Part shown: one piece after another, positions 1 through 64,000 of the stretch | How positions within the stretch are numbered: position 1 is the first letter of the stretch | Layout: the number at the start of each line of letters is the position of its first letter | NCBI GenBank assembly: GCA_947630975.1 | Contig: CANRJP010000002.1 | Coordinates: forward strand, 1,096 to 65,095 | DNA: 64,000 nucleotides | From: an uncultured Clostridia bacterium | GTDB lineage: Bacteria; Bacillota; Clostridia; UMGS1883 | Reading direction: 5' to 3' | The notes under the pieces: model-generated | What the model saw: only the letters and a program-made list of their open reading frames with translations | The model's database searches: none | Told to the model about the DNA's origin: nothing | Translations under genes and position numbers: made by a program

Positions 1-450
1 TTGCCCGACCCCATGCACAACCGCATTACCGACAGCAATACCCGCTTCGACACAATGAACGACTACAACTATTCAAGTCTCAGCTTCTACTCCAATCCGG
101 TCTGGGTGAACGCCGGAGAATCCGCCATTCTCGCGCCGGAGATTGAGCTGACCGATTATCGGTGGGAGGGCGGCGGCTTTAACGGCACCGTCAGAGTTAC
201 TCCCGACCCCCGTATCACGGCAAGCCCCGAGGACAGGATAAAGGCTTACGTGGCCGCCTTTGACGGCGGCGAAACAAGGCTTTTGAGCGTCAGCGGCGTT
301 GATTTGGCCGACTTGTCAAAGCCGATTGACGTGGATGTGAAAGCGACCCCGCCGGAGCCGGGCGAGATCGTCCTTAAGGTTATTATCGTGAAATCGAACT
401 TGGAGCCCCTTTGTCCCTGCGGACGGCGCACTGTGGGCTATCCGAAATAA
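1..450 (+). CDS. C-terminal part of a hypothetical protein (5' partial)
   Basis: Open frame from the window edge to TAA at 448-450. GC-rich codon usage matches its neighbours. No recognisable domain. Confidence 0.4.
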   Translation: MPDPMHNRITDSNTRFDTMNDYNYSSLSFYSNPVWVNAGESAILAPEIELTDYRWEGGGFNGTVRVTPDPRITASPEDRIKAYVAAFDGGETRLLSVSGVDLADLSKPIDVDVKATPPEPGEIVLKVIIVKSNLEPLCPCGRRTVGYPK

Positions 451-455
451 TGTTC

Positions 456-616
456 ATACTAATCCATAATTAAAATCAGACACCGAGCGACGAGAATTTT
501 TCGTGTCAGGCAAGGAAGAGACCGCAGGCAATACTGTATGTATTGTCAAGGCCGATGACGAAGCTTGGCGCGGAAAAGGCCGTCGCAAATGTCTGATTTT
601 AGTTGGGGATTAGTAT
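456..616. repeat. MITE-like repeat family A, full copy 1 (TIR ATACTAATCC...GGATTAGTAT)
   Basis: An almost identical sequence is present in inverted orientation at 6113-6271. The termini form a ~10-bp inverted repeat. There is no ORF inside. Confidence 0.7.
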
Positions 617-945
617 CAGTCCAAAAGCTCCTTTATCTTGTCGAGGAAGGCTTCCTCGCCCCAGGTGTTGATTTTGAAAAATAAAGCCTGACTGCCGCCG
701 GAGGTTATCGCCGACAGGCTTATGGGGCCGTCTCCGTTTTGGAACAGGGTCACGTTCAGGCTTACCCGATTGCCGCCCGTGTAGCTGTAACGCTCGAATA
801 CCCTCACGCTGCACCGGGCGGTTCCGCTCCTGAAATCGCTCGACTCTTCCAGCGAGGCGGTAACGCTTCCGCTTTGGATTCCTTCTTCTATTTTGCTCAA
901 TATCTTGTAAAAATCACCGTTTACCGTGCGCTCGAGCTTAGCCAT
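616..945 (-). CDS. hypothetical small protein (109 aa)
   Basis: ATG at 943-945 is preceded by GGAGG with 8-nt spacing. The stop codon (TGA, complement of 616-618) lies inside the right TIR of repeat A. Confidence 0.5.
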   Translation of the reverse strand: MAKLERTVNGDFYKILSKIEEGIQSGSVTASLEESSDFRSGTARCSVRVFERYSYTGGNRVSLNVTLFQNGDGPISLSAITSGGSQALFFKINTWGEEAFLDKIKELLD

Positions 946-1065
946 GGTTATTTATCCTCCCTTGTTACAATAAATGCTTATTTATTATATCACATTGCCG
1001 AAAATATTGCAACAGTAAAAAAATCGCGTGGGAGCCGGTCCGCGCGATTTTTATTCACAGGGTCA

Positions 1066-1110
1066 TATTAATTAAAATCAGACACCGAGCGGCGCGGCCA
1101 TTTCGCGAAT
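1066..1110. repeat. truncated copy of the repeat family A left end
   Basis: ATTAATTAAAATCAGACACCGAGCG matches the first ~40 bp of copy 1. Confidence 0.5.
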
Positions 1111-1136
1111 TACTGTTTTTTAGACGCAAAAAGCTG

Positions 1137-1165
1137 TTGCTTTTTTATGATAAAGGTGTTATAAT
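1137..1165 (+). promoter_or_regulatory. putative sigma-A promoter (TTGCTT-17-TATAAT)
   Basis: Hexamers read directly from the sequence, 35 bp upstream of the NlpC/P60 start. Confidence 0.35.
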
Positions 1166-1199
1166 ATATAGTGCGATTTTATGTGGAAGGAGAGAGTCC

Positions 1200-2774
1200 A
1201 TGAATTTGAAAAAATTTACCGCGGTAATGGCCGCGGCTGTGAAGCTTTGTCCGGCGGTAATGGCGAACGGGGCCGAGCCGTACTACATATGCGCTTATTA
1301 CGCCGGCGACGGGAGCCTTATTTCCGCCGAAACGGCCGATTCTCAACTGTCTGAGGAACGGCTCGCCGATATTCTCGGCGAGAAAGCCCCCCGGGGTACC
1401 TCGTCGGGCGCCGTGTACCGTTGGAATTCGCTGCTCGAGCCTGTGGCCGAGCCGATAACCGAGGATTTCACCAACAGAGTAGGCGATGACGGCGCGTTCA
1501 GGGCCCCCAACGTTACTCCGGAAATGTGTCGGCTTGATTTCTGGCTGGAAAAGGGAGCCGTTTCCGACGAGGTAATAATGACCGGGGAGGAGATAGCGGC
1601 CTACAACCGGGCGATACTTGACACAAAGGCCACGAACACCAACGATCTTGCCGCCCTGCCGGAGACTTATGACGGGCGGTCGATGGCCGACAGCATGGCG
1701 GGCTTCGAGTCCCCCAAAAACCTCTATATAGACGGTCAGCCGGTGAGCGAGGAGTACTATGAGGCCATAAGAGAAAATATAAGGAACGCCGCCGTCAGCG
1801 AAAGCATGGAGCTGAAATACGGCGTGGCCGTGAACCGAACCGTGATGAAGGCCTATCCCTACGCCGAGTTTTTGTCGGACAGTCCGGACGACCCGGAATG
1901 GGACGATCTTGTCTCCGCTCCGATATGCGTGAACGAACCCTTGGCGCTGTATTTCACTACCGCCGACGGAAAATTCACGCTTGTAAAGTCCCAGTGCTGT
2001 TCGGGCTGGGTTCTCTCGGAGGATATAGCGGCCTGCGCGGACAAGGCCCAATGGCTGGAGGTCACCGCGCCGGAAAAGATTTTGCTGGTGACCGGTGAAA
2101 AGATCTATCTCGAGCCAAGCGCCGACACCGATCTTAACGAGAAAATGCTCACTATGGGCACCGCTTTGGAGCTTGTGACCGACTGGCCCGGCCCGGTGTC
2201 CGGTCGGCTGCCCTGGGACAACTATGTTGTGAAGCTGCCCGCGAGAGATGAGAACGGCGGATACTGTCAGAAGCTGGCTCTGATACCGGCCAACCGTGAC
2301 GTGAACGTGGGCTATCTGCCCTATACAACCGCCAACGTCGCCGCTCAGGCTCTGAAAGCCCTCGGCAACCGTTACGGCTGGGGCGGAATGATGAACTCCA
2401 ACGACTGCTCGTCTTTTGTGCGCGAGGTGTATATGTGCTTCGGCATTATGCTGCCGCGAAACACCACCTGGCAGTCAAAGGTTCCGACGGGAGTTACCGA
2501 ATTGTCGGCCATGACAAACGAGGAAAAAATTGCCTTTCTGACCGGCGCCCCGGCGGGGACGGTATTGATCTTCCCCGGCCATGAGGTGCTCTATTTTGGG
2601 GAGGACGGCGGCTTTTACTACGTCGTAAGCGACGTCAGCTCGCTGGTAAGCCCCGCGTCCCCGGGCGAAGGCATAGTCAAGCCCAGGGGAGTTGTGCTGA
2701 ACGACCTGTCCACTCTGAGGGCGAACGGCACCACATGGCTGGACAATTTGAGTTATGCCGTTGAGGTTAAATAA
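1200..2774 (+). CDS. secreted NlpC/P60 (C40) family cell-wall hydrolase
   Basis: ATG at 1200 after GGAAGGAGAG. N-terminal signal peptide. C-terminal motif GWGGMMNSNDCSSFVREVY...LPRNTTWQ, typical of the NlpC/P60 catalytic Cys region. Confidence 0.75.
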   Translation: MNLKKFTAVMAAAVKLCPAVMANGAEPYYICAYYAGDGSLISAETADSQLSEERLADILGEKAPRGTSSGAVYRWNSLLEPVAEPITEDFTNRVGDDGAFRAPNVTPEMCRLDFWLEKGAVSDEVIMTGEEIAAYNRAILDTKATNTNDLAALPETYDGRSMADSMAGFESPKNLYIDGQPVSEEYYEAIRENIRNAAVSESMELKYGVAVNRTVMKAYPYAEFLSDSPDDPEWDDLVSAPICVNEPLALYFTTADGKFTLVKSQCCSGWVLSEDIAACADKAQWLEVTAPEKILLVTGEKIYLEPSADTDLNEKMLTMGTALELVTDWPGPVSGRLPWDNYVVKLPARDENGGYCQKLALIPANRDVNVGYLPYTTANVAAQALKALGNRYGWGGMMNSNDCSSFVREVYMCFGIMLPRNTTWQSKVPTGVTELSAMTNEEKIAFLTGAPAGTVLIFPGHEVLYFGEDGGFYYVVSDVSSLVSPASPGEGIVKPRGVVLNDLSTLRANGTTWLDNLSYAVEVK

Positions 2775-2804
2775 ACCTATATTTTTATAAGGGAGAGATA
2801 AATC

Positions 2805-4922
2805 ATGAACAAATTGATTAAACGAATTTCCGCGCTTGTTACGGCCGCGTTTGTGGCCGGCGCGGCGATGCCCGCGGCTCTCGCCGCCGACGGAACGGAG
2901 GAAAAAGCCGTTTCACTCCGAATGGCGGCTTACTATGACGAAGCCGGCAGGCTTGTTGGAGTAAAGCGCGTCGGCGAGGGGCTGAATGATGATGAGCTGG
3001 AGGTGCTTGTGGGTCTGTTCGAACCCTCCAACGCCGTAACCGCGAAGGTATTCGCCTGGACGGCGGAGCTTGAACCCGTCGAGGGCAAGGCAAAGACCGT
3101 AGACCTCGGCGGCGACGGCAATTCCGTTGTGATACTCCATACCAACGATATGCACGGCAGCCTTGTTGGCTCAAGCTCCGTTATCGGCAGCGACTATGTG
3201 GCCGCTCTTAAGAAGGCCGAAAACGCCATCCTTGCCGACGGCGGCGACGCAACCCAGGGCGTGGCCCTTGCCTCTCAGTCAAAGGGTATGGACATAATCA
3301 AAATAATGAACGCCGCCGGATATGACGTTATGGCTCTGGGTAATCACGAGTTCGACTACGGCCAGGAGCAGTTGCGTAAGTTCCGTGAGTTGGCGAACTT
3401 CCCGATAATTTCGGCCAATACATATGTCGACGGAAATATCCTCTGCGGAGCCGAGGATAACAACGGCGAAAATGTTATTATTGAGAAAAACGGTATAAAG
3501 GTGGGCATCTTTGCCCTCACCACCCGCTCCACCGCAACCTCCACAAAGCCCGAAAATCTCACGGGCGTGGAGTTCCGCGACGAGATAGCGACCGCGAAGG
3601 AGCAGGTTGAAAAGCTGGACGCCGAGGGAGCCGATGTCATAGTCGCCCTTGTGCACATGGGCATACTGGACGATGCCGCCGAATGTACCAGCCGTGAACT
3701 GGCTCTTGCCCTGAAGGACACAGAGCTGGACGCCATAATTGACGGCCACAGCCACAGCGTTGTCGATGAAGTGGTCGAAGGCACAAACATCGCTCTTGCC
3801 CAGACCGGCACCGGCAGCGCCAATGTGGGCCATATGGAGATAACGGTGGCCGACGACGGAAAGGTTACCGTGGACGAGACCCTTCTGTCCGGAGCTTTCT
3901 TCAACGAATTGACGCCGGATGCGGAGGTGACCGCCGTAATTAACGAGCTGAACGGTGAGCTCAGCGAAACCCTCAAGCAGCCCATCGGCGTTACGGCCAA
4001 CACCCTTTGGGGCGGCTCCGTAAACGGAAAGATTGCCGAGTCCCGTTCCGGCGAGACCAATCTGGGCGACCTTATCTGCGACGCCATGATAGCCGAGGCC
4101 GAGGACATTGTGCCCGCCGACAAGAAGGGTCTGCCCATCGTGGCGATAGAGAATGGCGGAGGCTTCCGCACAGCCATACCTAACGGAGAAATGAACATCG
4201 GCAGTGTTATCAACTGCCTGCCCTTTGCCAACGCGGTAATGACTAAGGAAATAACTCCCGCGGTGCTGTACACCGCTCTCGAGAGCTTTGTTTCCTCCGT
4301 TACGGCCCAAGATAAAGAAACCGGCTTCCTGACGGCATCTTATTCCGGTTCCTTCCCCCAGATAGGCGGTATGAGCTTCGTGTACGACCCCAACGCTGAA
4401 AAGGGCGCTAAAATAACTTCCGTCGCTCTCAACAACGGAACCGCCGTTGACAGAGAGGACGCCGACACAAAGCTCGTGCTTGTATCAAACGATTATGTTA
4501 TCGGCAACGCCGCTTTTGCGGACTGCCCGTTTATTGCCGAGGGCAGCGGCCTTACCGAAAGCGTGCTGGCCTATATCGCGGAGCTTACCGAGAACGGCAA
4601 AAAGCCTCTCGAGCTGCCTGTCGCCGAGGGCCGCATAAAAACGGTGAACCATGACCCGAATCGGAAGTATACGGCTCGGTTCTCCGTAAAGGGCGAAGGT
4701 GTACCCGCCGAGCTCACCGCCATAGTTGACGGAAGCGAAGCATTTACCGGTAAAGTTACCGATGGGGTGCTTGAGCTTGAACTGCCCGACGGCCCCCACG
4801 CCGTAAAGCTCTATGAGGATCAAACCGAGGTATATGTGAACAATTACAGCGGCAACGGCACCGTTGAGGATTACAACGGCTTGCATCTGGGCTGGCCCGA
4901 GTTGGAATACGTCGCCGAATGA
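2805..4922 (+). CDS. bifunctional metallophosphatase / 5'-nucleotidase (UshA-like), secreted
   Basis: Signal peptide. Metallophos motifs VILHTNDMHG and GNHEFDYG. Long 5'-nucleotidase C-terminal domain. Confidence 0.8.
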   Translation: MNKLIKRISALVTAAFVAGAAMPAALAADGTEEKAVSLRMAAYYDEAGRLVGVKRVGEGLNDDELEVLVGLFEPSNAVTAKVFAWTAELEPVEGKAKTVDLGGDGNSVVILHTNDMHGSLVGSSSVIGSDYVAALKKAENAILADGGDATQGVALASQSKGMDIIKIMNAAGYDVMALGNHEFDYGQEQLRKFRELANFPIISANTYVDGNILCGAEDNNGENVIIEKNGIKVGIFALTTRSTATSTKPENLTGVEFRDEIATAKEQVEKLDAEGADVIVALVHMGILDDAAECTSRELALALKDTELDAIIDGHSHSVVDEVVEGTNIALAQTGTGSANVGHMEITVADDGKVTVDETLLSGAFFNELTPDAEVTAVINELNGELSETLKQPIGVTANTLWGGSVNGKIAESRSGETNLGDLICDAMIAEAEDIVPADKKGLPIVAIENGGGFRTAIPNGEMNIGSVINCLPFANAVMTKEITPAVLYTALESFVSSVTAQDKETGFLTASYSGSFPQIGGMSFVYDPNAEKGAKITSVALNNGTAVDREDADTKLVLVSNDYVIGNAAFADCPFIAEGSGLTESVLAYIAELTENGKKPLELPVAEGRIKTVNHDPNRKYTARFSVKGEGVPAELTAIVDGSEAFTGKVTDGVLELELPDGPHAVKLYEDQTEVYVNNYSGNGTVEDYNGLHLGWPELEYVAE

Positions 4923-4950
4923 TATTTAAAATTGAGGAGGTAATATTATT

Positions 4951-5961
4951 ATGGATATAAGCTGGCTGCTTTTGCTTCAACATTTTCGTGAGGCCACCGG
5001 CGGAATTTTCGACAGCTTTTTCGAGGCTGTGACCCGCCTTGGCGAGACCTCGGTAAGCTCGCCGTATTTGCTGTTGGCTCTGGGCCTGGTATATTGGTGC
5101 TATGACAAGCGTCAGGGCATATTTATGATGATGTCCCTGTACACCAACCGCGTTGTCAACGGCTTCGTAAAGATCACCGCCTGTGTTTACCGGCCATGGA
5201 TAAGAGACGCCAGAGTCGTACCCGTGCCGGAAGCCATGGCCGAGGCCACGGGTTACTCCTTCCCCAGCGGTCACGCCGGCAACGCCGCGACGGTCTGGGG
5301 CGGGCTGGCCGTTGGCGAAACATATAACGGAAAGAAAACTCCCCTTTGGGCCAGAATTTTCTTTGTGGTAGTAGTGATTTTGGTGGCCTTCTCCCGAAAT
5401 TATCTGGGCGTACACACTCCCCAGGACGTAATTGTGGCCTTGCTCATTGCCGCCATAGTGCTCTTTGCGGTGAACAAGGTAATGAAGCTGATGGATAAGC
5501 GGCCCGAGGCCGACGTATGGGTGCTTCTGGGCGGGATCGTACTCTGTCTGCTGCTAATAGCCTACGGAGTTCTCAAGCCGCTCAGTACCTACCCGATGGA
5601 CTACGACCAGGCCGGCAAGCTCATAGTCGACCCGGCGAAGATGTCCGTGGACTCCTTTAAAAACGCCGGAATGGGCCTCGGCTTCTTCATAGGCTGGTTC
5701 ATTGAGAGGCGCTTTATCCGCTTCTCCACCGACATCGGCAATACCGAGAAAATTGTGCGCTATCTGTTCTGCGCATTCACCTTCATATTAGTGAATATCC
5801 TTGTGGGCGATATGCTTTCAAAGACTCTCATATCCGCCGGGCTTGCCGAGGGCTTCGCCAAGGCTCTTACCCAGTTTGTCTGCGTATTCTGGTTCGTGGC
5901 CGGCGCCCCCTTTGTGTCGAAAATATTCTCCGGCCTTTCCCGTAAAAAAGCGGAAAAATAA
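4951..5961 (+). CDS. PAP2 superfamily membrane phosphatase
   Basis: PAP2 motif SFPSGHAGNAATVWGG. Multiple hydrophobic TM segments. Confidence 0.7.
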   Translation: MDISWLLLLQHFREATGGIFDSFFEAVTRLGETSVSSPYLLLALGLVYWCYDKRQGIFMMMSLYTNRVVNGFVKITACVYRPWIRDARVVPVPEAMAEATGYSFPSGHAGNAATVWGGLAVGETYNGKKTPLWARIFFVVVVILVAFSRNYLGVHTPQDVIVALLIAAIVLFAVNKVMKLMDKRPEADVWVLLGGIVLCLLLIAYGVLKPLSTYPMDYDQAGKLIVDPAKMSVDSFKNAGMGLGFFIGWFIERRFIRFSTDIGNTEKIVRYLFCAFTFILVNILVGDMLSKTLISAGLAEGFAKALTQFVCVFWFVAGAPFVSKIFSGLSRKKAEK

Positions 5962-6029
5962 GCGCGAAGCCTGCTGACCCTTCTTTAACGGCGTCGGCCC
6001 GCGGCAGAGCAAAGAAGTGAATTTTGGAT

Positions 6030-6068
6030 AAACCGTCCCGCGTATCGCCGCTGGACGGTTTATTTTTC
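6030..6068 (+). terminator. intrinsic terminator (AAACCGTCC...GGACGGTTT + T-run)
   Basis: Hairpin followed by TTATTTTT, downstream of the PAP2 gene. Confidence 0.4.
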
Positions 6069-6112
6069 AAACATATATTGACAAGCTCCACGATTAAAGC
6101 TATAATTAAGTT

Positions 6113-6271
6113 ATACTAATCCCAACTAAAATCATCAATTTGGTGCGGGCCTTTTCGCGCCGTACAGCGTCATCGGTCTTGCCAATACATACAGTATTGC
6201 CTGCGGCCTCTTCCTTGTCCGGCACAAAAAATCCTCGCCCCTCGGTTGACGCTTTTAATCGGGATTAGTAT
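6113..6271. repeat. MITE-like repeat family A, full copy 2 (inverted relative to copy 1)
   Basis: Reverse complement of 456-616 with few mismatches. Same TIRs. Confidence 0.7.
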
Positions 6272-6444
6272 AAGACAATTTCAAACATTTTAATTGCCAA
6301 AATTCAACATTTGTTAACAAAAAAAACAAATATTGAAAATAATATTGTGCTAAATTCATAATATCAATAAAAAATGATTTATGACGGCATTTACCCGAGC
6401 ATGAATAACGGAGGTAAACAATATATTGAAGGGGGATAACAAAG

Positions 6445-7158
6445 ATGAAAAAGACTCAGAAAATACTGGTGGTCGACGACGACGCCAATATCTGTGAGCT
6501 GCTCAGGCTCTATCTTAAAAAGGAGGGCTTTGAAACGGTGATCTGCTCCAACGGTGAAAAGGCGCTTGAGGAGTTCGCCGCCGAGCAGCCCGACCTGGCC
6601 ATACTCGACATAATGATGCCGAAGGTTGACGGCATGACGGTTTGCCGCGAGATACGAAAGACCAGCAATATGCCCATCATTATGCTTACAGCCAAGGGCG
6701 AGACCTTCGATAAGGTGCTGGGGCTTGAGCTGGGAGCCGACGACTATATGGTCAAGCCCTTCGAGGGCAAGGAGCTGGTGGCCCGTGTCAAGGCCGTCCT
6801 TCGCCGAAGCGAGGTTCAGAAGGAGGAGAGCGAGGAAAAGATCATACGTTATCCAAATATCGTTATCAACCTCACCAACTACGAGCTCACGCTTGGCGAC
6901 AAGTCCTTTGACATACCGCCGAAGGAGCTGGAGCTGCTGTACTTCCTGGCAAGTCACCCCAACCGGGTGTTCACAAGGGAACAGCTCCTTGAAGATGTGT
7001 GGGGTTTTGACTATTACGGCGACTCGCGGACGGTGGACGTCCACGTAAAGCGGCTCAGGGAAAAGCTGGAGGGCTACGACGACAGTTGGTCCCTCAAGAC
7101 CGTTTGGGGCGTGGGCTACAAGTTCGAGGTCAAGCCGGAGGTGAAGCCTGTTGGGTAA
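6445..7158 (+). CDS. OmpR-family response regulator (CssR-like)
   Basis: Receiver motifs (VVDDD, D at ILDIMMP). C-terminal winged-helix segment (VWGVGYKF). Confidence 0.85.
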   Translation: MKKTQKILVVDDDANICELLRLYLKKEGFETVICSNGEKALEEFAAEQPDLAILDIMMPKVDGMTVCREIRKTSNMPIIMLTAKGETFDKVLGLELGADDYMVKPFEGKELVARVKAVLRRSEVQKEESEEKIIRYPNIVINLTNYELTLGDKSFDIPPKELELLYFLASHPNRVFTREQLLEDVWGFDYYGDSRTVDVHVKRLREKLEGYDDSWSLKTVWGVGYKFEVKPEVKPVG

Positions 7159-8590
7159 AACTCTGTTCACCCGTGTGTTCCTGACGACGGTGCTGGTTAT
7201 TCTTCTGTCCTGCATACTGTCGGCCTCCCTGCTTTACAGTCAGCTTGGCAACTATATAATCAGAACGGAGAGCGAGGAGCTGGAGGACGTGGCGGAGCGT
7301 GTGGCGGAGATAACGGGCCAGTTTATTGACGACAGCTCGGCCCAAAAGTGGCTTTTCAGGCACATCGAGACCCAGAGCTTGAACAACCGCTGCACCATAC
7401 TTGTTATGAATACCAACGCCGAAATAGTTACCATGGCCGGCGGCAGCGAATTCATAGACGTGGACAAACTGGGCAAGGGCCTCATAAGCAAGGCGCTGAA
7501 GGGCGAAAGCACCAGCGGAATAGTCAACGACGAGGCCGGCGTCGCCAAAAACACCTTCGTCTGTACGGAACCGATTTACACCGAATACAACGGCGGTTCC
7601 CTGATACTGGGAGCGGTGGCGGTCTGCAAGCCCATGCCCCAGATACAGCAGGCCCGGAACGAGGTTATGGGGCTGCTGATAACCTCCCAGTCCATCGCGC
7701 TGATGATAGCCTTTCTGTTCAGCTTCCTGCTGGCAAGGAGCATTTCCCGCCCCATAAGCCAGCTCAATTCCGCGGCAAAGGCCGTGGCCTCCGGCGACTT
7801 CACTAAAAAAATAGAGCGCCGCTCCGAGGACGAGATAGGCGAGCTTATATCCAGCTTCAACTACATGACCGGCGCCCTTAAGGAAATAGACGAGGCCAGG
7901 AGCAGCTTCGTCAGCAACGTCGCTCACGAGCTGAGAACCCCGATGACGATAATCAGCGGCTTTGTGGAGGGCATAATCGACGGAACCATAAGCGAGGACG
8001 AGCGGGATAAGTATCTGAATATAGTGCTCAGCGAGTCCCGGCGCCTTGGCCGCCTCGTCAACGATCTTCTCCAGACCAGCCGCCTCGAAAGCGGCACCGC
8101 CAAGCTGGTGATGAAACAGATAGACATCAACGAAATGCTGCGGAAGGGCGTCATAAGCTATGAAAACGCCATCACGGAGAAAAATCTGGACGTGGAGGTG
8201 GAGTTCAAGCGGGAAAACTGCTACGCCGTAGGCGATGAGGACTCCATTTACCGCGTGGTAATGAATCTGCTTGACAACGCAATAAAATACGCTCCCGAGG
8301 GCGGACACATAAAGGTGAAAACCTCCGAGACCGTGCGCAAGGTGGAGGTCAGCATCGAAAACAGCGGCGAGGGCATCAGCGAAAGAGATCTGGCTCATAT
8401 TTGGGAAAGATTTTATAAGACTGACAAGAGCCGCGGCATGGATAAGCGGGGCGTCGGTCTGGGACTTTATCTGGTAAAGACCATAATCAACCAGCACAAC
8501 AACCGCATTTGGGCCGAGAGCAAGGAGGGTGAGTATACGAGGTTTACCTTCACTCTCGATAAGCCCGGCATTACCGGTGTGAAAAACTAA
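7151..8590 (+). CDS. sensor histidine kinase (HAMP-HisKA-HATPase), CssS-like
   Basis: TTG start overlapping the response-regulator stop. H-box VAHELRTPMT. N/G boxes (NLLDNAIKY, GVGLGL). Two TM segments. Confidence 0.85.
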   Translation: MGKTLFTRVFLTTVLVILLSCILSASLLYSQLGNYIIRTESEELEDVAERVAEITGQFIDDSSAQKWLFRHIETQSLNNRCTILVMNTNAEIVTMAGGSEFIDVDKLGKGLISKALKGESTSGIVNDEAGVAKNTFVCTEPIYTEYNGGSLILGAVAVCKPMPQIQQARNEVMGLLITSQSIALMIAFLFSFLLARSISRPISQLNSAAKAVASGDFTKKIERRSEDEIGELISSFNYMTGALKEIDEARSSFVSNVAHELRTPMTIISGFVEGIIDGTISEDERDKYLNIVLSESRRLGRLVNDLLQTSRLESGTAKLVMKQIDINEMLRKGVISYENAITEKNLDVEVEFKRENCYAVGDEDSIYRVVMNLLDNAIKYAPEGGHIKVKTSETVRKVEVSIENSGEGISERDLAHIWERFYKTDKSRGMDKRGVGLGLYLVKTIINQHNNRIWAESKEGEYTRFTFTLDKPGITGVKN

Positions 8591-8600
8591 ACCGTATTAA

Positions 8601-8780
8601 GGCAATACCGCACAAAGACCGCTTTAGAGCTTTGTACCCATCTTGCTTGCATCTTTTCCGACGTATCTTACGAAAACTCCTTGAAATACGACAGTATTCC
8701 TTCGTCGTTTTCGTAATTCCGTCAAAAAATCTGCGGCGCAATATGGGCACAATCTCTGTGCGGTATTACCTTAAAAAGTA
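8601..8780. repeat. 180-bp segment bounded by a 17-bp perfect inverted repeat (GGCAATACCGCACAAAG / CTCTGTGCGGTATTACC)
   Basis: Seen directly. It contains an inner IR CTTACGAAAAC / GTTTTCGTAA. Confidence 0.5.
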
Positions 8781-8895
8781 TTGACATATTTTTTAAAACA
8801 AGTTTAAAATGAAGTTCATATCTGTGTAATAATTGTATTCTATAATTATAGCATAATAATCAAAAGGTTATAAAAAAAGGAAAGGATGATTTTTT

Positions 8896-10185
8896 ATGAC
8901 GGATTATAATGAATTTAATTGGAATGAAGAAGAAGGCCATGCGGCGGAGCCTCAGCCTGTCTCTACTCAACTGTACACCGAAAACGTACTTCGGCCAAAG
9001 AACAGTAAGAAGAAAAAGGGCGGCGCGAGGCTCGCGGTCGGAGTTATCTGCGGTGCGCTTGCGGGAAGTATTCTTTCCACAACGCTTGTGCTTGGAGCGT
9101 TCTCCATCAATAATAAGAACGGAAAGGCCACAATGTTCGAGTCAAGCCGCAAGGACGTGATCAACACCACCCAGGTCAGCACCGTTGTCGGCAGCGATAA
9201 GGGCGGGGAATTGACCACCCGTGAAATCGCGAGAATGGTAGGCCCCTCTGTGGTGGGCATTTCCTGCACGGTTCAGTACCAGAACAACTTCTACTTCTTT
9301 GGCGGCGGCACCCAGACGGCGGTGTCCAGCGGCAGCGGCGTAATAATCAGCGACACCGGACACATTGTCACCAACTACCACGTCATTGACGGCGGCAGCG
9401 ATATAAAGGTAAAGTTCAATAACGGCGACGAGTACCCCGCAACTCTTGTGGGCGGCGATGAGGAGTCCGACCTTGCGGTGCTCAAGATCGACCCCGTGGA
9501 CGGTATGACCGTGGCCGTTATGGGCGACAGCGATTTGGTAGAGGTGGGCGACAGGGCCATCGCCATCGGCAATCCCCTTGGCGACGAGCTTTTCGGCACC
9601 ACGACCCAGGGCATTATCAGCGGTAAGAACCGTACCGTCACCGTTGACAACCGTCAGATGACTTTGATTCAGACCGACGCGGCCATTAACAACGGCAACA
9701 GCGGCGGCGCCCTCATCAACGCCTACGGCGAGGTTATCGGCATCAACAGCGTGAAGATTTCCAGCAACATCACTTCCAGCGGCAGCACCGTTGAGGGATT
9801 GGGCTTCGCCATTCCCATCAACGAGGTAAAGAGCGTTGTCAACGACCTCATCAATTACGGCTATGTAACCGGCAAGCCCCTCATCGGTCTGACCGTCCAG
9901 CCCATCACAAATGAGATGGCTCTGTATCTGCCTGTCGACCACGGTCTGTATGTAATGGGCGTTACCGCCGGCAGTGCGGCGGAAAAGGCCGGCATCCAGC
10001 GCGGCGATATAGTTATCTCCTTCGACGGACAGGAGGTACGGACAAATACGGAACTCAACGCCTTGAGAGATAAGCATAAGGCCGGCGACGAGGTTGAAAT
10101 GGTTATCGACCGCAACGGCGAGCGCCTGACTATCAATCTCACTCTTTCGGAGGACAGCTCCGCAAAGACAAAGCAGCAGCAATAG
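8896..10185 (+). CDS. htrA: HtrA/DegP-family serine protease with C-terminal PDZ domain
   Basis: Trypsin-like catalytic triad context (HVI, D, GNSGGAL). PDZ region. N-terminal TM anchor. Confidence 0.85.
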   Translation: MTDYNEFNWNEEEGHAAEPQPVSTQLYTENVLRPKNSKKKKGGARLAVGVICGALAGSILSTTLVLGAFSINNKNGKATMFESSRKDVINTTQVSTVVGSDKGGELTTREIARMVGPSVVGISCTVQYQNNFYFFGGGTQTAVSSGSGVIISDTGHIVTNYHVIDGGSDIKVKFNNGDEYPATLVGGDEESDLAVLKIDPVDGMTVAVMGDSDLVEVGDRAIAIGNPLGDELFGTTTQGIISGKNRTVTVDNRQMTLIQTDAAINNGNSGGALINAYGEVIGINSVKISSNITSSGSTVEGLGFAIPINEVKSVVNDLINYGYVTGKPLIGLTVQPITNEMALYLPVDHGLYVMGVTAGSAAEKAGIQRGDIVISFDGQEVRTNTELNALRDKHKAGDEVEMVIDRNGERLTINLTLSEDSSAKTKQQQ

Positions 10186-10206
10186 TATCACCTGACAAAA
10201 AACATG

Positions 10207-10246
10207 GGGCCGCCCCGGCAGTATGAGGGCGGCCCCGTTTTTTTGC
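10207..10246 (+). terminator. intrinsic terminator GGGGCCGCCCCGG...GGGCGGCCCC + T7
   Basis: Perfect GC-rich hairpin followed by TTTTTTT. Confidence 0.5.
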
Positions 10247-10369
10247 GGTAATACTAAATAATTAGGGAATAGTATTACACGGCGCGGCGCCGCCCCGAGA
10301 CGTGCTTTTTTACGGGTTTTTTGTCTATATTGCACAAAATAATCGCACAAAAATTGGTTAAAAAAACTC

Positions 10370-10379
10370 GGGGGGGGGG
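10370..10379. repeat. G10 homopolymeric tract abutting promoter elements
   Basis: CTCGGGGGGGGGGTATAAT, immediately 5' of the TTGACA(10390)-17-TAAAAT promoter. Confidence 0.8.
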
Positions 10380-10389
10380 TATAATTTCG

Positions 10390-10418
10390 TTGACAAATTT
10401 AATTCAACATGGTAAAAT
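10390..10418 (+). promoter_or_regulatory. putative promoter TTGACA-17-TAAAAT for the low-GC surface-protein gene
   Basis: Consensus -35 with an exact 17-nt spacer, ~150 nt upstream of ATG 10571. Confidence 0.35.
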
Positions 10419-10570
10419 TATAGTGTATATTTTTGTACGCGGCACAGTTCGGCAAGGCGCGTCCCCGGTAAGCCGGAGGTCGACCGAAACCCCGGCGCCG
10501 CCCCGCTGTGACCGGCCGCGCGGCAAAATATACAAAAAATTTTAAATTCTTTTCAAGGAGGAAAAAAATT

Positions 10571-13500
10571 ATGAACGTAAAAAAGATTCTGTCTTTTGCC
10601 GTGGTTCTGGCCATGGTACTGACAGTAGTTCCCACGTTTGGGCTGGTTGCAAGCGCGGCGGATGAACAAGTCATATACGACCTTAACAGCTATGACTATA
10701 CAGGCGAAGTTCTAGTCGATAATTATGGCTTGACAAGCGTGGGGCATGTAAGGCTTAATGAGAAGAACTGGCAAAAAGGCGAGTGGGGTGATTATGGAGA
10801 CGGTAATGGCCAAAGCACATTGACATTCTTTAAAAATACAGCCAAAGGTGCAGGCAATGGTGTAACCGAAGTTGCTACATTTAATAATGCTGCCAATAGC
10901 CTTGACGCCGGTAAGATAGTAATTGATTTTAAATTTGCGTCAAGACAGACTTCTGATGACAACTACATGACGTGGTATTTTAAAGACCTTGACGGCAACA
11001 GTTTTGCTCGAATCTTCTGGGATACAGGAACCGGCAAAGGCAATCCTATTCCGGATATGCCAAATGCCACCGCCAACTTTGGTATTGGTACTACACAGTA
11101 TATAGTTAACTATGGTGAAGCGACTAGCCGTGACCAGGTTCTTGCACTTCGCGATGTGGCCTTCCGCATTGAGGCAGTCAAGGGTGATGACGGTTATACC
11201 GTTACATACTATAAAGACGGTCAAGTGCTTGGTACGTCCGAAAAAGTCGATAATATCAACGGCATTTCAAATATAACCGCTGATATAGGAGAGTATGGTA
11301 CTCAGTGGGGCGGCATGGGCGTTTATGACCTTAAAATTACAGCATCCGATTTTGCAACAGCATCTACGGTAAATTCTGTTAAAAAGGCTCTTGATGAAAT
11401 AGAAGTTGCAGCTCAGTCCAAAGGAGAGAAGATTGAGCTTGCAGATTCCGTAAATGACGGTCACACTGATTTTGATGTAACCTGGACTTCTGACAACGAG
11501 GAATTTGTCGATTCGGAAGGCAATGTTACTGTCAGTGATGTTGTTACCGTTGCGAATCTTACGCCGAGCACCACATTTGATGGAGAAACCGTAAAAGGTA
11601 CTTCTAAGAAAGTCGTTGTATTCCCCGCGTCCCGCGCAGGTAAGGAGTATACTACTGAGTCTGCTATTTATAGTATTGATGGGGAAAACCAGATATCCAA
11701 CGGCAGTTTTGAAGGTGATGAAAACATTAATTTGACAGATTGGAAATCGCATATCAATGAAGATACAAACGGTGCTATATATCCTTTGACAACTGATATT
11801 ACTACCATACCCGACGGTAAATATGCCTATGGTGCAAGATGGGGCGATGGTGTAACTGATAGCGCTGCTAAGAAGGGTGATAAGGATTGTACAATCTGGA
11901 CATTCTTCCCTGTTAGCGCCGGATTGAATTACTTCTCTTTCTATGGAAAATATCTTTGCAACAACTATACAGGTGCTAAAATTTATGCGTATTTCTCTGA
12001 AACCGATACACATGATAGTTTAAAAGAACCTGCTTCGACACTTGATCAGCTTAAAACAATAGAACTTAATACGGAATGGAACAGGTATGAGTACATATTT
12101 GATTCTGAGAAGGATGGATATGTAGTATTTGTTGCTTATAGTCTTAATGAATGGGCCAATGGCAACAGCAACAATCCTGCAAATGCCGGAGCTTGTTTTG
12201 ATAACTTTGAGCTTTATAAAGCCGAGCAGGTTACCGAGGAGCTCACAAAGGTTGAGGAAGTTAAACCCATCAACATAGGTAACGGTACGGATATAAGCAC
12301 ACTACTTCCCAAGACTCTTAAAGGTACATATTCCAAGGGAACCGTTAGGGATGTTGACGTTACATGGAATATACAGGGTCTTGACTTTACAAATAATGCC
12401 GCTGAACCAAAGAAAATTACTGTAACCGGTACAGTAACTGACGGTAGCGTTACTCTTAATCCTAAAGTTGAAGTAACCGTTTATTACTCTTTTGAAATCA
12501 GCGGTGAAAATGCTAACGGCCATGGTCAGTATGATACTAAGAAGGCCATTACTTTCCCTGCTGTGGCCACTGACAAGCTCGCCGTTGAGTACGATGTTGT
12601 CTTTACTAAGTTTGGCGATGCCTGCATTCAGATTTGCGACCCCACAAAGGTAAATGATAACTTTGGTAATGGCTGCCAAGTTGGTCTTGGTGTCGATGCC
12701 GCAGGCGGATTCCGCCCCGTTAACGGTAATGGAACAGGTGGTAGACCTGATGGCGTTACGGACATAACAATCCTTACAATGAAACTTGGTAAGACTTATC
12801 ATGTCACTGAAAATATTGATGTTAAGACTCAAAAGTATTCCGTTTCCGTATATGAACCCAATGGTGAATATGCTGCCAATACTGAATTTGGTTTCCGTGG
12901 CAACGCTGATCAAGTCGGTGTAATGTATCTGTTTGACAATCAGGGTGAGGCTGATTTCGTTGTCTCTAATCTTAAGGGCGTATATGGGACAATCGATGAT
13001 AAGATGGAGACTTGGGATGTTACCGTCAATTATGTGACAGAAAGCGGCGGCAATGCTGTTAATACTGTTAAGAAGAGAGTAATTAAGGGCGGCGACGTTT
13101 CCTTCGACGCTTATGAGTACCGTGAAGGCGCCAAATTCTATAAGGCTGAGCCTCAGACTTATACCGGTGTTACTGCCAACAAAACTGAGGAAGTTGTACT
13201 CGAAAATGACGACTCCAAGATTCTTTCTTCCGCAGATTTCTCTTACAACTTCAGCAAGAACGAGGTAATTTGGGCCGGCGATAATAATTTTAATAGTGCT
13301 GAAAAAACCGGTACGATTTCCATAGGCTGGGGTAATTTCCGCGAGACGATTATGGCTTATAAACTGCCCGAAATTACCGACAAGCAGATGATAAAATCTG
13401 CGGTTCTTAATACCACCGCAGGTTTTGTTTCCGGTACAGAAGGTAAAGGCGAGTATAAGGTTTATGCTATTGATCCCAGCTATGTTGATGTGGCTGGAGG

Positions 13501-14530
13501 CACTATGAAGGGTTTGCCTGGATTTGATGAAGTACGTGAAGATGTAAAGAACGATAAAGGTGATGTAACAGAAGCCAAAGCCCTTCAATGGAGCGCTCGT
13601 CATGCTGTACTTAATGAACTTAAGGCCGTTGAGGTAGCCTCCATTACGGTTAAAACCAATGACACTCCTGCTATAACTCTCGACCTCACTAAGGTTAAGG
13701 ATTTTGCGGTCAAAGATACCCTTGCTCTCCTTATACTTTCAGGAAATCAGGTTTATACATACAGCGCTACAACGGATAAATTCCCGTTCCTGTCTGATGT
13801 TGAAACCATAGACATCCCCGAGATTCCCACTATCGAGGCCAAGCTTAGTTGGAACGGTACGGCTTTCACTATCGACTATGTTCCCACGACCGAGGTAACT
13901 CCCGTTGAGGGCGCGACCTACGCCGTAGAGGTTAGCGATGGCGAGAAGACGCTTGAGGGCGGCGCATACGTACCTTCCAAAGATGCGGGCGTCGGTATAG
14001 TTCCCAATGACACCAACCGCATTTACTCCGCTACTTCCACCGTTACCGTCAGCGATGTAGTATTTAAGGCTGAGACCGCTGTTAAGGCCGGTATCTACGG
14101 TCTTGTTATGGACGCTATCGTAAACAGCACGCTTGACGGCGAGATTAACGCCGAGCAGCTTACCGTTGTGAACGAGGTTCTTAAGAACGGTAATATTCTT
14201 CTTACCGCTGATGAGGAGGGTACGCTTAAGCTCACCGAGGCTGCCGATAAGGTTATGACCCTTGAGGGTGACACTATCACTCTTACCGAAAAGGCCGTTC
14301 AGCTTGGCCTCAGGTTCACCACTATCGGCGTCGGTACGGATGCCGCGACGGCTCCTGTTGCTACAGTAAGTGATGACGGCAAGAGCATTACCCTTCCCGA
14401 TGGCGTGACCACCGCCGAGGCTATGGTTCTTTCCCTTGATTCCGTATACCTTGAGTTTGTTCCCACCGAAATGGCCGACGTGGACGCCGACGGCGCCGAC
14501 GCCGTTCAGGACTTCATCCCTGAACTTTAA
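10571..14530 (+). CDS. large secreted surface/adhesin-like protein with CBM_4_9-like carbohydrate-binding module and Ig-like domains
   Basis: ATG at 10571 after AAGGAGG. Signal peptide MNVKKILSFAVVLAMVLTVVPTFGLVASAAD. A CBM-like module (ISNGSFEG...CFDNFELY). GC (~42%) and codon usage differ clearly from the ~60% GC neighbours. Confidence 0.75.
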   Translation: MNVKKILSFAVVLAMVLTVVPTFGLVASAADEQVIYDLNSYDYTGEVLVDNYGLTSVGHVRLNEKNWQKGEWGDYGDGNGQSTLTFFKNTAKGAGNGVTEVATFNNAANSLDAGKIVIDFKFASRQTSDDNYMTWYFKDLDGNSFARIFWDTGTGKGNPIPDMPNATANFGIGTTQYIVNYGEATSRDQVLALRDVAFRIEAVKGDDGYTVTYYKDGQVLGTSEKVDNINGISNITADIGEYGTQWGGMGVYDLKITASDFATASTVNSVKKALDEIEVAAQSKGEKIELADSVNDGHTDFDVTWTSDNEEFVDSEGNVTVSDVVTVANLTPSTTFDGETVKGTSKKVVVFPASRAGKEYTTESAIYSIDGENQISNGSFEGDENINLTDWKSHINEDTNGAIYPLTTDITTIPDGKYAYGARWGDGVTDSAAKKGDKDCTIWTFFPVSAGLNYFSFYGKYLCNNYTGAKIYAYFSETDTHDSLKEPASTLDQLKTIELNTEWNRYEYIFDSEKDGYVVFVAYSLNEWANGNSNNPANAGACFDNFELYKAEQVTEELTKVEEVKPINIGNGTDISTLLPKTLKGTYSKGTVRDVDVTWNIQGLDFTNNAAEPKKITVTGTVTDGSVTLNPKVEVTVYYSFEISGENANGHGQYDTKKAITFPAVATDKLAVEYDVVFTKFGDACIQICDPTKVNDNFGNGCQVGLGVDAAGGFRPVNGNGTGGRPDGVTDITILTMKLGKTYHVTENIDVKTQKYSVSVYEPNGEYAANTEFGFRGNADQVGVMYLFDNQGEADFVVSNLKGVYGTIDDKMETWDVTVNYVTESGGNAVNTVKKRVIKGGDVSFDAYEYREGAKFYKAEPQTYTGVTANKTEEVVLENDDSKILSSADFSYNFSKNEVIWAGDNNFNSAEKTGTISIGWGNFRETIMAYKLPEITDKQMIKSAVLNTTAGFVSGTEGKGEYKVYAIDPSYVDVAGGTMKGLPGFDEVREDVKNDKGDVTEAKALQWSARHAVLNELKAVEVASITVKTNDTPAITLDLTKVKDFAVKDTLALLILSGNQVYTYSATTDKFPFLSDVETIDIPEIPTIEAKLSWNGTAFTIDYVPTTEVTPVEGATYAVEVSDGEKTLEGGAYVPSKDAGVGIVPNDTNRIYSATSTVTVSDVVFKAETAVKAGIYGLVMDAIVNSTLDGEINAEQLTVVNEVLKNGNILLTADEEGTLKLTEAADKVMTLEGDTITLTEKAVQLGLRFTTIGVGTDAATAPVATVSDDGKSITLPDGVTTAEAMVLSLDSVYLEFVPTEMADVDADGADAVQDFIPEL

Positions 14531-14548
14531 TGAAGGAGGATGATTTAA

Positions 14549-14728
14549 ATGAAAAAATTTAACACACCCGAAATCAATTCCGTTGAGCTTAACGCCGTCG
14601 AGGCCGTAATGGATTCCATGCTGGTTAAGTTAGACGCAAACAGCGTCGGAGGTAAGGTTATCAGGTACAGCATTACCGACGACGACCGCGAAGAGAGCGA
14701 TAAGCAGAAATATTGGTCCGGCAAGTAA
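14549..14728 (+). CDS. small ORF (59 aa) translationally coupled behind the surface-protein gene
   Basis: ATG 14549 lies 10 nt after GAAGGAGGA. It ends at TAA 14726-14728. A terminator follows. It falls below the ORF-track length cutoff. Confidence 0.4.
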   Translation: MKKFNTPEINSVELNAVEAVMDSMLVKLDANSVGGKVIRYSITDDDREESDKQKYWSGK

Positions 14729-14746
14729 TTTAAAAAACGGATATTG

Positions 14747-14795
14747 AAAAACAGCCTCCTATGGAAGAAATTCTATAGGAGGTTTTGTTGTGCCG
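14747..14795 (+). terminator. intrinsic terminator (CAGCCTCCTATGG...CTATAGGAGGTTTTGTTGT)
   Basis: Hairpin followed by a T-rich run after the small ORF. Confidence 0.45.
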
Positions 14796-14857
14796 GTCTA
14801 ATTCTTAATTAGCGCATATATGCCCGCAAAAATTTTCAAATTTTTTAAAAAAATATA

Positions 14858-14899
14858 TTGACAAATTTTTATTAGTATGCTAATATTAGTATGCTAAAT
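14858..14899 (+). promoter_or_regulatory. promoter TTGACA-17-TAATAT overlapped by tandem near-palindromic operator ATTAGTATGCTAAT x2
   Basis: Hexamers and a 14-bp direct repeat (14871-14884 and 14885-14898), each internally pseudo-palindromic (TTAGTA/TGCTAA). They lie 22 nt upstream of the MarR ATG. Confidence 0.4.
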
Positions 14900-14920
14900 T
14901 TGCAGCGAGGAGGGATATAT

Positions 14921-15376
14921 ATGGAAAGGATCGGCAAGATTTTTGTGGATGTGACCCGCTATCACCGCTATATGGTTCAAAACGCGGTGGGCAAGCTGGG
15001 CCTTGGCCGCGGGATGCCTCCGGTGCTGGAGTATGTTATCCATCACGACGGCTGCCGTCAGTCGGACATCAGCCGCGAGGGGCACATGACCCCCGCCACC
15101 GCCACGGTAATGCTCCAAACTCTGGAGAAAAACGGCTATATCACCCGTAAAAGCGACGAGAGCGACCAGCGCTGCATACGCCTGTACATCACCGACGAGG
15201 GCCGCAGGGTCGCCGCGCTGGGCAAGCGGGCCGTGGAAAGCTTCGACGACGAGTTCTTCGGCATTCTCAGCGAGGAGGATCGCGGGACTTTGGCGGCTCT
15301 GCTGATGAAGCTCCATGACGCTATTGACGAAAAAATTGAAAAGAGTAAAAATTCAGGAAAGGAAAAACAGGCATGA
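14921..15376 (+). CDS. MarR-family transcriptional regulator
   Basis: Size ~150 aa and the position/character of the winged-HTH segment are typical of MarR. It sits upstream of ABC exporter genes. Confidence 0.75.
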   Translation: MERIGKIFVDVTRYHRYMVQNAVGKLGLGRGMPPVLEYVIHHDGCRQSDISREGHMTPATATVMLQTLEKNGYITRKSDESDQRCIRLYITDEGRRVAALGKRAVESFDDEFFGILSEEDRGTLAALLMKLHDAIDEKIEKSKNSGKEKQA

Positions 15377-17103
15377 AAAGATTTCTTAAATATCTCAACG
15401 GCGCCTGGCTGGCGGTGTTTCTCGCTCCGGCCATGATGATCCTTGAGGTATACTGCGATCTGCGCCAGCCGGATATTATGGCTAACATCGTGGATGTGGG
15501 CATAAAGGGCGGAGCCGGAACAGGATACATACTTAATCAGGGCATACGGATGGTGCTCACGGCCCTTGTCGGCTTTGTGGGCGGCTCCGGCAGTCTGTAC
15601 TTCGCCACCAAGGCCAGCCAGCACTTCGGCTACAAACTGCGCAAGGACGTGTTCCATAAAATTCAGGAATTCTCCTTCGCCAACATCGACCACTTTTCCA
15701 GCGCCTCGCTGGTGACGAGAAACACCAACGACGTTGTGACTCTGATGATGATAGTGGGCATGGCCCTGCGTATGCTGGTTCGGGCGCCCATGACGTTTTT
15801 GGGCGGCATAGCTCACGCCGTTCAGATAAACGCCGAGCTGGCGCTGGTTCTGGCGGTGGCCATACCGCTGCTGCTCATCACGATTTTTGTCGTTGTGCGC
15901 AAGACCTTCCCCCTGTTCAGTCAGGTACAGTACAAGCTGGACCGTGTAAACGCCGTTATTCAGGAAAACCTCACCGGTATCCGCGTAGTTAAGGCCTTTG
16001 ACCGGGCACAGCACGAGAACGACCGCTTCGGCGAGGCAAACAACGAGTATGTTCAGCTTTCTATCAAGGCCAACCAGATAATGTCCTTCATGATGCCCAT
16101 TATCAACATGATAATGAACGTCACGATAGTCGCCGTCCTCTGGCTGGGAGCCAGACTTGTGGGTGCGGGCGACATGATGGTCGGCGAGGTCAACGCCTTT
16201 ATCCAGTATATAGGCCGTATTCTCGGCTCTCTGACAATGATGAGCATGATGTTCATGTCCGTGTCCCGCGCCCAGGCCAGCGCAAGGCGTATTTCCGAGG
16301 TGCTGGACGAGGAGATAGACATCGTTTCGCCTGAAAAGCCCAAGGCCGAAAAGGTCGAAAAGGGCGGCATAGAGTTCAAGGACGTGTCCTTCCGTTACCG
16401 GGGCGCCGGCGGCGACCCCGCCATCAGGCACATCAGCTTCAAGGCCGAGCCCGGCGACATAGTAGCCATACTCGGCTCCACAGGCAGCGGAAAGTCCACC
16501 CTTGTCAACCTCATTCCGCGGCTCTATGACGCCACCGAGGGCGAGGTGCTCGTGGACGGCATAAATGTAAAGGATTACGACGTGGAGGGCCTGCGTATGG
16601 GTATAGGCATGGTGCTCCAGAACGTTATCCTCTTTACCGGCACCATAGCCGACAACCTCCGCTGGGGCAAGGCGGACGCCACCGACGAGGAGGTTCGCGA
16701 GGCGGCGGCCATGGCTCAGGCACAGGAATTTATAGGCAAGAACCCCGACGGCTACGACGCCATGCTGGGCCAGATGGGCGTCAACTTCTCCGGCGGTCAG
16801 AAGCAGCGGCTTTCCATCGCCAGAGCTTTGATAAAGAAGCCGAAGATACTCATTCTGGACGACAGCACCAGCGCCGTGGACACCGCCACCGAGGCGAAGA
16901 TACGCGCCTGCTTCAACCACCAGCTCAAGGACACCACGGTGATAATCATAGCCCAGCGCATTTCCAGCGCCCGCAACGCCGACAAGATACTTGTCATGGA
17001 AAACGGCGAAATAGTGGACGTGGGCACTCACGACAGCCTCATGAAGTCCAGCGCCGTTTATCAGGAAATTTATTATTCTCAGCTTGAAAAGGAGGATGAG
17101 TGA
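15373..17103 (+). CDS. ABC exporter permease/ATPase fusion (heterodimer subunit 1)
   Basis: Six TM segments followed by Walker A (GSTGSGKST), signature (FSGGQKQRLSIARAL) and Walker B (ILILDDSTSAVD). Confidence 0.9.
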   Translation: MKRFLKYLNGAWLAVFLAPAMMILEVYCDLRQPDIMANIVDVGIKGGAGTGYILNQGIRMVLTALVGFVGGSGSLYFATKASQHFGYKLRKDVFHKIQEFSFANIDHFSSASLVTRNTNDVVTLMMIVGMALRMLVRAPMTFLGGIAHAVQINAELALVLAVAIPLLLITIFVVVRKTFPLFSQVQYKLDRVNAVIQENLTGIRVVKAFDRAQHENDRFGEANNEYVQLSIKANQIMSFMMPIINMIMNVTIVAVLWLGARLVGAGDMMVGEVNAFIQYIGRILGSLTMMSMMFMSVSRAQASARRISEVLDEEIDIVSPEKPKAEKVEKGGIEFKDVSFRYRGAGGDPAIRHISFKAEPGDIVAILGSTGSGKSTLVNLIPRLYDATEGEVLVDGINVKDYDVEGLRMGIGMVLQNVILFTGTIADNLRWGKADATDEEVREAAAMAQAQEFIGKNPDGYDAMLGQMGVNFSGGQKQRLSIARALIKKPKILILDDSTSAVDTATEAKIRACFNHQLKDTTVIIIAQRISSARNADKILVMENGEIVDVGTHDSLMKSSAVYQEIYYSQLEKEDE

Positions 17104-17104
17104 T

Positions 17105-18973
17105 ATGGGACCCAGAGGACCGAGACCCGGCGGCGGCCCCGGCAGAGGGCCGGGACCCGCGATGAGCACCGAAAGGGCTAAAAACTCAAAGGGCACCATT
17201 CTCCGCCTTTTGAAATACCTTGCCAAGTTCAAGGGCAGCCTTGCTCTTGTTATAATACTGGTCTGCCTGAGCACCGTTGCCAATTTGGGCGGAACCTACT
17301 GTCTGCGGCCGGTTATCAATTCCATAAGCATGATAGGCGATGTGAACGAGACCACCGGCGCCGTAATTACTCTTGCCGACATGAGCGGCGACATAACCCG
17401 GGGGCTTATTGCCCTGCTGGCCCTGTACTTTTTGGGCGCCCTTGCCAACTGGGGTCAGAGCTACCTCCTCGCTTCCGTGTCCCAGAACACGGTAAAGGAG
17501 ATACGTATGGATATGTTCCAGAAGATGGAAAAGCTCTCCCTGCGTTTTTTTGACACCCACACCCACGGCGAACTTATGAGCCGCGCCACCAACGATGTGG
17601 AGACCATAAGCCAGACTCTGAGCATGAGCGTGGCCCAGATATTCTCCAGCGTGATAACCCTCATCGGCACACTGATAATGATGATAATACTCAGCATACC
17701 GCTGACGGTGGTAACTCTTATTATCGTGCCCATAATGCTCTTCCTGACCCGCACCATCGCCAAGTACACCCGCCGCTACTACAGCAGACAGCAGGCGTCC
17801 CTTGGCGAGATGAACGGACATATCGAGGAGATAGTCAGCGGCGAGTACGCCGTAAAGGTGTTCTGCCGTGAAAAACAGGCGGAGGAGAAGTTTGACGCCC
17901 TAAGTCAGGGCTACTATAAAAACGCCGTTCGGGCACAGGTGGTTTCCGGCGTTGTGGCGCCCCTGATGGGTATGTTCAACAACCTGAACTACGCCGTCAC
18001 GGCCTTTATGGGCGGATATTTCGCCGTGGTAAGGCTCTTCGGGGTATTCGCGACCATGGATATAGGCTCGGTTGCGGCTTTCCTCAATTACAGTAATATG
18101 TTCTCCCGTCCGGTGAACGAGCTGGCCAATATGTTCTCCCAGTTCCAGTCGGCTCTGGCCGGCGCCGAGCGTGTGTTCGCCATCATGGATGAGCCCAACG
18201 AGTACATCGGCGACGCCGCGAAGCCCGAGCTTGGCCCGGTCAAGGGCGAGGTCGTTCTGGATCATGTGAATTTCGGCTACGACGACAGCCGCCTTATACT
18301 CAAGGACATTTGCATCCACGCCAAGCCCGGCGAGACCATTGCTCTTGTTGGCCCCACCGGCGCGGGCAAGACCACGATAGTCAATCTGCTGACCCGCTTC
18401 TACGACGTGAACGACGGCAAGATCACCGTGGACGGCATCGACATTTCCTCCGTGCGGAAGGATTCCCTGCGCCGGCGCATCGCCATTGTGCTTCAGGACA
18501 CTCATATGTTCAGCGAGACCGTCCGTGAGAATATACGCTACGGCAAGCTGGACGCCGGCGACGACGACGTTGAGAACGCCGCTTATCTGGCCAACGCTCA
18601 CGAGTTCATCGAGCGGCTCCACGACGGCTACGACACCATGCTCAACGACGACGCCTCCAACATCAGTCAGGGCCAGCGCCAGCTTTTGTCCATAGCCCGT
18701 GCCATGATAGCCGATCCGGATATACTGATTTTGGACGAGGCGACCAGCTCCGTCGATACCCGTACCGAGCTGAAAATTCAGGAGGCCATGAAGAACCTGA
18801 TGTACGGCCGCACAAGCTTTGTGATCGCTCACCGGCTCTCCACCATTCGCGAGGCCGACAAGATACTCGTGCTTGTGGACGGCCGCATTGTGGAGCAGGG
18901 CAACCATAAGGAGCTTATCGCTCTTGACGGAATGTACGCCAAGCTGTACAACGGACAGTTTGAAAACGCCTGA
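17105..18973 (+). CDS. ABC exporter permease/ATPase fusion (heterodimer subunit 2)
   Basis: ATG 17105 after AAGGAGGATGAG (the ORF-track start at 17084 is an upstream extension). Walker A (GPTGAGKTT), signature (ISQGQRQLLSIARAM), Walker B (ILILDEATSSVD). Confidence 0.85.
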   Translation: MGPRGPRPGGGPGRGPGPAMSTERAKNSKGTILRLLKYLAKFKGSLALVIILVCLSTVANLGGTYCLRPVINSISMIGDVNETTGAVITLADMSGDITRGLIALLALYFLGALANWGQSYLLASVSQNTVKEIRMDMFQKMEKLSLRFFDTHTHGELMSRATNDVETISQTLSMSVAQIFSSVITLIGTLIMMIILSIPLTVVTLIIVPIMLFLTRTIAKYTRRYYSRQQASLGEMNGHIEEIVSGEYAVKVFCREKQAEEKFDALSQGYYKNAVRAQVVSGVVAPLMGMFNNLNYAVTAFMGGYFAVVRLFGVFATMDIGSVAAFLNYSNMFSRPVNELANMFSQFQSALAGAERVFAIMDEPNEYIGDAAKPELGPVKGEVVLDHVNFGYDDSRLILKDICIHAKPGETIALVGPTGAGKTTIVNLLTRFYDVNDGKITVDGIDISSVRKDSLRRRIAIVLQDTHMFSETVRENIRYGKLDAGDDDVENAAYLANAHEFIERLHDGYDTMLNDDASNISQGQRQLLSIARAMIADPDILILDEATSSVDTRTELKIQEAMKNLMYGRTSFVIAHRLSTIREADKILVLVDGRIVEQGNHKELIALDGMYAKLYNGQFENA

Positions 18974-19008
18974 TATTTAAGGGGCTGTTTAATGGAGCTG
19001 TAGTTTTT

Positions 19009-19192
19009 ATACTAATCCCAATTAAAAGCGTCTAATAAAGCCTTCTCCTTGAGGAGAAGGTGGCACGAAGTGCCGGATGAGGTGTAGGATGCGAAGCATC
19101 CGTTATACGTTTACAGTTACACTAACGCCGCCTGTGGCGGCTACACCTCATCAGTCGGCTTCGCCGACAGCTTCCCCTCGAGGGGAAGCCTT
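19009..19192. repeat. structured repeat element B sharing the 5' terminus (TACTAATCCCAATTAAAAG) with family A
   Basis: Terminus matches family A. Dense hairpins: CCTTCTCC/GGAGAAGG, GGCAC-GAA-GTGCC, GATGAGGTGTAG...CTACACCTCATC, CTTCCCCTC/GAGGGGAAG. Confidence 0.5.
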
Positions 19193-19290
19193 TTTAATCT
19201 GTCATTGTTACCGTAATAAATTCGCATATTTATGTTTTTAATTTGAGGTTAGTATTATACCACTCTTTCATTCTATTTTGTAGTTCTTAT
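19193..19290. repeat. 85-bp flank module (ATCTGTCATTGTTACCGTAA...AGTATTATACNACTCTT), copy 1
   Basis: Also present at 23222-23300, directly after copy 1 of the 530-bp element. Confidence 0.5.
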
Positions 19291-19325
19291 TTGGGGGTGG
19301 TAGTATTACAGCCCTATTTTTATTG

Positions 19326-19354
19326 TTGACAAATATATATAAATAATGTATAAT
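19326..19354 (+). promoter_or_regulatory. consensus sigma-A promoter TTGACA-17-TATAAT
   Basis: Perfect hexamers with an exact 17-nt spacer, 23 nt upstream of RBS AAGAGGTGG and ATG 19377. Confidence 0.5.
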
Positions 19355-19376
19355 TAAGAAAAAAGAGGTGGACCGT

Positions 19377-22300
19377 ATGAAGAAATTTTGCGGCGTTATT
19401 TTGACGCTTTGTCTTATACTTTCCTGCGTTACCGCTTTTGGTGCGGGACTCCGAGTTGAGTGGGGCGGCGCTGTTCTTGCTCCCGGCGAGGTGAGCGTTC
19501 GCCTGTTCGGAGCGGACGACGGACTGAGGGCAATTTTGGCCGTATACGGCCCCGACGGCCTTGCCGCCGTGAAAACCGTCGAGGTGGAGAATGCCAGGGC
19601 CGAGCTTGAACTCCTTTTGGGAGATATTGGCCCGGAAAGTCGGGCGAAGCTCTTTCTTTGGGATTACGAAAAGCTGGAGCCGGTCCGCGGAACGCTTTCC
19701 ACCCTTACGCCCGAGGGCGTAATTGACGGCGCGGCCTACAGCGGGCCGGCGCTAGGTTCGGTGAGCGGCACAGTGAAGAACTCCGACGGAAATCCCCTTG
19801 AAAATGTGGATATAAGCCTTTCCGTCGAAGGGTATACGACCAAAACCGCATCTGACGGAACATACGGTTTTACCAATGTGCCTGTGGGCGACTACACCGT
19901 GACCGCCGCCGCTCCCGCCGACATGGAGCCGGTTGGGGAAAATACTTTGACGGTTACTGTTGAGGAGGACAAGACCGCCGCCGCAGATTTCACGTTTAAG
20001 GCGATAATACATTACGGCTCGGTGAGCGGCACGGTGAAGGATTCCGACGGAACTCCCCTTGAAAATGTGGAAATAAGCCTTTCCGCCGAAGGATATACGA
20101 CCAAAACCGCCTCCGACGGCACATACGGCTTTACCGGTGTGCCTGTGGGCGACTACACCGTGACCGCCGCCGCTCCCGCCGATATGGAGCCGGTGGGGGA
20201 AAATACTTTGACGGTTACGGTGGAGGAGGACAAGACCGCCGCCGCAGATTTCACGTTTAAGGCGACAGTACATTACGGCTCGGTGAGCGGCACAGTAAAG
20301 GATTCCGACGGAACGCCTCTTGAAAATGTGGAGGTGAGCCTTTCCGCCGAAGGATATACGACCAAAACCGCCTCCGACGGCACATACGGCTTTACCGGTG
20401 TGCCTGTGGGCGACTACACCGTGACCGCCGCCGCTCCCGCCGATATGGAGCCGGTGGGGGAAAATACTTTGACGGTTACGGTGGAGGAGGACAAGACCGC
20501 CGCCGCAGATTTCACGTTTAAGGCGACAGTACATTACGGCTCGGTGAGCGGCACGGTAAAGGATTCCGACGGAATTCCTTTTGAAAATGTGGAAATAAGC
20601 CTTTCCGCCGAAGGGTATACGACCAAAACCGCATCTGACGGCACATACGGCTTTGATAATGTGCCTGTGGGCGAATACACCGTGACCGCCGCGGCTCCCG
20701 CCGACATGGAGCCGGTGGGAGAAGCCTCCGTCAATGTTACCGTGAAGGAAAATCAGACTTCCACGGCGGACTTTGTTTTCGGCCCCAAGGAGCCGGAGCC
20801 TGAAAAGTGGTACAGCGACAACCAAAAAGTAAATAACGGCTCCAGCATCGGCTATCACAGCTTCGAGGCTCTCGCCGGAGATTACGAGGTTGAGTTTGAG
20901 CTGACCGTTGTCAAAAAAGGCAATAACGCCGTAATGCTCCATGACAGCTCCAAAAATCCTTTGGACTACGAAGGATCTTCTGTAATACTTCTGTTTAACG
21001 GTAATTATTTTTCCGTCAGAAGCGGGGACGGATCGGGAGGTTATACGGCCGAAGCGGTAAATCTCTGTGCCGTAAAGGAAAATGAAACTTATAAAATAAA
21101 GATTTGCGGCGATGCGGCTATGAACACCTATACCGTTTCCGTCACCGGTAAGGACGGCCAAACGCATACCAGCGATATTATGCGTGCCTGGACAAACGGA
21201 GATAAACTGGACTCTCTGGCCTTAATCAGCAACGATCACAATACGGTGGTGAACGGAGACGAATGTTCCGATTATTTGTTTTATGTAACCGGCTGCACGG
21301 CTGAACATATAATTGGCGACCCTGTATATGACGGCTTTGCCGGTCGGTATTTCGCCATAAAGGCCGGAGGAAAGTACGTTCGCGGCAACAACGGCAAGCT
21401 CTCCGCCGACTGGAACAGTGTAAGCGACGACAGCGCCAAGTTCCTGCCCCGCGATATGGGCGACGGCAGCTTTGCTTTCATGTGCCTTTCCTCCAAGAGG
21501 AGGATAACCGCGTCGGACAGCGGGCAGCTTTCCAGCGCGGACTATGACTGTAACGGCGACGGTCAGCACTGGCTCCTTGAGAAGGGCCCGAGTTACAGCG
21601 ACGAGGCTCCCGCCTACTATCTCAAGAGCCTTAAAAATCAAAAATACATAGGCTTAGTAGACGGATTTTTGTCCGCCGTTGACGAGGCCGATAAGGTGGA
21701 GCTCATCTTTGAGCCGCTGAACGACGACAGCCCGCTCTATCTCATTTCCGCATCTCCGGCATATGCGCGTTTGAGCAAAAAGCAGAGGGAACGCATCGAG
21801 ATGATTTACGAAACCGTGGCAGGCGACGTGTTCGACCGCTACAGCAACGATATAATCAGCGCGGAGTGGACGCCCCGGCTCCGAATAGACAATATCTATA
21901 AAGAGGCAAAGGATACTGATGAGGAGCTTTACAAACGGCTCGAGAAATTCCTTAAGGGCGACGATGCCTACCTTATAACCGACGGCGCCATAGCCAACAG
22001 CTATTCCGTTACCACGCCGCTCCCCGGCACCGGCGGCGAGACCTGCGGGCTGGACGGCGGCGTCGCCGGCAGTTATGACTTCTGGCGGGGTACCAAGCTT
22101 CAAGGGACTAAGTATAAGCTCACGGTATACACCGCCGCCGGCAGTGTACAGCAAACCGTTGACCTCTACGTCCAGAACGACGGTACGGCCCGAACCAACG
22201 AACAAAGATTTGTGGAGATTTTCAATAAAATACCCTATATTTACAGAAAGAACATCACCAGCGTCAAGATAAGGAGCGACACCGCCAACAGCTACAACTG

Positions 22301-22673
22301 CGGCTCAAATGATCTGTACATCCGCCTGAATTGGTCCCCCGGCGCGGCTCAGATGCTCTGCACCGTTTGTCACGAGCTGACCCACAGCAATTCCGCCGTC
22401 AACGGCAATTGGGCCGAGGGAGACGGCTGGAGAAACGCCATGAACGATGATATGATATATGTCAGCCCCTACGGAAAATCCAACGCCACCGAGGATTTTG
22501 CCGAGTTCGGACGTCTGTACTTCATTTCCTACGGAAACCGTGACCGCCAGCGGGCGATACAGCTCCTGTTCCCCAACCGTTATGCCTCGTATTACCGCAT
22601 GAGAAATAACAAAAATATGGGCGGCTTCGAGCTTTGGGAGGATACGGAGTATCCGGAATATAGTAATGAATAA
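19377..22673 (+). CDS. large secreted protein: 4x carboxypeptidase-regulatory-like repeats, ricin-B-like (QxW) segment, C-terminal HExxH putative metallopeptidase domain
   Basis: Signal peptide MKKFCGVILTLCLILSCVTAFGAG. Four 85-aa repeats (SGTVKDSDGTPLENV...DGTYGF...GDYTVT). DYDCNGDGQHW motif. CTVCHELTHS motif. Confidence 0.75.
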   Translation: MKKFCGVILTLCLILSCVTAFGAGLRVEWGGAVLAPGEVSVRLFGADDGLRAILAVYGPDGLAAVKTVEVENARAELELLLGDIGPESRAKLFLWDYEKLEPVRGTLSTLTPEGVIDGAAYSGPALGSVSGTVKNSDGNPLENVDISLSVEGYTTKTASDGTYGFTNVPVGDYTVTAAAPADMEPVGENTLTVTVEEDKTAAADFTFKAIIHYGSVSGTVKDSDGTPLENVEISLSAEGYTTKTASDGTYGFTGVPVGDYTVTAAAPADMEPVGENTLTVTVEEDKTAAADFTFKATVHYGSVSGTVKDSDGTPLENVEVSLSAEGYTTKTASDGTYGFTGVPVGDYTVTAAAPADMEPVGENTLTVTVEEDKTAAADFTFKATVHYGSVSGTVKDSDGIPFENVEISLSAEGYTTKTASDGTYGFDNVPVGEYTVTAAAPADMEPVGEASVNVTVKENQTSTADFVFGPKEPEPEKWYSDNQKVNNGSSIGYHSFEALAGDYEVEFELTVVKKGNNAVMLHDSSKNPLDYEGSSVILLFNGNYFSVRSGDGSGGYTAEAVNLCAVKENETYKIKICGDAAMNTYTVSVTGKDGQTHTSDIMRAWTNGDKLDSLALISNDHNTVVNGDECSDYLFYVTGCTAEHIIGDPVYDGFAGRYFAIKAGGKYVRGNNGKLSADWNSVSDDSAKFLPRDMGDGSFAFMCLSSKRRITASDSGQLSSADYDCNGDGQHWLLEKGPSYSDEAPAYYLKSLKNQKYIGLVDGFLSAVDEADKVELIFEPLNDDSPLYLISASPAYARLSKKQRERIEMIYETVAGDVFDRYSNDIISAEWTPRLRIDNIYKEAKDTDEELYKRLEKFLKGDDAYLITDGAIANSYSVTTPLPGTGGETCGLDGGVAGSYDFWRGTKLQGTKYKLTVYTAAGSVQQTVDLYVQNDGTARTNEQRFVEIFNKIPYIYRKNITSVKIRSDTANSYNCGSNDLYIRLNWSPGAAQMLCTVCHELTHSNSAVNGNWAEGDGWRNAMNDDMIYVSPYGKSNATEDFAEFGRLYFISYGNRDRQRAIQLLFPNRYASYYRMRNNKNMGGFELWEDTEYPEYSNE
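19745..20780 (+). repeat. four near-identical 255-bp in-frame tandem repeats inside the CDS
   Basis: Stretches of >100 bp are identical between units (for example around 20160 and 20400). Confidence 0.85.
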
Positions 22674-22679
22674 AAATGA

Positions 22680-23224
22680 GGGGCCGTAAAAAAATGGCGC
22701 AGAACGTTCAAGGGCATAAAGTCTTTATTTAAGGCAAATTGTAGAACGTTATATAATCGTTCAGTAAAAACAAAATAGTGAATTAATGTAGAAAATTCGC
22801 TCTAACGAGCGAATTTTTTCATTTTATGCCCTTGAACTACGAACGAAAATCACCCTCGGCGGCGTCGGGGCAAAGCCCGTCTATGCGACGACATTTTTTA
22901 CAAAAATGCCGTCGCGCGAGGACTTGCCCCTCCTTCCTCGCAAAAGGTCACGCGGCGCTCCGACTATTCGGGCGGATAAGCCGCCCTCATTACGCCTGCG
23001 CTTGCTACCAACCTTTTGCGAGTTTGATAGCACCACTCCCCACAAACAACAAAGTTGTTTGTGGGGAAAAGGAGGAGCAGCCAAACGAGCCAAACGGTGA
23101 CTTTTTTGCGAAGCATAAAAAGTCGCCGCAAGCGAAGGGAGGCTTGCGACGACGCCGTTCTGCACGATTTTTTCGACCGGCCCCGTGCCTCCATGTTACA
23201 GAGCGAGTTTTTTTTACAACCCCC
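22680..23224. mobile_element. ~530-bp TIR-bounded non-autonomous repeat element, copy 1
   Basis: TIRs GGGGCCGTAAAAAAA / TTTTTTTTACAACCCC. Internal perfect palindrome CCCCACAAACAAC-AAAG-TTGTTTGTGGGG. Nested IR GTTCAAGGGCATAAA / TTTATGCCCTTGAAC. Two more copies elsewhere in the window. Confidence 0.7.
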
Positions 23225-23300
23225 TTTTTTATCTGTCATTGTTACCGTAAATTTATGATTTTAAATCAGTATTATTATACACTCTTGACATTCATTTCGC
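23222..23300. repeat. 85-bp flank module, copy 2
   Basis: Aligns with 19193-19290. Confidence 0.5.
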
Positions 23301-23357
23301 AAATTGATATAATTTATATCATGATATTCCTCTTTTGAATAACCGGAAGTGATTTTT

Positions 23358-23564
23358 ATGGAAATACGGACTTTGCGGTATTTTCCGGCGGCGGCCGGAG
23401 AAGAAAACATGACCAGTGCGGCGCAAATTCTCCACGTCGAACCGAGACCGGAAACCGGTATATATCTTATCCGAAAAAAGCATCGGCCTTTCACGCCCGT
23501 AGCCAAAAGCTTACTTGAAAAGATCCGATCCGGCTTCGGCGGAAAGGAGGCGGGCCGGCCGTGA
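23358..23564 (+). pseudogene. LysR-family N-terminal HTH remnant (truncated, ~69 aa)
   Basis: MEIRTLRYF...ENMTSAAQILHV resembles the LysR HTH consensus (MELRHLRYF...NFTRAAE.LHVSQP). The co-inducer-binding domain is absent. Confidence 0.35.
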
Positions 23565-25279
23565 AATGGCTGTATGCTTATTTCAAGCCCTTTCGGGGCA
23601 GGATAGGGCTTGAACTTTTTATAAAGACCGTGGCCACCTTGATGGATCTTTGCATACCGTGGATACTGGGACACATAATCGATGTTGTCATACCTTCCCG
23701 CAGCATTGGCCTGATAGCGGTTTGGGGCACGCTGATGATAGTTTGTTCCATAGTCTGCGTGGCGGGCAACATTTCCGCCAACAGGCTGGCGGCCTCCGTT
23801 GCACGGGACACTACGCGGAATATCCGTCATGACCTTTTCGCGAGAATAATGTCGCTGTCCTCCGCCCGGACGGACAGCTTTACGGCGGCCTCGCTGGTAT
23901 CGCGGATAACCGACGATACCTACAACATCAACAACATGACCGGTCGGCTACTTCGGCTTGGCATACGGGCGCCCATACTTCTGGTGGGCGGAATGGCGAT
24001 AACGCTGTCTATGGACGTTCCTCTGGCGCTGGTCTGGATAGCGGTGCTGCCCGCGGCCATAGGTATATTCATAGCCGTATCCGTTCACGGCGTGCCCCTG
24101 TTTTCACGGCTGCAAAGCTCGGTTGACAAAATGGTGCAGGTGATAAGGGAAAACATTTCCGGCGTGCGGGTGATCAAGGCTCTGTCGCGCACCGATTACG
24201 AAAAACAGCGGTTTTCATGGGTGAACGACGAGGTGTCGGCCAATGAGGAAAAAGCGAACATCTCCATGGGTCTGACTAATCCGGCCATAAATATGCTGCT
24301 GAACATAGCTCTTTCAATGGTGATTTTCGTCGGAGCCTACCGCGTCAACGCCGGTAGGACGGGCGTTGGCACCATTGTGGCCTTTACCTCATATTTTGCG
24401 GTGATTTTGAACGCCGTGCTGGGCATAACCCGCATTTTCGTCACCGTGAGCCGTGCCGCGGCCTCGGCCAAGCGCGTGGGCAGCGTGCTGTACGACGAAG
24501 CGGATTTGCTTAAAGAGGAGTCCGACGAGACCGCCCGGGCCTTTATATGCTTCCGCGGCGTGGGCTTTTCTTATAACAAAAACAGAGAAAATCTCAGCGA
24601 TATCGACTTCGAGCTGAACAGGGGAGAGACCCTCGGCATTATCGGCCCCACCGGCTCGGGAAAAACCACTCTCATAAATCTGCTCATGCGGTTTTACGAC
24701 ACGGACAGGGGCGCGGTGCTTATCGGCGGCCGTGACGTGCGGACCTATGACAGCGGCGAGCTGCGGAGTAAGTTCGGCGTGGTGTTCCAGAACGACATTC
24801 TTTTCGCCGACAGCGTAAGGAACAATGTTGACTTTGGCCGCTCCCTGCCGGAGGAGGACATAAACCTCGCCCTCGAATGCGCTCAGGCCACGGACTTTGT
24901 GAACGGACTGCCCAAGGGCATAGACACGGTGCTCAACCCCAAGGGCAACGACCTCTCCGGCGGACAGAAGCAGCGGCTGCTTATCGCCAGAGCTCTGGCG
25001 TCGAAGCCGGAAATACTGATTTTGGACGACTCGTCCTCGGCTCTGGATTACAGGACCGACGCCGCTCTCCGTGAGGCGTTGAGGTCGAGCTACGCCGGCT
25101 CCACGGTGATAACCGTGGCCCAGCGGATAAGCTCGGTCAAGGATATGGACAAAATAATCTTTCTTGACAACGGAAGGATCGAGGGCCTCGGCACTCATGA
25201 GGAACTCATGAAAAACTGCGCAATGTACCGCGAGACCGCCGAGCTTCAGATGGGGAGGGATATAAATGCCGCTGAGTGA
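23561..25279 (+). CDS. ABC exporter permease/ATPase fusion (pair 2, subunit 1)
   Basis: GTG start. TM domain followed by Walker A (GPTGSGKTT), signature (LSGGQKQRLLIARAL), Walker B (ILILDDSSSALD). Confidence 0.85.
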   Translation: MKWLYAYFKPFRGRIGLELFIKTVATLMDLCIPWILGHIIDVVIPSRSIGLIAVWGTLMIVCSIVCVAGNISANRLAASVARDTTRNIRHDLFARIMSLSSARTDSFTAASLVSRITDDTYNINNMTGRLLRLGIRAPILLVGGMAITLSMDVPLALVWIAVLPAAIGIFIAVSVHGVPLFSRLQSSVDKMVQVIRENISGVRVIKALSRTDYEKQRFSWVNDEVSANEEKANISMGLTNPAINMLLNIALSMVIFVGAYRVNAGRTGVGTIVAFTSYFAVILNAVLGITRIFVTVSRAAASAKRVGSVLYDEADLLKEESDETARAFICFRGVGFSYNKNRENLSDIDFELNRGETLGIIGPTGSGKTTLINLLMRFYDTDRGAVLIGGRDVRTYDSGELRSKFGVVFQNDILFADSVRNNVDFGRSLPEEDINLALECAQATDFVNGLPKGIDTVLNPKGNDLSGGQKQRLLIARALASKPEILILDDSSSALDYRTDAALREALRSSYAGSTVITVAQRISSVKDMDKIIFLDNGRIEGLGTHEELMKNCAMYRETAELQMGRDINAAE

Positions 25280-27029
25280 CAAAACCGAAAGGCCGAAGGA
25301 TATAAGGTATGTGCTGAAACGGCTCTGGTCCTATCTCATGAAGTACAGGCTCTGGCTGTTGGCGGCGCTGGGGCTGAACGCCCTGTCCAACATTTTCAAC
25401 CTGATCGGGCCGGTGCTCTCCGGCTCGGCCATCGACGCCATAAAGCCCGACGGAGGCACGGACTTTGCCGCCGTGGGAAGATACGTGGCCCTGATGATAG
25501 TTTTTTACATACTTTCCTCCCTGCTGTCATATCTTCTTTCGGTGCTGATGATCCATCTGGGACGGAAGATAACCTACGCCATGCGTCAGGACGCCTTTGA
25601 CTCCCTGGCCTCGCTGCCGGTGAACTATTTTGACCGGAGCTACGCCGGAAGTATAATCAGCAAGCTCTCCTACGACATCGACACGGTGAACACCTCCCTT
25701 TCCTCCGATTTGATACAGATCTTTACCAGCGCGATAACCATCGTCGGCGCCTTCGTTATGATGCTTGCCATAGCGCCGGTCATGGTGGCGGTGTTCGCCG
25801 TCACGATTCCGCTCTCCGTTGCGGTCACGGGCTTTATCACAAAAAAGGTGCACCCGCTGTTTAAAAGGCGCTCGGCGGCGCTGGGCGAGCTGAACGGCTA
25901 CGCCGAGGAAATGATAACCGGACAAAAGACCGTTCGGGCCTACTGCGCCGAGGAGGAAATGACAGGCCGCTTCGACGTGAGAAATGAGGAGGCCTGCCGC
26001 TCGTTCTATAACGCCGAATACTACGGCAGTATGTCCGGCCCGTCGATGAACTTTATAAACAACCTTTCCCTTTCGTTTATAAGCATTTTCGGCGCGGTGC
26101 TCTATATGCTGGGCAGGATAAGCATAGGCAAAATTTCATCATTCGTCCTTTATTCCCGCAAGTTTGCCGGCCCCATCAACGAGGTAGCCAACATCATCAA
26201 CGAGCTTCAGTCCGCCTGTGCCGCGGCGGAGCGTGTGTTCCGGCTCATCGACGAGGAAAAGGAGGACGCCAATGACGCCGTTGATAAGGACGCGTCCGTA
26301 AGCCGTACCGACGTGAGCATCGACCGGGTGCGTTTCGGTTACGCTCCCGACAGGCCGGTGATACACGACCTGAACCTTGAGGTGGGAGAGGGAGCCATGA
26401 TAGCTATCACCGGCCCCACCGGCGCGGGCAAGACAACCGTAATCAACCTGCTCATGCGGTTTTACGACCCGGACAGCGGCACAATATCCGTGGGCGGTGT
26501 GGATATCCGCTCCGTCAGCCGTGACGATTTGCGCCGGCTCTACGCCATGGTGCTTCAGGACACATGGCTGTTCAACGGCACCGTTTACGAAAATATAGCC
26601 TACGGACGGCCCGGAGCCACGGCCGATGAGGTGGAGGCCGCCGCAAGGTCGGCCATGATACACGAGTTTATCATTCGCCTGCCCCAAGGCTACAACACCG
26701 TTCTCAGCGAAAACGGGATAAATATTTCAAAGGGGCAGAAGCAGCTCCTCACCATAGCGCGGGCCATGCTTTGCGACGCGAAAATGCTGATTTTGGACGA
26801 GGCCACCTCAAACGTGGATACCCGAACGGAAAAATACATTTATACCGCCATGCGCAAGCTTATGAGGGACAAGACCTGCTTCGTCATAGCCCATCGGCTG
26901 TCCACAATTCAGAACGCCGACAAAATACTCGTAATAAACAACGGCGACATCACCGAGACCGGCACCCATGACGAGCTCATGGCGAAGCGGGGCGACTATT
27001 ACAGGATGTATATGTCGCAGTACAAATAG
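25266..27029 (+). CDS. ABC exporter permease/ATPase fusion (pair 2, subunit 2)
   Basis: Walker A (GPTGAGKTT), signature (ISKGQKQLLTIARAM), Walker B (MLILDEATSNVD). Overlaps the previous gene. Confidence 0.85.
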   Translation: MPLSDKTERPKDIRYVLKRLWSYLMKYRLWLLAALGLNALSNIFNLIGPVLSGSAIDAIKPDGGTDFAAVGRYVALMIVFYILSSLLSYLLSVLMIHLGRKITYAMRQDAFDSLASLPVNYFDRSYAGSIISKLSYDIDTVNTSLSSDLIQIFTSAITIVGAFVMMLAIAPVMVAVFAVTIPLSVAVTGFITKKVHPLFKRRSAALGELNGYAEEMITGQKTVRAYCAEEEMTGRFDVRNEEACRSFYNAEYYGSMSGPSMNFINNLSLSFISIFGAVLYMLGRISIGKISSFVLYSRKFAGPINEVANIINELQSACAAAERVFRLIDEEKEDANDAVDKDASVSRTDVSIDRVRFGYAPDRPVIHDLNLEVGEGAMIAITGPTGAGKTTVINLLMRFYDPDSGTISVGGVDIRSVSRDDLRRLYAMVLQDTWLFNGTVYENIAYGRPGATADEVEAAARSAMIHEFIIRLPQGYNTVLSENGINISKGQKQLLTIARAMLCDAKMLILDEATSNVDTRTEKYIYTAMRKLMRDKTCFVIAHRLSTIQNADKILVINNGDITETGTHDELMAKRGDYYRMYMSQYK

Positions 27030-27038
27030 GAGGAAATT

Positions 27039-27536
27039 ATGGCTAAGGTAACGCTTATGTGCGGCAGGATATGCAGCGGAAAGAGCACGTATGCACAAAA
27101 ATTGAGGAGGGAAAACAGGGCCGTGCTGCTTTCGGTGGACGAGATAACGCTGGCTCTTTTCGGCCAAAATGTCGGCGACAGGCACGACGAATATGTTGAA
27201 AAGCTGGAAAGCTACCTCTTCTCAAAGTCGCTTGAGATCGTGGAAACAGGCACGAATGCGGTGTTCGACATCGGGCTTTGGACAAGGCGTGAGCGCGACA
27301 GCGCGAGGGAATTTTACCGTTCGCATAATGTTGAATACGAGCTGGTATATATCGACGTGGACGACGGCGAGTGGCGGCGGCGCATCGAGAAGAGAAACAG
27401 GGCGGTGCTGGCCGGGGAGACCGACGCATATTATGTGGACGACGGTCTGGCGGCGAAGTTCGCCGGCTTGTTCGAGAAGCCCGGCCCCGACGAGAAAGAC
27501 ATAAATTTTATAGAATGGAGAAATTGTAATGAATGA
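27039..27536 (+). CDS. P-loop kinase-like ATPase (AAA_33 / zeta-toxin-like fold)
   Basis: Walker A GRICSGKST at the N-terminus. Size 165 aa. Confidence 0.55.
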   Translation: MAKVTLMCGRICSGKSTYAQKLRRENRAVLLSVDEITLALFGQNVGDRHDEYVEKLESYLFSKSLEIVETGTNAVFDIGLWTRRERDSAREFYRSHNVEYELVYIDVDDGEWRRRIEKRNRAVLAGETDAYYVDDGLAAKFAGLFEKPGPDEKDINFIEWRNCNE

Positions 27537-27849
27537 CAGTAAAACGACGGTTTCGGAGATAAAGGAGTTTATCCGTGATTTCTGCACGAAAAGGAATTGG
27601 AAAATGCGGGTTCTCAACACCGCCATAAGCGTAAATCTTGAGGCGGCGGAGCTGCTGGAAATTTTCCAGTGGTGCGACAAAAGCGAGGCGGAAAAAATCG
27701 CGAGGGAAACGGACAGGGAGCACTTTGTTGAGGAGCTGGCCGACGTGATGATATACTGCACACAGTTGGCTATCGCCTGCGATGTGGATATAGCCTCGGC
27801 GATAGAGGATAAGATGAGGAAGAACGCCTTAAAATATCCTCTTGATTGA
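27529..27849 (+). CDS. MazG-like nucleotide pyrophosphohydrolase domain protein
   Basis: Motifs LEAAELLE...W and EELADVMIY are typical of small MazG/YpjD-type NTP-PPases. Overlaps the upstream kinase gene by 8 nt. Confidence 0.55.
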   Translation: MNDSKTTVSEIKEFIRDFCTKRNWKMRVLNTAISVNLEAAELLEIFQWCDKSEAEKIARETDREHFVEELADVMIYCTQLAIACDVDIASAIEDKMRKNALKYPLD

Positions 27850-27860
27850 CCCGAAATATA

Positions 27861-27889
27861 TTGACTAAAACGGTGAAAAGTGGTATAAT
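27861..27889 (+). promoter_or_regulatory. consensus promoter TTGACT-17-TATAAT
   Basis: Hexamers read directly from the sequence, ~40 nt upstream of the HD-GYP gene. Confidence 0.5.
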
Positions 27890-27928
27890 AAACAGACGTA
27901 AGCATATATAATGTGAGGTGTGGGAGTT

Positions 27929-28609
27929 ATGTGGTTCAACGACAAGAACGCCCTTGTGGGCAAGCGGTTCCGTACCACGGCGGACACAAAGGAACTGCTG
28001 GAGCTTCACGGCCTTCTGGCGGAGAGCTTTGCTTCGCGGGCGGAGGACAGGGCCGGTAACGCCGAGGAGCACATCCGGAGGGTAAAACAGCTCACCGGAA
28101 TTTTGGTTCGGGCCATGCTTGATAACGATTATCCCGAATTTACGGCGGAATATGCCGACAATATAATACTGGCTTCCCCACTCCACGACATCGGCAAAAT
28201 AACCGTTCGGGACGAAATACTTAAAAAGGGCGACAAGCTCACCTCCGGCGAAAGCGGAGAACTGATGAACCATACTCTTGCTGGCAGCGAGATCCTCCAC
28301 GAGCTGGCGGAGGCGGTGGGCGGCGGCACCTATATAGCCGTCGCGGCGGTAATAGCCCGTTACCACCATGAGCGCTGGAACGGCTGCGGTTATCCCGACC
28401 GGCTACGGGGCGAGGCCATACCCCTTGCCGCCCGTATAATGTCGATAGTCGACAGCTTCGACTGCCTTGCCGCGGGCTGCCCGTACAGCAAAAAGGTGGG
28501 CGTTGACGGAGCGGCGGAGCTGCTGCGAAAATTTGCCGGCGAGTACTACGACCCGGCTCTGACGGATATGTTCCTGACGAAGATGGACGCGATCAGAGAA
28601 TTATATTGA
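27929..28609 (+). CDS. HD-GYP domain phosphodiesterase
   Basis: HDIGK, RYHHERWNGCGYP and GYP-type motifs. A GTG at 27920 is an alternative start. Confidence 0.8.
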   Translation: MWFNDKNALVGKRFRTTADTKELLELHGLLAESFASRAEDRAGNAEEHIRRVKQLTGILVRAMLDNDYPEFTAEYADNIILASPLHDIGKITVRDEILKKGDKLTSGESGELMNHTLAGSEILHELAEAVGGGTYIAVAAVIARYHHERWNGCGYPDRLRGEAIPLAARIMSIVDSFDCLAAGCPYSKKVGVDGAAELLRKFAGEYYDPALTDMFLTKMDAIRELY

Positions 28610-28625
28610 GAAAGGTTGGTAAAAT

Positions 28626-29240
28626 ATGAAGGTACTGCTTGTTAACGGAAGTCCTCATAAGGAGGGCTGCACCTATACGGCTCTCTGCGAGGTGGCGAAG
28701 GGTTTGGCCGACGGCGGAGTTGAGAGCGAGATCTTTCAGGCCGGAGCCACGGCAAAGGGCTGTCTTGGCTGCGGCTACTGCCGCAAGGCGGGCAAATGCG
28801 TGACGAATGACTGCGTGAACGAAATACTGCCCCGGCTTGAGGAGTTTGACGGCCTTGTTATCGGCTCGCCCGTTCACTACGCCGCCGCCGGCGGAGCCGC
28901 CACGTCTTTTATGGATAGGCTTTTCTACGCCGGGGGCGGAAAGTTGAGATTTAAGGTGGGCGCAGCCATCGCCAGCGCCCGGCGGGCGGGCACTACCGCC
29001 ACGGTAGACCAGCTTTTGAAATATTTCACCATCAACAATATGCCTGTTGTCAGCTCCAACTACTGGCCCATGGTTCACGGCAACAGCCCCGCCGAGGTGG
29101 CGCAGGATATAGAGGGACTTCAAACCATGCGGATATTGGGGCGGAACATGGCCTGGCTGATAAAGTGTATAAAGCTGGGTGAGGAGAACGGCCTGACGCC
29201 CGAACTTGAAGATAAAATTTATACTAATTTTATAAGGTGA
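28626..29240 (+). CDS. flavodoxin-like fold NAD(P)H-dependent FMN reductase / iron-sulfur flavoprotein-like
   Basis: MKVLLVNGSPHKEG N-terminus with a Cys cluster (CLGCGYCRKAGKC). Confidence 0.6.
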   Translation: MKVLLVNGSPHKEGCTYTALCEVAKGLADGGVESEIFQAGATAKGCLGCGYCRKAGKCVTNDCVNEILPRLEEFDGLVIGSPVHYAAAGGAATSFMDRLFYAGGGKLRFKVGAAIASARRAGTTATVDQLLKYFTINNMPVVSSNYWPMVHGNSPAEVAQDIEGLQTMRILGRNMAWLIKCIKLGEENGLTPELEDKIYTNFIR

Positions 29241-29244
29241 AATT

Positions 29245-30612
29245 ATGAATGACAAGCTCTCCGCCTTCAAGGCGGAAATGAGGGACAAAAAAGTGACCGT
29301 GATGGGGGTGGGTATCAGCAATCTCCCCCTGATACGGTTCCTGCATAAATTGGGCGCGGACATAACCGCCGCCGACAGGCGGACGGAGGAGCAAATGGGC
29401 GAAGCCGCCCGGGAGCTGCGTGAAATGGGCGTGACCCTCAAGACCGGCCCGGACTATCTTGAAAATCTGGGCGGCGACTGGATATTTAAGACTCCCGGCA
29501 TCCGCTTCGACGTGCCCCAGCTTTTGGAAGCGGCTCGGCGAGGCAGTCAGATAACCAGCGAGATGGAGGTGTTCTTCGAGCTCTGTCCGGCGAAAATAAT
29601 CGCCGTAACCGGCAGCGACGGCAAGACCACAACCACCACTCTTGTTTCTGAAATATTAAAGAAAATGGGCAAAACCGTACACCTCGGCGGCAATATCGGC
29701 AAGCCCCTGCTGCCCGAGATCGAAACCGTAGCCGAAACCGACGTTGCGGTGCTGGAGCTGAGCAGCTTCCAGCTCCACACCATGAAGCGCAGTCCCGACG
29801 TGGCGGTCATAACCAACATGACCCCAAATCACCTGGACTGGCACAAATCCTTTGAGGAGTATATGGACGCCAAGCGCAACATCTACCTTCACCAGAACGA
29901 AAAGGGCGTGCTGGTGCTGAATAAGAGCGATCCGCAGTCTTACGCCTGCCGCTCCGGCGCGAGGGGCGAGGTGCGGCTTTTCGGCTATGACCGCGGCTGC
30001 GCCGTATATTCCGAGGGCGGCGAGATTTACGCCTTCGGCGCGGAGGTGATGAAAACCTCCGATATAAAAATACCCGGCGAACACAACGTCCAGAACTATA
30101 TGGCGGCCATCGCCGCCGTAGGCCCCGGCTGCGAGGCGGCGGCGAGGGAGGTGGCCCGTGAATTCGGCGGCGTGCCCCACCGCATCGAGCTTGTGCGGGT
30201 CAGGGACGGAGTCCGCTATTACAACAGCTCCATCGACAGCAGCCCCAACCGTACCATAAATACCCTCAAGGTCTTTGACAAGGTCATTCTCATCGCCGGC
30301 GGCAAGGACAAGGGTATTCCTTACGACGCCTTGGGCCAATCTCTGGCGGAGAAGTGCAAGGCACTGTTCCTTGTGGGCATGACCGCCGGCGTTATCAGCG
30401 AGGCGCTGAAAAAATACGCCGAAAAGGCCGGCGTTGGCGGGGACATTCCCGTCACATTCTGCGAAAGCTACGAACAGGCGGTGCGCCTTGCGGCGGACAT
30501 GGCCGTGGGGGGCGACGTGGTGCTCATGAGCAACGCCAGCACGAGCTTCGATATGTTCCGTAACTTTGAGGAGCGGGGCGAGCTGTTCAAAAAACTGGTG
30601 AACGAACTTTAA
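29245..30612 (+). CDS. murD: UDP-N-acetylmuramoyl-L-alanine--D-glutamate ligase
   Basis: GSDGKTTTTTL P-loop. Mur ligase central and C-terminal domain order. Length 455 aa. Confidence 0.85.
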   Translation: MNDKLSAFKAEMRDKKVTVMGVGISNLPLIRFLHKLGADITAADRRTEEQMGEAARELREMGVTLKTGPDYLENLGGDWIFKTPGIRFDVPQLLEAARRGSQITSEMEVFFELCPAKIIAVTGSDGKTTTTTLVSEILKKMGKTVHLGGNIGKPLLPEIETVAETDVAVLELSSFQLHTMKRSPDVAVITNMTPNHLDWHKSFEEYMDAKRNIYLHQNEKGVLVLNKSDPQSYACRSGARGEVRLFGYDRGCAVYSEGGEIYAFGAEVMKTSDIKIPGEHNVQNYMAAIAAVGPGCEAAAREVAREFGGVPHRIELVRVRDGVRYYNSSIDSSPNRTINTLKVFDKVILIAGGKDKGIPYDALGQSLAEKCKALFLVGMTAGVISEALKKYAEKAGVGGDIPVTFCESYEQAVRLAADMAVGGDVVLMSNASTSFDMFRNFEERGELFKKLVNEL

Positions 30613-30636
30613 TGTAAGCAAGGAGGGAAACTTCCG

Positions 30637-31674
30637 TTGAAAATAGAGGAAATTCTTGAAAAACTGGACGCCCCCTTGGGCGTCAGCGGCAGTGAGGAGG
30701 CCGTCGGGAGCGCGGTCAAGGACTTGCTGGCACCCTGCTGCCAGACCGTGACCGAGGACGTTTTAGGCAACGTAACGGGCTGGTACCGCTGCGGTCGGGA
30801 AAACGCTCCCGTAGTGATGATAGAGGCCCATCAGGACGAGCTGGGCCTCATGGTAAGCGGCATAACCGACGAGGGGAGCCTGCTCTTCTGCGAGATAGGC
30901 GGCTTTGACCCCAAGACCCTTCCCGGAACCGAGGTCACCGTCCACTGCGAGACCGGGAACTATTTTGGCGTGATAGGCGCCAAGCCTCCCCATCTGGTGA
31001 AGGATGCGGCCAAGGCCCTTGCCGTTGAAAACATGGCCGTGGACATCGGCTTTAAAAAGGAGCAAACCGAAAAAATCGTTCGGGTGGGGGACATAATCAC
31101 CCTCAACACCGGCTATACAAAGCTGGCGGGCTCCGCCGTCGCCGGACGCTGCATCGATGACCGGGGCGGCCTAGCGGCGGTGATACGCACCATGGAGCTC
31201 ATACAGAAATACCGGCTGTCCTGCGACGTGGCGGCCGTGGCCACGGTTCAGGAGGAGCTGGGCCTTCGCGGGGCGAGGACGGCTGCGGCCCAGCTTGTGC
31301 CCGACGCCGCCATCGCCGTAGATGTCTGCCACGGCACAAGCCCCGGCGTCAGCGACAACGCCTTCCCCTTGGGCAAAGGCCCCGTCGTCAGCGTTGGCCC
31401 CAACCTCCATCCGAAGCTGACCCGCCAGCTCCTCGACCGGGCAAAGGAAGCCGGCATCGAGGTTCAGATAGACGTGGACAGCGGCGACACCGGCACCGAC
31501 GCCTGGGAAATACAGGTGGCCGGGGCGGGAGTCCCCACGGCCCTGCTCTCCATACCTCTGCGCTATATGCACGCCAATTACGAGGTGGGGGACAGCCGCG
31601 ACATTGAAAATACGGCCCGGCTCATGGCGGCCTGGCTTTTGAGCTACAAAGGCGGTGACGATCTGTGCTTCTGA
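30637..31674 (+). CDS. M42 family metallopeptidase (paralog 1)
   Basis: TTG start after AGGAGGG. Conserved HxDExG-type and ...VQEEVGLRGA motifs of the M42/FrvX family. Confidence 0.8.
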   Translation: MKIEEILEKLDAPLGVSGSEEAVGSAVKDLLAPCCQTVTEDVLGNVTGWYRCGRENAPVVMIEAHQDELGLMVSGITDEGSLLFCEIGGFDPKTLPGTEVTVHCETGNYFGVIGAKPPHLVKDAAKALAVENMAVDIGFKKEQTEKIVRVGDIITLNTGYTKLAGSAVAGRCIDDRGGLAAVIRTMELIQKYRLSCDVAAVATVQEELGLRGARTAAAQLVPDAAIAVDVCHGTSPGVSDNAFPLGKGPVVSVGPNLHPKLTRQLLDRAKEAGIEVQIDVDSGDTGTDAWEIQVAGAGVPTALLSIPLRYMHANYEVGDSRDIENTARLMAAWLLSYKGGDDLCF

Positions 31675-32672
31675 AAGAACTGTGCCAACGCTCCGGCCCC
31701 TCCGGTTGGGAGGACGACATAAGGAGCTTTATCCTCGGTCAAATAAAGGCCGACGAGATAACCGTGGACACCATGGGCAACATCATCGCCCATAAGCTCG
31801 GCGGCGGCAAAAAGGTGATGGTGGCCGCCCACATGGACGAGGTGGGCTTCATCGTCAGCGGCTTCACCGACGAGGGCTTTGTGAGGTTCAAAACCGTCGG
31901 CGGCATACTCACCACCGTTCTTGTGAGCAAAAAGGTGTTGCTGGGCGAAAAAAAGGTGCCCGGCATAATCAGCGCCAAGGCCGTACACCTACAAAAGCGT
32001 GAGGAACGGGAAAAGCTCATTCCCATGAGTGAGCTTTATATCGACATCGGCGCGAAGAATAAGGAGGAGGCCCAAAACCTTCTGAATTTGGGCGACTACG
32101 GAGTTTTCGCCGGCGAGTACACGGAGTTCGGCGATGGCCTTGTGAAGAGCAAGGCCCTTGACGACCGGGTGGGCTGCGCCGCCCTCATCGAGCTGATGAA
32201 AAACGACTACGCCAACGATATGTACTTTGTGTTCACCGTTCAGGAGGAGGTCGGCCTTCGCGGCGCTATCATAGCGGCCAACCGCATCAGACCCGACTAC
32301 GCCCTTGTGATCGAGGGCACCACCTGCAGCGACGTTTACGGCACAAAGCCCCACGAAACCGTCACCAATCTTGGCGGCGGAGCGGTCATGACCGCCATGG
32401 ACAGGGCCGCCGTCAGCGACCGGCGCTATTTTGAGATGATAAAAAGTCTGGCGGAAAGGGAAAACATTCCCCTTCAAATCAAGCGCACAAGCAGCGGCGG
32501 CACCGACGCCGGCAGCATCCAGCGCAGCGGCGGCGGAGTAAAGACGGCGGTTCTCGCCGTGCCCTGCCGCTATATCCATTCCCCCGTCAGCGTAATGAGC
32601 AAAAGCGACTTTGACAGCGTCTGCCGCCTCAGCGCGGCGGTACTGAAGGAGCTGGAAAGGAGAGAACTGTAA
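31665..32672 (+). CDS. M42 family metallopeptidase (paralog 2)
   Basis: AAHMDEVGF and FTVQEEVGLRGA motifs. Confidence 0.8.
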   Translation: MLLKELCQRSGPSGWEDDIRSFILGQIKADEITVDTMGNIIAHKLGGGKKVMVAAHMDEVGFIVSGFTDEGFVRFKTVGGILTTVLVSKKVLLGEKKVPGIISAKAVHLQKREEREKLIPMSELYIDIGAKNKEEAQNLLNLGDYGVFAGEYTEFGDGLVKSKALDDRVGCAALIELMKNDYANDMYFVFTVQEEVGLRGAIIAANRIRPDYALVIEGTTCSDVYGTKPHETVTNLGGGAVMTAMDRAAVSDRRYFEMIKSLAERENIPLQIKRTSSGGTDAGSIQRSGGGVKTAVLAVPCRYIHSPVSVMSKSDFDSVCRLSAAVLKELERREL

Positions 32673-33646
32673 TGGAGCTTTTGAAAAAACTCAACGAGTG
32701 TTGGTCTCCCTCGGGCCGTGAGGACAGCATAAGGAACCTCATTGCCGCCGAGCTGGAGCCCTATGTCACCGACGTATACACCGACCCCATGGGCAACCTC
32801 ATCTGCCGCAAAAAGGGCAACGGACGGCGGCTCATGTTCGCCGCCCACATGGACGAGATAGGCTTCATGGTGACGAACATCGACGACAGCGGCTTCCTCC
32901 GTTTCACCAACGTGGGCGGCATCTCGGCCCACAACTGCGTAAATCGCGGCGTTGTCTTTGAAAACGGCACGGCGGGCGTTATTTCATACGAAAAAACCGT
33001 CAAGGATCTCAACCTTGACAAAATGTATATCGACATCGGCGCGGCTGACAGGGCCGAGGCCGAGAGCAAGGTCAGCGTGGGCGATATGGCCTGCTGCAAC
33101 GAGGGCTTCACCCTTATGGGTTCTTGCGCCGCTGCCAAATCCATGGACGACCGCGTGGGCTGCTACGCCCTGATAAAGGCCGTTCAGCGGGCGGCCTCCA
33201 ACAAAAACGACATTTACGCCGTGTTCACCGTTCAGGAGGAGCTGGGCCTTCGTGGAGCCAAAACCGCCTCCTTCAACGTGGAGCCCGACCTTGGCATAGC
33301 CATCGACGTTTCCATGGTGGGCGACACTCCCGAAAGCGCCAGGCGCAGCCTCGCGCTGGGCAAGGGCCCGGGCATAAAGCTGAAGGACGCCTCCTTTATA
33401 ATACACCCGAAGGCCCGTGAGTTCATGCTTCAGGCCGCCCGTGCGGCGGAAATACCCTTCCAGCTTGAGGCGGCGGCCTACGGCGGCACCGACGCGGGAG
33501 CCATACACCTCAACGGCGGCGGAGTTCCGGCGGGAACGGTTTCGATACCCACCCGCTACATCCATTCGCCCCGAGAGGTGGTCAATCTCGCCGACGTGGA
33601 AAATACCGTCAAACTTGTGACAAAAATGATAGAAGTTGGTATATGA
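32672..33646 (+). CDS. M42 family metallopeptidase (paralog 3)
   Basis: AAHMDEIGF and FTVQEELGLRGA motifs. Confidence 0.8.
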   Translation: MELLKKLNECWSPSGREDSIRNLIAAELEPYVTDVYTDPMGNLICRKKGNGRRLMFAAHMDEIGFMVTNIDDSGFLRFTNVGGISAHNCVNRGVVFENGTAGVISYEKTVKDLNLDKMYIDIGAADRAEAESKVSVGDMACCNEGFTLMGSCAAAKSMDDRVGCYALIKAVQRAASNKNDIYAVFTVQEELGLRGAKTASFNVEPDLGIAIDVSMVGDTPESARRSLALGKGPGIKLKDASFIIHPKAREFMLQAARAAEIPFQLEAAAYGGTDAGAIHLNGGGVPAGTVSIPTRYIHSPREVVNLADVENTVKLVTKMIEVGI

Positions 33647-33647
33647 T

Positions 33648-34529
33648 ATGAAAGACAACATAACAAGCGCCATAACCCATGATGGGAGTATTCGCGTCAT
33701 AGCGGCGGACACCACCGGGCTTTGCAATCGTGCCCAGGAGCTACACCGCATGAGTCCGGTCTGCTGTGCGGCCTTGGGCCGAGCCCTGACCGGCGCGGCG
33801 ATTTTGGGGCGGATGCTCAAGGGCTATGACGACAGCGTCACCCTTCAGTTCAACGGCGGCGGCCCTATTGGCAGGGTCGTGGCGGTCTCCGACGGCCGCA
33901 GCAACGTCAAGGGCTATGTGGACAACCCTCTCGTCGATCTGCCCCTGCGCCCCGACGGCAAGCTGGACGTGGGCGGAGCGGTGGGCCGCTTCGGTATGCT
34001 CAGCGTAATAAAGGATTTGAACATGAAGGAGCCGTATGTGGGCCAGACTCCCCTTGTCAGCGGTGAGATAGCCGAGGACTTGACACGATACTTCGCCGAC
34101 AGCGAACAGCTCCCCACGGCTGTGGCCCTCGGCGTCCTTGTGGACAGGGATTACAGCGTCAAGGCCGCCGGCGGCTTTGTGATACAGCTCCTGCCCGGCG
34201 CGGCCGATGAGGACATCGACCGTGTGGAAAAGGTGATCTCCGAGATACCCGCCGTGACGCAGATGCTCAGCTCCGGCGAGACCCCGAGGGATATTGTGGA
34301 GCGCCTCCTTGCGGGATATGAGATCGACTATTTTGAAGATATGGAAACAAAATACCTCTGCGATTGCAGCCGTGAGCGCATGGAGCGGGCCCTGATAAGC
34401 GTGGGGGAGAAGGAGCTGCGCAAGCTGATCGAGGAGGACGGAAAAGCCGAGCTCTGCTGTCACTTCTGCAACAATAAGTACGAGTTTGACCGCCCACAGC
34501 TTGAGGCTCTGCTTGAACAGGCTAAATAA
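33648..34529 (+). CDS. hslO: Hsp33 redox-regulated chaperone
   Basis: C-terminal zinc centre CDCS...CCHFCNNKY (CxC...CxxC). Overall Hsp33 length. First ATG at 33648. Confidence 0.85.
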   Translation: MKDNITSAITHDGSIRVIAADTTGLCNRAQELHRMSPVCCAALGRALTGAAILGRMLKGYDDSVTLQFNGGGPIGRVVAVSDGRSNVKGYVDNPLVDLPLRPDGKLDVGGAVGRFGMLSVIKDLNMKEPYVGQTPLVSGEIAEDLTRYFADSEQLPTAVALGVLVDRDYSVKAAGGFVIQLLPGAADEDIDRVEKVISEIPAVTQMLSSGETPRDIVERLLAGYEIDYFEDMETKYLCDCSRERMERALISVGEKELRKLIEEDGKAELCCHFCNNKYEFDRPQLEALLEQAK

Positions 34530-34560
34530 AAATATAGTAACCGTAACGGCCGATAAAAAC

Positions 34561-34605
34561 AACGCCGAACAAGGCTCTCGACAAGTCTTTGTTCGGCATT
34601 ATTTT
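34561..34605 (+). terminator. intrinsic terminator (GCCGAACAA...TTGTTCGGC + ATTATTTT)
   Basis: Hairpin with a T-rich tail after hslO. Confidence 0.4.
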
Positions 34606-34660
34606 CAAATTAAAAACATCAATTCGGTGCGAGCCTTTTCACACCGTGCGGCGTCACATC
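34603..34660. repeat. internal-segment copy of repeat family A
   Basis: CATCAATTCGGTGCGAGCCTTTTCACACCGTGCGGCGTCACATCC matches the interior of 6113-6271. Confidence 0.45.
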
Positions 34661-35676
34661 CAAAGCTTGTTGGCGAACTTCACCAGAAGCTCCTCGAGGT
34701 ACTGTACGCGGCTGTAGTTTGCTGTCCAGTAGTCGGGGCTGTCGATTACCCCCGCATCGGCCATGGCCTTTGCCGCCTGAGGGGCGTTGGTATATCCGTT
34801 TTTGGCGTCGGGACGGAGGTCGGTGTTTGCCATCTTGATAACAAGATTGGGGAGATAGGGGAGTTGATCTAACGCGCCGAGCCAATATTCGGGAGAACTT
34901 ATGACGCCCTTGTTCGCCAGCGCCGATACCGCGTCTCTGGCGGACATTACGGTCGGCCTGTCGGTGTACCCGGTGACAGCCGTGTAGGCGAGGTTGATCC
35001 AGCCGCTTCCCGACTTCAAAAGACCCCAGCCGTTCCTGACCTCGACAACGGTGTACACGCCGTTCTTAGCCACGGACGTGTTAATAGGATAGTCGGCGCC
35101 CGCCCCGTCCCGTACGTTCAGGCTGTCGGCGGTGATTTTCACCGTGTAGATTTTGCCGGGCTCAAAGCCGACCTTCTGCGGAGCGGCGCTTTCGCCGCCC
35201 AGCTCGGCCTTGACAAGATTGAGAAAGCAGTCCCAGCCGTAATCGCTGAGAATGCGGTGAGGGCAATACTTGCCGCTGAAATCCTGGTGTTTCTTGACGT
35301 TGGCTACAGTCCAGTTGTGCTCACGCAGCAGCTTTGCCGTGAGCCACGCGGCGTTTTTCATGGCGGCCTCGAAACGGGGGCCGCCGCTCTTGCTGTAGCA
35401 TATCTCGATGGATATGTACTTGCGGTTGCCCTTGCCGCTGCCGCCGTCCCCGGCGTGCCACGCATTCCGGTTGTCGGCTATGGCGTGAACGATCTCTTTG
35501 TCGTCCACGGCGTAGTGATAGCTGGTCTTGCTGCCGTTGCCCAGCATATATGCCACCTCGTTTTTGGCCGAGGCATCGTTGGCCGTGTTGTGGATGCATA
35601 CGCCTATCGGCGACATGGAATAGGGGCATTTGACACTGTATTTACTGGATGGGCAAAGGTTCTCCGTGATTTGCAT
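34654..35676 (-). CDS. N-acetylmuramoyl-L-alanine amidase (amidase_2/PGRP type) with SH3b and two C-terminal GVIxSP[ED]YW repeats; endolysin-like
   Basis: N-terminal amidase_2 motifs (CIHNTAN...WHAGDGG). SH3-like middle. Repeated C-terminal ~35-aa modules. Confidence 0.8.
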   Translation of the reverse strand: MQITENLCPSSKYSVKCPYSMSPIGVCIHNTANDASAKNEVAYMLGNGSKTSYHYAVDDKEIVHAIADNRNAWHAGDGGSGKGNRKYISIEICYSKSGGPRFEAAMKNAAWLTAKLLREHNWTVANVKKHQDFSGKYCPHRILSDYGWDCFLNLVKAELGGESAAPQKVGFEPGKIYTVKITADSLNVRDGAGADYPINTSVAKNGVYTVVEVRNGWGLLKSGSGWINLAYTAVTGYTDRPTVMSARDAVSALANKGVISSPEYWLGALDQLPYLPNLVIKMANTDLRPDAKNGYTNAPQAAKAMADAGVIDSPDYWTANYSRVQYLEELLVKFANKLWM

Positions 35677-36149
35677 ATATGCTCACTCTCCTTTCCCCGG
35701 CAGGGCGTCAGTCACCTTATCGGCAATTATTTTGCCGTTATTTTTTATAACTTTTATCATTTTGATTTCCACTCCTCTTTATAAATTATTTATCTGTACT
35801 GTGCCTCGGCCGTCAGCCCGAATTTTAACGGCGGCCCGCCGAGCGCCTGAAATAAATGATGTTCCTCATCACCTCCGTGTAATACCTCGAAAAAAACCGT
35901 TTAATCGGATTTAGCCGATACGGTTTCGGCGGGCTTGGCGCCGCATCCCCCCCTTTCATATTTAGTTTTTCATTTTATCACCTCCAAAGCTCGGTCTCTC
36001 CTGAGAGGTCATTAGCGTAACATAACTTATTTGCCATGTCAATAGCTTTTTTGTTGATTTTAAGAAGTTTTTGTGGCAGTATATGTCTGCCGAATTGACT
36101 TACACGGTAATGACGGTGTTCCGCAGATTTTCCGCTGAAAATAAAAAAA

Positions 36150-36380
36150 GTCCCAATGCCGGGAGAGACAGCCTGCGGCCGGCCCATCCGGGCCGACGGG
36201 GAACATGGCGAATACACGGACGCTGACGGGGACGCGGATGTGGTTGCTTTCGCGCCAAGGACGACAGCTTTAGGGACGCCCGAATCATGGACGGCGACAT
36301 AGTATATATAAAGAAAATGCTCATGGTAGAAAACGGCGGTCTCGCCGCCGTAATAATAGACGGCGAGGCCGCCCCCTTAA
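36150..36380 (+). pseudogene. frameshifted LexA/CI-like S24 peptidase C-terminal remnant
   Basis: Two frames together read KKVPMPGETACGRPIRADGEHGEYTDADGDADVVAF / FRAKDDSFRDARIMDGDIVYIKK...NGGLAAVIIDGEA. This matches the LexA GRIAAGEP...VFALRVKGDSMIDAGI.DGD.V.V...NG.IVVA.IDGEATVKR core. No intact N-terminal HTH. Confidence 0.35.
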
Positions 36381-36429
36381 GCGCGTTTATTACAGACGTG
36401 AAAAGCAAGTACGGAATATAGCGATTGCA

Positions 36430-37965
36430 TTATTGCAAATCCCTTTGCCGCCGGATAACGCTCCCGAACCATTTTATATCGCTCTTGCCTATTACCCGAA
36501 GCAAGTACAGCAGGAGGGTGTAAACCGCCGCGGCGCAGACAATTCCCGCGACCGCTCCCACAGGAAGATTTAGGGCGAACAGTCCGGAAACAGCCGACGC
36601 GAAAATTATTCTGATGAGGTCAAAAAGCCCCACGTCCACGTCGGCCACTCTCAGCAGCCGGTTGAAGCTGAGGAGAAAGTTGAAGCACTCGCACACGTAA
36701 ATGCTGACGCCGTAGCCGGTTATGGCGTAGCGGGGAATGAGTATGTACAGCAGCACCACATTCAGCGTGGCCTCGGCGATATTTATCACCATGGCTTTCA
36801 TGTGCTGTCCGAGACCCTTCAGACAGCCGTCGGTCACCATATCGCAGTACATTACGGGCACGAGGGGCGCAAAACAGCGGACATAGCGCCCTACCTCCGG
36901 ACTTTTGTAAATTGCGGTTCCGAGTTCCTCACCGAAAAAATACATAAGGCCGGACACGCAAACCGAAAATGTCAGGCCGATTTTTATGACCCTTGTCGTC
37001 ATATAGTCGATGCCCTTTTGCCCGCCCTCGCTTTGGGCCGCCGTAAGCCGGGGAATTATCAGCTCGGCCAGAGCGGTGAGCAGCGCCGAAGGAAAAAGCA
37101 GCATGGGGAAGGCCATTCCGTGAATGGATCCGTAGGCCGCGAAGGCCGAATTGAAGTCGGCGCCCGAACGCTGGAGGCCCTTGGGTATGAGAATGTGGCC
37201 GAGGGAGTTTAGACCCGTCCTCATATAGGAGCTGACGGCGATCGGCATAGCCGTGCCGAAAAGCCGCCTTAAATACGGCGCTTTTTGGGAGCGGGCGGGA
37301 ATATGCCGTATGTCCGCCAGATACAGCACCGTCAACGCGGCGCAGCTTACCGCCTCGCCGAGCGCGGCCGCCGCCGCAAGAGCGGCGCAGGTATCTCCTA
37401 TCCCGCCGCCAAAGGCGCTCAGCAGTATTACGGTGACGAATATCCGGCTGAGCTGTTCGAGGATGTTGACGCTGACGGAGCGCATTACCCGCTCAACACC
37501 GGTGAAATATCCGCCGAATACCGCCGAGACGGAGATGAACGGCAGACTGAACGCCAGTGTTTCAAGGGCTTTTCGGCAGCTTTTTTCCCCTATCCACGTT
37601 GAGCTTATAAAGCCGGAGCCGAAGTACAGACAGGCTCCGGCGGCAAGGCCGAAGCACAGCGAATAAACCAAGGCGGTGCGCACCGTCCGGCGGACGCTGC
37701 CGTTTTCGGCCAGAGCCGCTGCGGTGAGACGGGTGACCGAAAATCGTATGCCGCCGGTGGCGAGAGTAACAAAGAGAGTGTAGACCGACATTATAAGGGA
37801 ATATACTCCCAAGGCCGAAGCGCCGATTTTACCCGCCAGATACACCTGAAATATGAGGCCGACTCCGCGCATGACGAGGGACGCCGCCGTGAGCAGAAGT
37901 GTGTTTACAAAAATTTTGTGGGCATTTTTGTTCATGGAAAAACTCCCTAAAAGGTATTTGTACAA
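36430..37965 (-). CDS. MOP-superfamily polysaccharide/lipid-II flippase-like protein (SpoVB / MurJ-Wzx-like)
   Basis: ~14 predicted TM segments. N-terminus resembles the SpoVB pattern (..LLLTAASLVMRGVGLIFQVYLAGKIGASALGVYSL..). Confidence 0.7.
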   Translation of the reverse strand: MYKYLLGSFSMNKNAHKIFVNTLLLTAASLVMRGVGLIFQVYLAGKIGASALGVYSLIMSVYTLFVTLATGGIRFSVTRLTAAALAENGSVRRTVRTALVYSLCFGLAAGACLYFGSGFISSTWIGEKSCRKALETLAFSLPFISVSAVFGGYFTGVERVMRSVSVNILEQLSRIFVTVILLSAFGGGIGDTCAALAAAAALGEAVSCAALTVLYLADIRHIPARSQKAPYLRRLFGTAMPIAVSSYMRTGLNSLGHILIPKGLQRSGADFNSAFAAYGSIHGMAFPMLLFPSALLTALAELIIPRLTAAQSEGGQKGIDYMTTRVIKIGLTFSVCVSGLMYFFGEELGTAIYKSPEVGRYVRCFAPLVPVMYCDMVTDGCLKGLGQHMKAMVINIAEATLNVVLLYILIPRYAITGYGVSIYVCECFNFLLSFNRLLRVADVDVGLFDLIRIIFASAVSGLFALNLPVGAVAGIVCAAAVYTLLLYLLRVIGKSDIKWFGSVIRRQRDLQ

Positions 37966-38045
37966 TATATGCCCGAAAATTTTTTATATTAAATAAAAAT
38001 GCTTCGCCAACCGTTTGTTCAAACAAACGCTATTCACAAAAATAT

Positions 38046-38552
38046 GGGGCTGTAAAAAAATCGTGCAGAACGGCGTCGTCGCAAGCCTTCCTTCGCTTGC
38101 GGCGACTTTTTATGCTTCGCAAAAAAGTCACCGTTTGGCTCGTTCGGCTGCTCCTCCTTTTCCCCACAAACAACAAAGTTGTTTGTGGGGAGTGGTGCTG
38201 TCAAACTCGCAAAAGGTTTGTAGCAAGCGCAGGCGTAATGAGGGCGGCTTATCCGCCCGAATAGCCGGAGCGCCGCGTGACCTTTTGCGAAGAAGGAGGG
38301 GCAAGCTCTCGTGCGACGGCATTTTTGTAAAAAAATGTGGTCGCATAGACGGGCTTTGCCCCGACGCCGCCGAGCGGTGATTTTCGTTCGTAGTTCAGGG
38401 CATAATTTAAAAAGAAAAACCGTCTTTTCGCAAGAAAAAGGCGGTTTTTCCACATCAATTCACAGCTTTGTTTCTTTTTCCGGATTTATCAACACATAAA
38501 TTTACCTTAAGGCTTTTAGCCCTTGAACAATCTGCGCCATTTTTTCAGCCCC
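38046..38552. mobile_element. ~530-bp TIR-bounded repeat element, copy 2 (inverted; ~45-bp internal deletion)
   Basis: Reverse-complement match to 22680-23224. TIR GGGGCTGTAAAAAAA. Lacks the CTGACTACATAATCTGGAGGCACGGGGGCCGGTCGAAA segment present in copies 1 and 3. Confidence 0.7.
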
Positions 38553-38554
38553 TA

Positions 38555-40612
38555 TTACTGTTCCAAAAACTTCTCCCGGAGGGCCTTGCGTTCTTCGTCG
38601 GTCAAACCGAGCCGCTCCCTTAAGAAATTGTCCATCGAGCCGTATTTTTTCTTTACGCTGTCAAAAGCCACACTGAGGTATTTTTCGTCCACTCCTTTTG
38701 TCGCGGCTAAAAGCTCGACGGTTTCATCGCCGTCAAGGCCGTTCGCCTCGGCGACCGTTCGCATCTCGGCTATGTCGGACGCGTAAGCCTCGTTGGAAAT
38801 CAGGTAGTCGCGCATAACCATATCTTCGTCCGCTCCCAGGGCGATCAGCAGCAGAGCCGACGCAATGCCCGCCCTGTCCTTCCCTTGGGCGCTGTGAAAG
38901 ATTATTGGCTCTCCTTCTTCCGCCGCAAGCAAGACGTCAAAAAATAGGGAGTACTCCGCCTGAACGTGATCGACCAAAAGCAGCCTTTCGTATCTTTCGG
39001 TGATTATGCCGTTCCGCGCGTAGGCTATCGACCTCTTTAAATTGTCCCCGTCCTCGGGTTCGATTTCGCCGAGCTTTATTTCGGTCTCATCGCTGAACAT
39101 TTTTCCCCCGTAGACCGGTATGGAAATATATTGCGCTCCGTTTATTCCGACGTCGGGATTTTCCGCTTTTTCCGCCTCTGTACGGAAATCAACGATGTAT
39201 TTTATACCGTATTGTTCGGCGAGGGTGTTCGCGTCCTTTGGCGACAGCCATGACAGCATACCGCTGCGGAAAAGTACATTTTCCTTTATTCTCCGTCCGT
39301 CTATGCAAGGATAGCCCCCAAGCTGGCGGGCGTTGTTGGCGGACATGATGTTTATTGCCTGGGTTTTCGCCGTATAATTTTCGGGGCGGGCGGCGGAATT
39401 TTGTATCGTTACCTCTTGAATATCGTTGTTCCAGCCCACATTTAAATTAAAGCTCTCCGCCACAAATCTTATTGGCAGCATGGTCTTTTCCCCGATTATG
39501 ACCGGAGCGGTATCAAGGACGTGCGGCTCCCCGTTAAGATAGGCCGTGGGATCGTCGATTTGCAGCACTACGGTGTTGCCGCCCCGGTTCAGCGTCACGG
39601 TTTGAGTCTCGCCGTCCCAGAGCACCTCGCCGCCGAGCTCCTCCACAACGGCCCGGACGGGGAGAAAGGTTCTGCCGTTTACAATGACGGGCGTTGTCCC
39701 GTCTGAGTCGATGGGCTTATCCTCTCCGTTCACCGTCATAATGGGATCGTTTATACGCAGCTTGATGTTCAGCGCCTTTTCGGCCTTTGCCTCGGAGGAA
39801 TAAGGATTTGACGCCCAAACGCGGACATAATCGACTTCAGTCCTGGCGGGCAGGGCGTTGATACCCGTGTCGGTTCCGCCGCCCGCCCAGGCGGACGACT
39901 CCATTGTCAGCAGCATTTTGCCGCCAAGGGGACATATGCCGCCGCCTTGAGAGCGCCAGGTCTCTTTGCCGTCCACATAAAAAATATAGTCTGTTTCGGT
40001 TCGCCAAAGACCGAAGGTATGAAATTCGCCGTCATAAATATCGAGATTGGAATGGGTGCGGCTATCCTTTTTTATGTCGTTCCCGTAGCCGTCCCAATGA
40101 AGCGCGTGGTTGCAGCACCCATCCTCACTGTTGATGCTTTCTATAATGTCTATCTCAATACCGTCGCTGCTGGTGCCGTCCACATTGAGAACGTCGCCCG
40201 CCATTATCCAGAAAGCTCCCCAAGTGCCCGGCGCCACAGGAAAGCGCACCGAGGCTTCATAGTATCCGTATCCGAAGGAAGCGCTGTCGTTTGTACAAAC
40301 GGCGCCCGAGTGGACGCGGTTTTCAGCCTCGTTCCACTCCGCGTCCAAAACCAGTTGACCGTTCCCGTTAAGATAGGAGAGGGAGTTGTCCCATATATCC
40401 ATGCCCTCACAGCGTATCATTTCCGGACAGCGCATCCATTTGTCCGGATCAAGCTCGCTTCCGTCGAAATTATCCTCAAAAATAAGGGGCGGAGCCGAAA
40501 TCTGAGCCTCCGGCAGCTCCTCCGCGGCACAGCTCCCGCTCACGGCTCCGAAAACAGTTGTTATAACCGCGACTAAACAAAATGCTTTTTTGCCAAAACA
40601 ATGTACCATCAA
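38555..40612 (-). CDS. secreted GH16 glycoside hydrolase fused to two copper-amine-oxidase-N-like domains and a C-terminal PTP-like (Y_phosphatase3) domain
   Basis: Signal peptide. GH16 catalytic motif EIDIIE. CuAO-N-like repeats (VNGRTFLPVRAVVEELGGEV / GEKTMLPIRFVAESFNLNV). PTP-like loop HSAQGKDRAG and DYLISN. Confidence 0.75.
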   Translation of the reverse strand: MMVHCFGKKAFCLVAVITTVFGAVSGSCAAEELPEAQISAPPLIFEDNFDGSELDPDKWMRCPEMIRCEGMDIWDNSLSYLNGNGQLVLDAEWNEAENRVHSGAVCTNDSASFGYGYYEASVRFPVAPGTWGAFWIMAGDVLNVDGTSSDGIEIDIIESINSEDGCCNHALHWDGYGNDIKKDSRTHSNLDIYDGEFHTFGLWRTETDYIFYVDGKETWRSQGGGICPLGGKMLLTMESSAWAGGGTDTGINALPARTEVDYVRVWASNPYSSEAKAEKALNIKLRINDPIMTVNGEDKPIDSDGTTPVIVNGRTFLPVRAVVEELGGEVLWDGETQTVTLNRGGNTVVLQIDDPTAYLNGEPHVLDTAPVIIGEKTMLPIRFVAESFNLNVGWNNDIQEVTIQNSAARPENYTAKTQAINIMSANNARQLGGYPCIDGRRIKENVLFRSGMLSWLSPKDANTLAEQYGIKYIVDFRTEAEKAENPDVGINGAQYISIPVYGGKMFSDETEIKLGEIEPEDGDNLKRSIAYARNGIITERYERLLLVDHVQAEYSLFFDVLLAAEEGEPIIFHSAQGKDRAGIASALLLIALGADEDMVMRDYLISNEAYASDIAEMRTVAEANGLDGDETVELLAATKGVDEKYLSVAFDSVKKKYGSMDNFLRERLGLTDEERKALREKFLEQ

Positions 40613-40779
40613 AATACCTCCATATGCGGCCCGTGGGCCGTACTCAATATGTATTATAGCACAAAAAATAAGGTTTGTCTATCTCGAAAATGAAAAATTT
40701 ATGATTTCATATCTGTACAGAAAAGATGGCCTTGAGAAGCATCATGAAATCCGACCGCTACAAAAAATTTTATCCGCCC

Positions 40780-40808
40780 TTGACAGGAAGAAAATTTTGT
40801 GATATATT
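40780..40808 (+). promoter_or_regulatory. putative promoter TTGACA-17-TATATT upstream of the riboswitch
   Basis: Hexamers read directly. Followed by a (TATTATATGTG)x3 microsatellite. Confidence 0.35.
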
Positions 40809-40844
40809 ATATGTGTATTATATGTGTATTATATGTGAAACTGA

Positions 40845-41060
40845 ATAGGCTGCGGGTGCCGGGCGTTCGCCAAGGCGAAAAGGGCCCGGTGAAAAGGGAA
40901 ACAGGTGAAAGTCCTGTACGAACTCGTCACTGTAATTACGGAGCCGGGAAGGAATATGTCACTGACCCTTCGGGGTTGGGAAGGCCCTTCCAAGCGATGA
41001 TGTATAAGCCAGGAGACCTGCCCGCCGCCGGTACGCGGAGCTTCGGCTCCAATGCCACGA
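40845..41060 (+). ncRNA. cobalamin (AdoCbl) riboswitch
   Basis: GGTGCCGGG...AAGGGAA.CAGGTGAAA.TCC...GTCACTG core and B12-box AAGCCAGGAGACCTGCC at 41007-41023. Sits 5' of a B12 transport/biosynthesis operon. Confidence 0.75.
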
Positions 41061-41084
41061 GTAATTGGCAGTACGGTTAAACGG

Positions 41085-41142
41085 ACACTTGTGTGCGTCT
41101 GTTTTTGGTGCGCCTTGCTTTGCGGCAACGGCGCATTTTTTG
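41085..41142 (+). terminator. riboswitch expression-platform terminator (GCGCC...GGCGC + T6; preceded by second T-run)
   Basis: Stem followed by TTTTTT just before ATG 41158. Confidence 0.4.
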
Positions 41143-41157
41143 TTTGGAAGTGACGGC

Positions 41158-41577
41158 ATGAACGAAATAAAAGACGGAACATATACCGTCGACGTAGATC
41201 TTAGCGGCGGCAGCGGACGGGCAAAGATCGAAAGCCCGACGGAGCTTACTGTAAAGGACGGAGAAATCAAAGCCAAAATTTGTTGGGACAGCCCCAGCTA
41301 TGATTATATGGAAATCGGGGGCAGGGAGTATTATCCGGTCAATAAAGAGGGCAATTCGGTGTTTGTCATTGACGCGGAGCTGGACAGGGAGCTTTCGGTC
41401 AAGGCCGAGACCGTTGCCATGAGCAGGCCCCATATGATAGATTACACCTTGTATTTCGACTCGGCTTCACTGCGCGGGAGCGGCGGCGCGGCGTATGCCG
41501 TATGCGGCGCCGCGCTTGCGGCGATCGCCGCTGCCGCAGTTATAGTTTTAAGGATAAGGAAAAGGCATGAAAAATAA
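41158..41577 (+). CDS. hypothetical C-terminally TM-anchored protein (paralog A), first gene after B12 riboswitch
   Basis: ATG after the terminator. The 5' extension in the ORF track overlaps the riboswitch. Single C-terminal TM helix plus basic tail RIRKRHEK. Paralogous to 45380-45922. Confidence 0.55.
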   Translation: MNEIKDGTYTVDVDLSGGSGRAKIESPTELTVKDGEIKAKICWDSPSYDYMEIGGREYYPVNKEGNSVFVIDAELDRELSVKAETVAMSRPHMIDYTLYFDSASLRGSGGAAYAVCGAALAAIAAAAVIVLRIRKRHEK

Positions 41578-42715
41578 GCTCGTCATAATTTTTTTGATAA
41601 TTTTAATAATTTTGTCAGGCTGCGGAAAAGAGCCGATGGCTCCGGCTTTGCCGGACAAGGCGGAGGAATTGCCCGGCCTGACCTTCGCCGAACGGGAGGA
41701 ACTCCTCTACGCCGACCAATTCGCCATCGACCGCTATGAGGACGGGTACTCCCTGATACATATCGCGGACGGAGAAAAATATCTTGTGGCGCCGGAGAAC
41801 GGAAAAATCCCCGACGGCCTCGCCCCGGAGATAAAAGTTGTCAGGCGGCCTGTAAGCAACGTTTACATGGCGGCCACGGCGGCGATGGATCTGTTCGACG
41901 CTCTTAACAGAGTGGACGCGGTGCGCTTTTCTTCGGTCAAGGCCGACGGCTGGTACATAGACGGGGCGAGAGAGGCGATGGAGCGGGGAGAAATGCTGTA
42001 TGCCGGAAAATACAGTCTGCCGGATTACGAGCTGCTTCTCTCGGCGGGGTGCGGCCTTTCCGTACAGTCCACCATGATATATCACGCGCCGGAGGTAAGG
42101 GAAAAATTGGAGGAGCTGGGTATAACCGTGTTTGTCGACCGCTCCAGCTACGAAAGCCACCCTCTCGGCCGCTGTGAGTGGGTGAAGCTTTACGGAGAAC
42201 TGTTGGGGGAGAGCGCCTTGGCCGAAAAGCTGTTTGACGAACAAAAGTCGTATCTTGAAAGCCTCGGCCCCGCCGACGGCGGAAAGACAGCCGTCTGCTT
42301 TTACATTAGCGGCGGCGGACGGATAGTGACCCGCAGGGCCGGGGATTACGTTTCGAAAATGATTGAGCTGGCCGGAGGCAGAAATATCCTTTCCGAGCCA
42401 GGTGGGGACGGCGCTCTTTCCACCGTGACCATGGAGCCGGAGGAGTTTTATTCAAAGGCGAAGGAAGCGGACGTGATTATTTATGACGGAGCGATTACCG
42501 GCGAGATCGGCAGCGTTGACGAGCTCATATCAAAAAATTCCCTGCTGGCGGACTTCAAAGCGGTAAAAAACGGCGATGTCTGGTGTACCGGCAAGAGCTT
42601 TTTTCAGGGGACGATGAGCGTCGGCGAGACAATATCCGAACTCAATATGATTTTTACCGGCGGCTCCGGGGAGTTGTCCCATTTTTCTAAATTAAAAGGC
42701 GGCGATGCCCCTTGA
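41567..42715 (+). CDS. btuF: ABC transporter substrate-binding lipoprotein (BtuF-like, cobalamin/siderophore family)
   Basis: Lipobox ILSGC. Class III SBP architecture. Position in the riboswitch-controlled operon. Confidence 0.75.
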   Translation: MKNKLVIIFLIILIILSGCGKEPMAPALPDKAEELPGLTFAEREELLYADQFAIDRYEDGYSLIHIADGEKYLVAPENGKIPDGLAPEIKVVRRPVSNVYMAATAAMDLFDALNRVDAVRFSSVKADGWYIDGAREAMERGEMLYAGKYSLPDYELLLSAGCGLSVQSTMIYHAPEVREKLEELGITVFVDRSSYESHPLGRCEWVKLYGELLGESALAEKLFDEQKSYLESLGPADGGKTAVCFYISGGGRIVTRRAGDYVSKMIELAGGRNILSEPGGDGALSTVTMEPEEFYSKAKEADVIIYDGAITGEIGSVDELISKNSLLADFKAVKNGDVWCTGKSFFQGTMSVGETISELNMIFTGGSGELSHFSKLKGGDAP

Positions 42716-43713
42716 GACGTTTAAAATTCAAGACAGCGGCTGTATTCGCCGGGCTGGCCGCTCTGTCTCTGGTTCTTTTGGGGGCCAATCTCTTTATCGG
42801 CAGCGTCAGGCTTTCCGCCGTCGAGACGGTCGGCGGCCTTTTCTCCGGCGACGCGATAATATGGAAGATAAGGCTCCCAAGAGCTGTTGCGGCCATTCTT
42901 TTGGGCGGAGCGCTGGCCCTGTCGGGATACCTGTTGCAGACCTTTTTCAACAATCCGATCGCCGGCCCCTTTGTGCTTGGAGTCAGCTCGGGCGCCAAGC
43001 TGGCCGTGGCTCTGACAATGATAGCCGCCGCCGGAGCCGGACGGGCGTTGAACTCCTTTTCCACGGTGGCCGCAGCCTTTGCCGGATCCATGCTCTCGCT
43101 GGGATTTATTCTGCTTGTTTCGCGAAAGGTGGGACGGGTGAGCCTGCTTGTGGTCTGCGGCGTTATGATAGGCTACATCTGCTCGGCGGCGACGGATTTC
43201 GCGGTGACATTCGCCGGAGACGCGGACATAGTCAATCTGCGGGACTGGGCCATGGGCAGCTTTTCCGGCACGGATATGGACAGTGTGGCGGTCATGGCGG
43301 CGATAGTTCCGGCGGCGTCGGTTTGCGCGTTTTTGCTCTCCAAGCCGATAGGCGCTTACCGCTTGGGCGAGGGCTATGCGAGAAGCTCGGGCGTGAGGGT
43401 GGGGCTGCTCAGAGCGGCGCTCATAATCCTGTCGGGACTGCTGGCGGCCTGCGTCACCGCGTTTGCCGGGCCGGTGTCCTTTGTGGGCATAGCCGCGCCC
43501 CATATCGTGAGGCTGCTGTTGGGCACATCGAAGCCCACGGTGCTGATACCCGCCTGCTTTTTGGGAGGAGGGATATTCTGTTCGGCCTGCGACCTTGTGG
43601 CCCGCACGGCTTTTGCTCCCACCGAGCTCGGCATCAGTACGGTGACGGCGATTTTCGGTGCGCCGGTGGTAATTGGGATAATGCTTCGGCGGAAGAGGGG
43701 TGAAGCCGTGTGA
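42712..43713 (+). CDS. btuC: FecCD-family ABC permease (BtuC-like)
   Basis: ~9-10 TM segments and FecCD family signatures. Confidence 0.8.
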   Translation: MRRLKFKTAAVFAGLAALSLVLLGANLFIGSVRLSAVETVGGLFSGDAIIWKIRLPRAVAAILLGGALALSGYLLQTFFNNPIAGPFVLGVSSGAKLAVALTMIAAAGAGRALNSFSTVAAAFAGSMLSLGFILLVSRKVGRVSLLVVCGVMIGYICSAATDFAVTFAGDADIVNLRDWAMGSFSGTDMDSVAVMAAIVPAASVCAFLLSKPIGAYRLGEGYARSSGVRVGLLRAALIILSGLLAACVTAFAGPVSFVGIAAPHIVRLLLGTSKPTVLIPACFLGGGIFCSACDLVARTAFAPTELGISTVTAIFGAPVVIGIMLRRKRGEAV

Positions 43714-44477
43714 ACGATGTCCTCGTTTCGGTTGAAAACCTTTCGGCGGGCTACGGTAAGCCCGTGGCGGAAGATGTGGATTTTGCCGTCAGGGGCGGAG
43801 AAGTGCTCGTCCTCATCGGCCCGAACGGAGGAGGAAAGTCCACCCTATTGAGGACGCTTGCCGGCGAGCTTAAAAAGCTTGGCGGCAAAGTGCTCCTTTG
43901 CGGAATCGACACGGACAGGCTTTCCCCAAAAGAAAGGGCGAAAAGGCTTTCCGTCCTGCTGACCGCCCGGCCCCGCACCGACAGAATGACCTGCCGGGAG
44001 GTGGTCGAGACGGGCCGTTATCCCTACACCGGCCGTTTCGGCGTACTTTCCCGAGACGATAAAAACGCGGTGAAAAGGGCGCTGGAGCTGGCGGGAGTGT
44101 CCGAGCTGTCGGATTGTGACTTCTCGCGGATAAGCGACGGCCAGCGTCAGCGGGTGATGCTGGCGCGGGCCGTATGTCAGGAGCCGGAGGTCATGATACT
44201 CGACGAGCCCACGTCTTATCTCGACATCCACCACAAGCTGATATTTCTCGACAGCCTTCAAACGCTGGCGAAAGAAAAGTCCGTCGCCGTTATTTTGTCG
44301 ATGCACGAGCTTGACCTTGCGGAAAAAATCGCCGACCGGGCCGTATGTATAAAGGATGGCCATGTTTTTCGGTCGGGAACGCCGGACGAAATTTTTAAGG
44401 AGGAGGTCCTTCGGGAGCTTTTTGACCTCCCGGATGAACTTTATAAAAAATATTTTGTGAAAGGAAAATCATTATGA
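43710..44477 (+). CDS. btuD: ABC transporter ATP-binding protein (BtuD/FepC-like)
   Basis: Walker A GPNGGGKST, signature SDGQRQRVMLARAV, Walker B ILDEPTS. Confidence 0.85.
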   Translation: MNDVLVSVENLSAGYGKPVAEDVDFAVRGGEVLVLIGPNGGGKSTLLRTLAGELKKLGGKVLLCGIDTDRLSPKERAKRLSVLLTARPRTDRMTCREVVETGRYPYTGRFGVLSRDDKNAVKRALELAGVSELSDCDFSRISDGQRQRVMLARAVCQEPEVMILDEPTSYLDIHHKLIFLDSLQTLAKEKSVAVILSMHELDLAEKIADRAVCIKDGHVFRSGTPDEIFKEEVLRELFDLPDELYKKYFVKGKSL

Positions 44478-45376
44478 AAAAGAGAACCGCATTGGCCGCG
44501 GCCCTTGCCGCGATTCTGACCCTTGGCGGCTGCGCGTCAACAAAGACCGCCGGAGATGTTGAAAAGGAGCCCGAGACCAAAACCGCCGACAAACCGGTCA
44601 TTCTCGTGGTAAGCTTCGGCACCAGCTATAACGACAGCCGTGACAGGACGATTGGGGCCATCGAAAACGCCATCGCCGCCGCCAATCCCGATTACGAGGT
44701 GCGCAGAGCCTTTACAAGCCAGATAATAATCGACAAGCTTAAGGAGCGGGACGGCCTTGAGATAGACAATGTGGAAGAGGCCCTTGACCGCCTTGTTGCC
44801 GACGGCGTAAAAGAGCTTGTCGTCCAGCCGACCCACGTCATGAGCGGCTTTGAGTATGACGATTTGGCCGCCGCCGTTGAGGAATACAGGCCCGATTTTG
44901 ACAAGGTCGCGATGGGTAAGCCTTTGCTTACCTCCGACGGGGATTATACGAGAGTGGCGTCCGCGCTCATGGAAGCCACCGAGGAGTATGATACGGAGGA
45001 TACGGCCATTGTGTTCATGGGTCACGGCACGGAGCACGAATCCAACGGTGTCTACACCAAGCTTCAGGAAACCTTCAGTCAGGCGGAGGCGTACAATTAT
45101 TTTGTCGGCACCGTCGAGGCTACTCCCGGCCTTGAGGACGTTATGTCGAACGTTATTCTGGGCAATTATCCCAAGGTGGTATTGGAGCCCCTGATGGTCG
45201 TCGCCGGCGACCACGCCAACAACGATATGGCGGGCGACGGCGAAGATTCGTGGAAGTCCGCCATGGAGTCGGCGGGCCTCGAGGTGGAGTGTCTGCTGCG
45301 CGGCATGGGCGAGATCCCCGCCATACAGCAGATATATGTTGACCACGTTGCCGACGCGATAGCCTCGATGGAGTAA
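44474..45376 (+). CDS. cbiK: CbiK-type sirohydrochlorin cobaltochelatase homolog with lipoprotein signal peptide (extracytoplasmic)
   Basis: Close motif-by-motif similarity to Salmonella CbiK (VVSFGTSY, FMGHG, MVVAGDHANNDMAGDGEDSWK). N-terminal lipobox LTLGGC. Confidence 0.8.
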   Translation: MKKRTALAAALAAILTLGGCASTKTAGDVEKEPETKTADKPVILVVSFGTSYNDSRDRTIGAIENAIAAANPDYEVRRAFTSQIIIDKLKERDGLEIDNVEEALDRLVADGVKELVVQPTHVMSGFEYDDLAAAVEEYRPDFDKVAMGKPLLTSDGDYTRVASALMEATEEYDTEDTAIVFMGHGTEHESNGVYTKLQETFSQAEAYNYFVGTVEATPGLEDVMSNVILGNYPKVVLEPLMVVAGDHANNDMAGDGEDSWKSAMESAGLEVECLLRGMGEIPAIQQIYVDHVADAIASME

Positions 45377-45379
45377 AAG

Positions 45380-45922
45380 ATGAAAAAAATATCAGCGTTT
45401 ATCTTTTTACTTTTCATTTTTGCGCCGTCGGTCTTTGCCGCCGATGAAGCCGCCTTATACGGCAAAGACATAAAGGACGGCGTATATCAAATAGAGGTGG
45501 AGTCCAGTTCCTCGATGTTCCGCGTCGTCGGCTGTGAGCTGACCGTAAAAGAGGGCGAAATGACCGCCCTCATGACCCTGAGCGGCACCGGATATGAAAA
45601 GCTGTTCATGGGCACCGGCGAGGAGGCCGCCTCCGCTCGGGACGGCGAGTACATATATTTCGAGGAGGACAGCCAAGGCAAATATACTTACAGCGTTCCG
45701 GTAGAAGCGCTGAACACGGATATTTCCTGCGCGGCATTCAGCATACGGCGTCAAAAATGGTACGACCGCACGCTTGTATTCAAAGCCGACACTCTGCCCG
45801 AGGGAGCCGTCGGCGCCTCCAAACCTGTGCCGCTGCCTCTGACGGTAACGGCGGTGCTTGTTATTGCCGCGTCCGCTTTTGTTCTGATTATGGAAAGGCG
45901 GCGGAGCCGGAATGAAAACTGA
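45380..45922 (+). CDS. hypothetical secreted, C-terminally TM-anchored protein (paralog B)
   Basis: Signal peptide and C-terminal TM plus basic tail ERRRSRNEN. Shares IKDG.Y...V.....ELTVK[DE]GE and downstream blocks with 41158-41577. Confidence 0.55.
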   Translation: MKKISAFIFLLFIFAPSVFAADEAALYGKDIKDGVYQIEVESSSSMFRVVGCELTVKEGEMTALMTLSGTGYEKLFMGTGEEAASARDGEYIYFEEDSQGKYTYSVPVEALNTDISCAAFSIRRQKWYDRTLVFKADTLPEGAVGASKPVPLPLTVTAVLVIAASAFVLIMERRRSRNEN

Positions 45923-46553
45923 AAATTCCTCTCCCACGGAGATAGAACGGCGAAGCATGGAAATCATCGAGGCGGAGCTGGGCCCGACGCCGGAGCTTTC
46001 CGCCCCGGAAAGGGCGGTGCTCAAACGTGTCGTCCATACCACGGCGGATCTCGATTACCGCCGGAACCTTAAGTTTTCCGACGACGCCGTGGAGCTTGGC
46101 CTTGAGGCGCTGAGGGCGGGGGCGGTCATCGTAACCGATACGAACATGGCTCTCGCGGGCATAAGCAAGCCGACGCTTAAGGCGCTCCGCTGCGAGGCGG
46201 TCTGTTACATGGCCGCCCCGGAAGCGGCGGAAAGGGCCGAAATGAACGGAACCACCCGAGCCTCCGCCGCGATGGATATGGCGGCGGAGACATACGAAAA
46301 CAGAAACGTCATATTCGCGGTAGGCAACGCTCCCACGGCTCTCCTTCGGCTCTGTGAGCTGGCGGAAAACGGCGGTATAAGCCCCGCCCTTGTTATCGGC
46401 GCTCCGGTGGGATTTGTAAATGTGGAGCGCTCGAAGGAGCGCTTAACAAGGTCGGGACTGCCCTATATTGCCGCCATGGGCCGCAAAGGCGGCAGCGCGG
46501 TGGCGGCGGCGGTCTGCAACGCGCTTTTGTATATGCTTTACCGCAGGGAGTGA
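45912..46553 (+). CDS. cbiC: cobalt-precorrin-8 methylmutase
   Basis: CbiC/CobH family length and motifs (VIVTDTNM, VGNAPTAL). Confidence 0.85.
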   Translation: MKTENSSPTEIERRSMEIIEAELGPTPELSAPERAVLKRVVHTTADLDYRRNLKFSDDAVELGLEALRAGAVIVTDTNMALAGISKPTLKALRCEAVCYMAAPEAAERAEMNGTTRASAAMDMAAETYENRNVIFAVGNAPTALLRLCELAENGGISPALVIGAPVGFVNVERSKERLTRSGLPYIAAMGRKGGSAVAAAVCNALLYMLYRRE

Positions 46554-46557
46554 CGCC

Positions 46558-47697
46558 ATGCCGGAGAGTTATGTATTCAAAAACGGCAAGCGCCTGCGCC
46601 GAGGCTATACCACCGGCTCCTGCGCCGCCGCCGCGGCGGGAGCGGCGGCGGAAATGCTGCTGACCGGTAAAACCGTCGGGAGCGTTCGGCTGCGGGTCCC
46701 GGCGGGAGAGACCCTCGAGCTTGAAATTTTGGAGCCGGAGATCGGCGGGGATTACGCCGCCTGTTATGTGAGGAAGGACGCCGGCGACGATCCGGACGTG
46801 ACGGACGGAATTTTGGTCGGCGCAAAGGCGGAAATTATCCCCTCCGGAATTGAGATAGTCGGAGGAGAGGGCGTGGGACGGGTAACAAAGCCCGGCCTTG
46901 ACCAACCGGTGGGGGCGGCGGCCATAAACTCCGTGCCCCGAAAAATGATAGCGGAGGCGGCGGCCACAGCCTGCGAGGCCTTGGGCTATGAGGGCGGGAT
47001 AAGGATCACCGTTTCCGTCCCCGGCGGAGAGGAGCTTGCGAAAAAAACCTACAATCCGCGCATGGGTATCGTGGGCGGGATTTCGATAATCGGCACCACC
47101 GGCATTGTGGAGCCCATGAGCACGGCCGCCGTGATCGAAACGGCCCGCGCGGAAATGCGTATGCGCCGGGCCGAAGGGGCGGAAACCCTCCTGCTCACGG
47201 TCGGCAATTACGGCAGGAGCTTTCTGGCCCGTGAACTGCCGCTGGCCTTTGACAAAAGCGTCAAATGCGGGAACTTTATCGGCGAGGCCCTTGATTCCGC
47301 CGTCGAGCTGGGATTTTCCGGCGCACTCATCGTGGGCCACATAGGCAAGCTTGTGAAACTGGGCGCGGGCATAATGAACACCCACTCTTCCGTTGCCGAC
47401 GGGCGCATGGAGGTGCTCGTGACCTGCGGCCTGCTGGCCGGAACAGAGTCGGAGACGCTTAAAAAGATCCCCGGCTGCGCCACTGCGGACGCGGCTCTCG
47501 CCCTCCTTGACGCCGACGGGACAAGGGAAAAAACAGCCGCCCTGCTTATGGAACGGGCCGGATATTACCTCGACGCGAGGGTGAAGGGTGAAATAAAAAC
47601 GGGCGCGGTGATGTTTTCGGACAGGTTTGGAGTCATAGGCAGGACTGACGGAGCGGAAGAACTGGTTGAAAGGATCGTGAGGGAGAACAATGGTTAA
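46558..47697 (+). CDS. cbiD: cobalt-precorrin-5B C1-methyltransferase
   Basis: GYTTGSCAAAA N-terminal motif. Confidence 0.85.
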   Translation: MPESYVFKNGKRLRRGYTTGSCAAAAAGAAAEMLLTGKTVGSVRLRVPAGETLELEILEPEIGGDYAACYVRKDAGDDPDVTDGILVGAKAEIIPSGIEIVGGEGVGRVTKPGLDQPVGAAAINSVPRKMIAEAAATACEALGYEGGIRITVSVPGGEELAKKTYNPRMGIVGGISIIGTTGIVEPMSTAAVIETARAEMRMRRAEGAETLLLTVGNYGRSFLARELPLAFDKSVKCGNFIGEALDSAVELGFSGALIVGHIGKLVKLGAGIMNTHSSVADGRMEVLVTCGLLAGTESETLKKIPGCATADAALALLDADGTREKTAALLMERAGYYLDARVKGEIKTGAVMFSDRFGVIGRTDGAEELVERIVRENNG

Positions 47698-48445
47698 TTT
47701 TGTCGGAGCGGGCTGCGGCGCTTACGACCTTATAACGGTGCGCGGCGCACGGCTGCTCGGCGAGGCTGACGTGATAATTTACGCCGGTTCGCTGGTGAAC
47801 GAGGAGCTTCTCGGTTACTCGAGACCCGGCTGCGAGATATATAACAGTGCGCTGCTGACGTTGGACGAGGTCGTTGATATTATCGCGGAGGCCGAAAAAA
47901 AGGGCGGGAGAGTTGTTCGTCTGCACAGCGGCGACCCGTGTGTTTACGGAGCCGTCCGTGAGCAGATGGACAGACTGCGGGAGTTGGGCATAGCTTTTGA
48001 GGTCTGTCCCGGCGTCAGCTCATTCTGCGGAGCGGCGGCGGCCCTGAAAGCGGAGTACACCGTTCCCGGCGTCAGCCAGAGTGTTATAATTACCCGCATG
48101 GCGGGAAAAACTCCAGTGCCGGAGGGGGAGAGCATAGCCGCTCTCGCCGCTCACGGAGCGACAATGGTGATTTTTCTCAGCGCGGCCATGCTTAAGGAAT
48201 TGGCGGCGGAGCTGATAAAGGGCGGATATTCTCCCAAAACTCCGGCGGCCATAGTGTATAAGGCCTGCTGGCCCGACGAAAAAATCCTCCGCTGCACCGT
48301 GGGCACTCTGGCGGAAACGGCGGAAAGAGAAGGCGTGAAAAAGACGGCCCTCATTTGCGTGGGCAATTTTCTGGACGGGGATCATGAGCTTTCAAAACTC
48401 TATGACCGCAGCTTTACCACGGAATTCAGAAAGGCGAAAATATGA
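47690..48445 (+). CDS. cbiF: cobalt-precorrin-4 C11-methyltransferase
   Basis: TP_methylase fold (VGAGCGA.DLITVRG). CobM length. Confidence 0.85.
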   Translation: MVNFVGAGCGAYDLITVRGARLLGEADVIIYAGSLVNEELLGYSRPGCEIYNSALLTLDEVVDIIAEAEKKGGRVVRLHSGDPCVYGAVREQMDRLRELGIAFEVCPGVSSFCGAAAALKAEYTVPGVSQSVIITRMAGKTPVPEGESIAALAAHGATMVIFLSAAMLKELAAELIKGGYSPKTPAAIVYKACWPDEKILRCTVGTLAETAEREGVKKTALICVGNFLDGDHELSKLYDRSFTTEFRKAKI

Positions 48446-49458
48446 AAACGGCGGTCATATCTCTTACAAAAAACGGAATTGCCATCTCGGAAAAGATTGC
48501 CGCAAAAATGGACTGCGACCGATACGCCTTTGAGAAATACGCCGCGGAGGGGTCGGCTCCGTTTTCGTCCCTGAGCGCCCTCACGGCGGATATTTTCAGG
48601 AAATACGAGGGTCTTGTTTTCATTTGCGCCGTGGGCATAGCGGTCAGGGCCGTTGCTCCGCACCTTAAGTCAAAGCTCGCCGACCCCGCCGTCGTCGCAG
48701 TGGACGAAAGGGGAAAATTTGCGGTTTCGCTCCTTTCCGGCCATGTCGGCGGAGCAAACGTCCTTGCGGAAAAAATAGCGTCAGCCGTCGGCGCCGTCCC
48801 GGTAATTACCACGGCTACCGACGTGGGTGGAAAATTTTCACCCGACAGCTTCGCGAAGGCCAACGGCCTGCACGTTTTGGAGCCGGAATTGGCAAAGACC
48901 GTGGCGGTCGCCGCGGTAAACGGCGAACCGGTGGGCTTTTACAGCGACTGCCCGTGGAAAAACAAACCCGCCGCGCTGACGGACGAGGCGGATACGGGGG
49001 TTTGCGTTTCGGCCGACGGAGAGAAGAACCCTTTTAAAACTACCCTGCACCTGGTGCCGAAAAATGTGGTTTTGGGAGTGGGCTGCCGAAAAAACACCGA
49101 TTCGGAGGTCTTTGAAAAATTTGTCCTGAGGGCTCTTAAAGGTGCCGGAATTCCCCTTTACAGGCTGGCGGAGGTGCGGACGATAGACCGCAAAAAAGAC
49201 GAAAGGGCGATACTCGACTTTTGCCTGAAATACCGTCTGCCGCTTGAGCTGTATTCCCCCGAGGAGCTGGCCGGAGTGGAGGGCGGTTTCGGTTCGTCGG
49301 ACTTTGTGCTGAAAACCGTGGGCGTGGACAACGTGTGCGAACGGTGCGCCGCTTTTGGCGGCGGAAGGATCGCGCTGCCCAAAACAGCCGGAGAAGGCGT
49401 GACCGTGGCGGCGGCGGAAAAGGAAATCATGCTCGATTTTGAAAGGAAAATATTATGA
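48442..49458 (+). CDS. cbiG: cobalt-precorrin-5A hydrolase
   Basis: CbiG N-, middle- and C-domain pattern. Operon position between cbiF and cbiH. Confidence 0.8.
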   Translation: MKTAVISLTKNGIAISEKIAAKMDCDRYAFEKYAAEGSAPFSSLSALTADIFRKYEGLVFICAVGIAVRAVAPHLKSKLADPAVVAVDERGKFAVSLLSGHVGGANVLAEKIASAVGAVPVITTATDVGGKFSPDSFAKANGLHVLEPELAKTVAVAAVNGEPVGFYSDCPWKNKPAALTDEADTGVCVSADGEKNPFKTTLHLVPKNVVLGVGCRKNTDSEVFEKFVLRALKGAGIPLYRLAEVRTIDRKKDERAILDFCLKYRLPLELYSPEELAGVEGGFGSSDFVLKTVGVDNVCERCAAFGGGRIALPKTAGEGVTVAAAEKEIMLDFERKIL

Positions 49459-50174
49459 AGCTGTACATAGTGGGCTTCGGCCCCGGGAACCCGGATGGAA
49501 TGACCCTTGCCGCCCGCGCCGCCATAGAGCGGAGCGAACTGGTTGTGGGCTATACCGCGTATACCGAGCTGATGAGAAAAGTATTTCCGGAAAAAGAGTA
49601 TCTTTCCACGCCCATGAGAGGCGAGCTTGAACGGGTGAGGCTGGCTTTGGAAAGGGCGGCGGACGGAACCGTTTCGCTCATATGCAGCGGCGACAGTGAG
49701 GTTTACGGCCTTGCGGGTCTCGCTTTGGAGACCGCGCCCGACGGAGCGGATATCGAGATAGTGCCCGGCGTCACGGCGGCTCTTTCGGGAGGGGCGCTGC
49801 TGGGTGCGCCCTTAGGTCACGACTTTGCCGTCATAAGCCTTTCGGATCTGCTGACCCCGTGGGAAAAAATTGAAAAACGCCTTATATGCGCGGCCAAGGG
49901 CGATTTTGTTACAGTACTTTACAACCCCTCTTCAAAAAAACGGGCGGACGGCCTCGCCCGCGCCTGCAATGTTCTGCTCAAGATCAAGCGTCCGGACACG
50001 GTCTGCGGCCTCGCTAAGAACGTGGGGCGCGGCGGTGAGGAGACCCGCATACTCACGCTTGAGGAGCTTAAGGACACCGCCGTTGATATGTTCACCACGG
50101 TGTTTGTGGGCAGCAGCGAAACAAAGGCCGTAGACGGAAGAATGGTCACTCCGAGAGGATACAAAAATGTGTAG
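49455..50174 (+). CDS. cbiH: cobalt-precorrin-3B C17-methyltransferase
   Basis: TP_methylase motifs (VGFGPGNPDGMT). Confidence 0.85.
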   Translation: MKLYIVGFGPGNPDGMTLAARAAIERSELVVGYTAYTELMRKVFPEKEYLSTPMRGELERVRLALERAADGTVSLICSGDSEVYGLAGLALETAPDGADIEIVPGVTAALSGGALLGAPLGHDFAVISLSDLLTPWEKIEKRLICAAKGDFVTVLYNPSSKKRADGLARACNVLLKIKRPDTVCGLAKNVGRGGEETRILTLEELKDTAVDMFTTVFVGSSETKAVDGRMVTPRGYKNV

Positions 50175-50910
50175 TATACTTATTTTCGGCGGCACCGCCG
50201 AAGGGCGGGAGCTGGCCGAATTTTGCGCCGAAAGGAATATTCCCGTATGCGTCAGTGTCGCCACGGATTACGGAGCCGCCCTGCTGAGCGGGGTAAAGGT
50301 TTTGACCGGGCGGCTGTCGGCGGCGGAAATGCTGAAGCTGATAACCGAAAACGGCTTTGAGCTTGTCATTGACGCCACTCACCCCTTTGCCCGCGAGGTC
50401 ACGGCAAATATCCGCCGGGCCTGTGAAGGGGCGGGAGCACGGCTGTTAAGAGTGCTGCGGGAGAAGGATTGCGGCGGCGGCGGAAAATATTTCGACGGCA
50501 TGGACGATTTGATCGGTTATTTGTCCGAAACGGACGGAAATCTGCTGATAACTACCGGCAGCAAGGAGCTTGGCGGCTTTTGCGCCCTTGACAGTTACAG
50601 CAAGCGCTGCGCCGTCCGTGTGCTGCCTGTCGGAGAAGCGCGCTGCCTTGAGCTGGGGTTTGCGCCGGAACGCGTAATTGCCGCAAAAGGCCCTTTCACG
50701 AAGGAACAGAACGTTGAGCACATGAAAAAATTCGGCGTGCGGTACCTTGTAACCAAGGACAGCGGCAAGGCCGGCGGACTCGGCGAGAAGCTGGCCGCCG
50801 CGAAGGAGCTGGGCGTCACGGCGCTCATACTGAAAAGGCCCGAGGAAAACGGCTTTTCCGTCGACAAGGCGAAACAAATCATACTTGAAATTGGTGAAGC
50901 TCATGGTTAA
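50167..50910 (+). CDS. cbiJ: cobalt-precorrin-6A reductase
   Basis: CobK/CbiJ N-terminus (ILIFGGTAEGRELA). Confidence 0.8.
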   Translation: MCSILIFGGTAEGRELAEFCAERNIPVCVSVATDYGAALLSGVKVLTGRLSAAEMLKLITENGFELVIDATHPFAREVTANIRRACEGAGARLLRVLREKDCGGGGKYFDGMDDLIGYLSETDGNLLITTGSKELGGFCALDSYSKRCAVRVLPVGEARCLELGFAPERVIAAKGPFTKEQNVEHMKKFGVRYLVTKDSGKAGGLGEKLAAAKELGVTALILKRPEENGFSVDKAKQIILEIGEAHG

Positions 50911-52090
50911 AGAAATTTTCATAGTGGGTTCAGGTATGGACGGGGCCGCGACCTTGACCGCCGAAGCGGGAGCGGCGATTGCCGGAGCCGATGAGCTTAT
51001 TGGCTCAAAACGTTTGCTGGAGCCGTTCGGGGATTTTAACAAACCCGTGTTCGAGTCCTTTTCGGCTGCCGAAATCGCGGCCCATATCGCGGAAAGCGAA
51101 AATAAAAGCGCCGCCGTGCTCATGTCGGGCGACTGCGGCTTTTACAGCGGCGCTCGGGGGCTTTTGCCGCTTTTAAAGGACTGTGACGTAAAGATAATTC
51201 CCGGAATATCCGCTCCCGTCTATTTTTGCGCAAAGCTAAAAATGCCTTGGCAGGATCTGCATTTTGTCAGTCTGCACGGCAGAGAAGGGGCCGTTGTGCG
51301 GCCCGTATGCTCACACGAAAAAACATTCTTTTTGCTGGGCGGCAGGCTCACTCCCGCGAATATCTGCCAAAGACTGACCGAATACGGCCTTGGCGGCCTG
51401 ACCGTCCACGTCGGCGAAAATTTCGCCCTTGAAAACGAAAGGATCATATCGGCTCCGGCCCGCGACCTGACGGAGCTGAAAACCGGCGGCCTTTGCGCCG
51501 TTATAGCGGAAAATCCCGGCTTCGAGCCCGGTCTGCCCGCCCTCATAAATGACGGCGAATTTGTTCGGGGCAAAACTCCCATGACAAAGGCGGAGGTGCG
51601 GTGCGTCTGCGTTTCGGGACTGAATATCGGACGGGACGACGTCTGCTGGGACGTGGGCGCGGGCACAGGCTCCGTGAGCGTTGAAATGGCTTTCCGCTGC
51701 GGCGGGGGCAGAGTCTACGCTGTGGAGCGCGACCCCGAGGCGATTAAACTCATAGACCAAAACCGGAAAAAGTTCGGCTGCGACAACATCGTGCCCGTCC
51801 ACGGAGGCGCTCCGGAAATTTTGCCGTCTCTTCCGTCGCCGGATCGGGTGTTCATTGGCGGCAGCGGAGGAAAATTAAAGGAGACAGCCGCCGCCGTAAA
51901 AGCCGCAAATCCGGCCGCGGCCGTGACCGCCACGGCCGTGTCGCTGGAAACGCTGGCCGAACTGACGGGAATTTTTTCGGAGGACAGCGAGATAACGCAG
52001 ATCGCCGTGACGCGGACAAAAAAATTCGGCGCGCATACCATGCTTTCCGCCGAAAATCCGGTGTTTATTGTGAGAGGTACGTTGAGATGA
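50903..52090 (+). CDS. cbiET: cobalt-precorrin-6B/7 methyltransferase fusion CbiE-CbiT
   Basis: N-terminal TP_methylase half. C-terminal SAM-MTase half (DVGAGTGSVSVE). Confidence 0.8.
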   Translation: MVKEIFIVGSGMDGAATLTAEAGAAIAGADELIGSKRLLEPFGDFNKPVFESFSAAEIAAHIAESENKSAAVLMSGDCGFYSGARGLLPLLKDCDVKIIPGISAPVYFCAKLKMPWQDLHFVSLHGREGAVVRPVCSHEKTFFLLGGRLTPANICQRLTEYGLGGLTVHVGENFALENERIISAPARDLTELKTGGLCAVIAENPGFEPGLPALINDGEFVRGKTPMTKAEVRCVCVSGLNIGRDDVCWDVGAGTGSVSVEMAFRCGGGRVYAVERDPEAIKLIDQNRKKFGCDNIVPVHGGAPEILPSLPSPDRVFIGGSGGKLKETAAAVKAANPAAAVTATAVSLETLAELTGIFSEDSEITQIAVTRTKKFGAHTMLSAENPVFIVRGTLR

Positions 52091-53412
52091 AGCGCGTCAT
52101 TATAGCCGGGACCCACAGCGGCTGCGGCAAGACCGCCGTTACCTGTGCCCTTTTGCAGGCGTTGGTAAATCGCGGCCTTTCACCGTCGGCCTTTAAGTGC
52201 GGGCCGGACTACATCGATCCGATGTTCCACAGCCGCGTGATCGGCCTTCCTTCCCGAAATCTCGACCCCTGGTTCTGCGATAGGGATATGATAAACTGTA
52301 TCTTGCACAGGCACGGCGGGGAAATTTCGGTCATCGAGGGCGTTATGGGCTTTTACGACGGCGTCGGAGAAGGGGCGTCCACCCATGCTTTGACCGTTGA
52401 GACGGGGACGCCCACGGTCATTGTCGCGGACTGCAAGGGAATGAGCCTCTCGATCGGCGCGGAGATAAAAGGCTTTCTCACCTTCCGCGAGCCAAACAAT
52501 ATCGTCGGCTTTATCTTCAACCGTCTGCCGGAAAGTCTTGTACCGACGGCAAAGAGCCTTTGCGAGGAGCTTGGCACAAGGTATCTCGGGCGGCTGCCGT
52601 ACAAAAAAGAGCTGTCGATAGAAAGCCGCCGCCTGGGACTTGTGACCGCCGGTGAAATAAGTGATATAAAGCAAAAATTGGAAGAACTGTCCGGCCTTGC
52701 CGAGGAGAATATTTTGATAGACGAAATTTTGAGCCTGGGCGCGGCGGCGGAGGACGTCCCTTTCGCGCCGCCGAGTGTGCCGAAGATAGACGGAAAACCG
52801 CTGAAAATCGCCGTGGCGAGGGACAGGGCGTTTTGCTTTTATTATGAGGACAACCTCGACCTGCTTCGGGAGATGGGCTGTGAGCTTGCGGAGTTTTCGC
52901 CTTTGAGCGACGGCTCCCTGCCCGAAAATATAGACGGCCTGCTCCTCGGCGGCGGCTATCCCGAGCTTTACGCGGCGGAGCTTGCGGCAAATATCCCCAT
53001 GCTTTCGGATATACGCGGTAAAATTTTGTGCGGCCTGCCGACCGTTGCGGAGTGCGGCGGCTTCATGTACCTATGCAAAAGTATCGGCGGTCACAGAACC
53101 GTCGGCGTTATCGACGCCGAAGCCCGCGACGCCGGTCGGCTCCGCCGTTTCGGATATGTCGAGCTGCGACCTCTCGGAGAAAGCCCTTTTGGAAATTGCG
53201 GCTTGAAAGGTCACGAGTTCCACTACTGGGACGTTTGCGACCCCGGCGGGGGATATGCCGCCGTGAGGGCGAGGGACGGCTCGGAATATTTCTGCGCCCA
53301 CACCGGCCCGGCTCTGTATGCGGGCTTTCCGCACCTTTATCTGTATTCAAATCCGACGGCGGCGGCAAATTTCGTAAAAAAATGTCAGGAGTACAAAAAT
53401 GCACAGACTTAA
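52087..53412 (+). CDS. cbiA: cobyrinate a,c-diamide synthase
   Basis: N-terminal P-loop GTHSGCGKT. C-terminal glutamine amidotransferase domain. Confidence 0.85.
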   Translation: MKRVIIAGTHSGCGKTAVTCALLQALVNRGLSPSAFKCGPDYIDPMFHSRVIGLPSRNLDPWFCDRDMINCILHRHGGEISVIEGVMGFYDGVGEGASTHALTVETGTPTVIVADCKGMSLSIGAEIKGFLTFREPNNIVGFIFNRLPESLVPTAKSLCEELGTRYLGRLPYKKELSIESRRLGLVTAGEISDIKQKLEELSGLAEENILIDEILSLGAAAEDVPFAPPSVPKIDGKPLKIAVARDRAFCFYYEDNLDLLREMGCELAEFSPLSDGSLPENIDGLLLGGGYPELYAAELAANIPMLSDIRGKILCGLPTVAECGGFMYLCKSIGGHRTVGVIDAEARDAGRLRRFGYVELRPLGESPFGNCGLKGHEFHYWDVCDPGGGYAAVRARDGSEYFCAHTGPALYAGFPHLYLYSNPTAAANFVKKCQEYKNAQT

Positions 53413-54442
53413 AAATATATCCCCGCCGGACGCTGCGGCCATGGAACGGGCAAGGGAACGGTGGAACTCCGTGGCGAAGCCTCTCCACAGTCTCGGACTT
53501 TTGGAGGACGCCGTGGTGAAGATCGCCGGAATAAAGGGTAGTGAATGCTTCGAACTGAAAAAGCGCGTCGCGGTCGTGATGTGCGCCGACAACGGTGTTG
53601 TGTCCGAGGGAGTTACCCAGACGGACAGCGCCGTCACCGCTGTTGTCGCGGCGGAAGCCGCCGCCGGGCGCTCGAGCGTGAACTGCCTTGCCGCCGTATA
53701 CGGAGCCGAGGTTTTAACCGTGGATATGGGTATGAAGGCGCCCGTCCCCGGCGTCCTTGACCGCCGCATTGCCGCCGGCACCGGCAATATCGCCGACGGC
53801 CCCGCAATGAGCAGGGACGAGGCCGAAAGGGCCGTCGCCGCCGGGATAGATATCATGCGCGGCCTGAAAGAAAACGGCACGGACATAGTCGCCGCCGGGG
53901 AGATGGGTATCGGCAACACTGCCACGTCGGCCGCCGTGGCCTCGGCTTTGCTGAACCTCCCTCCCGAGCTGACTGTGGGGCGCGGCGCGGGTATAGACGG
54001 TGAGGGATTTAAGCGGAAAATTCACGCCGTCCGCCGTGCGCTGGAGATAAATCGGCCCGACCCGGACGACCCGATGGAAGTGCTCTCCAAGCTTGGCGGC
54101 TTTGATATTGCCGGAATGACGGGCCTTTTCCTGGGAGGAGCGGTTTACGGCACGCCGGTGATAATCGACGGCCTCATATCCTTGGCGGCAGCGGCGCTGG
54201 CGGTAAAAATAGCGCCGATGTCAAGGGAGTATATGCTGGCGTCCCATGCTTCAAAGGAACCGGCGGCAAAAACGCTGGCGGAAAGGCTTGGCCTGAGTCC
54301 GGTCATAACCGCCGGCCTCGCCCTCGGTGAGGGAACCGGCGCTTTGATGCTGCTGCCGCTGCTTGACGGGGCGCTGGCTGTATATAACGGTGCTCACCGC
54401 TTCGACGAGCTTCCGATGGAAAGGTATGTTGAACTATGCTGA
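53399..54442 (+). CDS. cobT: nicotinate-nucleotide--dimethylbenzimidazole phosphoribosyltransferase
   Basis: CobT family motifs (GEMGIGNTA). Confidence 0.85.
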   Translation: MHRLKNISPPDAAAMERARERWNSVAKPLHSLGLLEDAVVKIAGIKGSECFELKKRVAVVMCADNGVVSEGVTQTDSAVTAVVAAEAAAGRSSVNCLAAVYGAEVLTVDMGMKAPVPGVLDRRIAAGTGNIADGPAMSRDEAERAVAAGIDIMRGLKENGTDIVAAGEMGIGNTATSAAVASALLNLPPELTVGRGAGIDGEGFKRKIHAVRRALEINRPDPDDPMEVLSKLGGFDIAGMTGLFLGGAVYGTPVIIDGLISLAAAALAVKIAPMSREYMLASHASKEPAAKTLAERLGLSPVITAGLALGEGTGALMLLPLLDGALAVYNGAHRFDELPMERYVELC

Positions 54443-54960
54443 CTCTTATTACCGGCGGAAGTAAGTGCGGCAAATCCCGCATGGCCGAGACCCTGGCCGT
54501 GTCTTGCGGCCTGCCGCTTTACTATATCGCCACTATGGAGCCCTCGGGGCGGGAGGCGGAGATCCTGATAGGCCGCCATCGAAGGCAGCGCGAGGGCAAG
54601 GGCTTTGTCACGGTCGAGCGATATACCGATATTGGCGGCGTTTTCTTGCCCAGAGGCTGCTGTGCACTGTTGGAGGACGCGGGCAACCTTTTGGCAAACG
54701 AGATGTTTTCGGCCAAGGCTCCCGCCCCCGCGGAAAAGATAATTGCCGGAATAGAAAAGCTGAAAAAAACGGCCGCCCGACTCATAGTTGTGACAAATGA
54801 GGTTGGCCGCGACGGCCTGAACTATTCCGCCGAAACGAGGGAATATATCAGGCTGATGGGGGAGATAAACCGCCGCGCCGCCGAAATGGCGGACATGGTT
54901 ATCGAAGCCGTTTTCGGCATACCCGTGACGCTGAAAGGAGAACGCCCGGAATGCTTATAA
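54436..54960 (+). CDS. cobU: adenosylcobinamide kinase / adenosylcobinamide-phosphate guanylyltransferase
   Basis: MLTLITGGSKCGKS P-loop. 174 aa. Confidence 0.85.
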   Translation: MLTLITGGSKCGKSRMAETLAVSCGLPLYYIATMEPSGREAEILIGRHRRQREGKGFVTVERYTDIGGVFLPRGCCALLEDAGNLLANEMFSAKAPAPAEKIIAGIEKLKKTAARLIVVTNEVGRDGLNYSAETREYIRLMGEINRRAAEMADMVIEAVFGIPVTLKGERPECL

Positions 54961-55724
54961 AGTCAATGCTTTCCGCCTTCCTCATGTATTCCCGCATACC
55001 CGTGCCCCAAGTCGAGTGGAAAGACGTGAACCGCCGTTATTCTCTGTGCTTTTTCCCGCTGGTTGGGGCGTTCGTCGGAGGCGCGGAGCTTTTGTGGTTT
55101 TTGATGTACCGAGTTCTCGGCTTCAATTCCCTGCTGTTCGGGACCGGAAGTGCGGCGCTGCCCATTATTTTAACCGGCGGAATACATATGGACGGCTACT
55201 GCGACGTAAACGACGCGCTGGCAAGCTGCGGCACAAGGGAGAAAATGCTGAATATAATGAGTGACCCAAATATCGGCTCCTTCGCGGCCGTGAGGGCGGG
55301 GCTGTATCTGTTAATTCAGCTTGGCCTTTTCGCGCAAATAAAGACTTGGCCGATGATGGCGGTCTGCGCCTTGAGCTTTGTGCAGTCGAGGGCGCTGAGC
55401 GGCCTTGGAACGGTGCTGCTGAAGAGCGCGAAGGAGAGCGGCGCCCTGCAAAGCTTCCGCCGTCCGGCGGACAGGCGGGCGGTAATTGTGAGCGAACCGG
55501 CGGTTTTGCTGCTGACGCTGATTTTGGCGGCCCTTGCCGACCCGATATGCGGCGGCTGCGCCTTTGCCGCCGAGGCGGTCTGCTTTGTTTACTACCGCAA
55601 AATGTCATACAAAAAGTTCGGCGGCGTGACCGGCGATCTGGCGGGATATTTTTTGCAGATATGCGAGCTTGGAGCCGTGGGCGCGGCGGTTTTTGCGGAT
55701 TTAGTGAGGAGCGCGGTTTTATGA
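54951..55724 (+). CDS. cobS: adenosylcobinamide-GDP ribazoletransferase (cobalamin synthase)
   Basis: CobS polytopic membrane protein pattern. Confidence 0.85.
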   Translation: MLIKSMLSAFLMYSRIPVPQVEWKDVNRRYSLCFFPLVGAFVGGAELLWFLMYRVLGFNSLLFGTGSAALPIILTGGIHMDGYCDVNDALASCGTREKMLNIMSDPNIGSFAAVRAGLYLLIQLGLFAQIKTWPMMAVCALSFVQSRALSGLGTVLLKSAKESGALQSFRRPADRRAVIVSEPAVLLLTLILAALADPICGGCAFAAEAVCFVYYRKMSYKKFGGVTGDLAGYFLQICELGAVGAAVFADLVRSAVL

Positions 55725-56047
55725 GACTTATTGTGGGCGGGGCCCATCAGGGCAAGACCCGCTACGCGGAAACAAAATACGGCGGATGCGTGGGCGGCTT
55801 CCAAATCAAGATACAGGAATGGCTCAGGGTCGGTCTGGATCCTTTTGCCGAAACGGAAAAATTCCTTGCGGAGCATCCCGACGCCGTCATAGTTATGGAC
55901 GAGATAGGCTGCGGAATAGTGCCGATAGAAAAAGATGACCGCGCCTGGCGCGAGGCCGTGGGCCGGATCGGGTGCGCTCTCGCGGAAAAGGCCGAGACGG
56001 TGGAGCGTATTGTCTGCGGCATTCCGGTAAAAATCAAGGGGCTGTAA
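55721..56047 (+). CDS. short CobU-like paralog (108 aa) lacking the central region
   Basis: ATG overlaps the cobS stop (ATGA). N-terminus MRLIVGGAHQGKTRYAE and C-terminus GIPVKIKGL match the CobU ends. The stop codon lies inside the TIR of 530-bp element copy 3. Confidence 0.5.
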   Translation: MRLIVGGAHQGKTRYAETKYGGCVGGFQIKIQEWLRVGLDPFAETEKFLAEHPDAVIVMDEIGCGIVPIEKDDRAWREAVGRIGCALAEKAETVERIVCGIPVKIKGL

Positions 56048-56563
56048 AAAAACTGACTACATAATCTGGAGGCACGGGGGCCGGTCGAAAAAATCGTGCA
56101 GAACGGCGTCGTCACAAGCTCGGTATCGCTTGTTTCGATTTGAAAAATCGAAACGTGGCTCACCTCGCTGCTCCTCCTTTTCCCCACAAACAACTTTGTT
56201 GTTTGTGGGGAGTGGTGCTGTCAAACTCGCAAAAGGTTGATAGCAAGCGCAGGCGTAATGAGGGCGGCTTACCCGCCCGAATAGCCGGAGCGCCGCGTGA
56301 CCTTTTGCGAAGAAGGAGGGGCAAGCCCTCGTGCGACGGCATTTTTGCAAAAAAGTGTCGGAGCATAGACGGGCTTTGCCCCGACGCCACCGAGGGTGAT
56401 TTTCGTTCGTAGTTCAAGGGCATAAAAATGAGAAAATTCGTTATGGCGAATTTTCTACATTATGCAATTATTTTGTTTTTATTGACTGGTTATATAACAC
56501 TCAAATTTGCCTTAAATTAAGTCATTTAGCCCTTGAACGATCTGCGCCATTTTTTTACGGCCC
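56038..56563. mobile_element. ~530-bp TIR-bounded repeat element, copy 3 (inserted inside the cob operon)
   Basis: TIRs GGGGCTGTAAAAAAA / TTTTTTTACGGCCC. Same internal palindromes as copies 1 and 2. Confidence 0.7.
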
Positions 56564-56580
56564 ATCAAGGAGTGAAAATT

Positions 56581-57135
56581 ATGAAGCTTTACTTTATCCG
56601 CCACGGCAAAACCGCCGGTAATCTGGAAAAACGCTACATCGGCGCGACCGATGAGGGGCTGTGTGGGGCGGGACGCCTTGAGCTGGAGCGGACGGCCTAT
56701 CCGGACGCTGAGCCAGTGATAACAAGTCCCCTGCGCCGCTGCCTTGAAACGGCGGAGATAATATATCCCCGCAAGACACCGCTGATTGTTGACGGGTTCA
56801 GGGAATGTGACTTCGGAGCCTTTGAAGGGAAAAATTACAGTGATTTGAACGGCAGCCGGGATTATCAGCGGTGGATAGACAGCGGCGGCAAGATGGCCTT
56901 TCCCGGCGGCGAGGACATGGCGGGCTTTTGCGCCCGCACGGTTGCCGCCTTTGAGGAGATTATACCCAGACTTTCCGACGGAACCGCCTTTGTGGTTCAC
57001 GGCGGAACGGTCATGGCCCTGCTTGAAAGGTATGAGCTCCCGAGGAAAAAGTTTTACGATTATTATACGGAAAACGGCCATGGCTTTGCCGTGAATTTTG
57101 ACGGCGGGGCCATGCGTGTTATCGGGAGGCTGTGA
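56581..57135 (+). CDS. cobC: histidine-phosphatase family alpha-ribazole phosphatase
   Basis: RHG motif (LYFIRHGKT). ATG 56581 after AAGGAG. Confidence 0.75.
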   Translation: MKLYFIRHGKTAGNLEKRYIGATDEGLCGAGRLELERTAYPDAEPVITSPLRRCLETAEIIYPRKTPLIVDGFRECDFGAFEGKNYSDLNGSRDYQRWIDSGGKMAFPGGEDMAGFCARTVAAFEEIIPRLSDGTAFVVHGGTVMALLERYELPRKKFYDYYTENGHGFAVNFDGGAMRVIGRL

Positions 57136-58088
57136 TGGCTGTATTTGCGCTGGCGGCGGGCTTTGTGATTGATTTTTTCCTTGGCGACCCGTATTCTCTG
57201 CCTCATCCGGTGCGGCTTATCGGCTGGTTAATATCTCGGCTCGAAAAAGCGCTGCGGCGGCTCCTGCCCGGCAGGGAAGGATTGGCCGGAAGGCTTATGG
57301 CGCTGGCGGTTCTGACCGTGAGCACCGCCGTACCGGCGGGAATTTTAATTTTGTCGTACCGCTTAAGCACCGTTCTCGGTTTCGCTGTTGAGAGCGTTAT
57401 GTGCTATTATCTTCTGGCTCCCCGCTGCCTTGAAAGAGAAAGCATGAAGGTGTGCCGCGCCCTTGAGCGCGGGGACTCCGAAGCCGCCCGAAAAGCCCTT
57501 TCCATGATAGTGGGTCGGGACACGGAAAAGCTGGACGCCGACGGAATGGTTCGGGCCGCCGTGGAGACCGTGGCCGAGAACACCTGCGACGGCGTTACCG
57601 CGCCGATGTTTTTTATCGCTCTCGGCGGAGCGCCGCTGGGCTTTTTCTACAAGGCGGCAAACACCATGGACTCAATGGTGGGATACAAAAACAGCAAGTA
57701 TATCGACTTTGGCCGCTTTGCCGCGCGTCTGGACGACGTTTTGAATTTTATCCCTTCAAGGCTGACGGCGCTGATCATGGTATTTGCGTCGCGGCTCATC
57801 GGCCTTGACGGCGGAAACGCGTATAAGATCTGGCGGCGGGATAGGCTCAAACACCCCAGCCCCAACTCCGGCCAGACCGAGGCGGCAATGGCGGGCGCAC
57901 TGGGCGTTGAGCTTGCGGGGGACACCAGCTATTTCGGCACGGTACATAAAAAGCCCGTTATCGGCGACCGGCTGCGGCCCATAGAGCCGGAGGATATTCG
58001 CCGGGCAAACCGGCTGATGTACCTGACCTCGTTTTTGAGCCTTGTTTTAGCGGTGGCGTTTGGAATTTTAGTGGAGGTGATATTTTGA
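57132..58088 (+). CDS. cbiB: adenosylcobinamide-phosphate synthase
   Basis: CobD/CbiB membrane-protein pattern (PHPVRLIG). Confidence 0.85.
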   Translation: MMAVFALAAGFVIDFFLGDPYSLPHPVRLIGWLISRLEKALRRLLPGREGLAGRLMALAVLTVSTAVPAGILILSYRLSTVLGFAVESVMCYYLLAPRCLERESMKVCRALERGDSEAARKALSMIVGRDTEKLDADGMVRAAVETVAENTCDGVTAPMFFIALGGAPLGFFYKAANTMDSMVGYKNSKYIDFGRFAARLDDVLNFIPSRLTALIMVFASRLIGLDGGNAYKIWRRDRLKHPSPNSGQTEAAMAGALGVELAGDTSYFGTVHKKPVIGDRLRPIEPEDIRRANRLMYLTSFLSLVLAVAFGILVEVIF

Positions 58089-59098
58089 CTCACGGCGGAG
58101 ATATATATTCCGGCGAGGTGGAGCTGGACTTTTCGGCGAATATAAATCCTCTCGGTATGCCGGCAAAGGTCCGTTCGTCCCTCAAGGCCGATATAAGGAG
58201 CTTCGGCGTCTATCCCGACCCACGGTGCCGGGCGCTGCGCCGCGCTCTGGCCGAAAAGGAGGGCGTCGGACCGGAGAATATCGTCTGCGGCAGCGGCGCC
58301 TCCGACCTGATATACCGGCTGGCCCATGTTCTTCGCCCCAAAAGGGCTCTTGTCGCCGCGCCGGCCTTCTCCGAATATGAAAAGGCGCTGACCGAGGCCG
58401 GCGCGAAGGTGAGCCGGTTTTACCTCCGTGAAAAAAACTGCTTCCGCCTTGATGAAAGCATAACGGAATACATACCCGAGAGGGGCGCGGTCTTTCTGGC
58501 CAGTCCGAACAATCCGGACGGAGGAATGATAGGAGAAGAACTTTTGAAAAAGCTCATATCGAAGTGCGAAGAAAAGAGAGCCGTTCTCGTTTTGGATCAG
58601 TGCTTTGCGGACTTTGCGAGGGTTGCGCCGAATTTGCCGAGACCGCCGGTAGCGGTAAAAGCCTTCACCAAAATTTACGCTATGGCGGGGCTGCGGCTGG
58701 GCTATTTGATATGCGAGGACATTTCTCTGGCCGAAAGGATCGCCGGGTACGGCCCCTGCTGGAGCGTGTCCGTTCCCGCCCAGACCGCCGGGCTGGCCGC
58801 GCTGAAGGAAAAGACCTTCGTCCCGAGGACAAGGCGCTATATATGCCGTGAAAGGGAATTCCTTTCGGAGGCGCTTGCTGAGCTTGGGCTTAAGGCGTTT
58901 CCCTCCGAGGCGAATTATATTCTGTTCAAAGGCCCAACAGGTCTCGGCGAAGCGCTGCTCCGTCGGAAAATATTGATCCGCGGCTGTTCGGACTATCACG
59001 GCCTCGGGCCGGAATTTTATCGGATCGCCGTGCGCACAATGGCGGAAAACGAAAGGCTTATCGGCGCAATAAAAGAGTTGCTTTCTGAGGAAAAATAA
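58085..59098 (+). CDS. cobD: L-threonine-O-3-phosphate decarboxylase (class I/II aminotransferase fold)
   Basis: Aminotransferase fold with PLP lysine context (FTKIYAMAGLRLGY). Operon position. Confidence 0.8.
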   Translation: MTHGGDIYSGEVELDFSANINPLGMPAKVRSSLKADIRSFGVYPDPRCRALRRALAEKEGVGPENIVCGSGASDLIYRLAHVLRPKRALVAAPAFSEYEKALTEAGAKVSRFYLREKNCFRLDESITEYIPERGAVFLASPNNPDGGMIGEELLKKLISKCEEKRAVLVLDQCFADFARVAPNLPRPPVAVKAFTKIYAMAGLRLGYLICEDISLAERIAGYGPCWSVSVPAQTAGLAALKEKTFVPRTRRYICREREFLSEALAELGLKAFPSEANYILFKGPTGLGEALLRRKILIRGCSDYHGLGPEFYRIAVRTMAENERLIGAIKELLSEEK

Positions 59099-60559
59099 AT
59101 GGTCGGATCAATAATGATACAGGGCGCCATGTCCGGCGCCGGCAAGAGCCTGCTTACGGCGGCGCTCTGCCGCATATTCAAACAGGACGGGTACAGAGCG
59201 GCGCCCTTCAAGTCTCAAAACATGGCGCTCAATTCTTACGTCACCCGCGACGGACTTGAAATAGGGCGGGCACAGGCCATGCAGGCCGAGGCCGCCGACG
59301 TCGAGCCAAGCGTCATGATGAATCCCGTCCTGCTCAAGCCCACCACCGACCGAGGTTCCCAGGTCATCGTCAACGGCCGGGTTAGGGGCGAGATGAGGGC
59401 CGCTGATTATTTCAGATACAAAAAGTCGCTTGTGCCCGAAATAATGGAGGCGTATTACGGGCTTGCACGGCGCTTCGATATAGTCGTTATCGAGGGCGCC
59501 GGCAGCCCGGCGGAGCTAAATCTAAAAAAGGACGACATAGTGAATATGGGCCTTGCAAAGCTCACCGACGCTCCCGTACTGCTGGCGGGAGATATAGACC
59601 GGGGCGGGATATTCGCCCAGCTTCTGGGAACGCTCATGCTGCTCGAACCCGAAGAAAAAGCTATGGTAAAGGGTCTTGTCGTGAACAAATTCCGAGGCGA
59701 CCGCCGTCTGTTTGAGGACGGTGTGAAAATTCTCGAGGATCGGAGCGGAAAGCCCGTCGCGGGCGTTATCCCGTGGATAGACGTTGATTTGGACGAGGAG
59801 GACAGTCTTTCCGAAAAATTGGAAAACAAGAAGGCCTCGGCGGTGGATATAGCCGTCGTCAGGCTGCCGAAAATTTCAAATTTTACTGATTTTGACGCCT
59901 TTGCCCGCATCGGAACGCCGGTTCGCTATGTCAGCCGCGCCGCCGAACTCGGCAGTCCCGATATTGTCATTTTGCCCGGCACAAAAAGCACCCTCGCCGA
60001 TATGGGCTGGCTGCGCAAAAGCGGTCTCGAGCCGCCGATAAAATCCCTTGCCGCGTCGGGAACGCCCATTTTCGGAGTGTGCGGCGGGTATCAGCTCCTT
60101 GGCGGAAAAATATCCGATCCCGAAGGCTCGGAGGGCGGCGGCGAGGTCGAAGGGCTTGGCCTGCTGAATATGGAAACGGTGTTTAAAAGCAAAAAGACGC
60201 TGATGCAGAAAAGGGCGGAGTTTGCCGGTATTCAAGGCTTTTTTTCCTGCCTTGAGGGACTTGAGGCCGACGGCTACGAGATACACATGGGCGAGACTGT
60301 ATCGGAGGAGGCCCCGCTGTTTGTGAGCGGCGAGGGCTCCGTACGGGGGAATGTCTGCGGCTGTTACCTTCACGGCGTTTTTGACAGCGCCGCCGTACCG
60401 ATCGTCAAGTCGCTGTGTGAAAAAAAGGGAATTGAATTTAACGCCGCTTGCCTTGACAAAAGAGCCTATAAAGACCTTCAATACAATAAGTTGGCCGAGG
60501 CCGTCCGGAAAAATCTCGATATGGAGCTTATATACAAAATAATAAGGGAGGGGATTTGA
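59099..60559 (+). CDS. cobQ: cobyric acid synthase
   Basis: N-terminal P-loop (GAMSGAGKS). C-terminal GATase domain. Confidence 0.85.
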   Translation: MVGSIMIQGAMSGAGKSLLTAALCRIFKQDGYRAAPFKSQNMALNSYVTRDGLEIGRAQAMQAEAADVEPSVMMNPVLLKPTTDRGSQVIVNGRVRGEMRAADYFRYKKSLVPEIMEAYYGLARRFDIVVIEGAGSPAELNLKKDDIVNMGLAKLTDAPVLLAGDIDRGGIFAQLLGTLMLLEPEEKAMVKGLVVNKFRGDRRLFEDGVKILEDRSGKPVAGVIPWIDVDLDEEDSLSEKLENKKASAVDIAVVRLPKISNFTDFDAFARIGTPVRYVSRAAELGSPDIVILPGTKSTLADMGWLRKSGLEPPIKSLAASGTPIFGVCGGYQLLGGKISDPEGSEGGGEVEGLGLLNMETVFKSKKTLMQKRAEFAGIQGFFSCLEGLEADGYEIHMGETVSEEAPLFVSGEGSVRGNVCGCYLHGVFDSAAVPIVKSLCEKKGIEFNAACLDKRAYKDLQYNKLAEAVRKNLDMELIYKIIREGI

Positions 60560-61068
60560 TGCTTCAAATTTACTGCGGTGACGGCAAAGGCAAAACCACG
60601 GCCGCCCTGGGTCTGGCTGTACGGGCGGCCGGGGCGGGCATGAGAGTCCATATCGCCCAATTCATGAAGGGAAGACCCACGTCGGAGCTGGCGGTTCTGT
60701 CTGAAATTCCGGAAATAACCGTCAGCCGTCTTGATCGGGACTATGGCTTTCCGGCGGATATGAGCAAGTCGGACAGAGCCGCCGTAACTTTCCGCCACAA
60801 CACCATGCTCCTCGAGGCGTCGGAGCTGCTGCCCACACTTGACGTGCTTATTTTGGACGAGTTCAATTCCGCGTACAGACACGGTCTCCTTGACCGTGAA
60901 CTCGCCGACCCTCTTGTGCTGGAGAATGTCAGTAAAGCCGAGATCGTCCTCACCGGCCGCCGACCCGCGCAAAAATTCCTTGACGCAGCGGATTACATAA
61001 GTGAGATAAAGGCGGTGAAGCACCCGTTTAAAAGGGGCGTAACGGCGAGACTGGGGATAGAGTATTGA
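60556..61068 (+). CDS. cobO: cob(I)yrinic acid a,c-diamide adenosyltransferase (CobA/CobO/BtuR family)
   Basis: IYCGDGKGKTTAALG P-loop. 170 aa. Confidence 0.8.
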   Translation: MMLQIYCGDGKGKTTAALGLAVRAAGAGMRVHIAQFMKGRPTSELAVLSEIPEITVSRLDRDYGFPADMSKSDRAAVTFRHNTMLLEASELLPTLDVLILDEFNSAYRHGLLDRELADPLVLENVSKAEIVLTGRRPAQKFLDAADYISEIKAVKHPFKRGVTARLGIEY

Positions 61069-61161
61069 TATGACCCCTCCGCCTTTTATACGAGTCTTTA
61101 ATTGAAATTAGTATTATTCAAAATAAAGAACCATATAATAAAAAAATATTATAATTCGTGC

Positions 61162-61213
61162 TTGTTAAATAAGCCGTGACGTGCTATAATAAAAGAAAGC
61201 TGTCACGGCTTAT
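61162..61213 (+). promoter_or_regulatory. promoter TTGTTA-17-TATAAT embedded in inverted repeat ATAAGCCGTGAC-N21-GTCACGGCTTAT
   Basis: Hexamers and a 12-bp perfect IR, ~100 nt upstream of the Lrp/AsnC gene. Confidence 0.4.
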
Positions 61214-61313
61214 CCTTTTTTTGCGGAAAGGATAAATCATGGCGGGATACGGACTTATACTGTATAATGATAAAATACGTAGCTTAATATATAGCTTGAA
61301 AGGGACGGTTTTT

Positions 61314-61796
61314 ATGAAAAATGACATTCTCAGGCTCCTCGAAAGGGACAGCCGTTATACCGTGGATCAGCTTGCCACCATGCTGGGCACCACTCCCGAG
61401 GTGGTGGCCGCCGCCATAAAGGAGCTGGAGGACGAAAAAATAATCCTGGGCTATAAGACCCTCATCAACTGGGAGCGCACCGACCGGGACAACATCAGCG
61501 CCATAATCACCATGCGTATCACTCCCCAGCGGGGCGACGGCTACGACAAAATGGCCGAGCGCATATACAAATATCCCCAGGTCAAGGGCGTCAATCTTAT
61601 GAGCGGCAGCTTCGATCTTCTGGTGAGCGTGGAGGGCAAAAGCCTTAAGGAGGTCGCCATGTTCGTGTCCGAAAAGCTGGCCCCCATGGAGGGCGTAGTT
61701 TCCACCAACACCCACTTCACCCTCAAGACCTATAAGAAGGAAAACGTCATATTTACCAGTGAGGAGCTGGACGACAGGGAGGTCATCACCATATGA
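61314..61796 (+). CDS. Lrp/AsnC-family transcriptional regulator
   Basis: N-terminal HTH (DILRLLERDSRYTVDQLATMLG). C-terminal RAM domain. Confidence 0.8.
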   Translation: MKNDILRLLERDSRYTVDQLATMLGTTPEVVAAAIKELEDEKIILGYKTLINWERTDRDNISAIITMRITPQRGDGYDKMAERIYKYPQVKGVNLMSGSFDLLVSVEGKSLKEVAMFVSEKLAPMEGVVSTNTHFTLKTYKKENVIFTSEELDDREVITI

Positions 61797-62962
61797 GGGA
61801 CATTTCCGAGTTTATATCTCCCCACATAGCGGAAATGGCCCCCTCCGGCATACGTAAATTTTTTGACATCGTGGCCGAAATGAAGGACGCCATCTCCCTT
61901 GGCGTGGGCGAGCCCGACTTCGTCACCCCCTGGGCCATCAGGGAGGCGGGCATCTACGCCCTTGAAAAGGGCCACACCCACTATACATCCAACGCCGGAC
62001 TTAAGGAGCTGCGGCAGGAGCTGTGCCGCTACACCCACCGCACCTCGGGCCTCGACTACGAGGAGGATCAGGTGCTCATCACCGTGGGCGGCAGCGAGGC
62101 CATCGACCTTATGGTTCGGGCCGTGATCTCAAAGGGGGACGAGGTGCTTGTGCCGGAGCCCTCCTTCGTATGCTACAAGCCCTGCGTCACCATGGCCGGA
62201 GGCACGGCCATACCCATCGTCACCAAAGAGGAGGACGAGTTCCGCCTGACCCCTCAGGCTCTGGCGGAAAAGATAACCGACCGCACCAAGCTCCTTGTGC
62301 TGCCATACCCCAACAACCCCACCGGCGCCATTATGGAGCGGGAACACCTCGAGGCCATTGCCGACGTTATACGCGATAAGGACATTCTTGTACTTTCGGA
62401 CGAAATTTACGGCGCCCTGACCTACAAGGGCGAGCACGTGCCCTTTGCCGCCATCGACGGCATGAAGGAGCGCACCGTGACGATAAACGGCTTCAGCAAG
62501 GCCTTTGCTATGACGGGCTGGCGGCTGGGCTACGCCATGGGGCCGAGGCCCCTCATCAAGGCCATGCTCAAGATACACCAGTACGCCATAATGTGCGCCC
62601 CCACCACCAGCCAGTACGCCGCCGTGGAGGCCCTGCGCAGCTGTGAGGACGACGTGACCGCCATGCGGGACGAGTACAACCTCCGCCGCCGGGTGATGGT
62701 CAAGGGCTTCCGCGATATGGGCCTGTCCTGCTTTGAACCCATGGGGGCTTTCTATGTGTTCCCCAATATCAGCAGCCTCGGCATGAGCAGCGAGGATTTT
62801 GCCACCAACCTCCTCAAGGAGGAAAAGGTGGCCGTTGTGCCCGGCACCGCCTTCGGCGACAGCGGCGAGGGCTTCGTCCGGTGCAGCTACGCTTACAGTA
62901 TACGCAATATAGAAATCGCGTTGGAAAGAATAGGAAATTTTGTGAAAAGACACAAGATATAA
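61793..62962 (+). CDS. pyridoxal-phosphate-dependent aminotransferase (class I/II, aspartate/alanine aminotransferase-like)
   Basis: PLP-lysine motif SKAFAMTGWRLGY. 389 aa. Confidence 0.85.
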   Translation: MRDISEFISPHIAEMAPSGIRKFFDIVAEMKDAISLGVGEPDFVTPWAIREAGIYALEKGHTHYTSNAGLKELRQELCRYTHRTSGLDYEEDQVLITVGGSEAIDLMVRAVISKGDEVLVPEPSFVCYKPCVTMAGGTAIPIVTKEEDEFRLTPQALAEKITDRTKLLVLPYPNNPTGAIMEREHLEAIADVIRDKDILVLSDEIYGALTYKGEHVPFAAIDGMKERTVTINGFSKAFAMTGWRLGYAMGPRPLIKAMLKIHQYAIMCAPTTSQYAAVEALRSCEDDVTAMRDEYNLRRRVMVKGFRDMGLSCFEPMGAFYVFPNISSLGMSSEDFATNLLKEEKVAVVPGTAFGDSGEGFVRCSYAYSIRNIEIALERIGNFVKRHKI

Positions 62963-63021
62963 ATAAATTAGGAATTAGGAATGAGGAATAATTCTAAATG
63001 AAGAACGTGAGGGAAAATAGA

Positions 63022-64000
63022 ATGAAAAAGCTTTTGGCCGTACTTTTGGTTTTGTCTATGCTCTGCGCACTGATGCCGGTCTTTGCGGCGTCCTTCACCG
63101 ACATATCCGGCCACTGGGCTGAGGGGGCCATTAATGCCATGGCCGAGGCCGGAGCGGTGGACGGCTATCCCGACGGCACGTTCAGGCCCGACGAGCCGGT
63201 GACAAGGGCGGAGTTCGCCAAGATCATCACCGAGCTTTACGGCTTCGACACCACCGACAGCGGCTGGCTGTTCTTCCCCGACGGGGAAAAGGACGCCTGG
63301 TACGGGCCGTACATGCCGGCCTACAAGGTGCTTGTGGATTGGCAGCTTTTTAAGGCCTGCTCCGAGTACGGTTATCCCGAGGGCTGGAGCGAGGACACCT
63401 TCAAATATTTTGACGCCGAAAAGCCCCTGACCCGCATAGAGGCCGCTCAGGCCATACGCTTTGCGGTGGGGATAGGCGACGGCAGTTTTGACGACGAGCT
63501 GGCGGCTCTTGCCGCATCCAACGCCGACGGCGGGGATTATGCGGATAACCGGGGCATTTCCGTACTGATAGGCGCGGTAATGTATTTGGAGCTGATGAAC
63601 GGTGACGGCGACGGCCGCTTCCGTCCCTTTGACCCTATTACCCGGGCCGAGGTCTGCACCGTCCTCGAAAGGGCGCGCAGAGATCACGGAAGGAGCAACG
63701 TCAACGAATATATCACGGTGGCGGTTTATATGGCGGATCAGGAGGCCGGAAAAACTCCCGAACAAATAGCCGCCGAGGAAGAGGAACGTATTATTGCCAG
63801 ATTTGAGAAAATGGCGGCGTCAGAGGGCTTCCTTTCCGAGGAAAAAAAGACCGACGCCGACCGTGAGATCGTCGCGGCCTTTGGCGGCGTGGAGTTCAGC
63901 CGGGCGGACTATGACCTCTTAAGCTGGCTCTACCATTGGCTTTATTCCGGCCTCTTTGAAGAACATTTGGAACAAAACGGCATCGACGGCTGGGAAATAG
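63022..64000 (+). CDS. S-layer homology (SLH) domain protein, 3' partial
   Basis: ATG 63022. Signal peptide. SLH repeat FTDISGHWAEGAINAMAEAGAVDGYPDGTFRPDEPVTRAEFAKII. Open to the window end (not in the ORF track because it has no stop). Confidence 0.6.
   Translation, partial: MKKLLAVLLVLSMLCALMPVFAASFTDISGHWAEGAINAMAEAGAVDGYPDGTFRPDEPVTRAEFAKIITELYGFDTTDSGWLFFPDGEKDAWYGPYMPAYKVLVDWQLFKACSEYGYPEGWSEDTFKYFDAEKPLTRIEAAQAIRFAVGIGDGSFDDELAALAASNADGGDYADNRGISVLIGAVMYLELMNGDGDGRFRPFDPITRAEVCTVLERARRDHGRSNVNEYITVAVYMADQEAGKTPEQIAAEEEERIIARFEKMAASEGFLSEEKKTDADREIVAAFGGVEFSRADYDLLSWLYHWLYSGLFEEHLEQNGIDGWEI

Follow-up and report, generated by a model that had tools for sequence, protein, structure and literature searches.

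A cysteine-less phosphatase-like domain joined to a GH16 domain in a predicted secreted protein of an uncultured Clostridia bacterium

Can the fold of a protein tyrosine phosphatase (PTP) be retained on a glycoside hydrolase after its nucleophile has been lost, and if so, for what? The question is raised by a gene on the reverse strand of the 64,000-nucleotide stretch of contig CANRJP010000002.1 analysed here (the window), whose product carries a GH16 domain, a Cu_amine_oxidN1 domain and a PTP-like domain with Ser in place of the catalytic Cys (Table 1).

The open reading frame 38555..40612 counts 685 codons from a TTG (40610-40612). One codon inside it lies an ATG (40607-40609), likely the true start, 7 nt after a GGAGG motif; the resulting product of 684 aa is 100% identical to a database protein of the same length (P0001). 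The putative promoter matches 11 of 12 consensus positions and is placed about 40 nt ahead of the start codon. The putative signal peptide is made of KK, a hydrophobic core (AFCLVAVITTVFGAV) and then SGSCAA/EE, and the orthologs have comparable N-termini; we infer from the sequence that the protein is secreted. A repeat element adjoins the gene, and no Rfam family was found for it.

Table 1. Features of the three-domain gene and of the region upstream of it in the window.
Feature	Position	Strand	Basis
Three-domain protein CDS	38555..40609	-	ORF list; stop codon 38555-38557
Y_phosphatase3 / ALP-type PTP-fold domain without nucleophile, residues 421-684	38561..39352	-	Pfam PF13350
P-loop H573-S-A-Q-G-K-D-R-A-G582	38867..38896	-	Sequence
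Ser574 codon AGC at catalytic-Cys position	38891..38893	-	Sequence and codons of relatives
Cu_amine_oxidN1 domain, two half-repeats, residues ~285-403	39404..39760	-	Pfam PF07833
GH16 catalytic domain, residues ~42-270	39803..40489	-	Pfam PF00722
GH16 catalytic motif E153-I-D155-I-I-E158 (ExDxxE)	40139..40156	-	Aligns with EIDIME of 8va4
Putative signal peptide, residues ~2-31 (685-aa numbering)	40520..40609	-	Sequence features only
Ribosome-binding site GGAGG	40617..40621	-	Read from sequence upstream of ATG
Candidate sigma-70-like promoter, TAGACA-17-TATAAT with upstream TG	40653..40681	-	Consensus match only

A first-pass annotation, made without database searches, had proposed a GH16 domain with an EIDIIE motif. 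Pfam Glyco_hydro_16 matches residues 101-246 (E = 2.3e-12) and the motif is invariant in all five proteins of the same fused architecture, in agreement with this proposal. About 40 GH16 chains were matched in a PDB search (6e-14 to 8e-3), the top ones being laminarinase-type, only at ~1e-13. Weak NCBIfam matches to EglC (1.1e-09) and ExoK (0.017) were also obtained, all equivalog scores falling far below their cut-offs. The domain shares 67.7% identity with the stand-alone GH16 protein encoded at locus L008 and is apparently an active endo-glycanase. The same annotation had counted two CuAO-N-like domains behind it; their identity holds and their number does not, as there is a single, near full-length Cu_amine_oxidN1 domain (residues 302-403, E = 1.4e-33, profile positions 8-108 of 108) made up of two half-repeats of about 55 aa each (37% identity, E = 2e-13).

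The C-terminal domain had been described as PTP-like and of the Y_phosphatase3 type, and it matches this Pfam family along profile positions 2-240 of 240, with an E-value of 5.3e-58 and a score of 197 bits where the cut-off is 22.2. An AF2 model of the domain (pLDDT 95.2, pTM 0.93) retrieved by Foldseek the C. difficile PTP 8dhi (1.5e-16, target-normalised TM-score 0.84) and MptpB (1ywf/2oz5, ~1e-12). In the model, the P-loop lies between a strand (166-169) and a helix (176-188), and it can be aligned without gaps to the HCTAGKDRTG of 8dhi. The ALP signature is HCXXGKDR[TA]G, in which D is the acid/base and K serves in substrate binding (PMC6409689). The window domain lacks the signature Cys, reading HSAQGKDRAG with Ser574 in the Cys column, and has all the remaining signature residues (H573, G577, K578, D579, R580, A581 and G582). 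It belongs to a NARQLGG subfamily, with Gln for the Asp of NxRDLGG, as do 111 of the 125 relatives tallied, among them the five fusions. Because the nucleophile is missing, the domain is predicted to be without phosphomonoesterase activity on pTyr, phosphoinositides or inositol phosphates.

The P-loop sequence and its AGC codon are as first reported, and the Ser does stand at the position of the nucleophile: Cys is found there in 117 of the 118 close homologs showing a P-loop and in 143 of the 144 P-loops of the 50%-identity representatives, that is, in about 99% of more than 260 relatives. No compensating Cys takes its place. The single Cys of the domain, C436, was rejected as a compensating residue, being present also in the Cys-bearing P0003 (YVCADG) and P0129 (YPCKDG). 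A sister protein of 70% identity, found on five contigs (P0002/P0383), has Gly at the site, encoded by GGC; the codon is TGT in P0003 and P0004 and TGC in P0005. The loss of Cys is shared with this sister, while P0003-P0005 retain Cys. The label of pseudo-phosphatase that the domain had been given is upheld in the sense that an essential catalytic residue is missing, replaced by Ser in the window protein and by Gly in its sister. A separate ENA assembly (L001) contains a CDS identical to that of the window, AGC included, although it is a weak replicate, representing in essence the same strain (the two differ only within a 45-bp stretch). A sequencing error, which had been named as a possible source of the Ser, was rejected on the recurrence of the codon in this second assembly and on the Gly of the sister protein on its five contigs. 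No close relatives of the window PTP domain were found in a scan of JGI metagenomes.

We audited 40 columns whose residue is constant in 90% or more of the homologs. At four of them the window protein departs from the consensus (36/40 kept), and P0002 also departs at four; the changes specific to the Cys-less pair are the Cys itself and the two residues just upstream of it, L571I and W572F. Both proteins keep N427, R429, D475, R477, E481, D487, Y541, G577-K-D-R580, G582 and D602. Between the two, dN is 0.193 in the PTP domain and 0.206 in GH16, with ω ~0.09 in both, a value that is approximate only, dS being saturated (~2). The PTP domain of the Cys-less pair shows no acceleration relative to Cys-bearing pairs. 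Both the column audit and dN/dS thus reject a decaying domain: apart from its nucleophile, the Cys-less domain is selectively retained and is not a decaying relic.

Full-length homologs of the window protein number only five to six. The tree groups the window protein with P0383 in 200 of 200 bootstraps. Their clade is nested together with the Cys-bearing fusions and a split homolog, P0121 (146/200), and all outgroups have Cys. The P-loop of P0383 reads HGEYGKDR, where the Glu at position 575 could hinder anion binding.

The genes of the Cys-bearing fusions (P0003, P0004 and P0005) lie co-oriented directly behind LicD, Acyl_transf_3 or YdjC, in clusters of surface-polysaccharide type that hold GT1, GT2, Wzy_C, a flippase and an HD protein. 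In loci L008 and L009, LicD, Y_phosphatase3 (P0121, 53% identity) and GH16 follow each other as separate adjacent genes. The linkage with LicD and GH16 is thus seen in four distinct Cys-bearing relatives, three fused and one split, all from gut metagenome-assembled genomes. The phospho-sugar-binding role suggested in the first-pass annotation is favoured indirectly by this placement of Cys-bearing relatives beside LicD, in one case as a split pair of phosphatase and GH16 genes. A family-wide linkage was rejected, since 79 of 80 stand-alone family loci lack it and the only one that has it is P0003's own; the claim is accordingly restricted to the nearest clade. Several stand-alone members adjoin STAS-APH kinase-like genes, which calls for caution in taking a glycan as the native substrate of the family.

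Neither the window nor L092 has LicD-cluster genes near the gene. Homologs of LicD, Wzy, GT2, flippase-503, acyltransferase and YdjC were searched for in the window and not found; its sole match to a cluster gene is a weak one to the HD protein (28016-28567). A 511-aa Polysacc_synt/MatE gene downstream was considered and is not the cluster flippase. As the inspection covered only about 25 kb on either side of the gene, the rest of the genome may still contain a LicD cluster. The gene of P0383 adjoins that of a large Laminin_G_3 surface protein, and no sugar transporters or utilisation genes were found beside the Cys-less genes.

The explanation that we favour, with moderate confidence, is that the protein derives from an extracellular module combining a glycanase with a glycan phosphatase, of which the phosphatase half is now non-catalytic and probably binds a phosphorylated ligand. 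The exported protein would consist of a GH16 endo-glycanase joined via the Cu_amine_oxidN1 domain, as a spacer or surface domain, to an ALP-type phosphatase fold (as in MptpB, LipA and the C. difficile PTP-like protein) that has lost the Cys nucleophile and retains the remainder of its phosphate-binding P-loop and pocket. In the ancestor, a secreted Cys-phosphatase and a GH16 enzyme, encoded side by side or as one fused gene at the end of a Wzy/flippase/LicD cluster, may have cooperated, presumably in trimming and dephosphorylating a polymer that carries phosphate substituents. In the lineage of the window protein and its sister, the gene would then have left the polysaccharide cluster, a mutation at the first position of the Cys codon would have turned TGY into AGC or GGC, and purifying selection would have held the domain as a non-catalytic module, most likely one that continues to bind a phosphorylated ligand and thereby targets or regulates the glycanase joined to it. 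PTPs in which Cys has been changed to Ser in the laboratory are inactive 'substrate-trap' forms that bind ligand. The structural neighbours returned by Foldseek include ligand-bound crystal forms of this kind, such as TpbA C132S with pTyr, and also a C150S entry. The conserved P-loop residues could, on the other hand, have been retained for structural reasons alone. The identity of the ligand, the activity of the GH16 domain and its substrate are points that we infer. A bolder version, which we put forward only tentatively, is that GH16 and a secreted ALP-type phosphatase form an unrecognised processing module for LicD-dependent phospho-polysaccharides in gut Clostridia, the phosphatase half of which has here turned into a carbohydrate-binding module that recognises phospho-glycans and steers the glycanase, as a natural substrate trap.

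Purifying selection is silent on which property is selected, and the phosphatase-like domain might instead be a structural, stability or spacing scaffold, or a protein-protein surface, that binds no phosphate, catalysis having become dispensable once the gene had left the cluster. The location of both Cys-less genes outside LicD clusters would fit such a role, as would the unusual Glu in the P-loop of P0383. Nevertheless, one would not expect a domain that is only a scaffold to preserve GKDR-G, N427, R429, D475, R477 and D602 in two proteins of about 70% identity, and we consider it unlikely. A dead phosphatase could also serve as the targeting module of a foraging or antagonistic enzyme that, in place of the cell's own polymer, attacks phosphorylated glycans of foreign origin, for instance phosphomannan or beta-glucan of yeast or the teichoic acids of other bacteria. 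The laminarinase-type structures among the best matches of the GH16 domain point in this direction, together with the isolated position of the Cys-less genes, with their own promoter (a consensus match), and the Laminin_G_3 neighbour of P0383; however, the neighbouring genes include none for sugar transport or utilisation and the closest relatives belong to biosynthesis clusters, which makes this role improbable in our eyes.

The domain might still be an enzyme, with Ser574 as an alternative nucleophile or with a different reaction to catalyse, given that its other catalytic residues are intact, D579 (acid/base, PMC6409689), R580 and K578. Yet the sister protein, under equal constraint, has a Gly that cannot supply a nucleophile. 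C-to-S mutants such as those in the C132S and C150S entries likewise serve as inactive ligand-binding forms, and we regard continued catalysis as very improbable. We give hardly any weight to the remaining possibility, that an error of sequencing or assembly produced the Ser, or that it reflects a very recent inactivating mutation in an incipient pseudogene. The contigs do come from low-coverage metagenomes (~3x for L001) and the second assembly represents the same strain, but the AGC codon is present in both assemblies, the sister protein shares not only the loss of Cys but also L571I and W572F, the open reading frame is intact, and ω stays at ~0.09 across some 30% amino-acid divergence.

To our knowledge, pseudophosphatases, well known in eukaryotic signalling, are hardly documented in bacteria, and none is on record as a module of a carbohydrate-active enzyme. 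No description of the GH16 plus phosphatase-like architecture was found in the literature on 8DHI, on PF13350/Y_phosphatase3 or on LicD with glycoside hydrolase and phosphatase. The relatives provide a built-in comparison, consisting of Cys-bearing fused orthologs, a split-gene version beside LicD and two sisters without the nucleophile, one with Ser and one with Gly, whose genes lie outside the cluster, and so make it a directly testable question whether a dead PTP fold can act as a phosphate-recognising glycan module. Were this true, it would define a new type of module for phosphorylated polysaccharides (teichoic-acid-like polymers, phospho-EPS), provide the first function for some of the secreted 'NARQLGG' Y_phosphatase3 lipoproteins that are widespread in gut bacteria, and represent a bacterial, extracellular counterpart both to eukaryotic pseudophosphatases and to the partnerships of glucan phosphatases with amylases. 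If not true, the locus would be a tidy case of lineage-specific loss of catalysis.

Among known systems, the ALP / Y_phosphatase3 proteins (MptpB 1ywf/2oz5, Listeria LipA, C. difficile PTP 8dhi/8dhj and the soil-metagenome Pho16B) share the fold and Pfam family of the window domain, whose P-loop retains the H, GKDR and [TA]G of their signature; MptpB, LipA and Pho16B are exported, as the window protein is predicted to be. It differs from them in the replacement of the catalytic Cys by Ser, in belonging to the NARQLGG subfamily and in its fusion to GH16 and Cu_amine_oxidN1, and nothing observed for it points to a role against host cells. The eukaryotic pseudophosphatases STYX (Cys to Gly) and MK-STYX (Cys to Ser) act by binding and not by catalysis. 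In these, as in the sister (Gly) and the window protein (Ser), the nucleophile alone is replaced and the phosphate-binding loop is kept; however, they are intracellular DUSP-type signalling proteins, whereas the window domain is a bacterial, predicted extracellular ALP-type domain on a glycoside hydrolase, and homology is limited to the shared PTP superfamily.

With the GH16 proteins ExoK of Sinorhizobium and EglC, which are encoded with exopolysaccharide genes, the window protein has the ExDxxE motif in common, and the genes of its relatives are placed at the end of polysaccharide biosynthesis clusters, although the window copy is outside such a cluster. It is not an ortholog of either, in line with the equivalog scores, and ExoK and EglC have no phosphatase-like domain. 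The closest functional analogy is offered by the glucan phosphatases laforin, SEX4 and LSF2 and by LSF1, a non-catalytic relative that works with beta-amylases: these are Cys-phosphatase folds that act on phosphorylated polysaccharides or dock to them and that partner glycoside hydrolases, and laforin (4r30) is a weak fold neighbour of the window domain in Foldseek. In contrast to the latter, they belong to the DSP subfamily, are fused to CBM20 or CBM48 and not to a hydrolase, have eukaryotic starch or glycogen as their substrate, and have no GKDR P-loop.

The open reading frame of the first-pass annotation is real, lying at 38555..40612 on the minus strand with 685 codons from a TTG, and its likely start is an ATG one codon inside (40607-40609), 7 nt past a GGAGG. 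The 684-aa product is identical to database protein P0001, and its N-terminus (two Lys, a 15-residue hydrophobic core, then SGSCAA/EE) resembles a signal peptide. The GH16 motif highlighted earlier, E153-I-D155-I-I-E158, is complete and does not vary among relatives; the best solved relatives are laminarinase-type GH16 enzymes at only ~1e-13, too weak a match to assign a substrate. A CuAO-N module is indeed present, but instead of the two domains proposed there is a single Pfam domain composed of two half-repeats (37% identical). It shares 53-60% identity with domains of numerous fusion proteins that include flavodoxin, FMN-reductase, FGE-sulfatase or carboxymuconolactone-decarboxylase parts (P0042-P0117), and therefore appears to be a mobile module common to exported redox proteins of gut Firmicutes. 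The complete GH16/Cu_amine_oxidN1/Y_phosphatase3 architecture was found in five clusters in all among 5.8 billion proteins.

Features of the window, of its GH16-phosphatase fusion protein and of related loci
Feature	Position	Strand	Remarks
Sigma-70-like promoter	40681..40653		TAGACA-17-TATAAT with TG; strong match, 11/12 consensus positions
Glyco_hydro_16	residues 101-246		Pfam, 2.3e-12
Cu_amine_oxidN1	residues 302-403		Pfam, 1.4e-33
Y_phosphatase3	residues 421-684		Pfam, 5.3e-58
Cobalamin riboswitch	40837-41039	+	122 bits, E 3.9e-31; divergent, upstream of the fusion gene
170-aa ORF	41065-41577		without Pfam family
Peripla_BP_2 binding protein	41567-42715
FecCD permease	42712-43713
ABC ATPase	43710-44477
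Intergenic repeat, ~500 bp	38040-38560
Intergenic repeat	22660-23190		opposite strand
Intergenic repeat	56070-56570
Three M42 genes	30637-33646	+	345, 335, 324 aa
Hsp33	33636-34529
P0004 gene	L004 4707-6785
Two-gene locus with P0385/P0209	L095 6558-7679 and 8001-9185
Stand-alone 'NARQLGG' phosphatase loci	L013 4413-5618; L014 10825-12003; L015 11126-12109; L018 11208-14039		predicted secreted, ~45% identity

The P-loop of the phosphatase-like domain reads H573-S574-A-Q-G-K-D-R-A-G with Ser574 encoded by AGC (38891-38893), as originally described, and the assignment of the nucleophile column holds, HMMER pairing every column of the loop with HCTAGKDRTG of the C. difficile PTP 8dhi. Modelled with AlphaFold2 (pLDDT 95.2, 60-sequence alignment), the domain has this loop between a beta-strand and a helix, a PTP-like placement, and its best solved structures by Foldseek are 8dhi/8dhj (1.5e-16) and MptpB (~1e-12). 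The signature of atypical lipid phosphatases (ALPs) is HCXXGKDR[TA]G, where D is the acid/base and K takes part in binding the substrate (PMC6409689). Cys occupies the nucleophile column in 117 of 118 close homologues and, when the 150 best 50%-identity representatives are taken, in 143 of 144 P-loops. The remaining Cys-less exceptions found are P0263 (Gly, HGTKGKDRTG) and P0209/P0385 (Ser).

The latter, a 394-aa protein whose P-loop reads WHSTAGKDRAG and which carries a low-complexity acidic insert, represents another natural Cys-to-Ser replacement, the family's second and independent of the first; its gene directly adjoins that of a 373-aa Y_phosphatase3 paralogue, so that a pseudo form sits next to a same-family paralogue. 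The Cys-bearing fusion P0004 has Asn instead of the His preceding the nucleophile (NCSAGKDRTG), a residue invariant in all other homologues examined, and near-invariant D487 is replaced by Asn in P0004 and P0005. Several relatives (P0243, 1220 aa; P0246; P0248; P0252) carry tandem Y_phosphatase3 pairs in which both P-loops are HC-intact, in contrast to the active-plus-dead tandems of receptor PTPs.

A separate ENA assembly (L001) contains an identical coding sequence, AGC included. Since its 7 differences from the window over 4.8 kb all fall within a 45-bp stretch of the neighbouring repeat (38175-38219), it is essentially the same strain; this excludes random assembly error and is not an independent lineage. 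Stronger evidence for a real substitution comes from the sister protein P0002 (full-length form P0383, 689 aa), 70% identical, present on five contigs, whose P-loop is HGEYGKDRTG with a GGC codon. Among proteins of the same architecture, loss of the Cys is thus shared with the sister, as Gly rather than Ser, whereas three more distant fusions (P0003, P0004, P0005) keep Cys (TGT, TGT and TGC); TGY, AGC and GGC differ solely at the first codon position. Neighbour joining on the phosphatase domain unites the Ser and Gly proteins in one clade (200/200 bootstraps) and nests this clade with P0121, a stand-alone homologue, and the fusions that retain Cys (146/200); every outgroup has Cys.

Across 40 columns, each conserved in at least 90% of ~113 homologues, the window protein departs at four (L571I, W572F, C574S, L605I) and P0002 also at four (A428V, L571I, W572F, C574G), L605I being common to the window protein and the three Cys-bearing fusions and absent from P0002; pocket and P-loop residues are otherwise all kept in both. 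For the Ser/Gly pair, dN amounts to 0.193 (phosphatase domain), 0.206 (GH16) and 0.205 (middle domain), with ω ~0.09 (dS saturated), and the distances of these two proteins to Cys-bearing orthologues do not exceed those among Cys-bearing orthologues. Together, these data indicate that the nucleophile was lost selectively while the domain stayed constrained over ~30% amino-acid divergence.

Each of the three fusions that keep Cys is encoded at the 3' end of a surface-polysaccharide cluster and in the same orientation; these clusters encode GT1, Wzy_C, GT2, an HD protein, a ~503-aa flippase, LicD, Acyl_transf_3 and YdjC. P0121, the closest stand-alone phosphatase (53% identity, Cys intact, signal peptide), occurs in the order GT2, flippase, LicD, Y_phosphatase3, GH16, and it is this stand-alone GH16 that the GH16 domain of the fusion protein in the window matches best (67.7% identity). 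The split pair and the fusions thus stand in a Rosetta-stone relationship, and from this gene organization the two domains are predicted to be functionally coupled and tied to a LicD-type phosphate-adding polysaccharide pathway. P0007, the closest relative with GH16 only, is likewise encoded near LicD, GT4 and EpsG. Among 80 loci of species-representative genomes, LicD or GH16 occurs within 10 kb only at P0003's own locus, several ~45%-identity relatives adjoining STAS-APH kinase-like or SpoIIE/HATPase_c_2 genes instead, which limits the glycan connection to the small clade nearest the window protein. In the stand-alone 'NARQLGG' group, STAS + APH fusion genes recur as neighbours and one member adjoins a 5TM-LYT-SpoIIE-HATPase_c_2 gene, hinting at partner-switching signalling separate from the LicD context.

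Both Cys-less genes stand outside such clusters. On one side of the window gene, a cobalamin riboswitch precedes genes for a B12-type ABC importer, an arrangement that looks like a B12-regulated uptake operon with an uncharacterised first gene; on the other side come a repeat element and the genes of a Polysacc_synt/MatE protein and of an amidase. The 64-kb window has no homologue of LicD, Wzy, GT2 or the cluster flippase. For P0383, the neighbouring genes encode an ion channel and a 1061-aa Laminin_G_3 protein; a tblastn search of this locus with the cluster genes as queries gave no homologue of LicD, GT2, Wzy or the flippase. The three copies of the intergenic repeat are 80-86% identical overall, share a near-identical ~300-bp core, hold a 31-bp palindrome (CCCCACAAACAAC-NNN-GTTGTTTGTGGGG) and matched no Rfam family; one stops ~20 bp from the stop codon of the window gene. 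Elsewhere in the window, three tandem paralogous M42 glutamyl-aminopeptidase genes precede Hsp33.

The ancestor may have paired an exported glycanase with a Cys-phosphatase, both processing a surface polymer that carries phosphate substituents; relocation of the fused gene and loss of the nucleophile would have followed in the window lineage, with the PTP-like domain persisting as a non-catalytic module. A foraging or antagonistic role of the fusion protein is improbable beside the LicD-linked relatives, even with the Cys-less genes outside clusters. With the Cys loss shared by the sister, a Ser that is either an artefact or a very recent pseudogenising mutation is scarcely credible. Because the anion-binding loop is wholly kept and the sister has Gly, any common function cannot need the nucleophile, and residual Ser-based catalysis is very improbable. 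A pure scaffold would likewise dispense with the nucleophile, but is rather unlikely given the intact loop. The most economical reading of these sequences is that the Cys-less domain serves as a phospho-ligand-binding or targeting module. C-to-S forms of PTPs serve crystallographers for holding ligands, and TpbA C132S with pTyr is among the Foldseek neighbours; the domain may be their natural equivalent.

No account of this architecture was found in the searchable literature. The Ser and Gly proteins, set against their Cys-bearing relatives, offer a clean, testable natural experiment on the key functional roles that we infer. The window domain belongs to the Y_phosphatase3/ALP family by homology, without its defining catalytic feature. 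By function it would fit the pseudophosphatases, beside STYX and MK-STYX, which have Gly and Ser, respectively, at the nucleophile position, and the whole protein is similar, by analogy, to the glucan-phosphatase/amylase partnerships of plants.

Follow-up and report, generated by a model that had tools for sequence, protein, structure and literature searches.

A gene module in a 64-kb stretch of DNA from an uncultured Clostridia bacterium (the window) is read here, with moderate confidence and from its sequence, as an Isd-like cell-surface relay for corrinoids that is repressed by a cobalamin riboswitch. The ligand would most likely be a corrinoid, i.e. a complete cobamide and/or an incomplete one such as cobinamide or cobyric-acid-type precursors. 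In its make-up the module resembles a heme-capture-like relay plus a surface metal-inserting enzyme, placed under a B12-sensing RNA switch. Its genes are conserved as a set among gut Clostridia, and relatives occur in at least 574 species-representative genomes. The reading is supported by the riboswitch, by the tetrapyrrole-handling families of the proteins, by the co-occurrence and natural fusions of the genes, by loci in which the module stands alone or next to late/salvage genes, and by the precedent of the iht locus of Porphyromonas gingivalis. The features are listed in Table 1.

Table 1. Features of the riboswitch-controlled operon and their positions in the window.
Feature	Position	Strand	Remarks
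Promoter-like site TTGACA-17 nt-TATATT, TG preceding the -10 element	40780..40808	+	11/12 consensus matches; putative
Cobalamin riboswitch aptamer, RF00174	40837-41039	+	122.1 bits, E 3.8e-30, full model 1-189
Expression platform: terminator-like hairpin followed by UUUUUUGUUU	41109..41145	+	Read from the letters; putative
ORF1 (NEAT_B type), 139 aa	41158..41577	+	NEAT domain at residues ~5-108, C-terminal TM helix, basic tail
Substrate-binding lipoprotein, Peripla_BP_2, lipobox LSGC	41567..42715	+	PF01497, E 1.4e-27
FecCD-family permease, BtuC-like	42712..43713	+	PF01032, E 3.6e-71
ABC transporter ATPase (BtuD/IsdF-partner type)	43710..44477	+	PF00005, E 1.3e-28
Exported lipoprotein CbiK, class II cobaltochelatase fold	44474..45376	+	PF06180, 292.7 bits; triad intact
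ORF2 (NEAT_A type), 180 aa	45380..45922	+	Signal peptide, NEAT domain at ~30-140, C-terminal TM helix, basic tail
Cobamide biosynthesis genes	45912..61068	+	Pfam; co-transcribed

RF00174 was the sole match in an Rfam scan of the window, and its score is well above the gathering score of 31.5 bits, so that the B12 riboswitch which the initial annotation had placed ahead of an uptake operon stands. The hairpin of the putative expression platform consists of 10 bp with one bulge and a UUUGCG loop, and its UUUUUUGUUU stretch lies 12 nt before the start of ORF1. Competing helices were seen in the RNA fold of 41036-41160 (z -2.4). Control of the operon may be exerted by transcription attenuation. 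Homologous riboswitches were found by Rfam upstream of the same module in 7/7 loci, and a covariance model located a B12 riboswitch directly upstream, at most 675 nt ahead of the first module gene, in 67 of the 72 assessable loci (93%); the remaining five lack it. In other words, the co-occurrence with B12 riboswitches in related organisms, on which the initial annotation had made its reading depend, is present.

The genes follow each other in the order ORF1, binding lipoprotein, permease, ATPase, CbiK and ORF2. Then come the cobamide synthesis genes CbiC, CbiD, CbiF, CbiG, CbiH, CbiJ, CbiET, CbiA, CobT, CobU, CobS and a short CobU-like ORF and, past this ORF and a gap, CobC, CbiB, CobD, CbiP and BtuR. 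Most junctions are overlaps of 4-11 nt. The run of about 20 kb had been called continuous; it does extend to the end of BtuR at 61068, but is broken once, by a 530-nt non-coding gap (56048-56580).

ORF1 and ORF2 are genuine paralogs (BLASTP, 28% identity over about 150 residues, E 2e-10), and the TM helix and basic tail proposed for both, with a signal peptide in ORF2 only, were recovered. The signal peptide of ORF2 is predicted to be cleavable at ..SVFA/AD. Its absence from ORF1 is conserved, i.e. in most related loci there is an in-frame stop a few codons 5' of the start. Since ORF1 has no signal peptide, its outside location is an assumption and its outside-facing topology a putative one.

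Both paralogs fall within the NEAT (heme-receptor) superfamily, in which they form a divergent branch and are not standard members. Fold comparison recovered the eight-stranded immunoglobulin-like beta-sandwich of NEAT domains, with Hbp2-N2, IsdC and IsdX1 as the best structural matches. In Pfam, ORF2 scores 14 bits (E 0.07) against PF05031, which is below the gathering score of 32.8 bits, and ORF1 has no match; among the family relatives 16/54 and 24/46 match at E<=0.01, the best at 9e-9. The fold and the Pfam matches of the relatives show that the paralogs, called novel in the initial annotation, do not have a wholly novel fold. The kinship formally touches the outcome that the initial annotation had named as fatal to it, i.e. 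membership in a characterised family unrelated to corrinoids such as NEAT/heme. The FMN_bind (NqrC/RnfG-type) resemblance also proposed for them was supported neither by Pfam nor by the fold search and was rejected.

The heme-iron ligand motif YxxxY, located on the last strand of the domain, is kept in neither protein. This strand reads P91-H92-M-I-D-Y96-T-L-Y in ORF1 and K126-W127-Y128-D129-R130-T-L-V-F in ORF2, i.e. the motif is replaced by H-x3-Y in type B and by K-W-Y-D-R in type A. The conserved residues are found in the corresponding lip and beta7-beta8 region, their placement being taken from model secondary structure and not from a residue-level structural alignment.

The transporter had been designated BtuFCD. 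The permease and the ATPase agree with this designation; the best PDB match of the permease is E. coli BtuC (2.5e-45), with only a slight lead over HmuU (9.5e-40), followed by FhuB (2.2e-39). The binding protein does not agree with it. A profile of 16 sequences of its family matched Listeria Lmo2184 (E 7e-10) and IsdE (0.013), and no BtuF chain was among the PDB matches at E<=1, whether a single sequence or the profile was used. The binding protein is thus of the Isd type rather than of the BtuF type, and because it does not match BtuF the name BtuFCD is a contextual one only. An IsdE-like binding lipoprotein and a FecCD permease adjoining NEAT proteins is what an Isd-type system contains.

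The module shares with the Isd/Hbp-type relays (IsdA/B/C/H-IsdDEF of S. aureus, Hbp1/Hbp2-Lmo2184 of Listeria, IsdX1/X2/IsdC of B. anthracis) the NEAT-fold surface proteins, several NEAT domains in series, and a class III lipoprotein binding protein with a FecCD permease and an ABC ATPase. It differs from them in that it is under a cobalamin riboswitch where they are under Fur, has no LPXTG motif and is anchored by lipobox or C-terminal TM helix instead of by sortase, has no gene for a heme-degrading enzyme (IsdG/I) in the operon, and lies within or near cobamide genes. Moreover, its NEAT sequences in the window are so divergent that they miss the Pfam threshold, the YxxxY motif is substituted, and an exported CbiK is an integral, sometimes fused, component.

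The CbiK homolog carries the lipoprotein signal MKKRTALAAALAAILTLGGC, with n-region, h-region and the lipobox LGGC, in agreement with the initial annotation, and is therefore not of the cytoplasmic biosynthetic kind. It aligns with S. enterica CbiK (1qgo, E 1e-54), P. gingivalis FetB (9b86, E 5e-46) and D. vulgaris CbiK(P) (2xvx, E 1.3e-41), and stays under the NCBIfam equivalog cut-off (257.6 vs 400 bits). The catalytic triad H145/E175/H207 of the 1qgo alignment corresponds to H184/E215/H247 in the CbiK of the window, is shared with FetB, and is invariant in 65/65 exported homologs from the loci. A lipobox is present in 57 and a signal peptide in 9 of the 73 CbiK homologs in the loci (either one in 66/73). 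The extracytoplasmic location stands, but it is not unprecedented: secretion signal, chelatase site, adjoining FecCD-type importer and B12 riboswitch are those of the exported type represented by CbiK(P) and IhtB/FetB. CbiK(P) is likewise exported, but is soluble and periplasmic and not a lipoprotein; we know of no link between it and NEAT proteins or a B12 riboswitch. It has retained the chelatase site, and a metallated tetrapyrrole is bound by it (cited in PMC13065792). The CbiK of the module may be a binder or an enzyme. The conservation of the triad would be unneeded for plain binding of a finished corrinoid and hints at extracellular metal chemistry.

The nearest analogue of the module is the ihtABCDE locus of P. 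gingivalis (PMC3764172), where a B12 riboswitch stands together with genes for a homolog of BtuB, for IhtB/FetB, which is a CbiK-like lipoprotein of the cell surface, and for an ABC importer. Riboswitch, surface CbiK homolog and FecCD-type importer are thus found together in both (PMC3764172, PMC12094164). The iht locus is, however, Gram-negative, and capture and outer-membrane passage are performed by the TonB-dependent BtuB homolog IhtA and not by NEAT proteins. In the literature this locus is read as related to iron/heme or Mn-PPIX (PMC13065792).

CbiK, NEAT_A, NEAT_B, the binding protein and FecCD are all present in 64 of the 80 loci examined. The common gene order is CbiK, NEAT_A, NEAT_B, binding protein, and the pairs that occur as natural fusions match it: CbiK with NEAT_A (loci L028, L052 and L070), NEAT_A with NEAT_B in lipoproteins of about 300 aa, and the binding protein behind NEAT domains (P0254, P0268, P0323 and P0384). 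NEAT_B is in this way linked to the binding protein by natural fusion. The complete loci and the fusions point to functional linkage of the parts. The module is often found within cbi operons. In several loci it lies directly 5' of late/salvage genes alone, CbiP-CobT-CobU-CobS-CbiB (L027, L054, L067, L078), and in Butyricicoccus porcorum and Blautia it forms a stand-alone 5-gene operon; stand-alone loci are far from cbi genes and beside housekeeping genes. Because of these stand-alone operons the exported CbiK belongs to the transporter and not to biosynthesis. Relatives carry the name 'Iron transporter' in UniRef.

All extracytoplasmic parts come from tetrapyrrole-handling families, i.e. NEAT, CbiK, Lmo2184/IsdE-like and BtuC-like. 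As a corrinoid relay the module would work as follows. At low intracellular AdoCbl the riboswitch would permit readthrough into the operon. Binding of the ligand outside the membrane would fall to CbiK, a lipoprotein, and to NEAT_A (ORF2), which is anchored in the membrane. NEAT_B (ORF1) would pass the ligand to the Isd-type binding protein, and the BtuC-like permease and the ATPase would import it. CbiA, CbiP, CbiB, CobU, CobS, CobT and BtuR would then complete, remodel and adenosylate it. The order of hand-off among CbiK, NEAT_A, NEAT_B and the binding protein is a proposed one, and whether the ligand is a corrinoid, a cobalt-tetrapyrrole or heme is what we infer from this context. Against a corrinoid relay count the heme-type families, the lack of likeness to BtuF, the strict triad, the missing signal peptide of ORF1 and the 5/72 loci free of a riboswitch. 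Corrinoids are bulkier than heme, and to our knowledge no ligands other than heme or metalloporphyrins have been described for NEAT domains and for the nearest binding proteins.

It is possible, if unlikely, that the module acquires cobalt: the surface CbiK would load scarce Co2+ into a porphyrin or sirohydrochlorin-like molecule, the NEAT domains would bind the Co-tetrapyrrole in the way they bind heme, and the heme-type importer would bring it in to supply cobalt for making B12. Cobalt transporters are common targets of B12 riboswitches, the module is often part of cbi operons, and a CbiM motif is absent from the window and from all 80 loci, although its absence within 20-kb loci says little on the whole genome. 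The unchanged triad and the Isd-type binding protein fit this scheme as well, as do the Co and Mn chelatase activity of the homologous surface FetB on porphyrin in vitro (PMC13065792) and the binding of non-iron metalloporphyrins, including Co-PPIX, by NEAT domains (PDB 3qzp). Such a scheme requires, however, an external tetrapyrrole supply and an intracellular dechelatase, both so far hypothetical, and it is at odds with operons that stand alone far from cbi genes or are coupled to late/salvage genes only.

It is distinctly improbable that an early precursor (uroporphyrin(ogen) III, precorrin-2 or sirohydrochlorin) is imported after surface cobalt insertion by CbiK, the product entering the CbiL-to-CbiA pathway of a cell with incomplete early steps. 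The analogous iht/FetB locus does occur in P. gingivalis, described as a heme auxotroph (PMC13403362). Apart from the exported CbiK, which is intact, no chelatase was seen; no cytoplasmic CbiK/CbiX was found in the 64-kb window and no hem or cobA genes in the 20-kb operon. A CbiL-like methylase is missing from the window too, however, which means that essential early genes lie elsewhere anyway, probably alongside a cytoplasmic chelatase. Reduced early tetrapyrrole intermediates are unstable, and we know of no evidence that they are available in the gut; also, stand-alone loci beside housekeeping genes suit biosynthesis poorly. Least probable of all is ordinary Isd-like uptake of heme or iron-porphyrin, with a riboswitch that reflects cross-regulation of the tetrapyrrole economy and not the substrate: the NEAT fold, the Lmo2184/IsdE-like binding protein, the UniRef name and the original reports of exported CbiKs (CbiK(P), FetB) as heme-binding (PMC12094164) speak for it, but an AdoCbl-type riboswitch at so many loci gives no rationale for heme control, YxxxY is not kept, the window proteins are below the NEAT threshold, neither a heme oxygenase nor a sortase gene is among the operon genes, and the module lies within cobamide operons.

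For the corrinoid relay, E. coli BtuFCD offers a similar permease, an ABC ATPase and B12-riboswitch control, but has no NEAT or CbiK components and a binding protein to which that of the module has no detectable similarity. A proposed functional analogue are the surface corrinoid-binding lipoproteins BtuG/BtuH/BtuJ of Bacteroides, which with BtuB provide riboswitch-controlled, multi-protein extracellular corrinoid capture ahead of a transporter (PMC6143338, PMC13616437); their folds and families are unrelated to those of the module, and they need an outer membrane.

Overall, the initial annotation is confirmed for the riboswitch, the operon, the paralogs and the sorting signals, i.e. a riboswitch-controlled ABC importer with membrane-anchored beta-domain paralogs and an exported CbiK, and fails on FMN_bind and BtuF. 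It had called the surface system undescribed, and no published description was found in the searchable literature; a 2026 review treats Gram-positive extracellular corrinoid capture as uncharacterised. The module is a probable route by which bacteria that have only a wall collect B12-type compounds, a step undescribed for Gram-positives.

The two membrane-anchored proteins that bracket the importer and CbiK, ORF1 and ORF2, are true paralogs as judged from BLASTP (28% identity, E 2e-10); the paralogy rests on this search, since both alignments in a profile-profile comparison of the two families held fused two-domain proteins. Both proteins end in a hydrophobic helix followed by a basic tail; a cleavable signal peptide is confined to ORF2. 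They fall below every Pfam and NCBIfam threshold, the best Pfam match of ORF2 being a weak one to NEAT (E 0.07). In the AlphaFold models, calculated from the family alignments, the beta-domains are confident (block pLDDT 95-98). When the models were compared with the whole PDB by Foldseek the best 50 matches were all NEAT domains, with no closer solved relative among them. A direct PDB sequence search with the paralogs gave marginal matches only (the N-terminal part vs IsdX1, E 0.19). Pfam NEAT was matched at E<=0.01 by 16 of the 54 ORF2-type and 24 of the 46 ORF1-type relatives (best 9e-9), which supports the suggestion that the kinship with NEAT is one of homology, beyond a shared fold. The resemblance to FMN_bind domains proposed in the initial annotation is supported neither by Pfam nor by the fold comparison.

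As judged from strand placement in the models, the conserved residues are located at the heme-holding positions of NEAT domains. These are the lip after strand 1 (SSSSMF in ORF2, LSGGSGRA in ORF1) and the beta7-beta8 hairpin with the last strand (C117, A118, A119, S121, K124, W127, Y128, D129 and R130 in ORF2; T85, A87, M88, S89, P91, H92, I94 and Y96 in ORF1). The canonical YxxxY is retained in neither type of domain; its place is taken by H-x3-Y in the ORF1-type and by a single Tyr between Lys and Arg in the ORF2-type. On these models ORF1 and ORF2 are NEAT-superfamily domains (called NEAT_B and NEAT_A type, respectively) with an apparently remodelled pocket.

Over its whole length, the CbiK of the window can be aligned with that of S. 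enterica (1e-54), with FetB of P. gingivalis (5e-46) and with the periplasmic CbiK of D. vulgaris (1e-41). His145/Glu175/His207 are retained as H184/E215/H247, and this chelatase triad is invariant in the CbiK homologs from related loci (65 out of 65); a lipobox or signal peptide is present in 66 out of 73 homologs. The permease is closest to E. coli BtuC (2.5e-45), narrowly above HmuU and FhuB. A profile of 16 binding-protein sequences finds Lmo2184 of the Listeria Isd-like locus (7e-10) and IsdE (0.013); it retrieves no BtuF, which rules out a BtuF identity for the binding protein. The ATPase of the Lachnospiraceae/Butyricicoccus type of module is 367-375 aa long and has an extra C-terminal PF27219 (MJ0874) domain that is missing from the 255-aa ATPase of the window.

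The full-length cobalamin riboswitch was the sole Rfam family found in the 64-kb window. The module and cobamide genes that follow it overlap or abut, with a single interruption, a 530-nt non-coding stretch (56048-56580), so that the operon anatomy described in the initial annotation was correct. RNA folding indicates that competing helices are also possible in the leader, and the riboswitch likely acts by transcription attenuation. The promoter-like -10 hexamer is followed, before the aptamer begins, by three perfect tandem copies of TATTATATGTG (40805-40837). The 530-nt stretch gave no Rfam match at E<=1 and contains a perfect 13-bp hairpin, CCCCACAAACAAC-TTT-GTTGTTTGTGGGG, near 56193-56221; it could hold an internal terminator, a promoter or a novel RNA. 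A 108-aa ORF (55721-56047), whose start overlaps the cobS stop codon (ATGA), covers no more of CobU than the C-terminal third (PF02283 positions 113-168, E 1e-12), full-length CobU being separately encoded at 54436-54960. The divergent gene upstream (38555-40612, - strand) encodes an unusual multidomain protein with GH16, a copper amine oxidase N-terminal domain and Y_phosphatase3.

Features of the module operon in the window and, in the last two rows, long ATPases of related loci
Feature	Position	Strand	Remarks
Strong promoter-like site	40780-40808		TTGACA-17-TATATT; 5' of riboswitch
Cobalamin riboswitch	40837-41039	+	Rfam, 122.1 bits vs gathering score 31.5
Terminator-like hairpin and U-run	41109-41145		Read from sequence; ends 12 nt 5' of first start codon
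ORF1	41158-41577		139 aa
Peripla_BP_2 lipoprotein (binding protein)	41567-42715		
FecCD permease	42712-43713		
ABC ATPase	43710-44477		
CbiK	44474-45376		n-region, h-region, lipobox LGGC
ORF2	45380-45922		180 aa
CbiC, D, F, G, H, J, ET, A, CobT, U, S, CobC, CbiB, CobD, CbiP, BtuR	45912-61068		Cobamide biosynthesis
Long ATPase, loci L085/L086	13098-14225		With PF27219
Long ATPase, loci L087/L088	13113-14216		With PF27219

The distribution of the module was investigated by a species-level scan (one genome per species), in which ORF2 relatives were found in at least 574 species-representative genomes. Among the matches listed the carriers are almost all Clostridia, including Lachnospiraceae, Oscillospiraceae, Ruminococcus and others. 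With the ORF1-type (NEAT_B) domain profile, an exhaustive search gave 1726 sequence-cluster representatives at E<=1e-3. Of the 80 loci fetched, 64 have CbiK, NEAT_A, NEAT_B, binding protein and permease together, and two gene orders prevail. One is that of the window, i.e. riboswitch, NEAT_B, binding protein, permease, ATPase, CbiK, NEAT_A; the commoner one is riboswitch, CbiK, a fused NEAT_A-NEAT_B lipoprotein, binding protein, permease, ATPase. The module forms a five-gene operon on its own amid housekeeping genes in Butyricicoccus porcorum and Blautia; in other genomes either the whole cbi pathway comes after it or late/salvage genes only, such as CbiP, CobT, CobU, CobS and CbiB. Four module contigs (L026, L040, L043, L082) come from bins assigned to Prevotella, Coriobacteriaceae, Gaiellales and Eggerthellaceae, which reflects either mis-binning or horizontal transfer beyond Clostridia.

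RF00174 was found by Rfam upstream of the module in all seven loci tested, and a covariance model built from these hits was run on the 72 loci with enough upstream sequence. In 67 of them the distance from the riboswitch to the module's first gene, which lies 3' of it, is 675 nt or less. Of the remaining matches in the 1.3 Mb covered, nearly all are followed by a divergent cbi operon or by a second copy of the module. An Rfam re-scan of the five riboswitch-less loci found nothing except in L074, where two tandem RF02442 (SpF66_sRNA) matches (6981-7191 and 7367-7576) lie directly 5' of the NEAT_A-NEAT_B gene. Another locus, L073, has a TwoAYGGAY RNA and a c-di-GMP-I riboswitch (11898-12060 and 12282-12366) just 3' of one module copy, and it also carries a second module in divergent orientation, which lacks CbiK and has a B12 riboswitch of its own.

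Many lipoproteins of ~300 aa join ORF2-type and ORF1-type domains. Moreover, three loci (L028, L052, L070) encode fusions of CbiK, in 1-3 copies, with a NEAT_A domain, and NEAT domains are fused ahead of the binding protein in four proteins from the ORF1-type profile search (P0254, P0268, P0323, P0384), where the binding protein has lost the signal peptide of its own. The pairwise fusions trace the order CbiK, NEAT_A, NEAT_B, binding protein, i.e. the commoner gene order, which suggests that a ligand may be handed along this chain. The profile search also gave three giant surface proteins (P0242, P0244, P0245; 883-1605 aa) with 4-6 NEAT-like domains, acidic, proline-rich linkers between them and a TM anchor at the end.

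The ORF1-type domain is clearly exported in other lineages. Signal-less NEAT_B proteins occur in the window and in L005-L008, L011-L013, L033, L047, L059 and L064, and this clade keeps the C-terminal TM helix and the strongly basic tail. A hidden signal peptide reached from an upstream alternative start of ORF1 was ruled out, as the in-frame stretch upstream overlaps the terminator; most related loci have an in-frame stop a few codons 5' of the NEAT_B start. A signal peptide is truly absent from the ORF1-type proteins of the window's clade, and ORF1 would be either translocated without a cleavable signal or a tail-anchored acceptor facing the cytoplasm.

Every extracytoplasmic part of the module belongs to a family that holds metallated tetrapyrroles. 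The NEAT fold is a textbook heme receptor, and the architecture of the module is that of the Isd/Hbp heme relay. The module is controlled by an AdoCbl-type riboswitch and adjoins cobamide genes. The reading that we find most economical, and consider somewhat probable, is a Gram-positive surface relay for corrinoids that feeds a BtuCD-like importer: the corrinoid would be caught at the cell surface by the NEAT relay and delivered to the importer. This explanation includes a milder version of the cobalt pathway considered next, in which the NEAT domains would be the first surface receptors for corrinoids known from Gram-positives.

It is unlikely, in our view, that the exported CbiK is an active extracellular cobaltochelatase and the module a "cobalt-through-tetrapyrrole" pathway. 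Here, the metal would be inserted extracellularly into a tetrapyrrole, passed along the NEAT relay and imported as a cobalt source or a ready-metallated B12 precursor. The NEAT domains would have switched from heme to cobalt tetrapyrroles, and the pathway would replace a Co2+ transporter and the cytoplasmic chelation step. That an early precursor is imported after metallation at the surface seems improbable. Both alternatives stay alive because simple binding does not account for the strict retention of the chelatase triad, FetB chelates cobalt and manganese into porphyrin in vitro (PMC13065792) and NEAT domains can hold Co-protoporphyrin (3qzp). We found no second CbiK/CbiX, CbiL-like methylase or CbiM-type cobalt transporter within the window, whose operon lacks both CbiL and a cytoplasmic CbiK, and all 80 loci are likewise devoid of a CbiM motif; this agrees with both alternatives but carries little weight, since such genes may lie elsewhere in the genome. 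Plain heme uptake agrees with the protein folds but is at odds with the regulation and gene context, and is very improbable.

To our knowledge, surface-capture machinery for B12 is known only for Bacteroidota (BtuB/BtuG/BtuH/BtuJ). The closest described parallel to the module is the P. gingivalis iht locus, where a B12 riboswitch and an ABC importer occur together with the BtuB homolog IhtA and the CbiK-like surface lipoprotein IhtB/FetB (PMC3764172, PMC12094164); the NEAT proteins stand where iht has its TonB-dependent receptor. The Bacteroides papers make no mention of a chelatase. A 2026 review calls extracellular cobamide capture in Gram-positive Firmicutes entirely uncharacterised (PMC13616437), and open-access papers and preprints gave no description that ties NEAT/Isd proteins or a CbiK lipoprotein to B12, corrinoids or riboswitches in Gram-positives. 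The module combines known kinds, i.e. a NEAT relay, riboswitch-controlled B12 uptake and an exported CbiK.

Rivalry for vitamin B12 and its analogues shapes gut communities, and the module is a concrete, widespread candidate for Gram-positive extracellular cobamide capture, of high practical interest because it is both widespread and directly testable. If the chelatase works extracellularly, it would open a new way to acquire cobalt. Should the ligand prove to be a corrinoid, the NEAT fold would serve two classes of cofactor, the exported CbiK/FetB proteins, so far a puzzle, would share a unifying role that extends to the P. gingivalis B12-riboswitch iht locus, and the module would offer a target set for manipulating B12 sharing in the gut.
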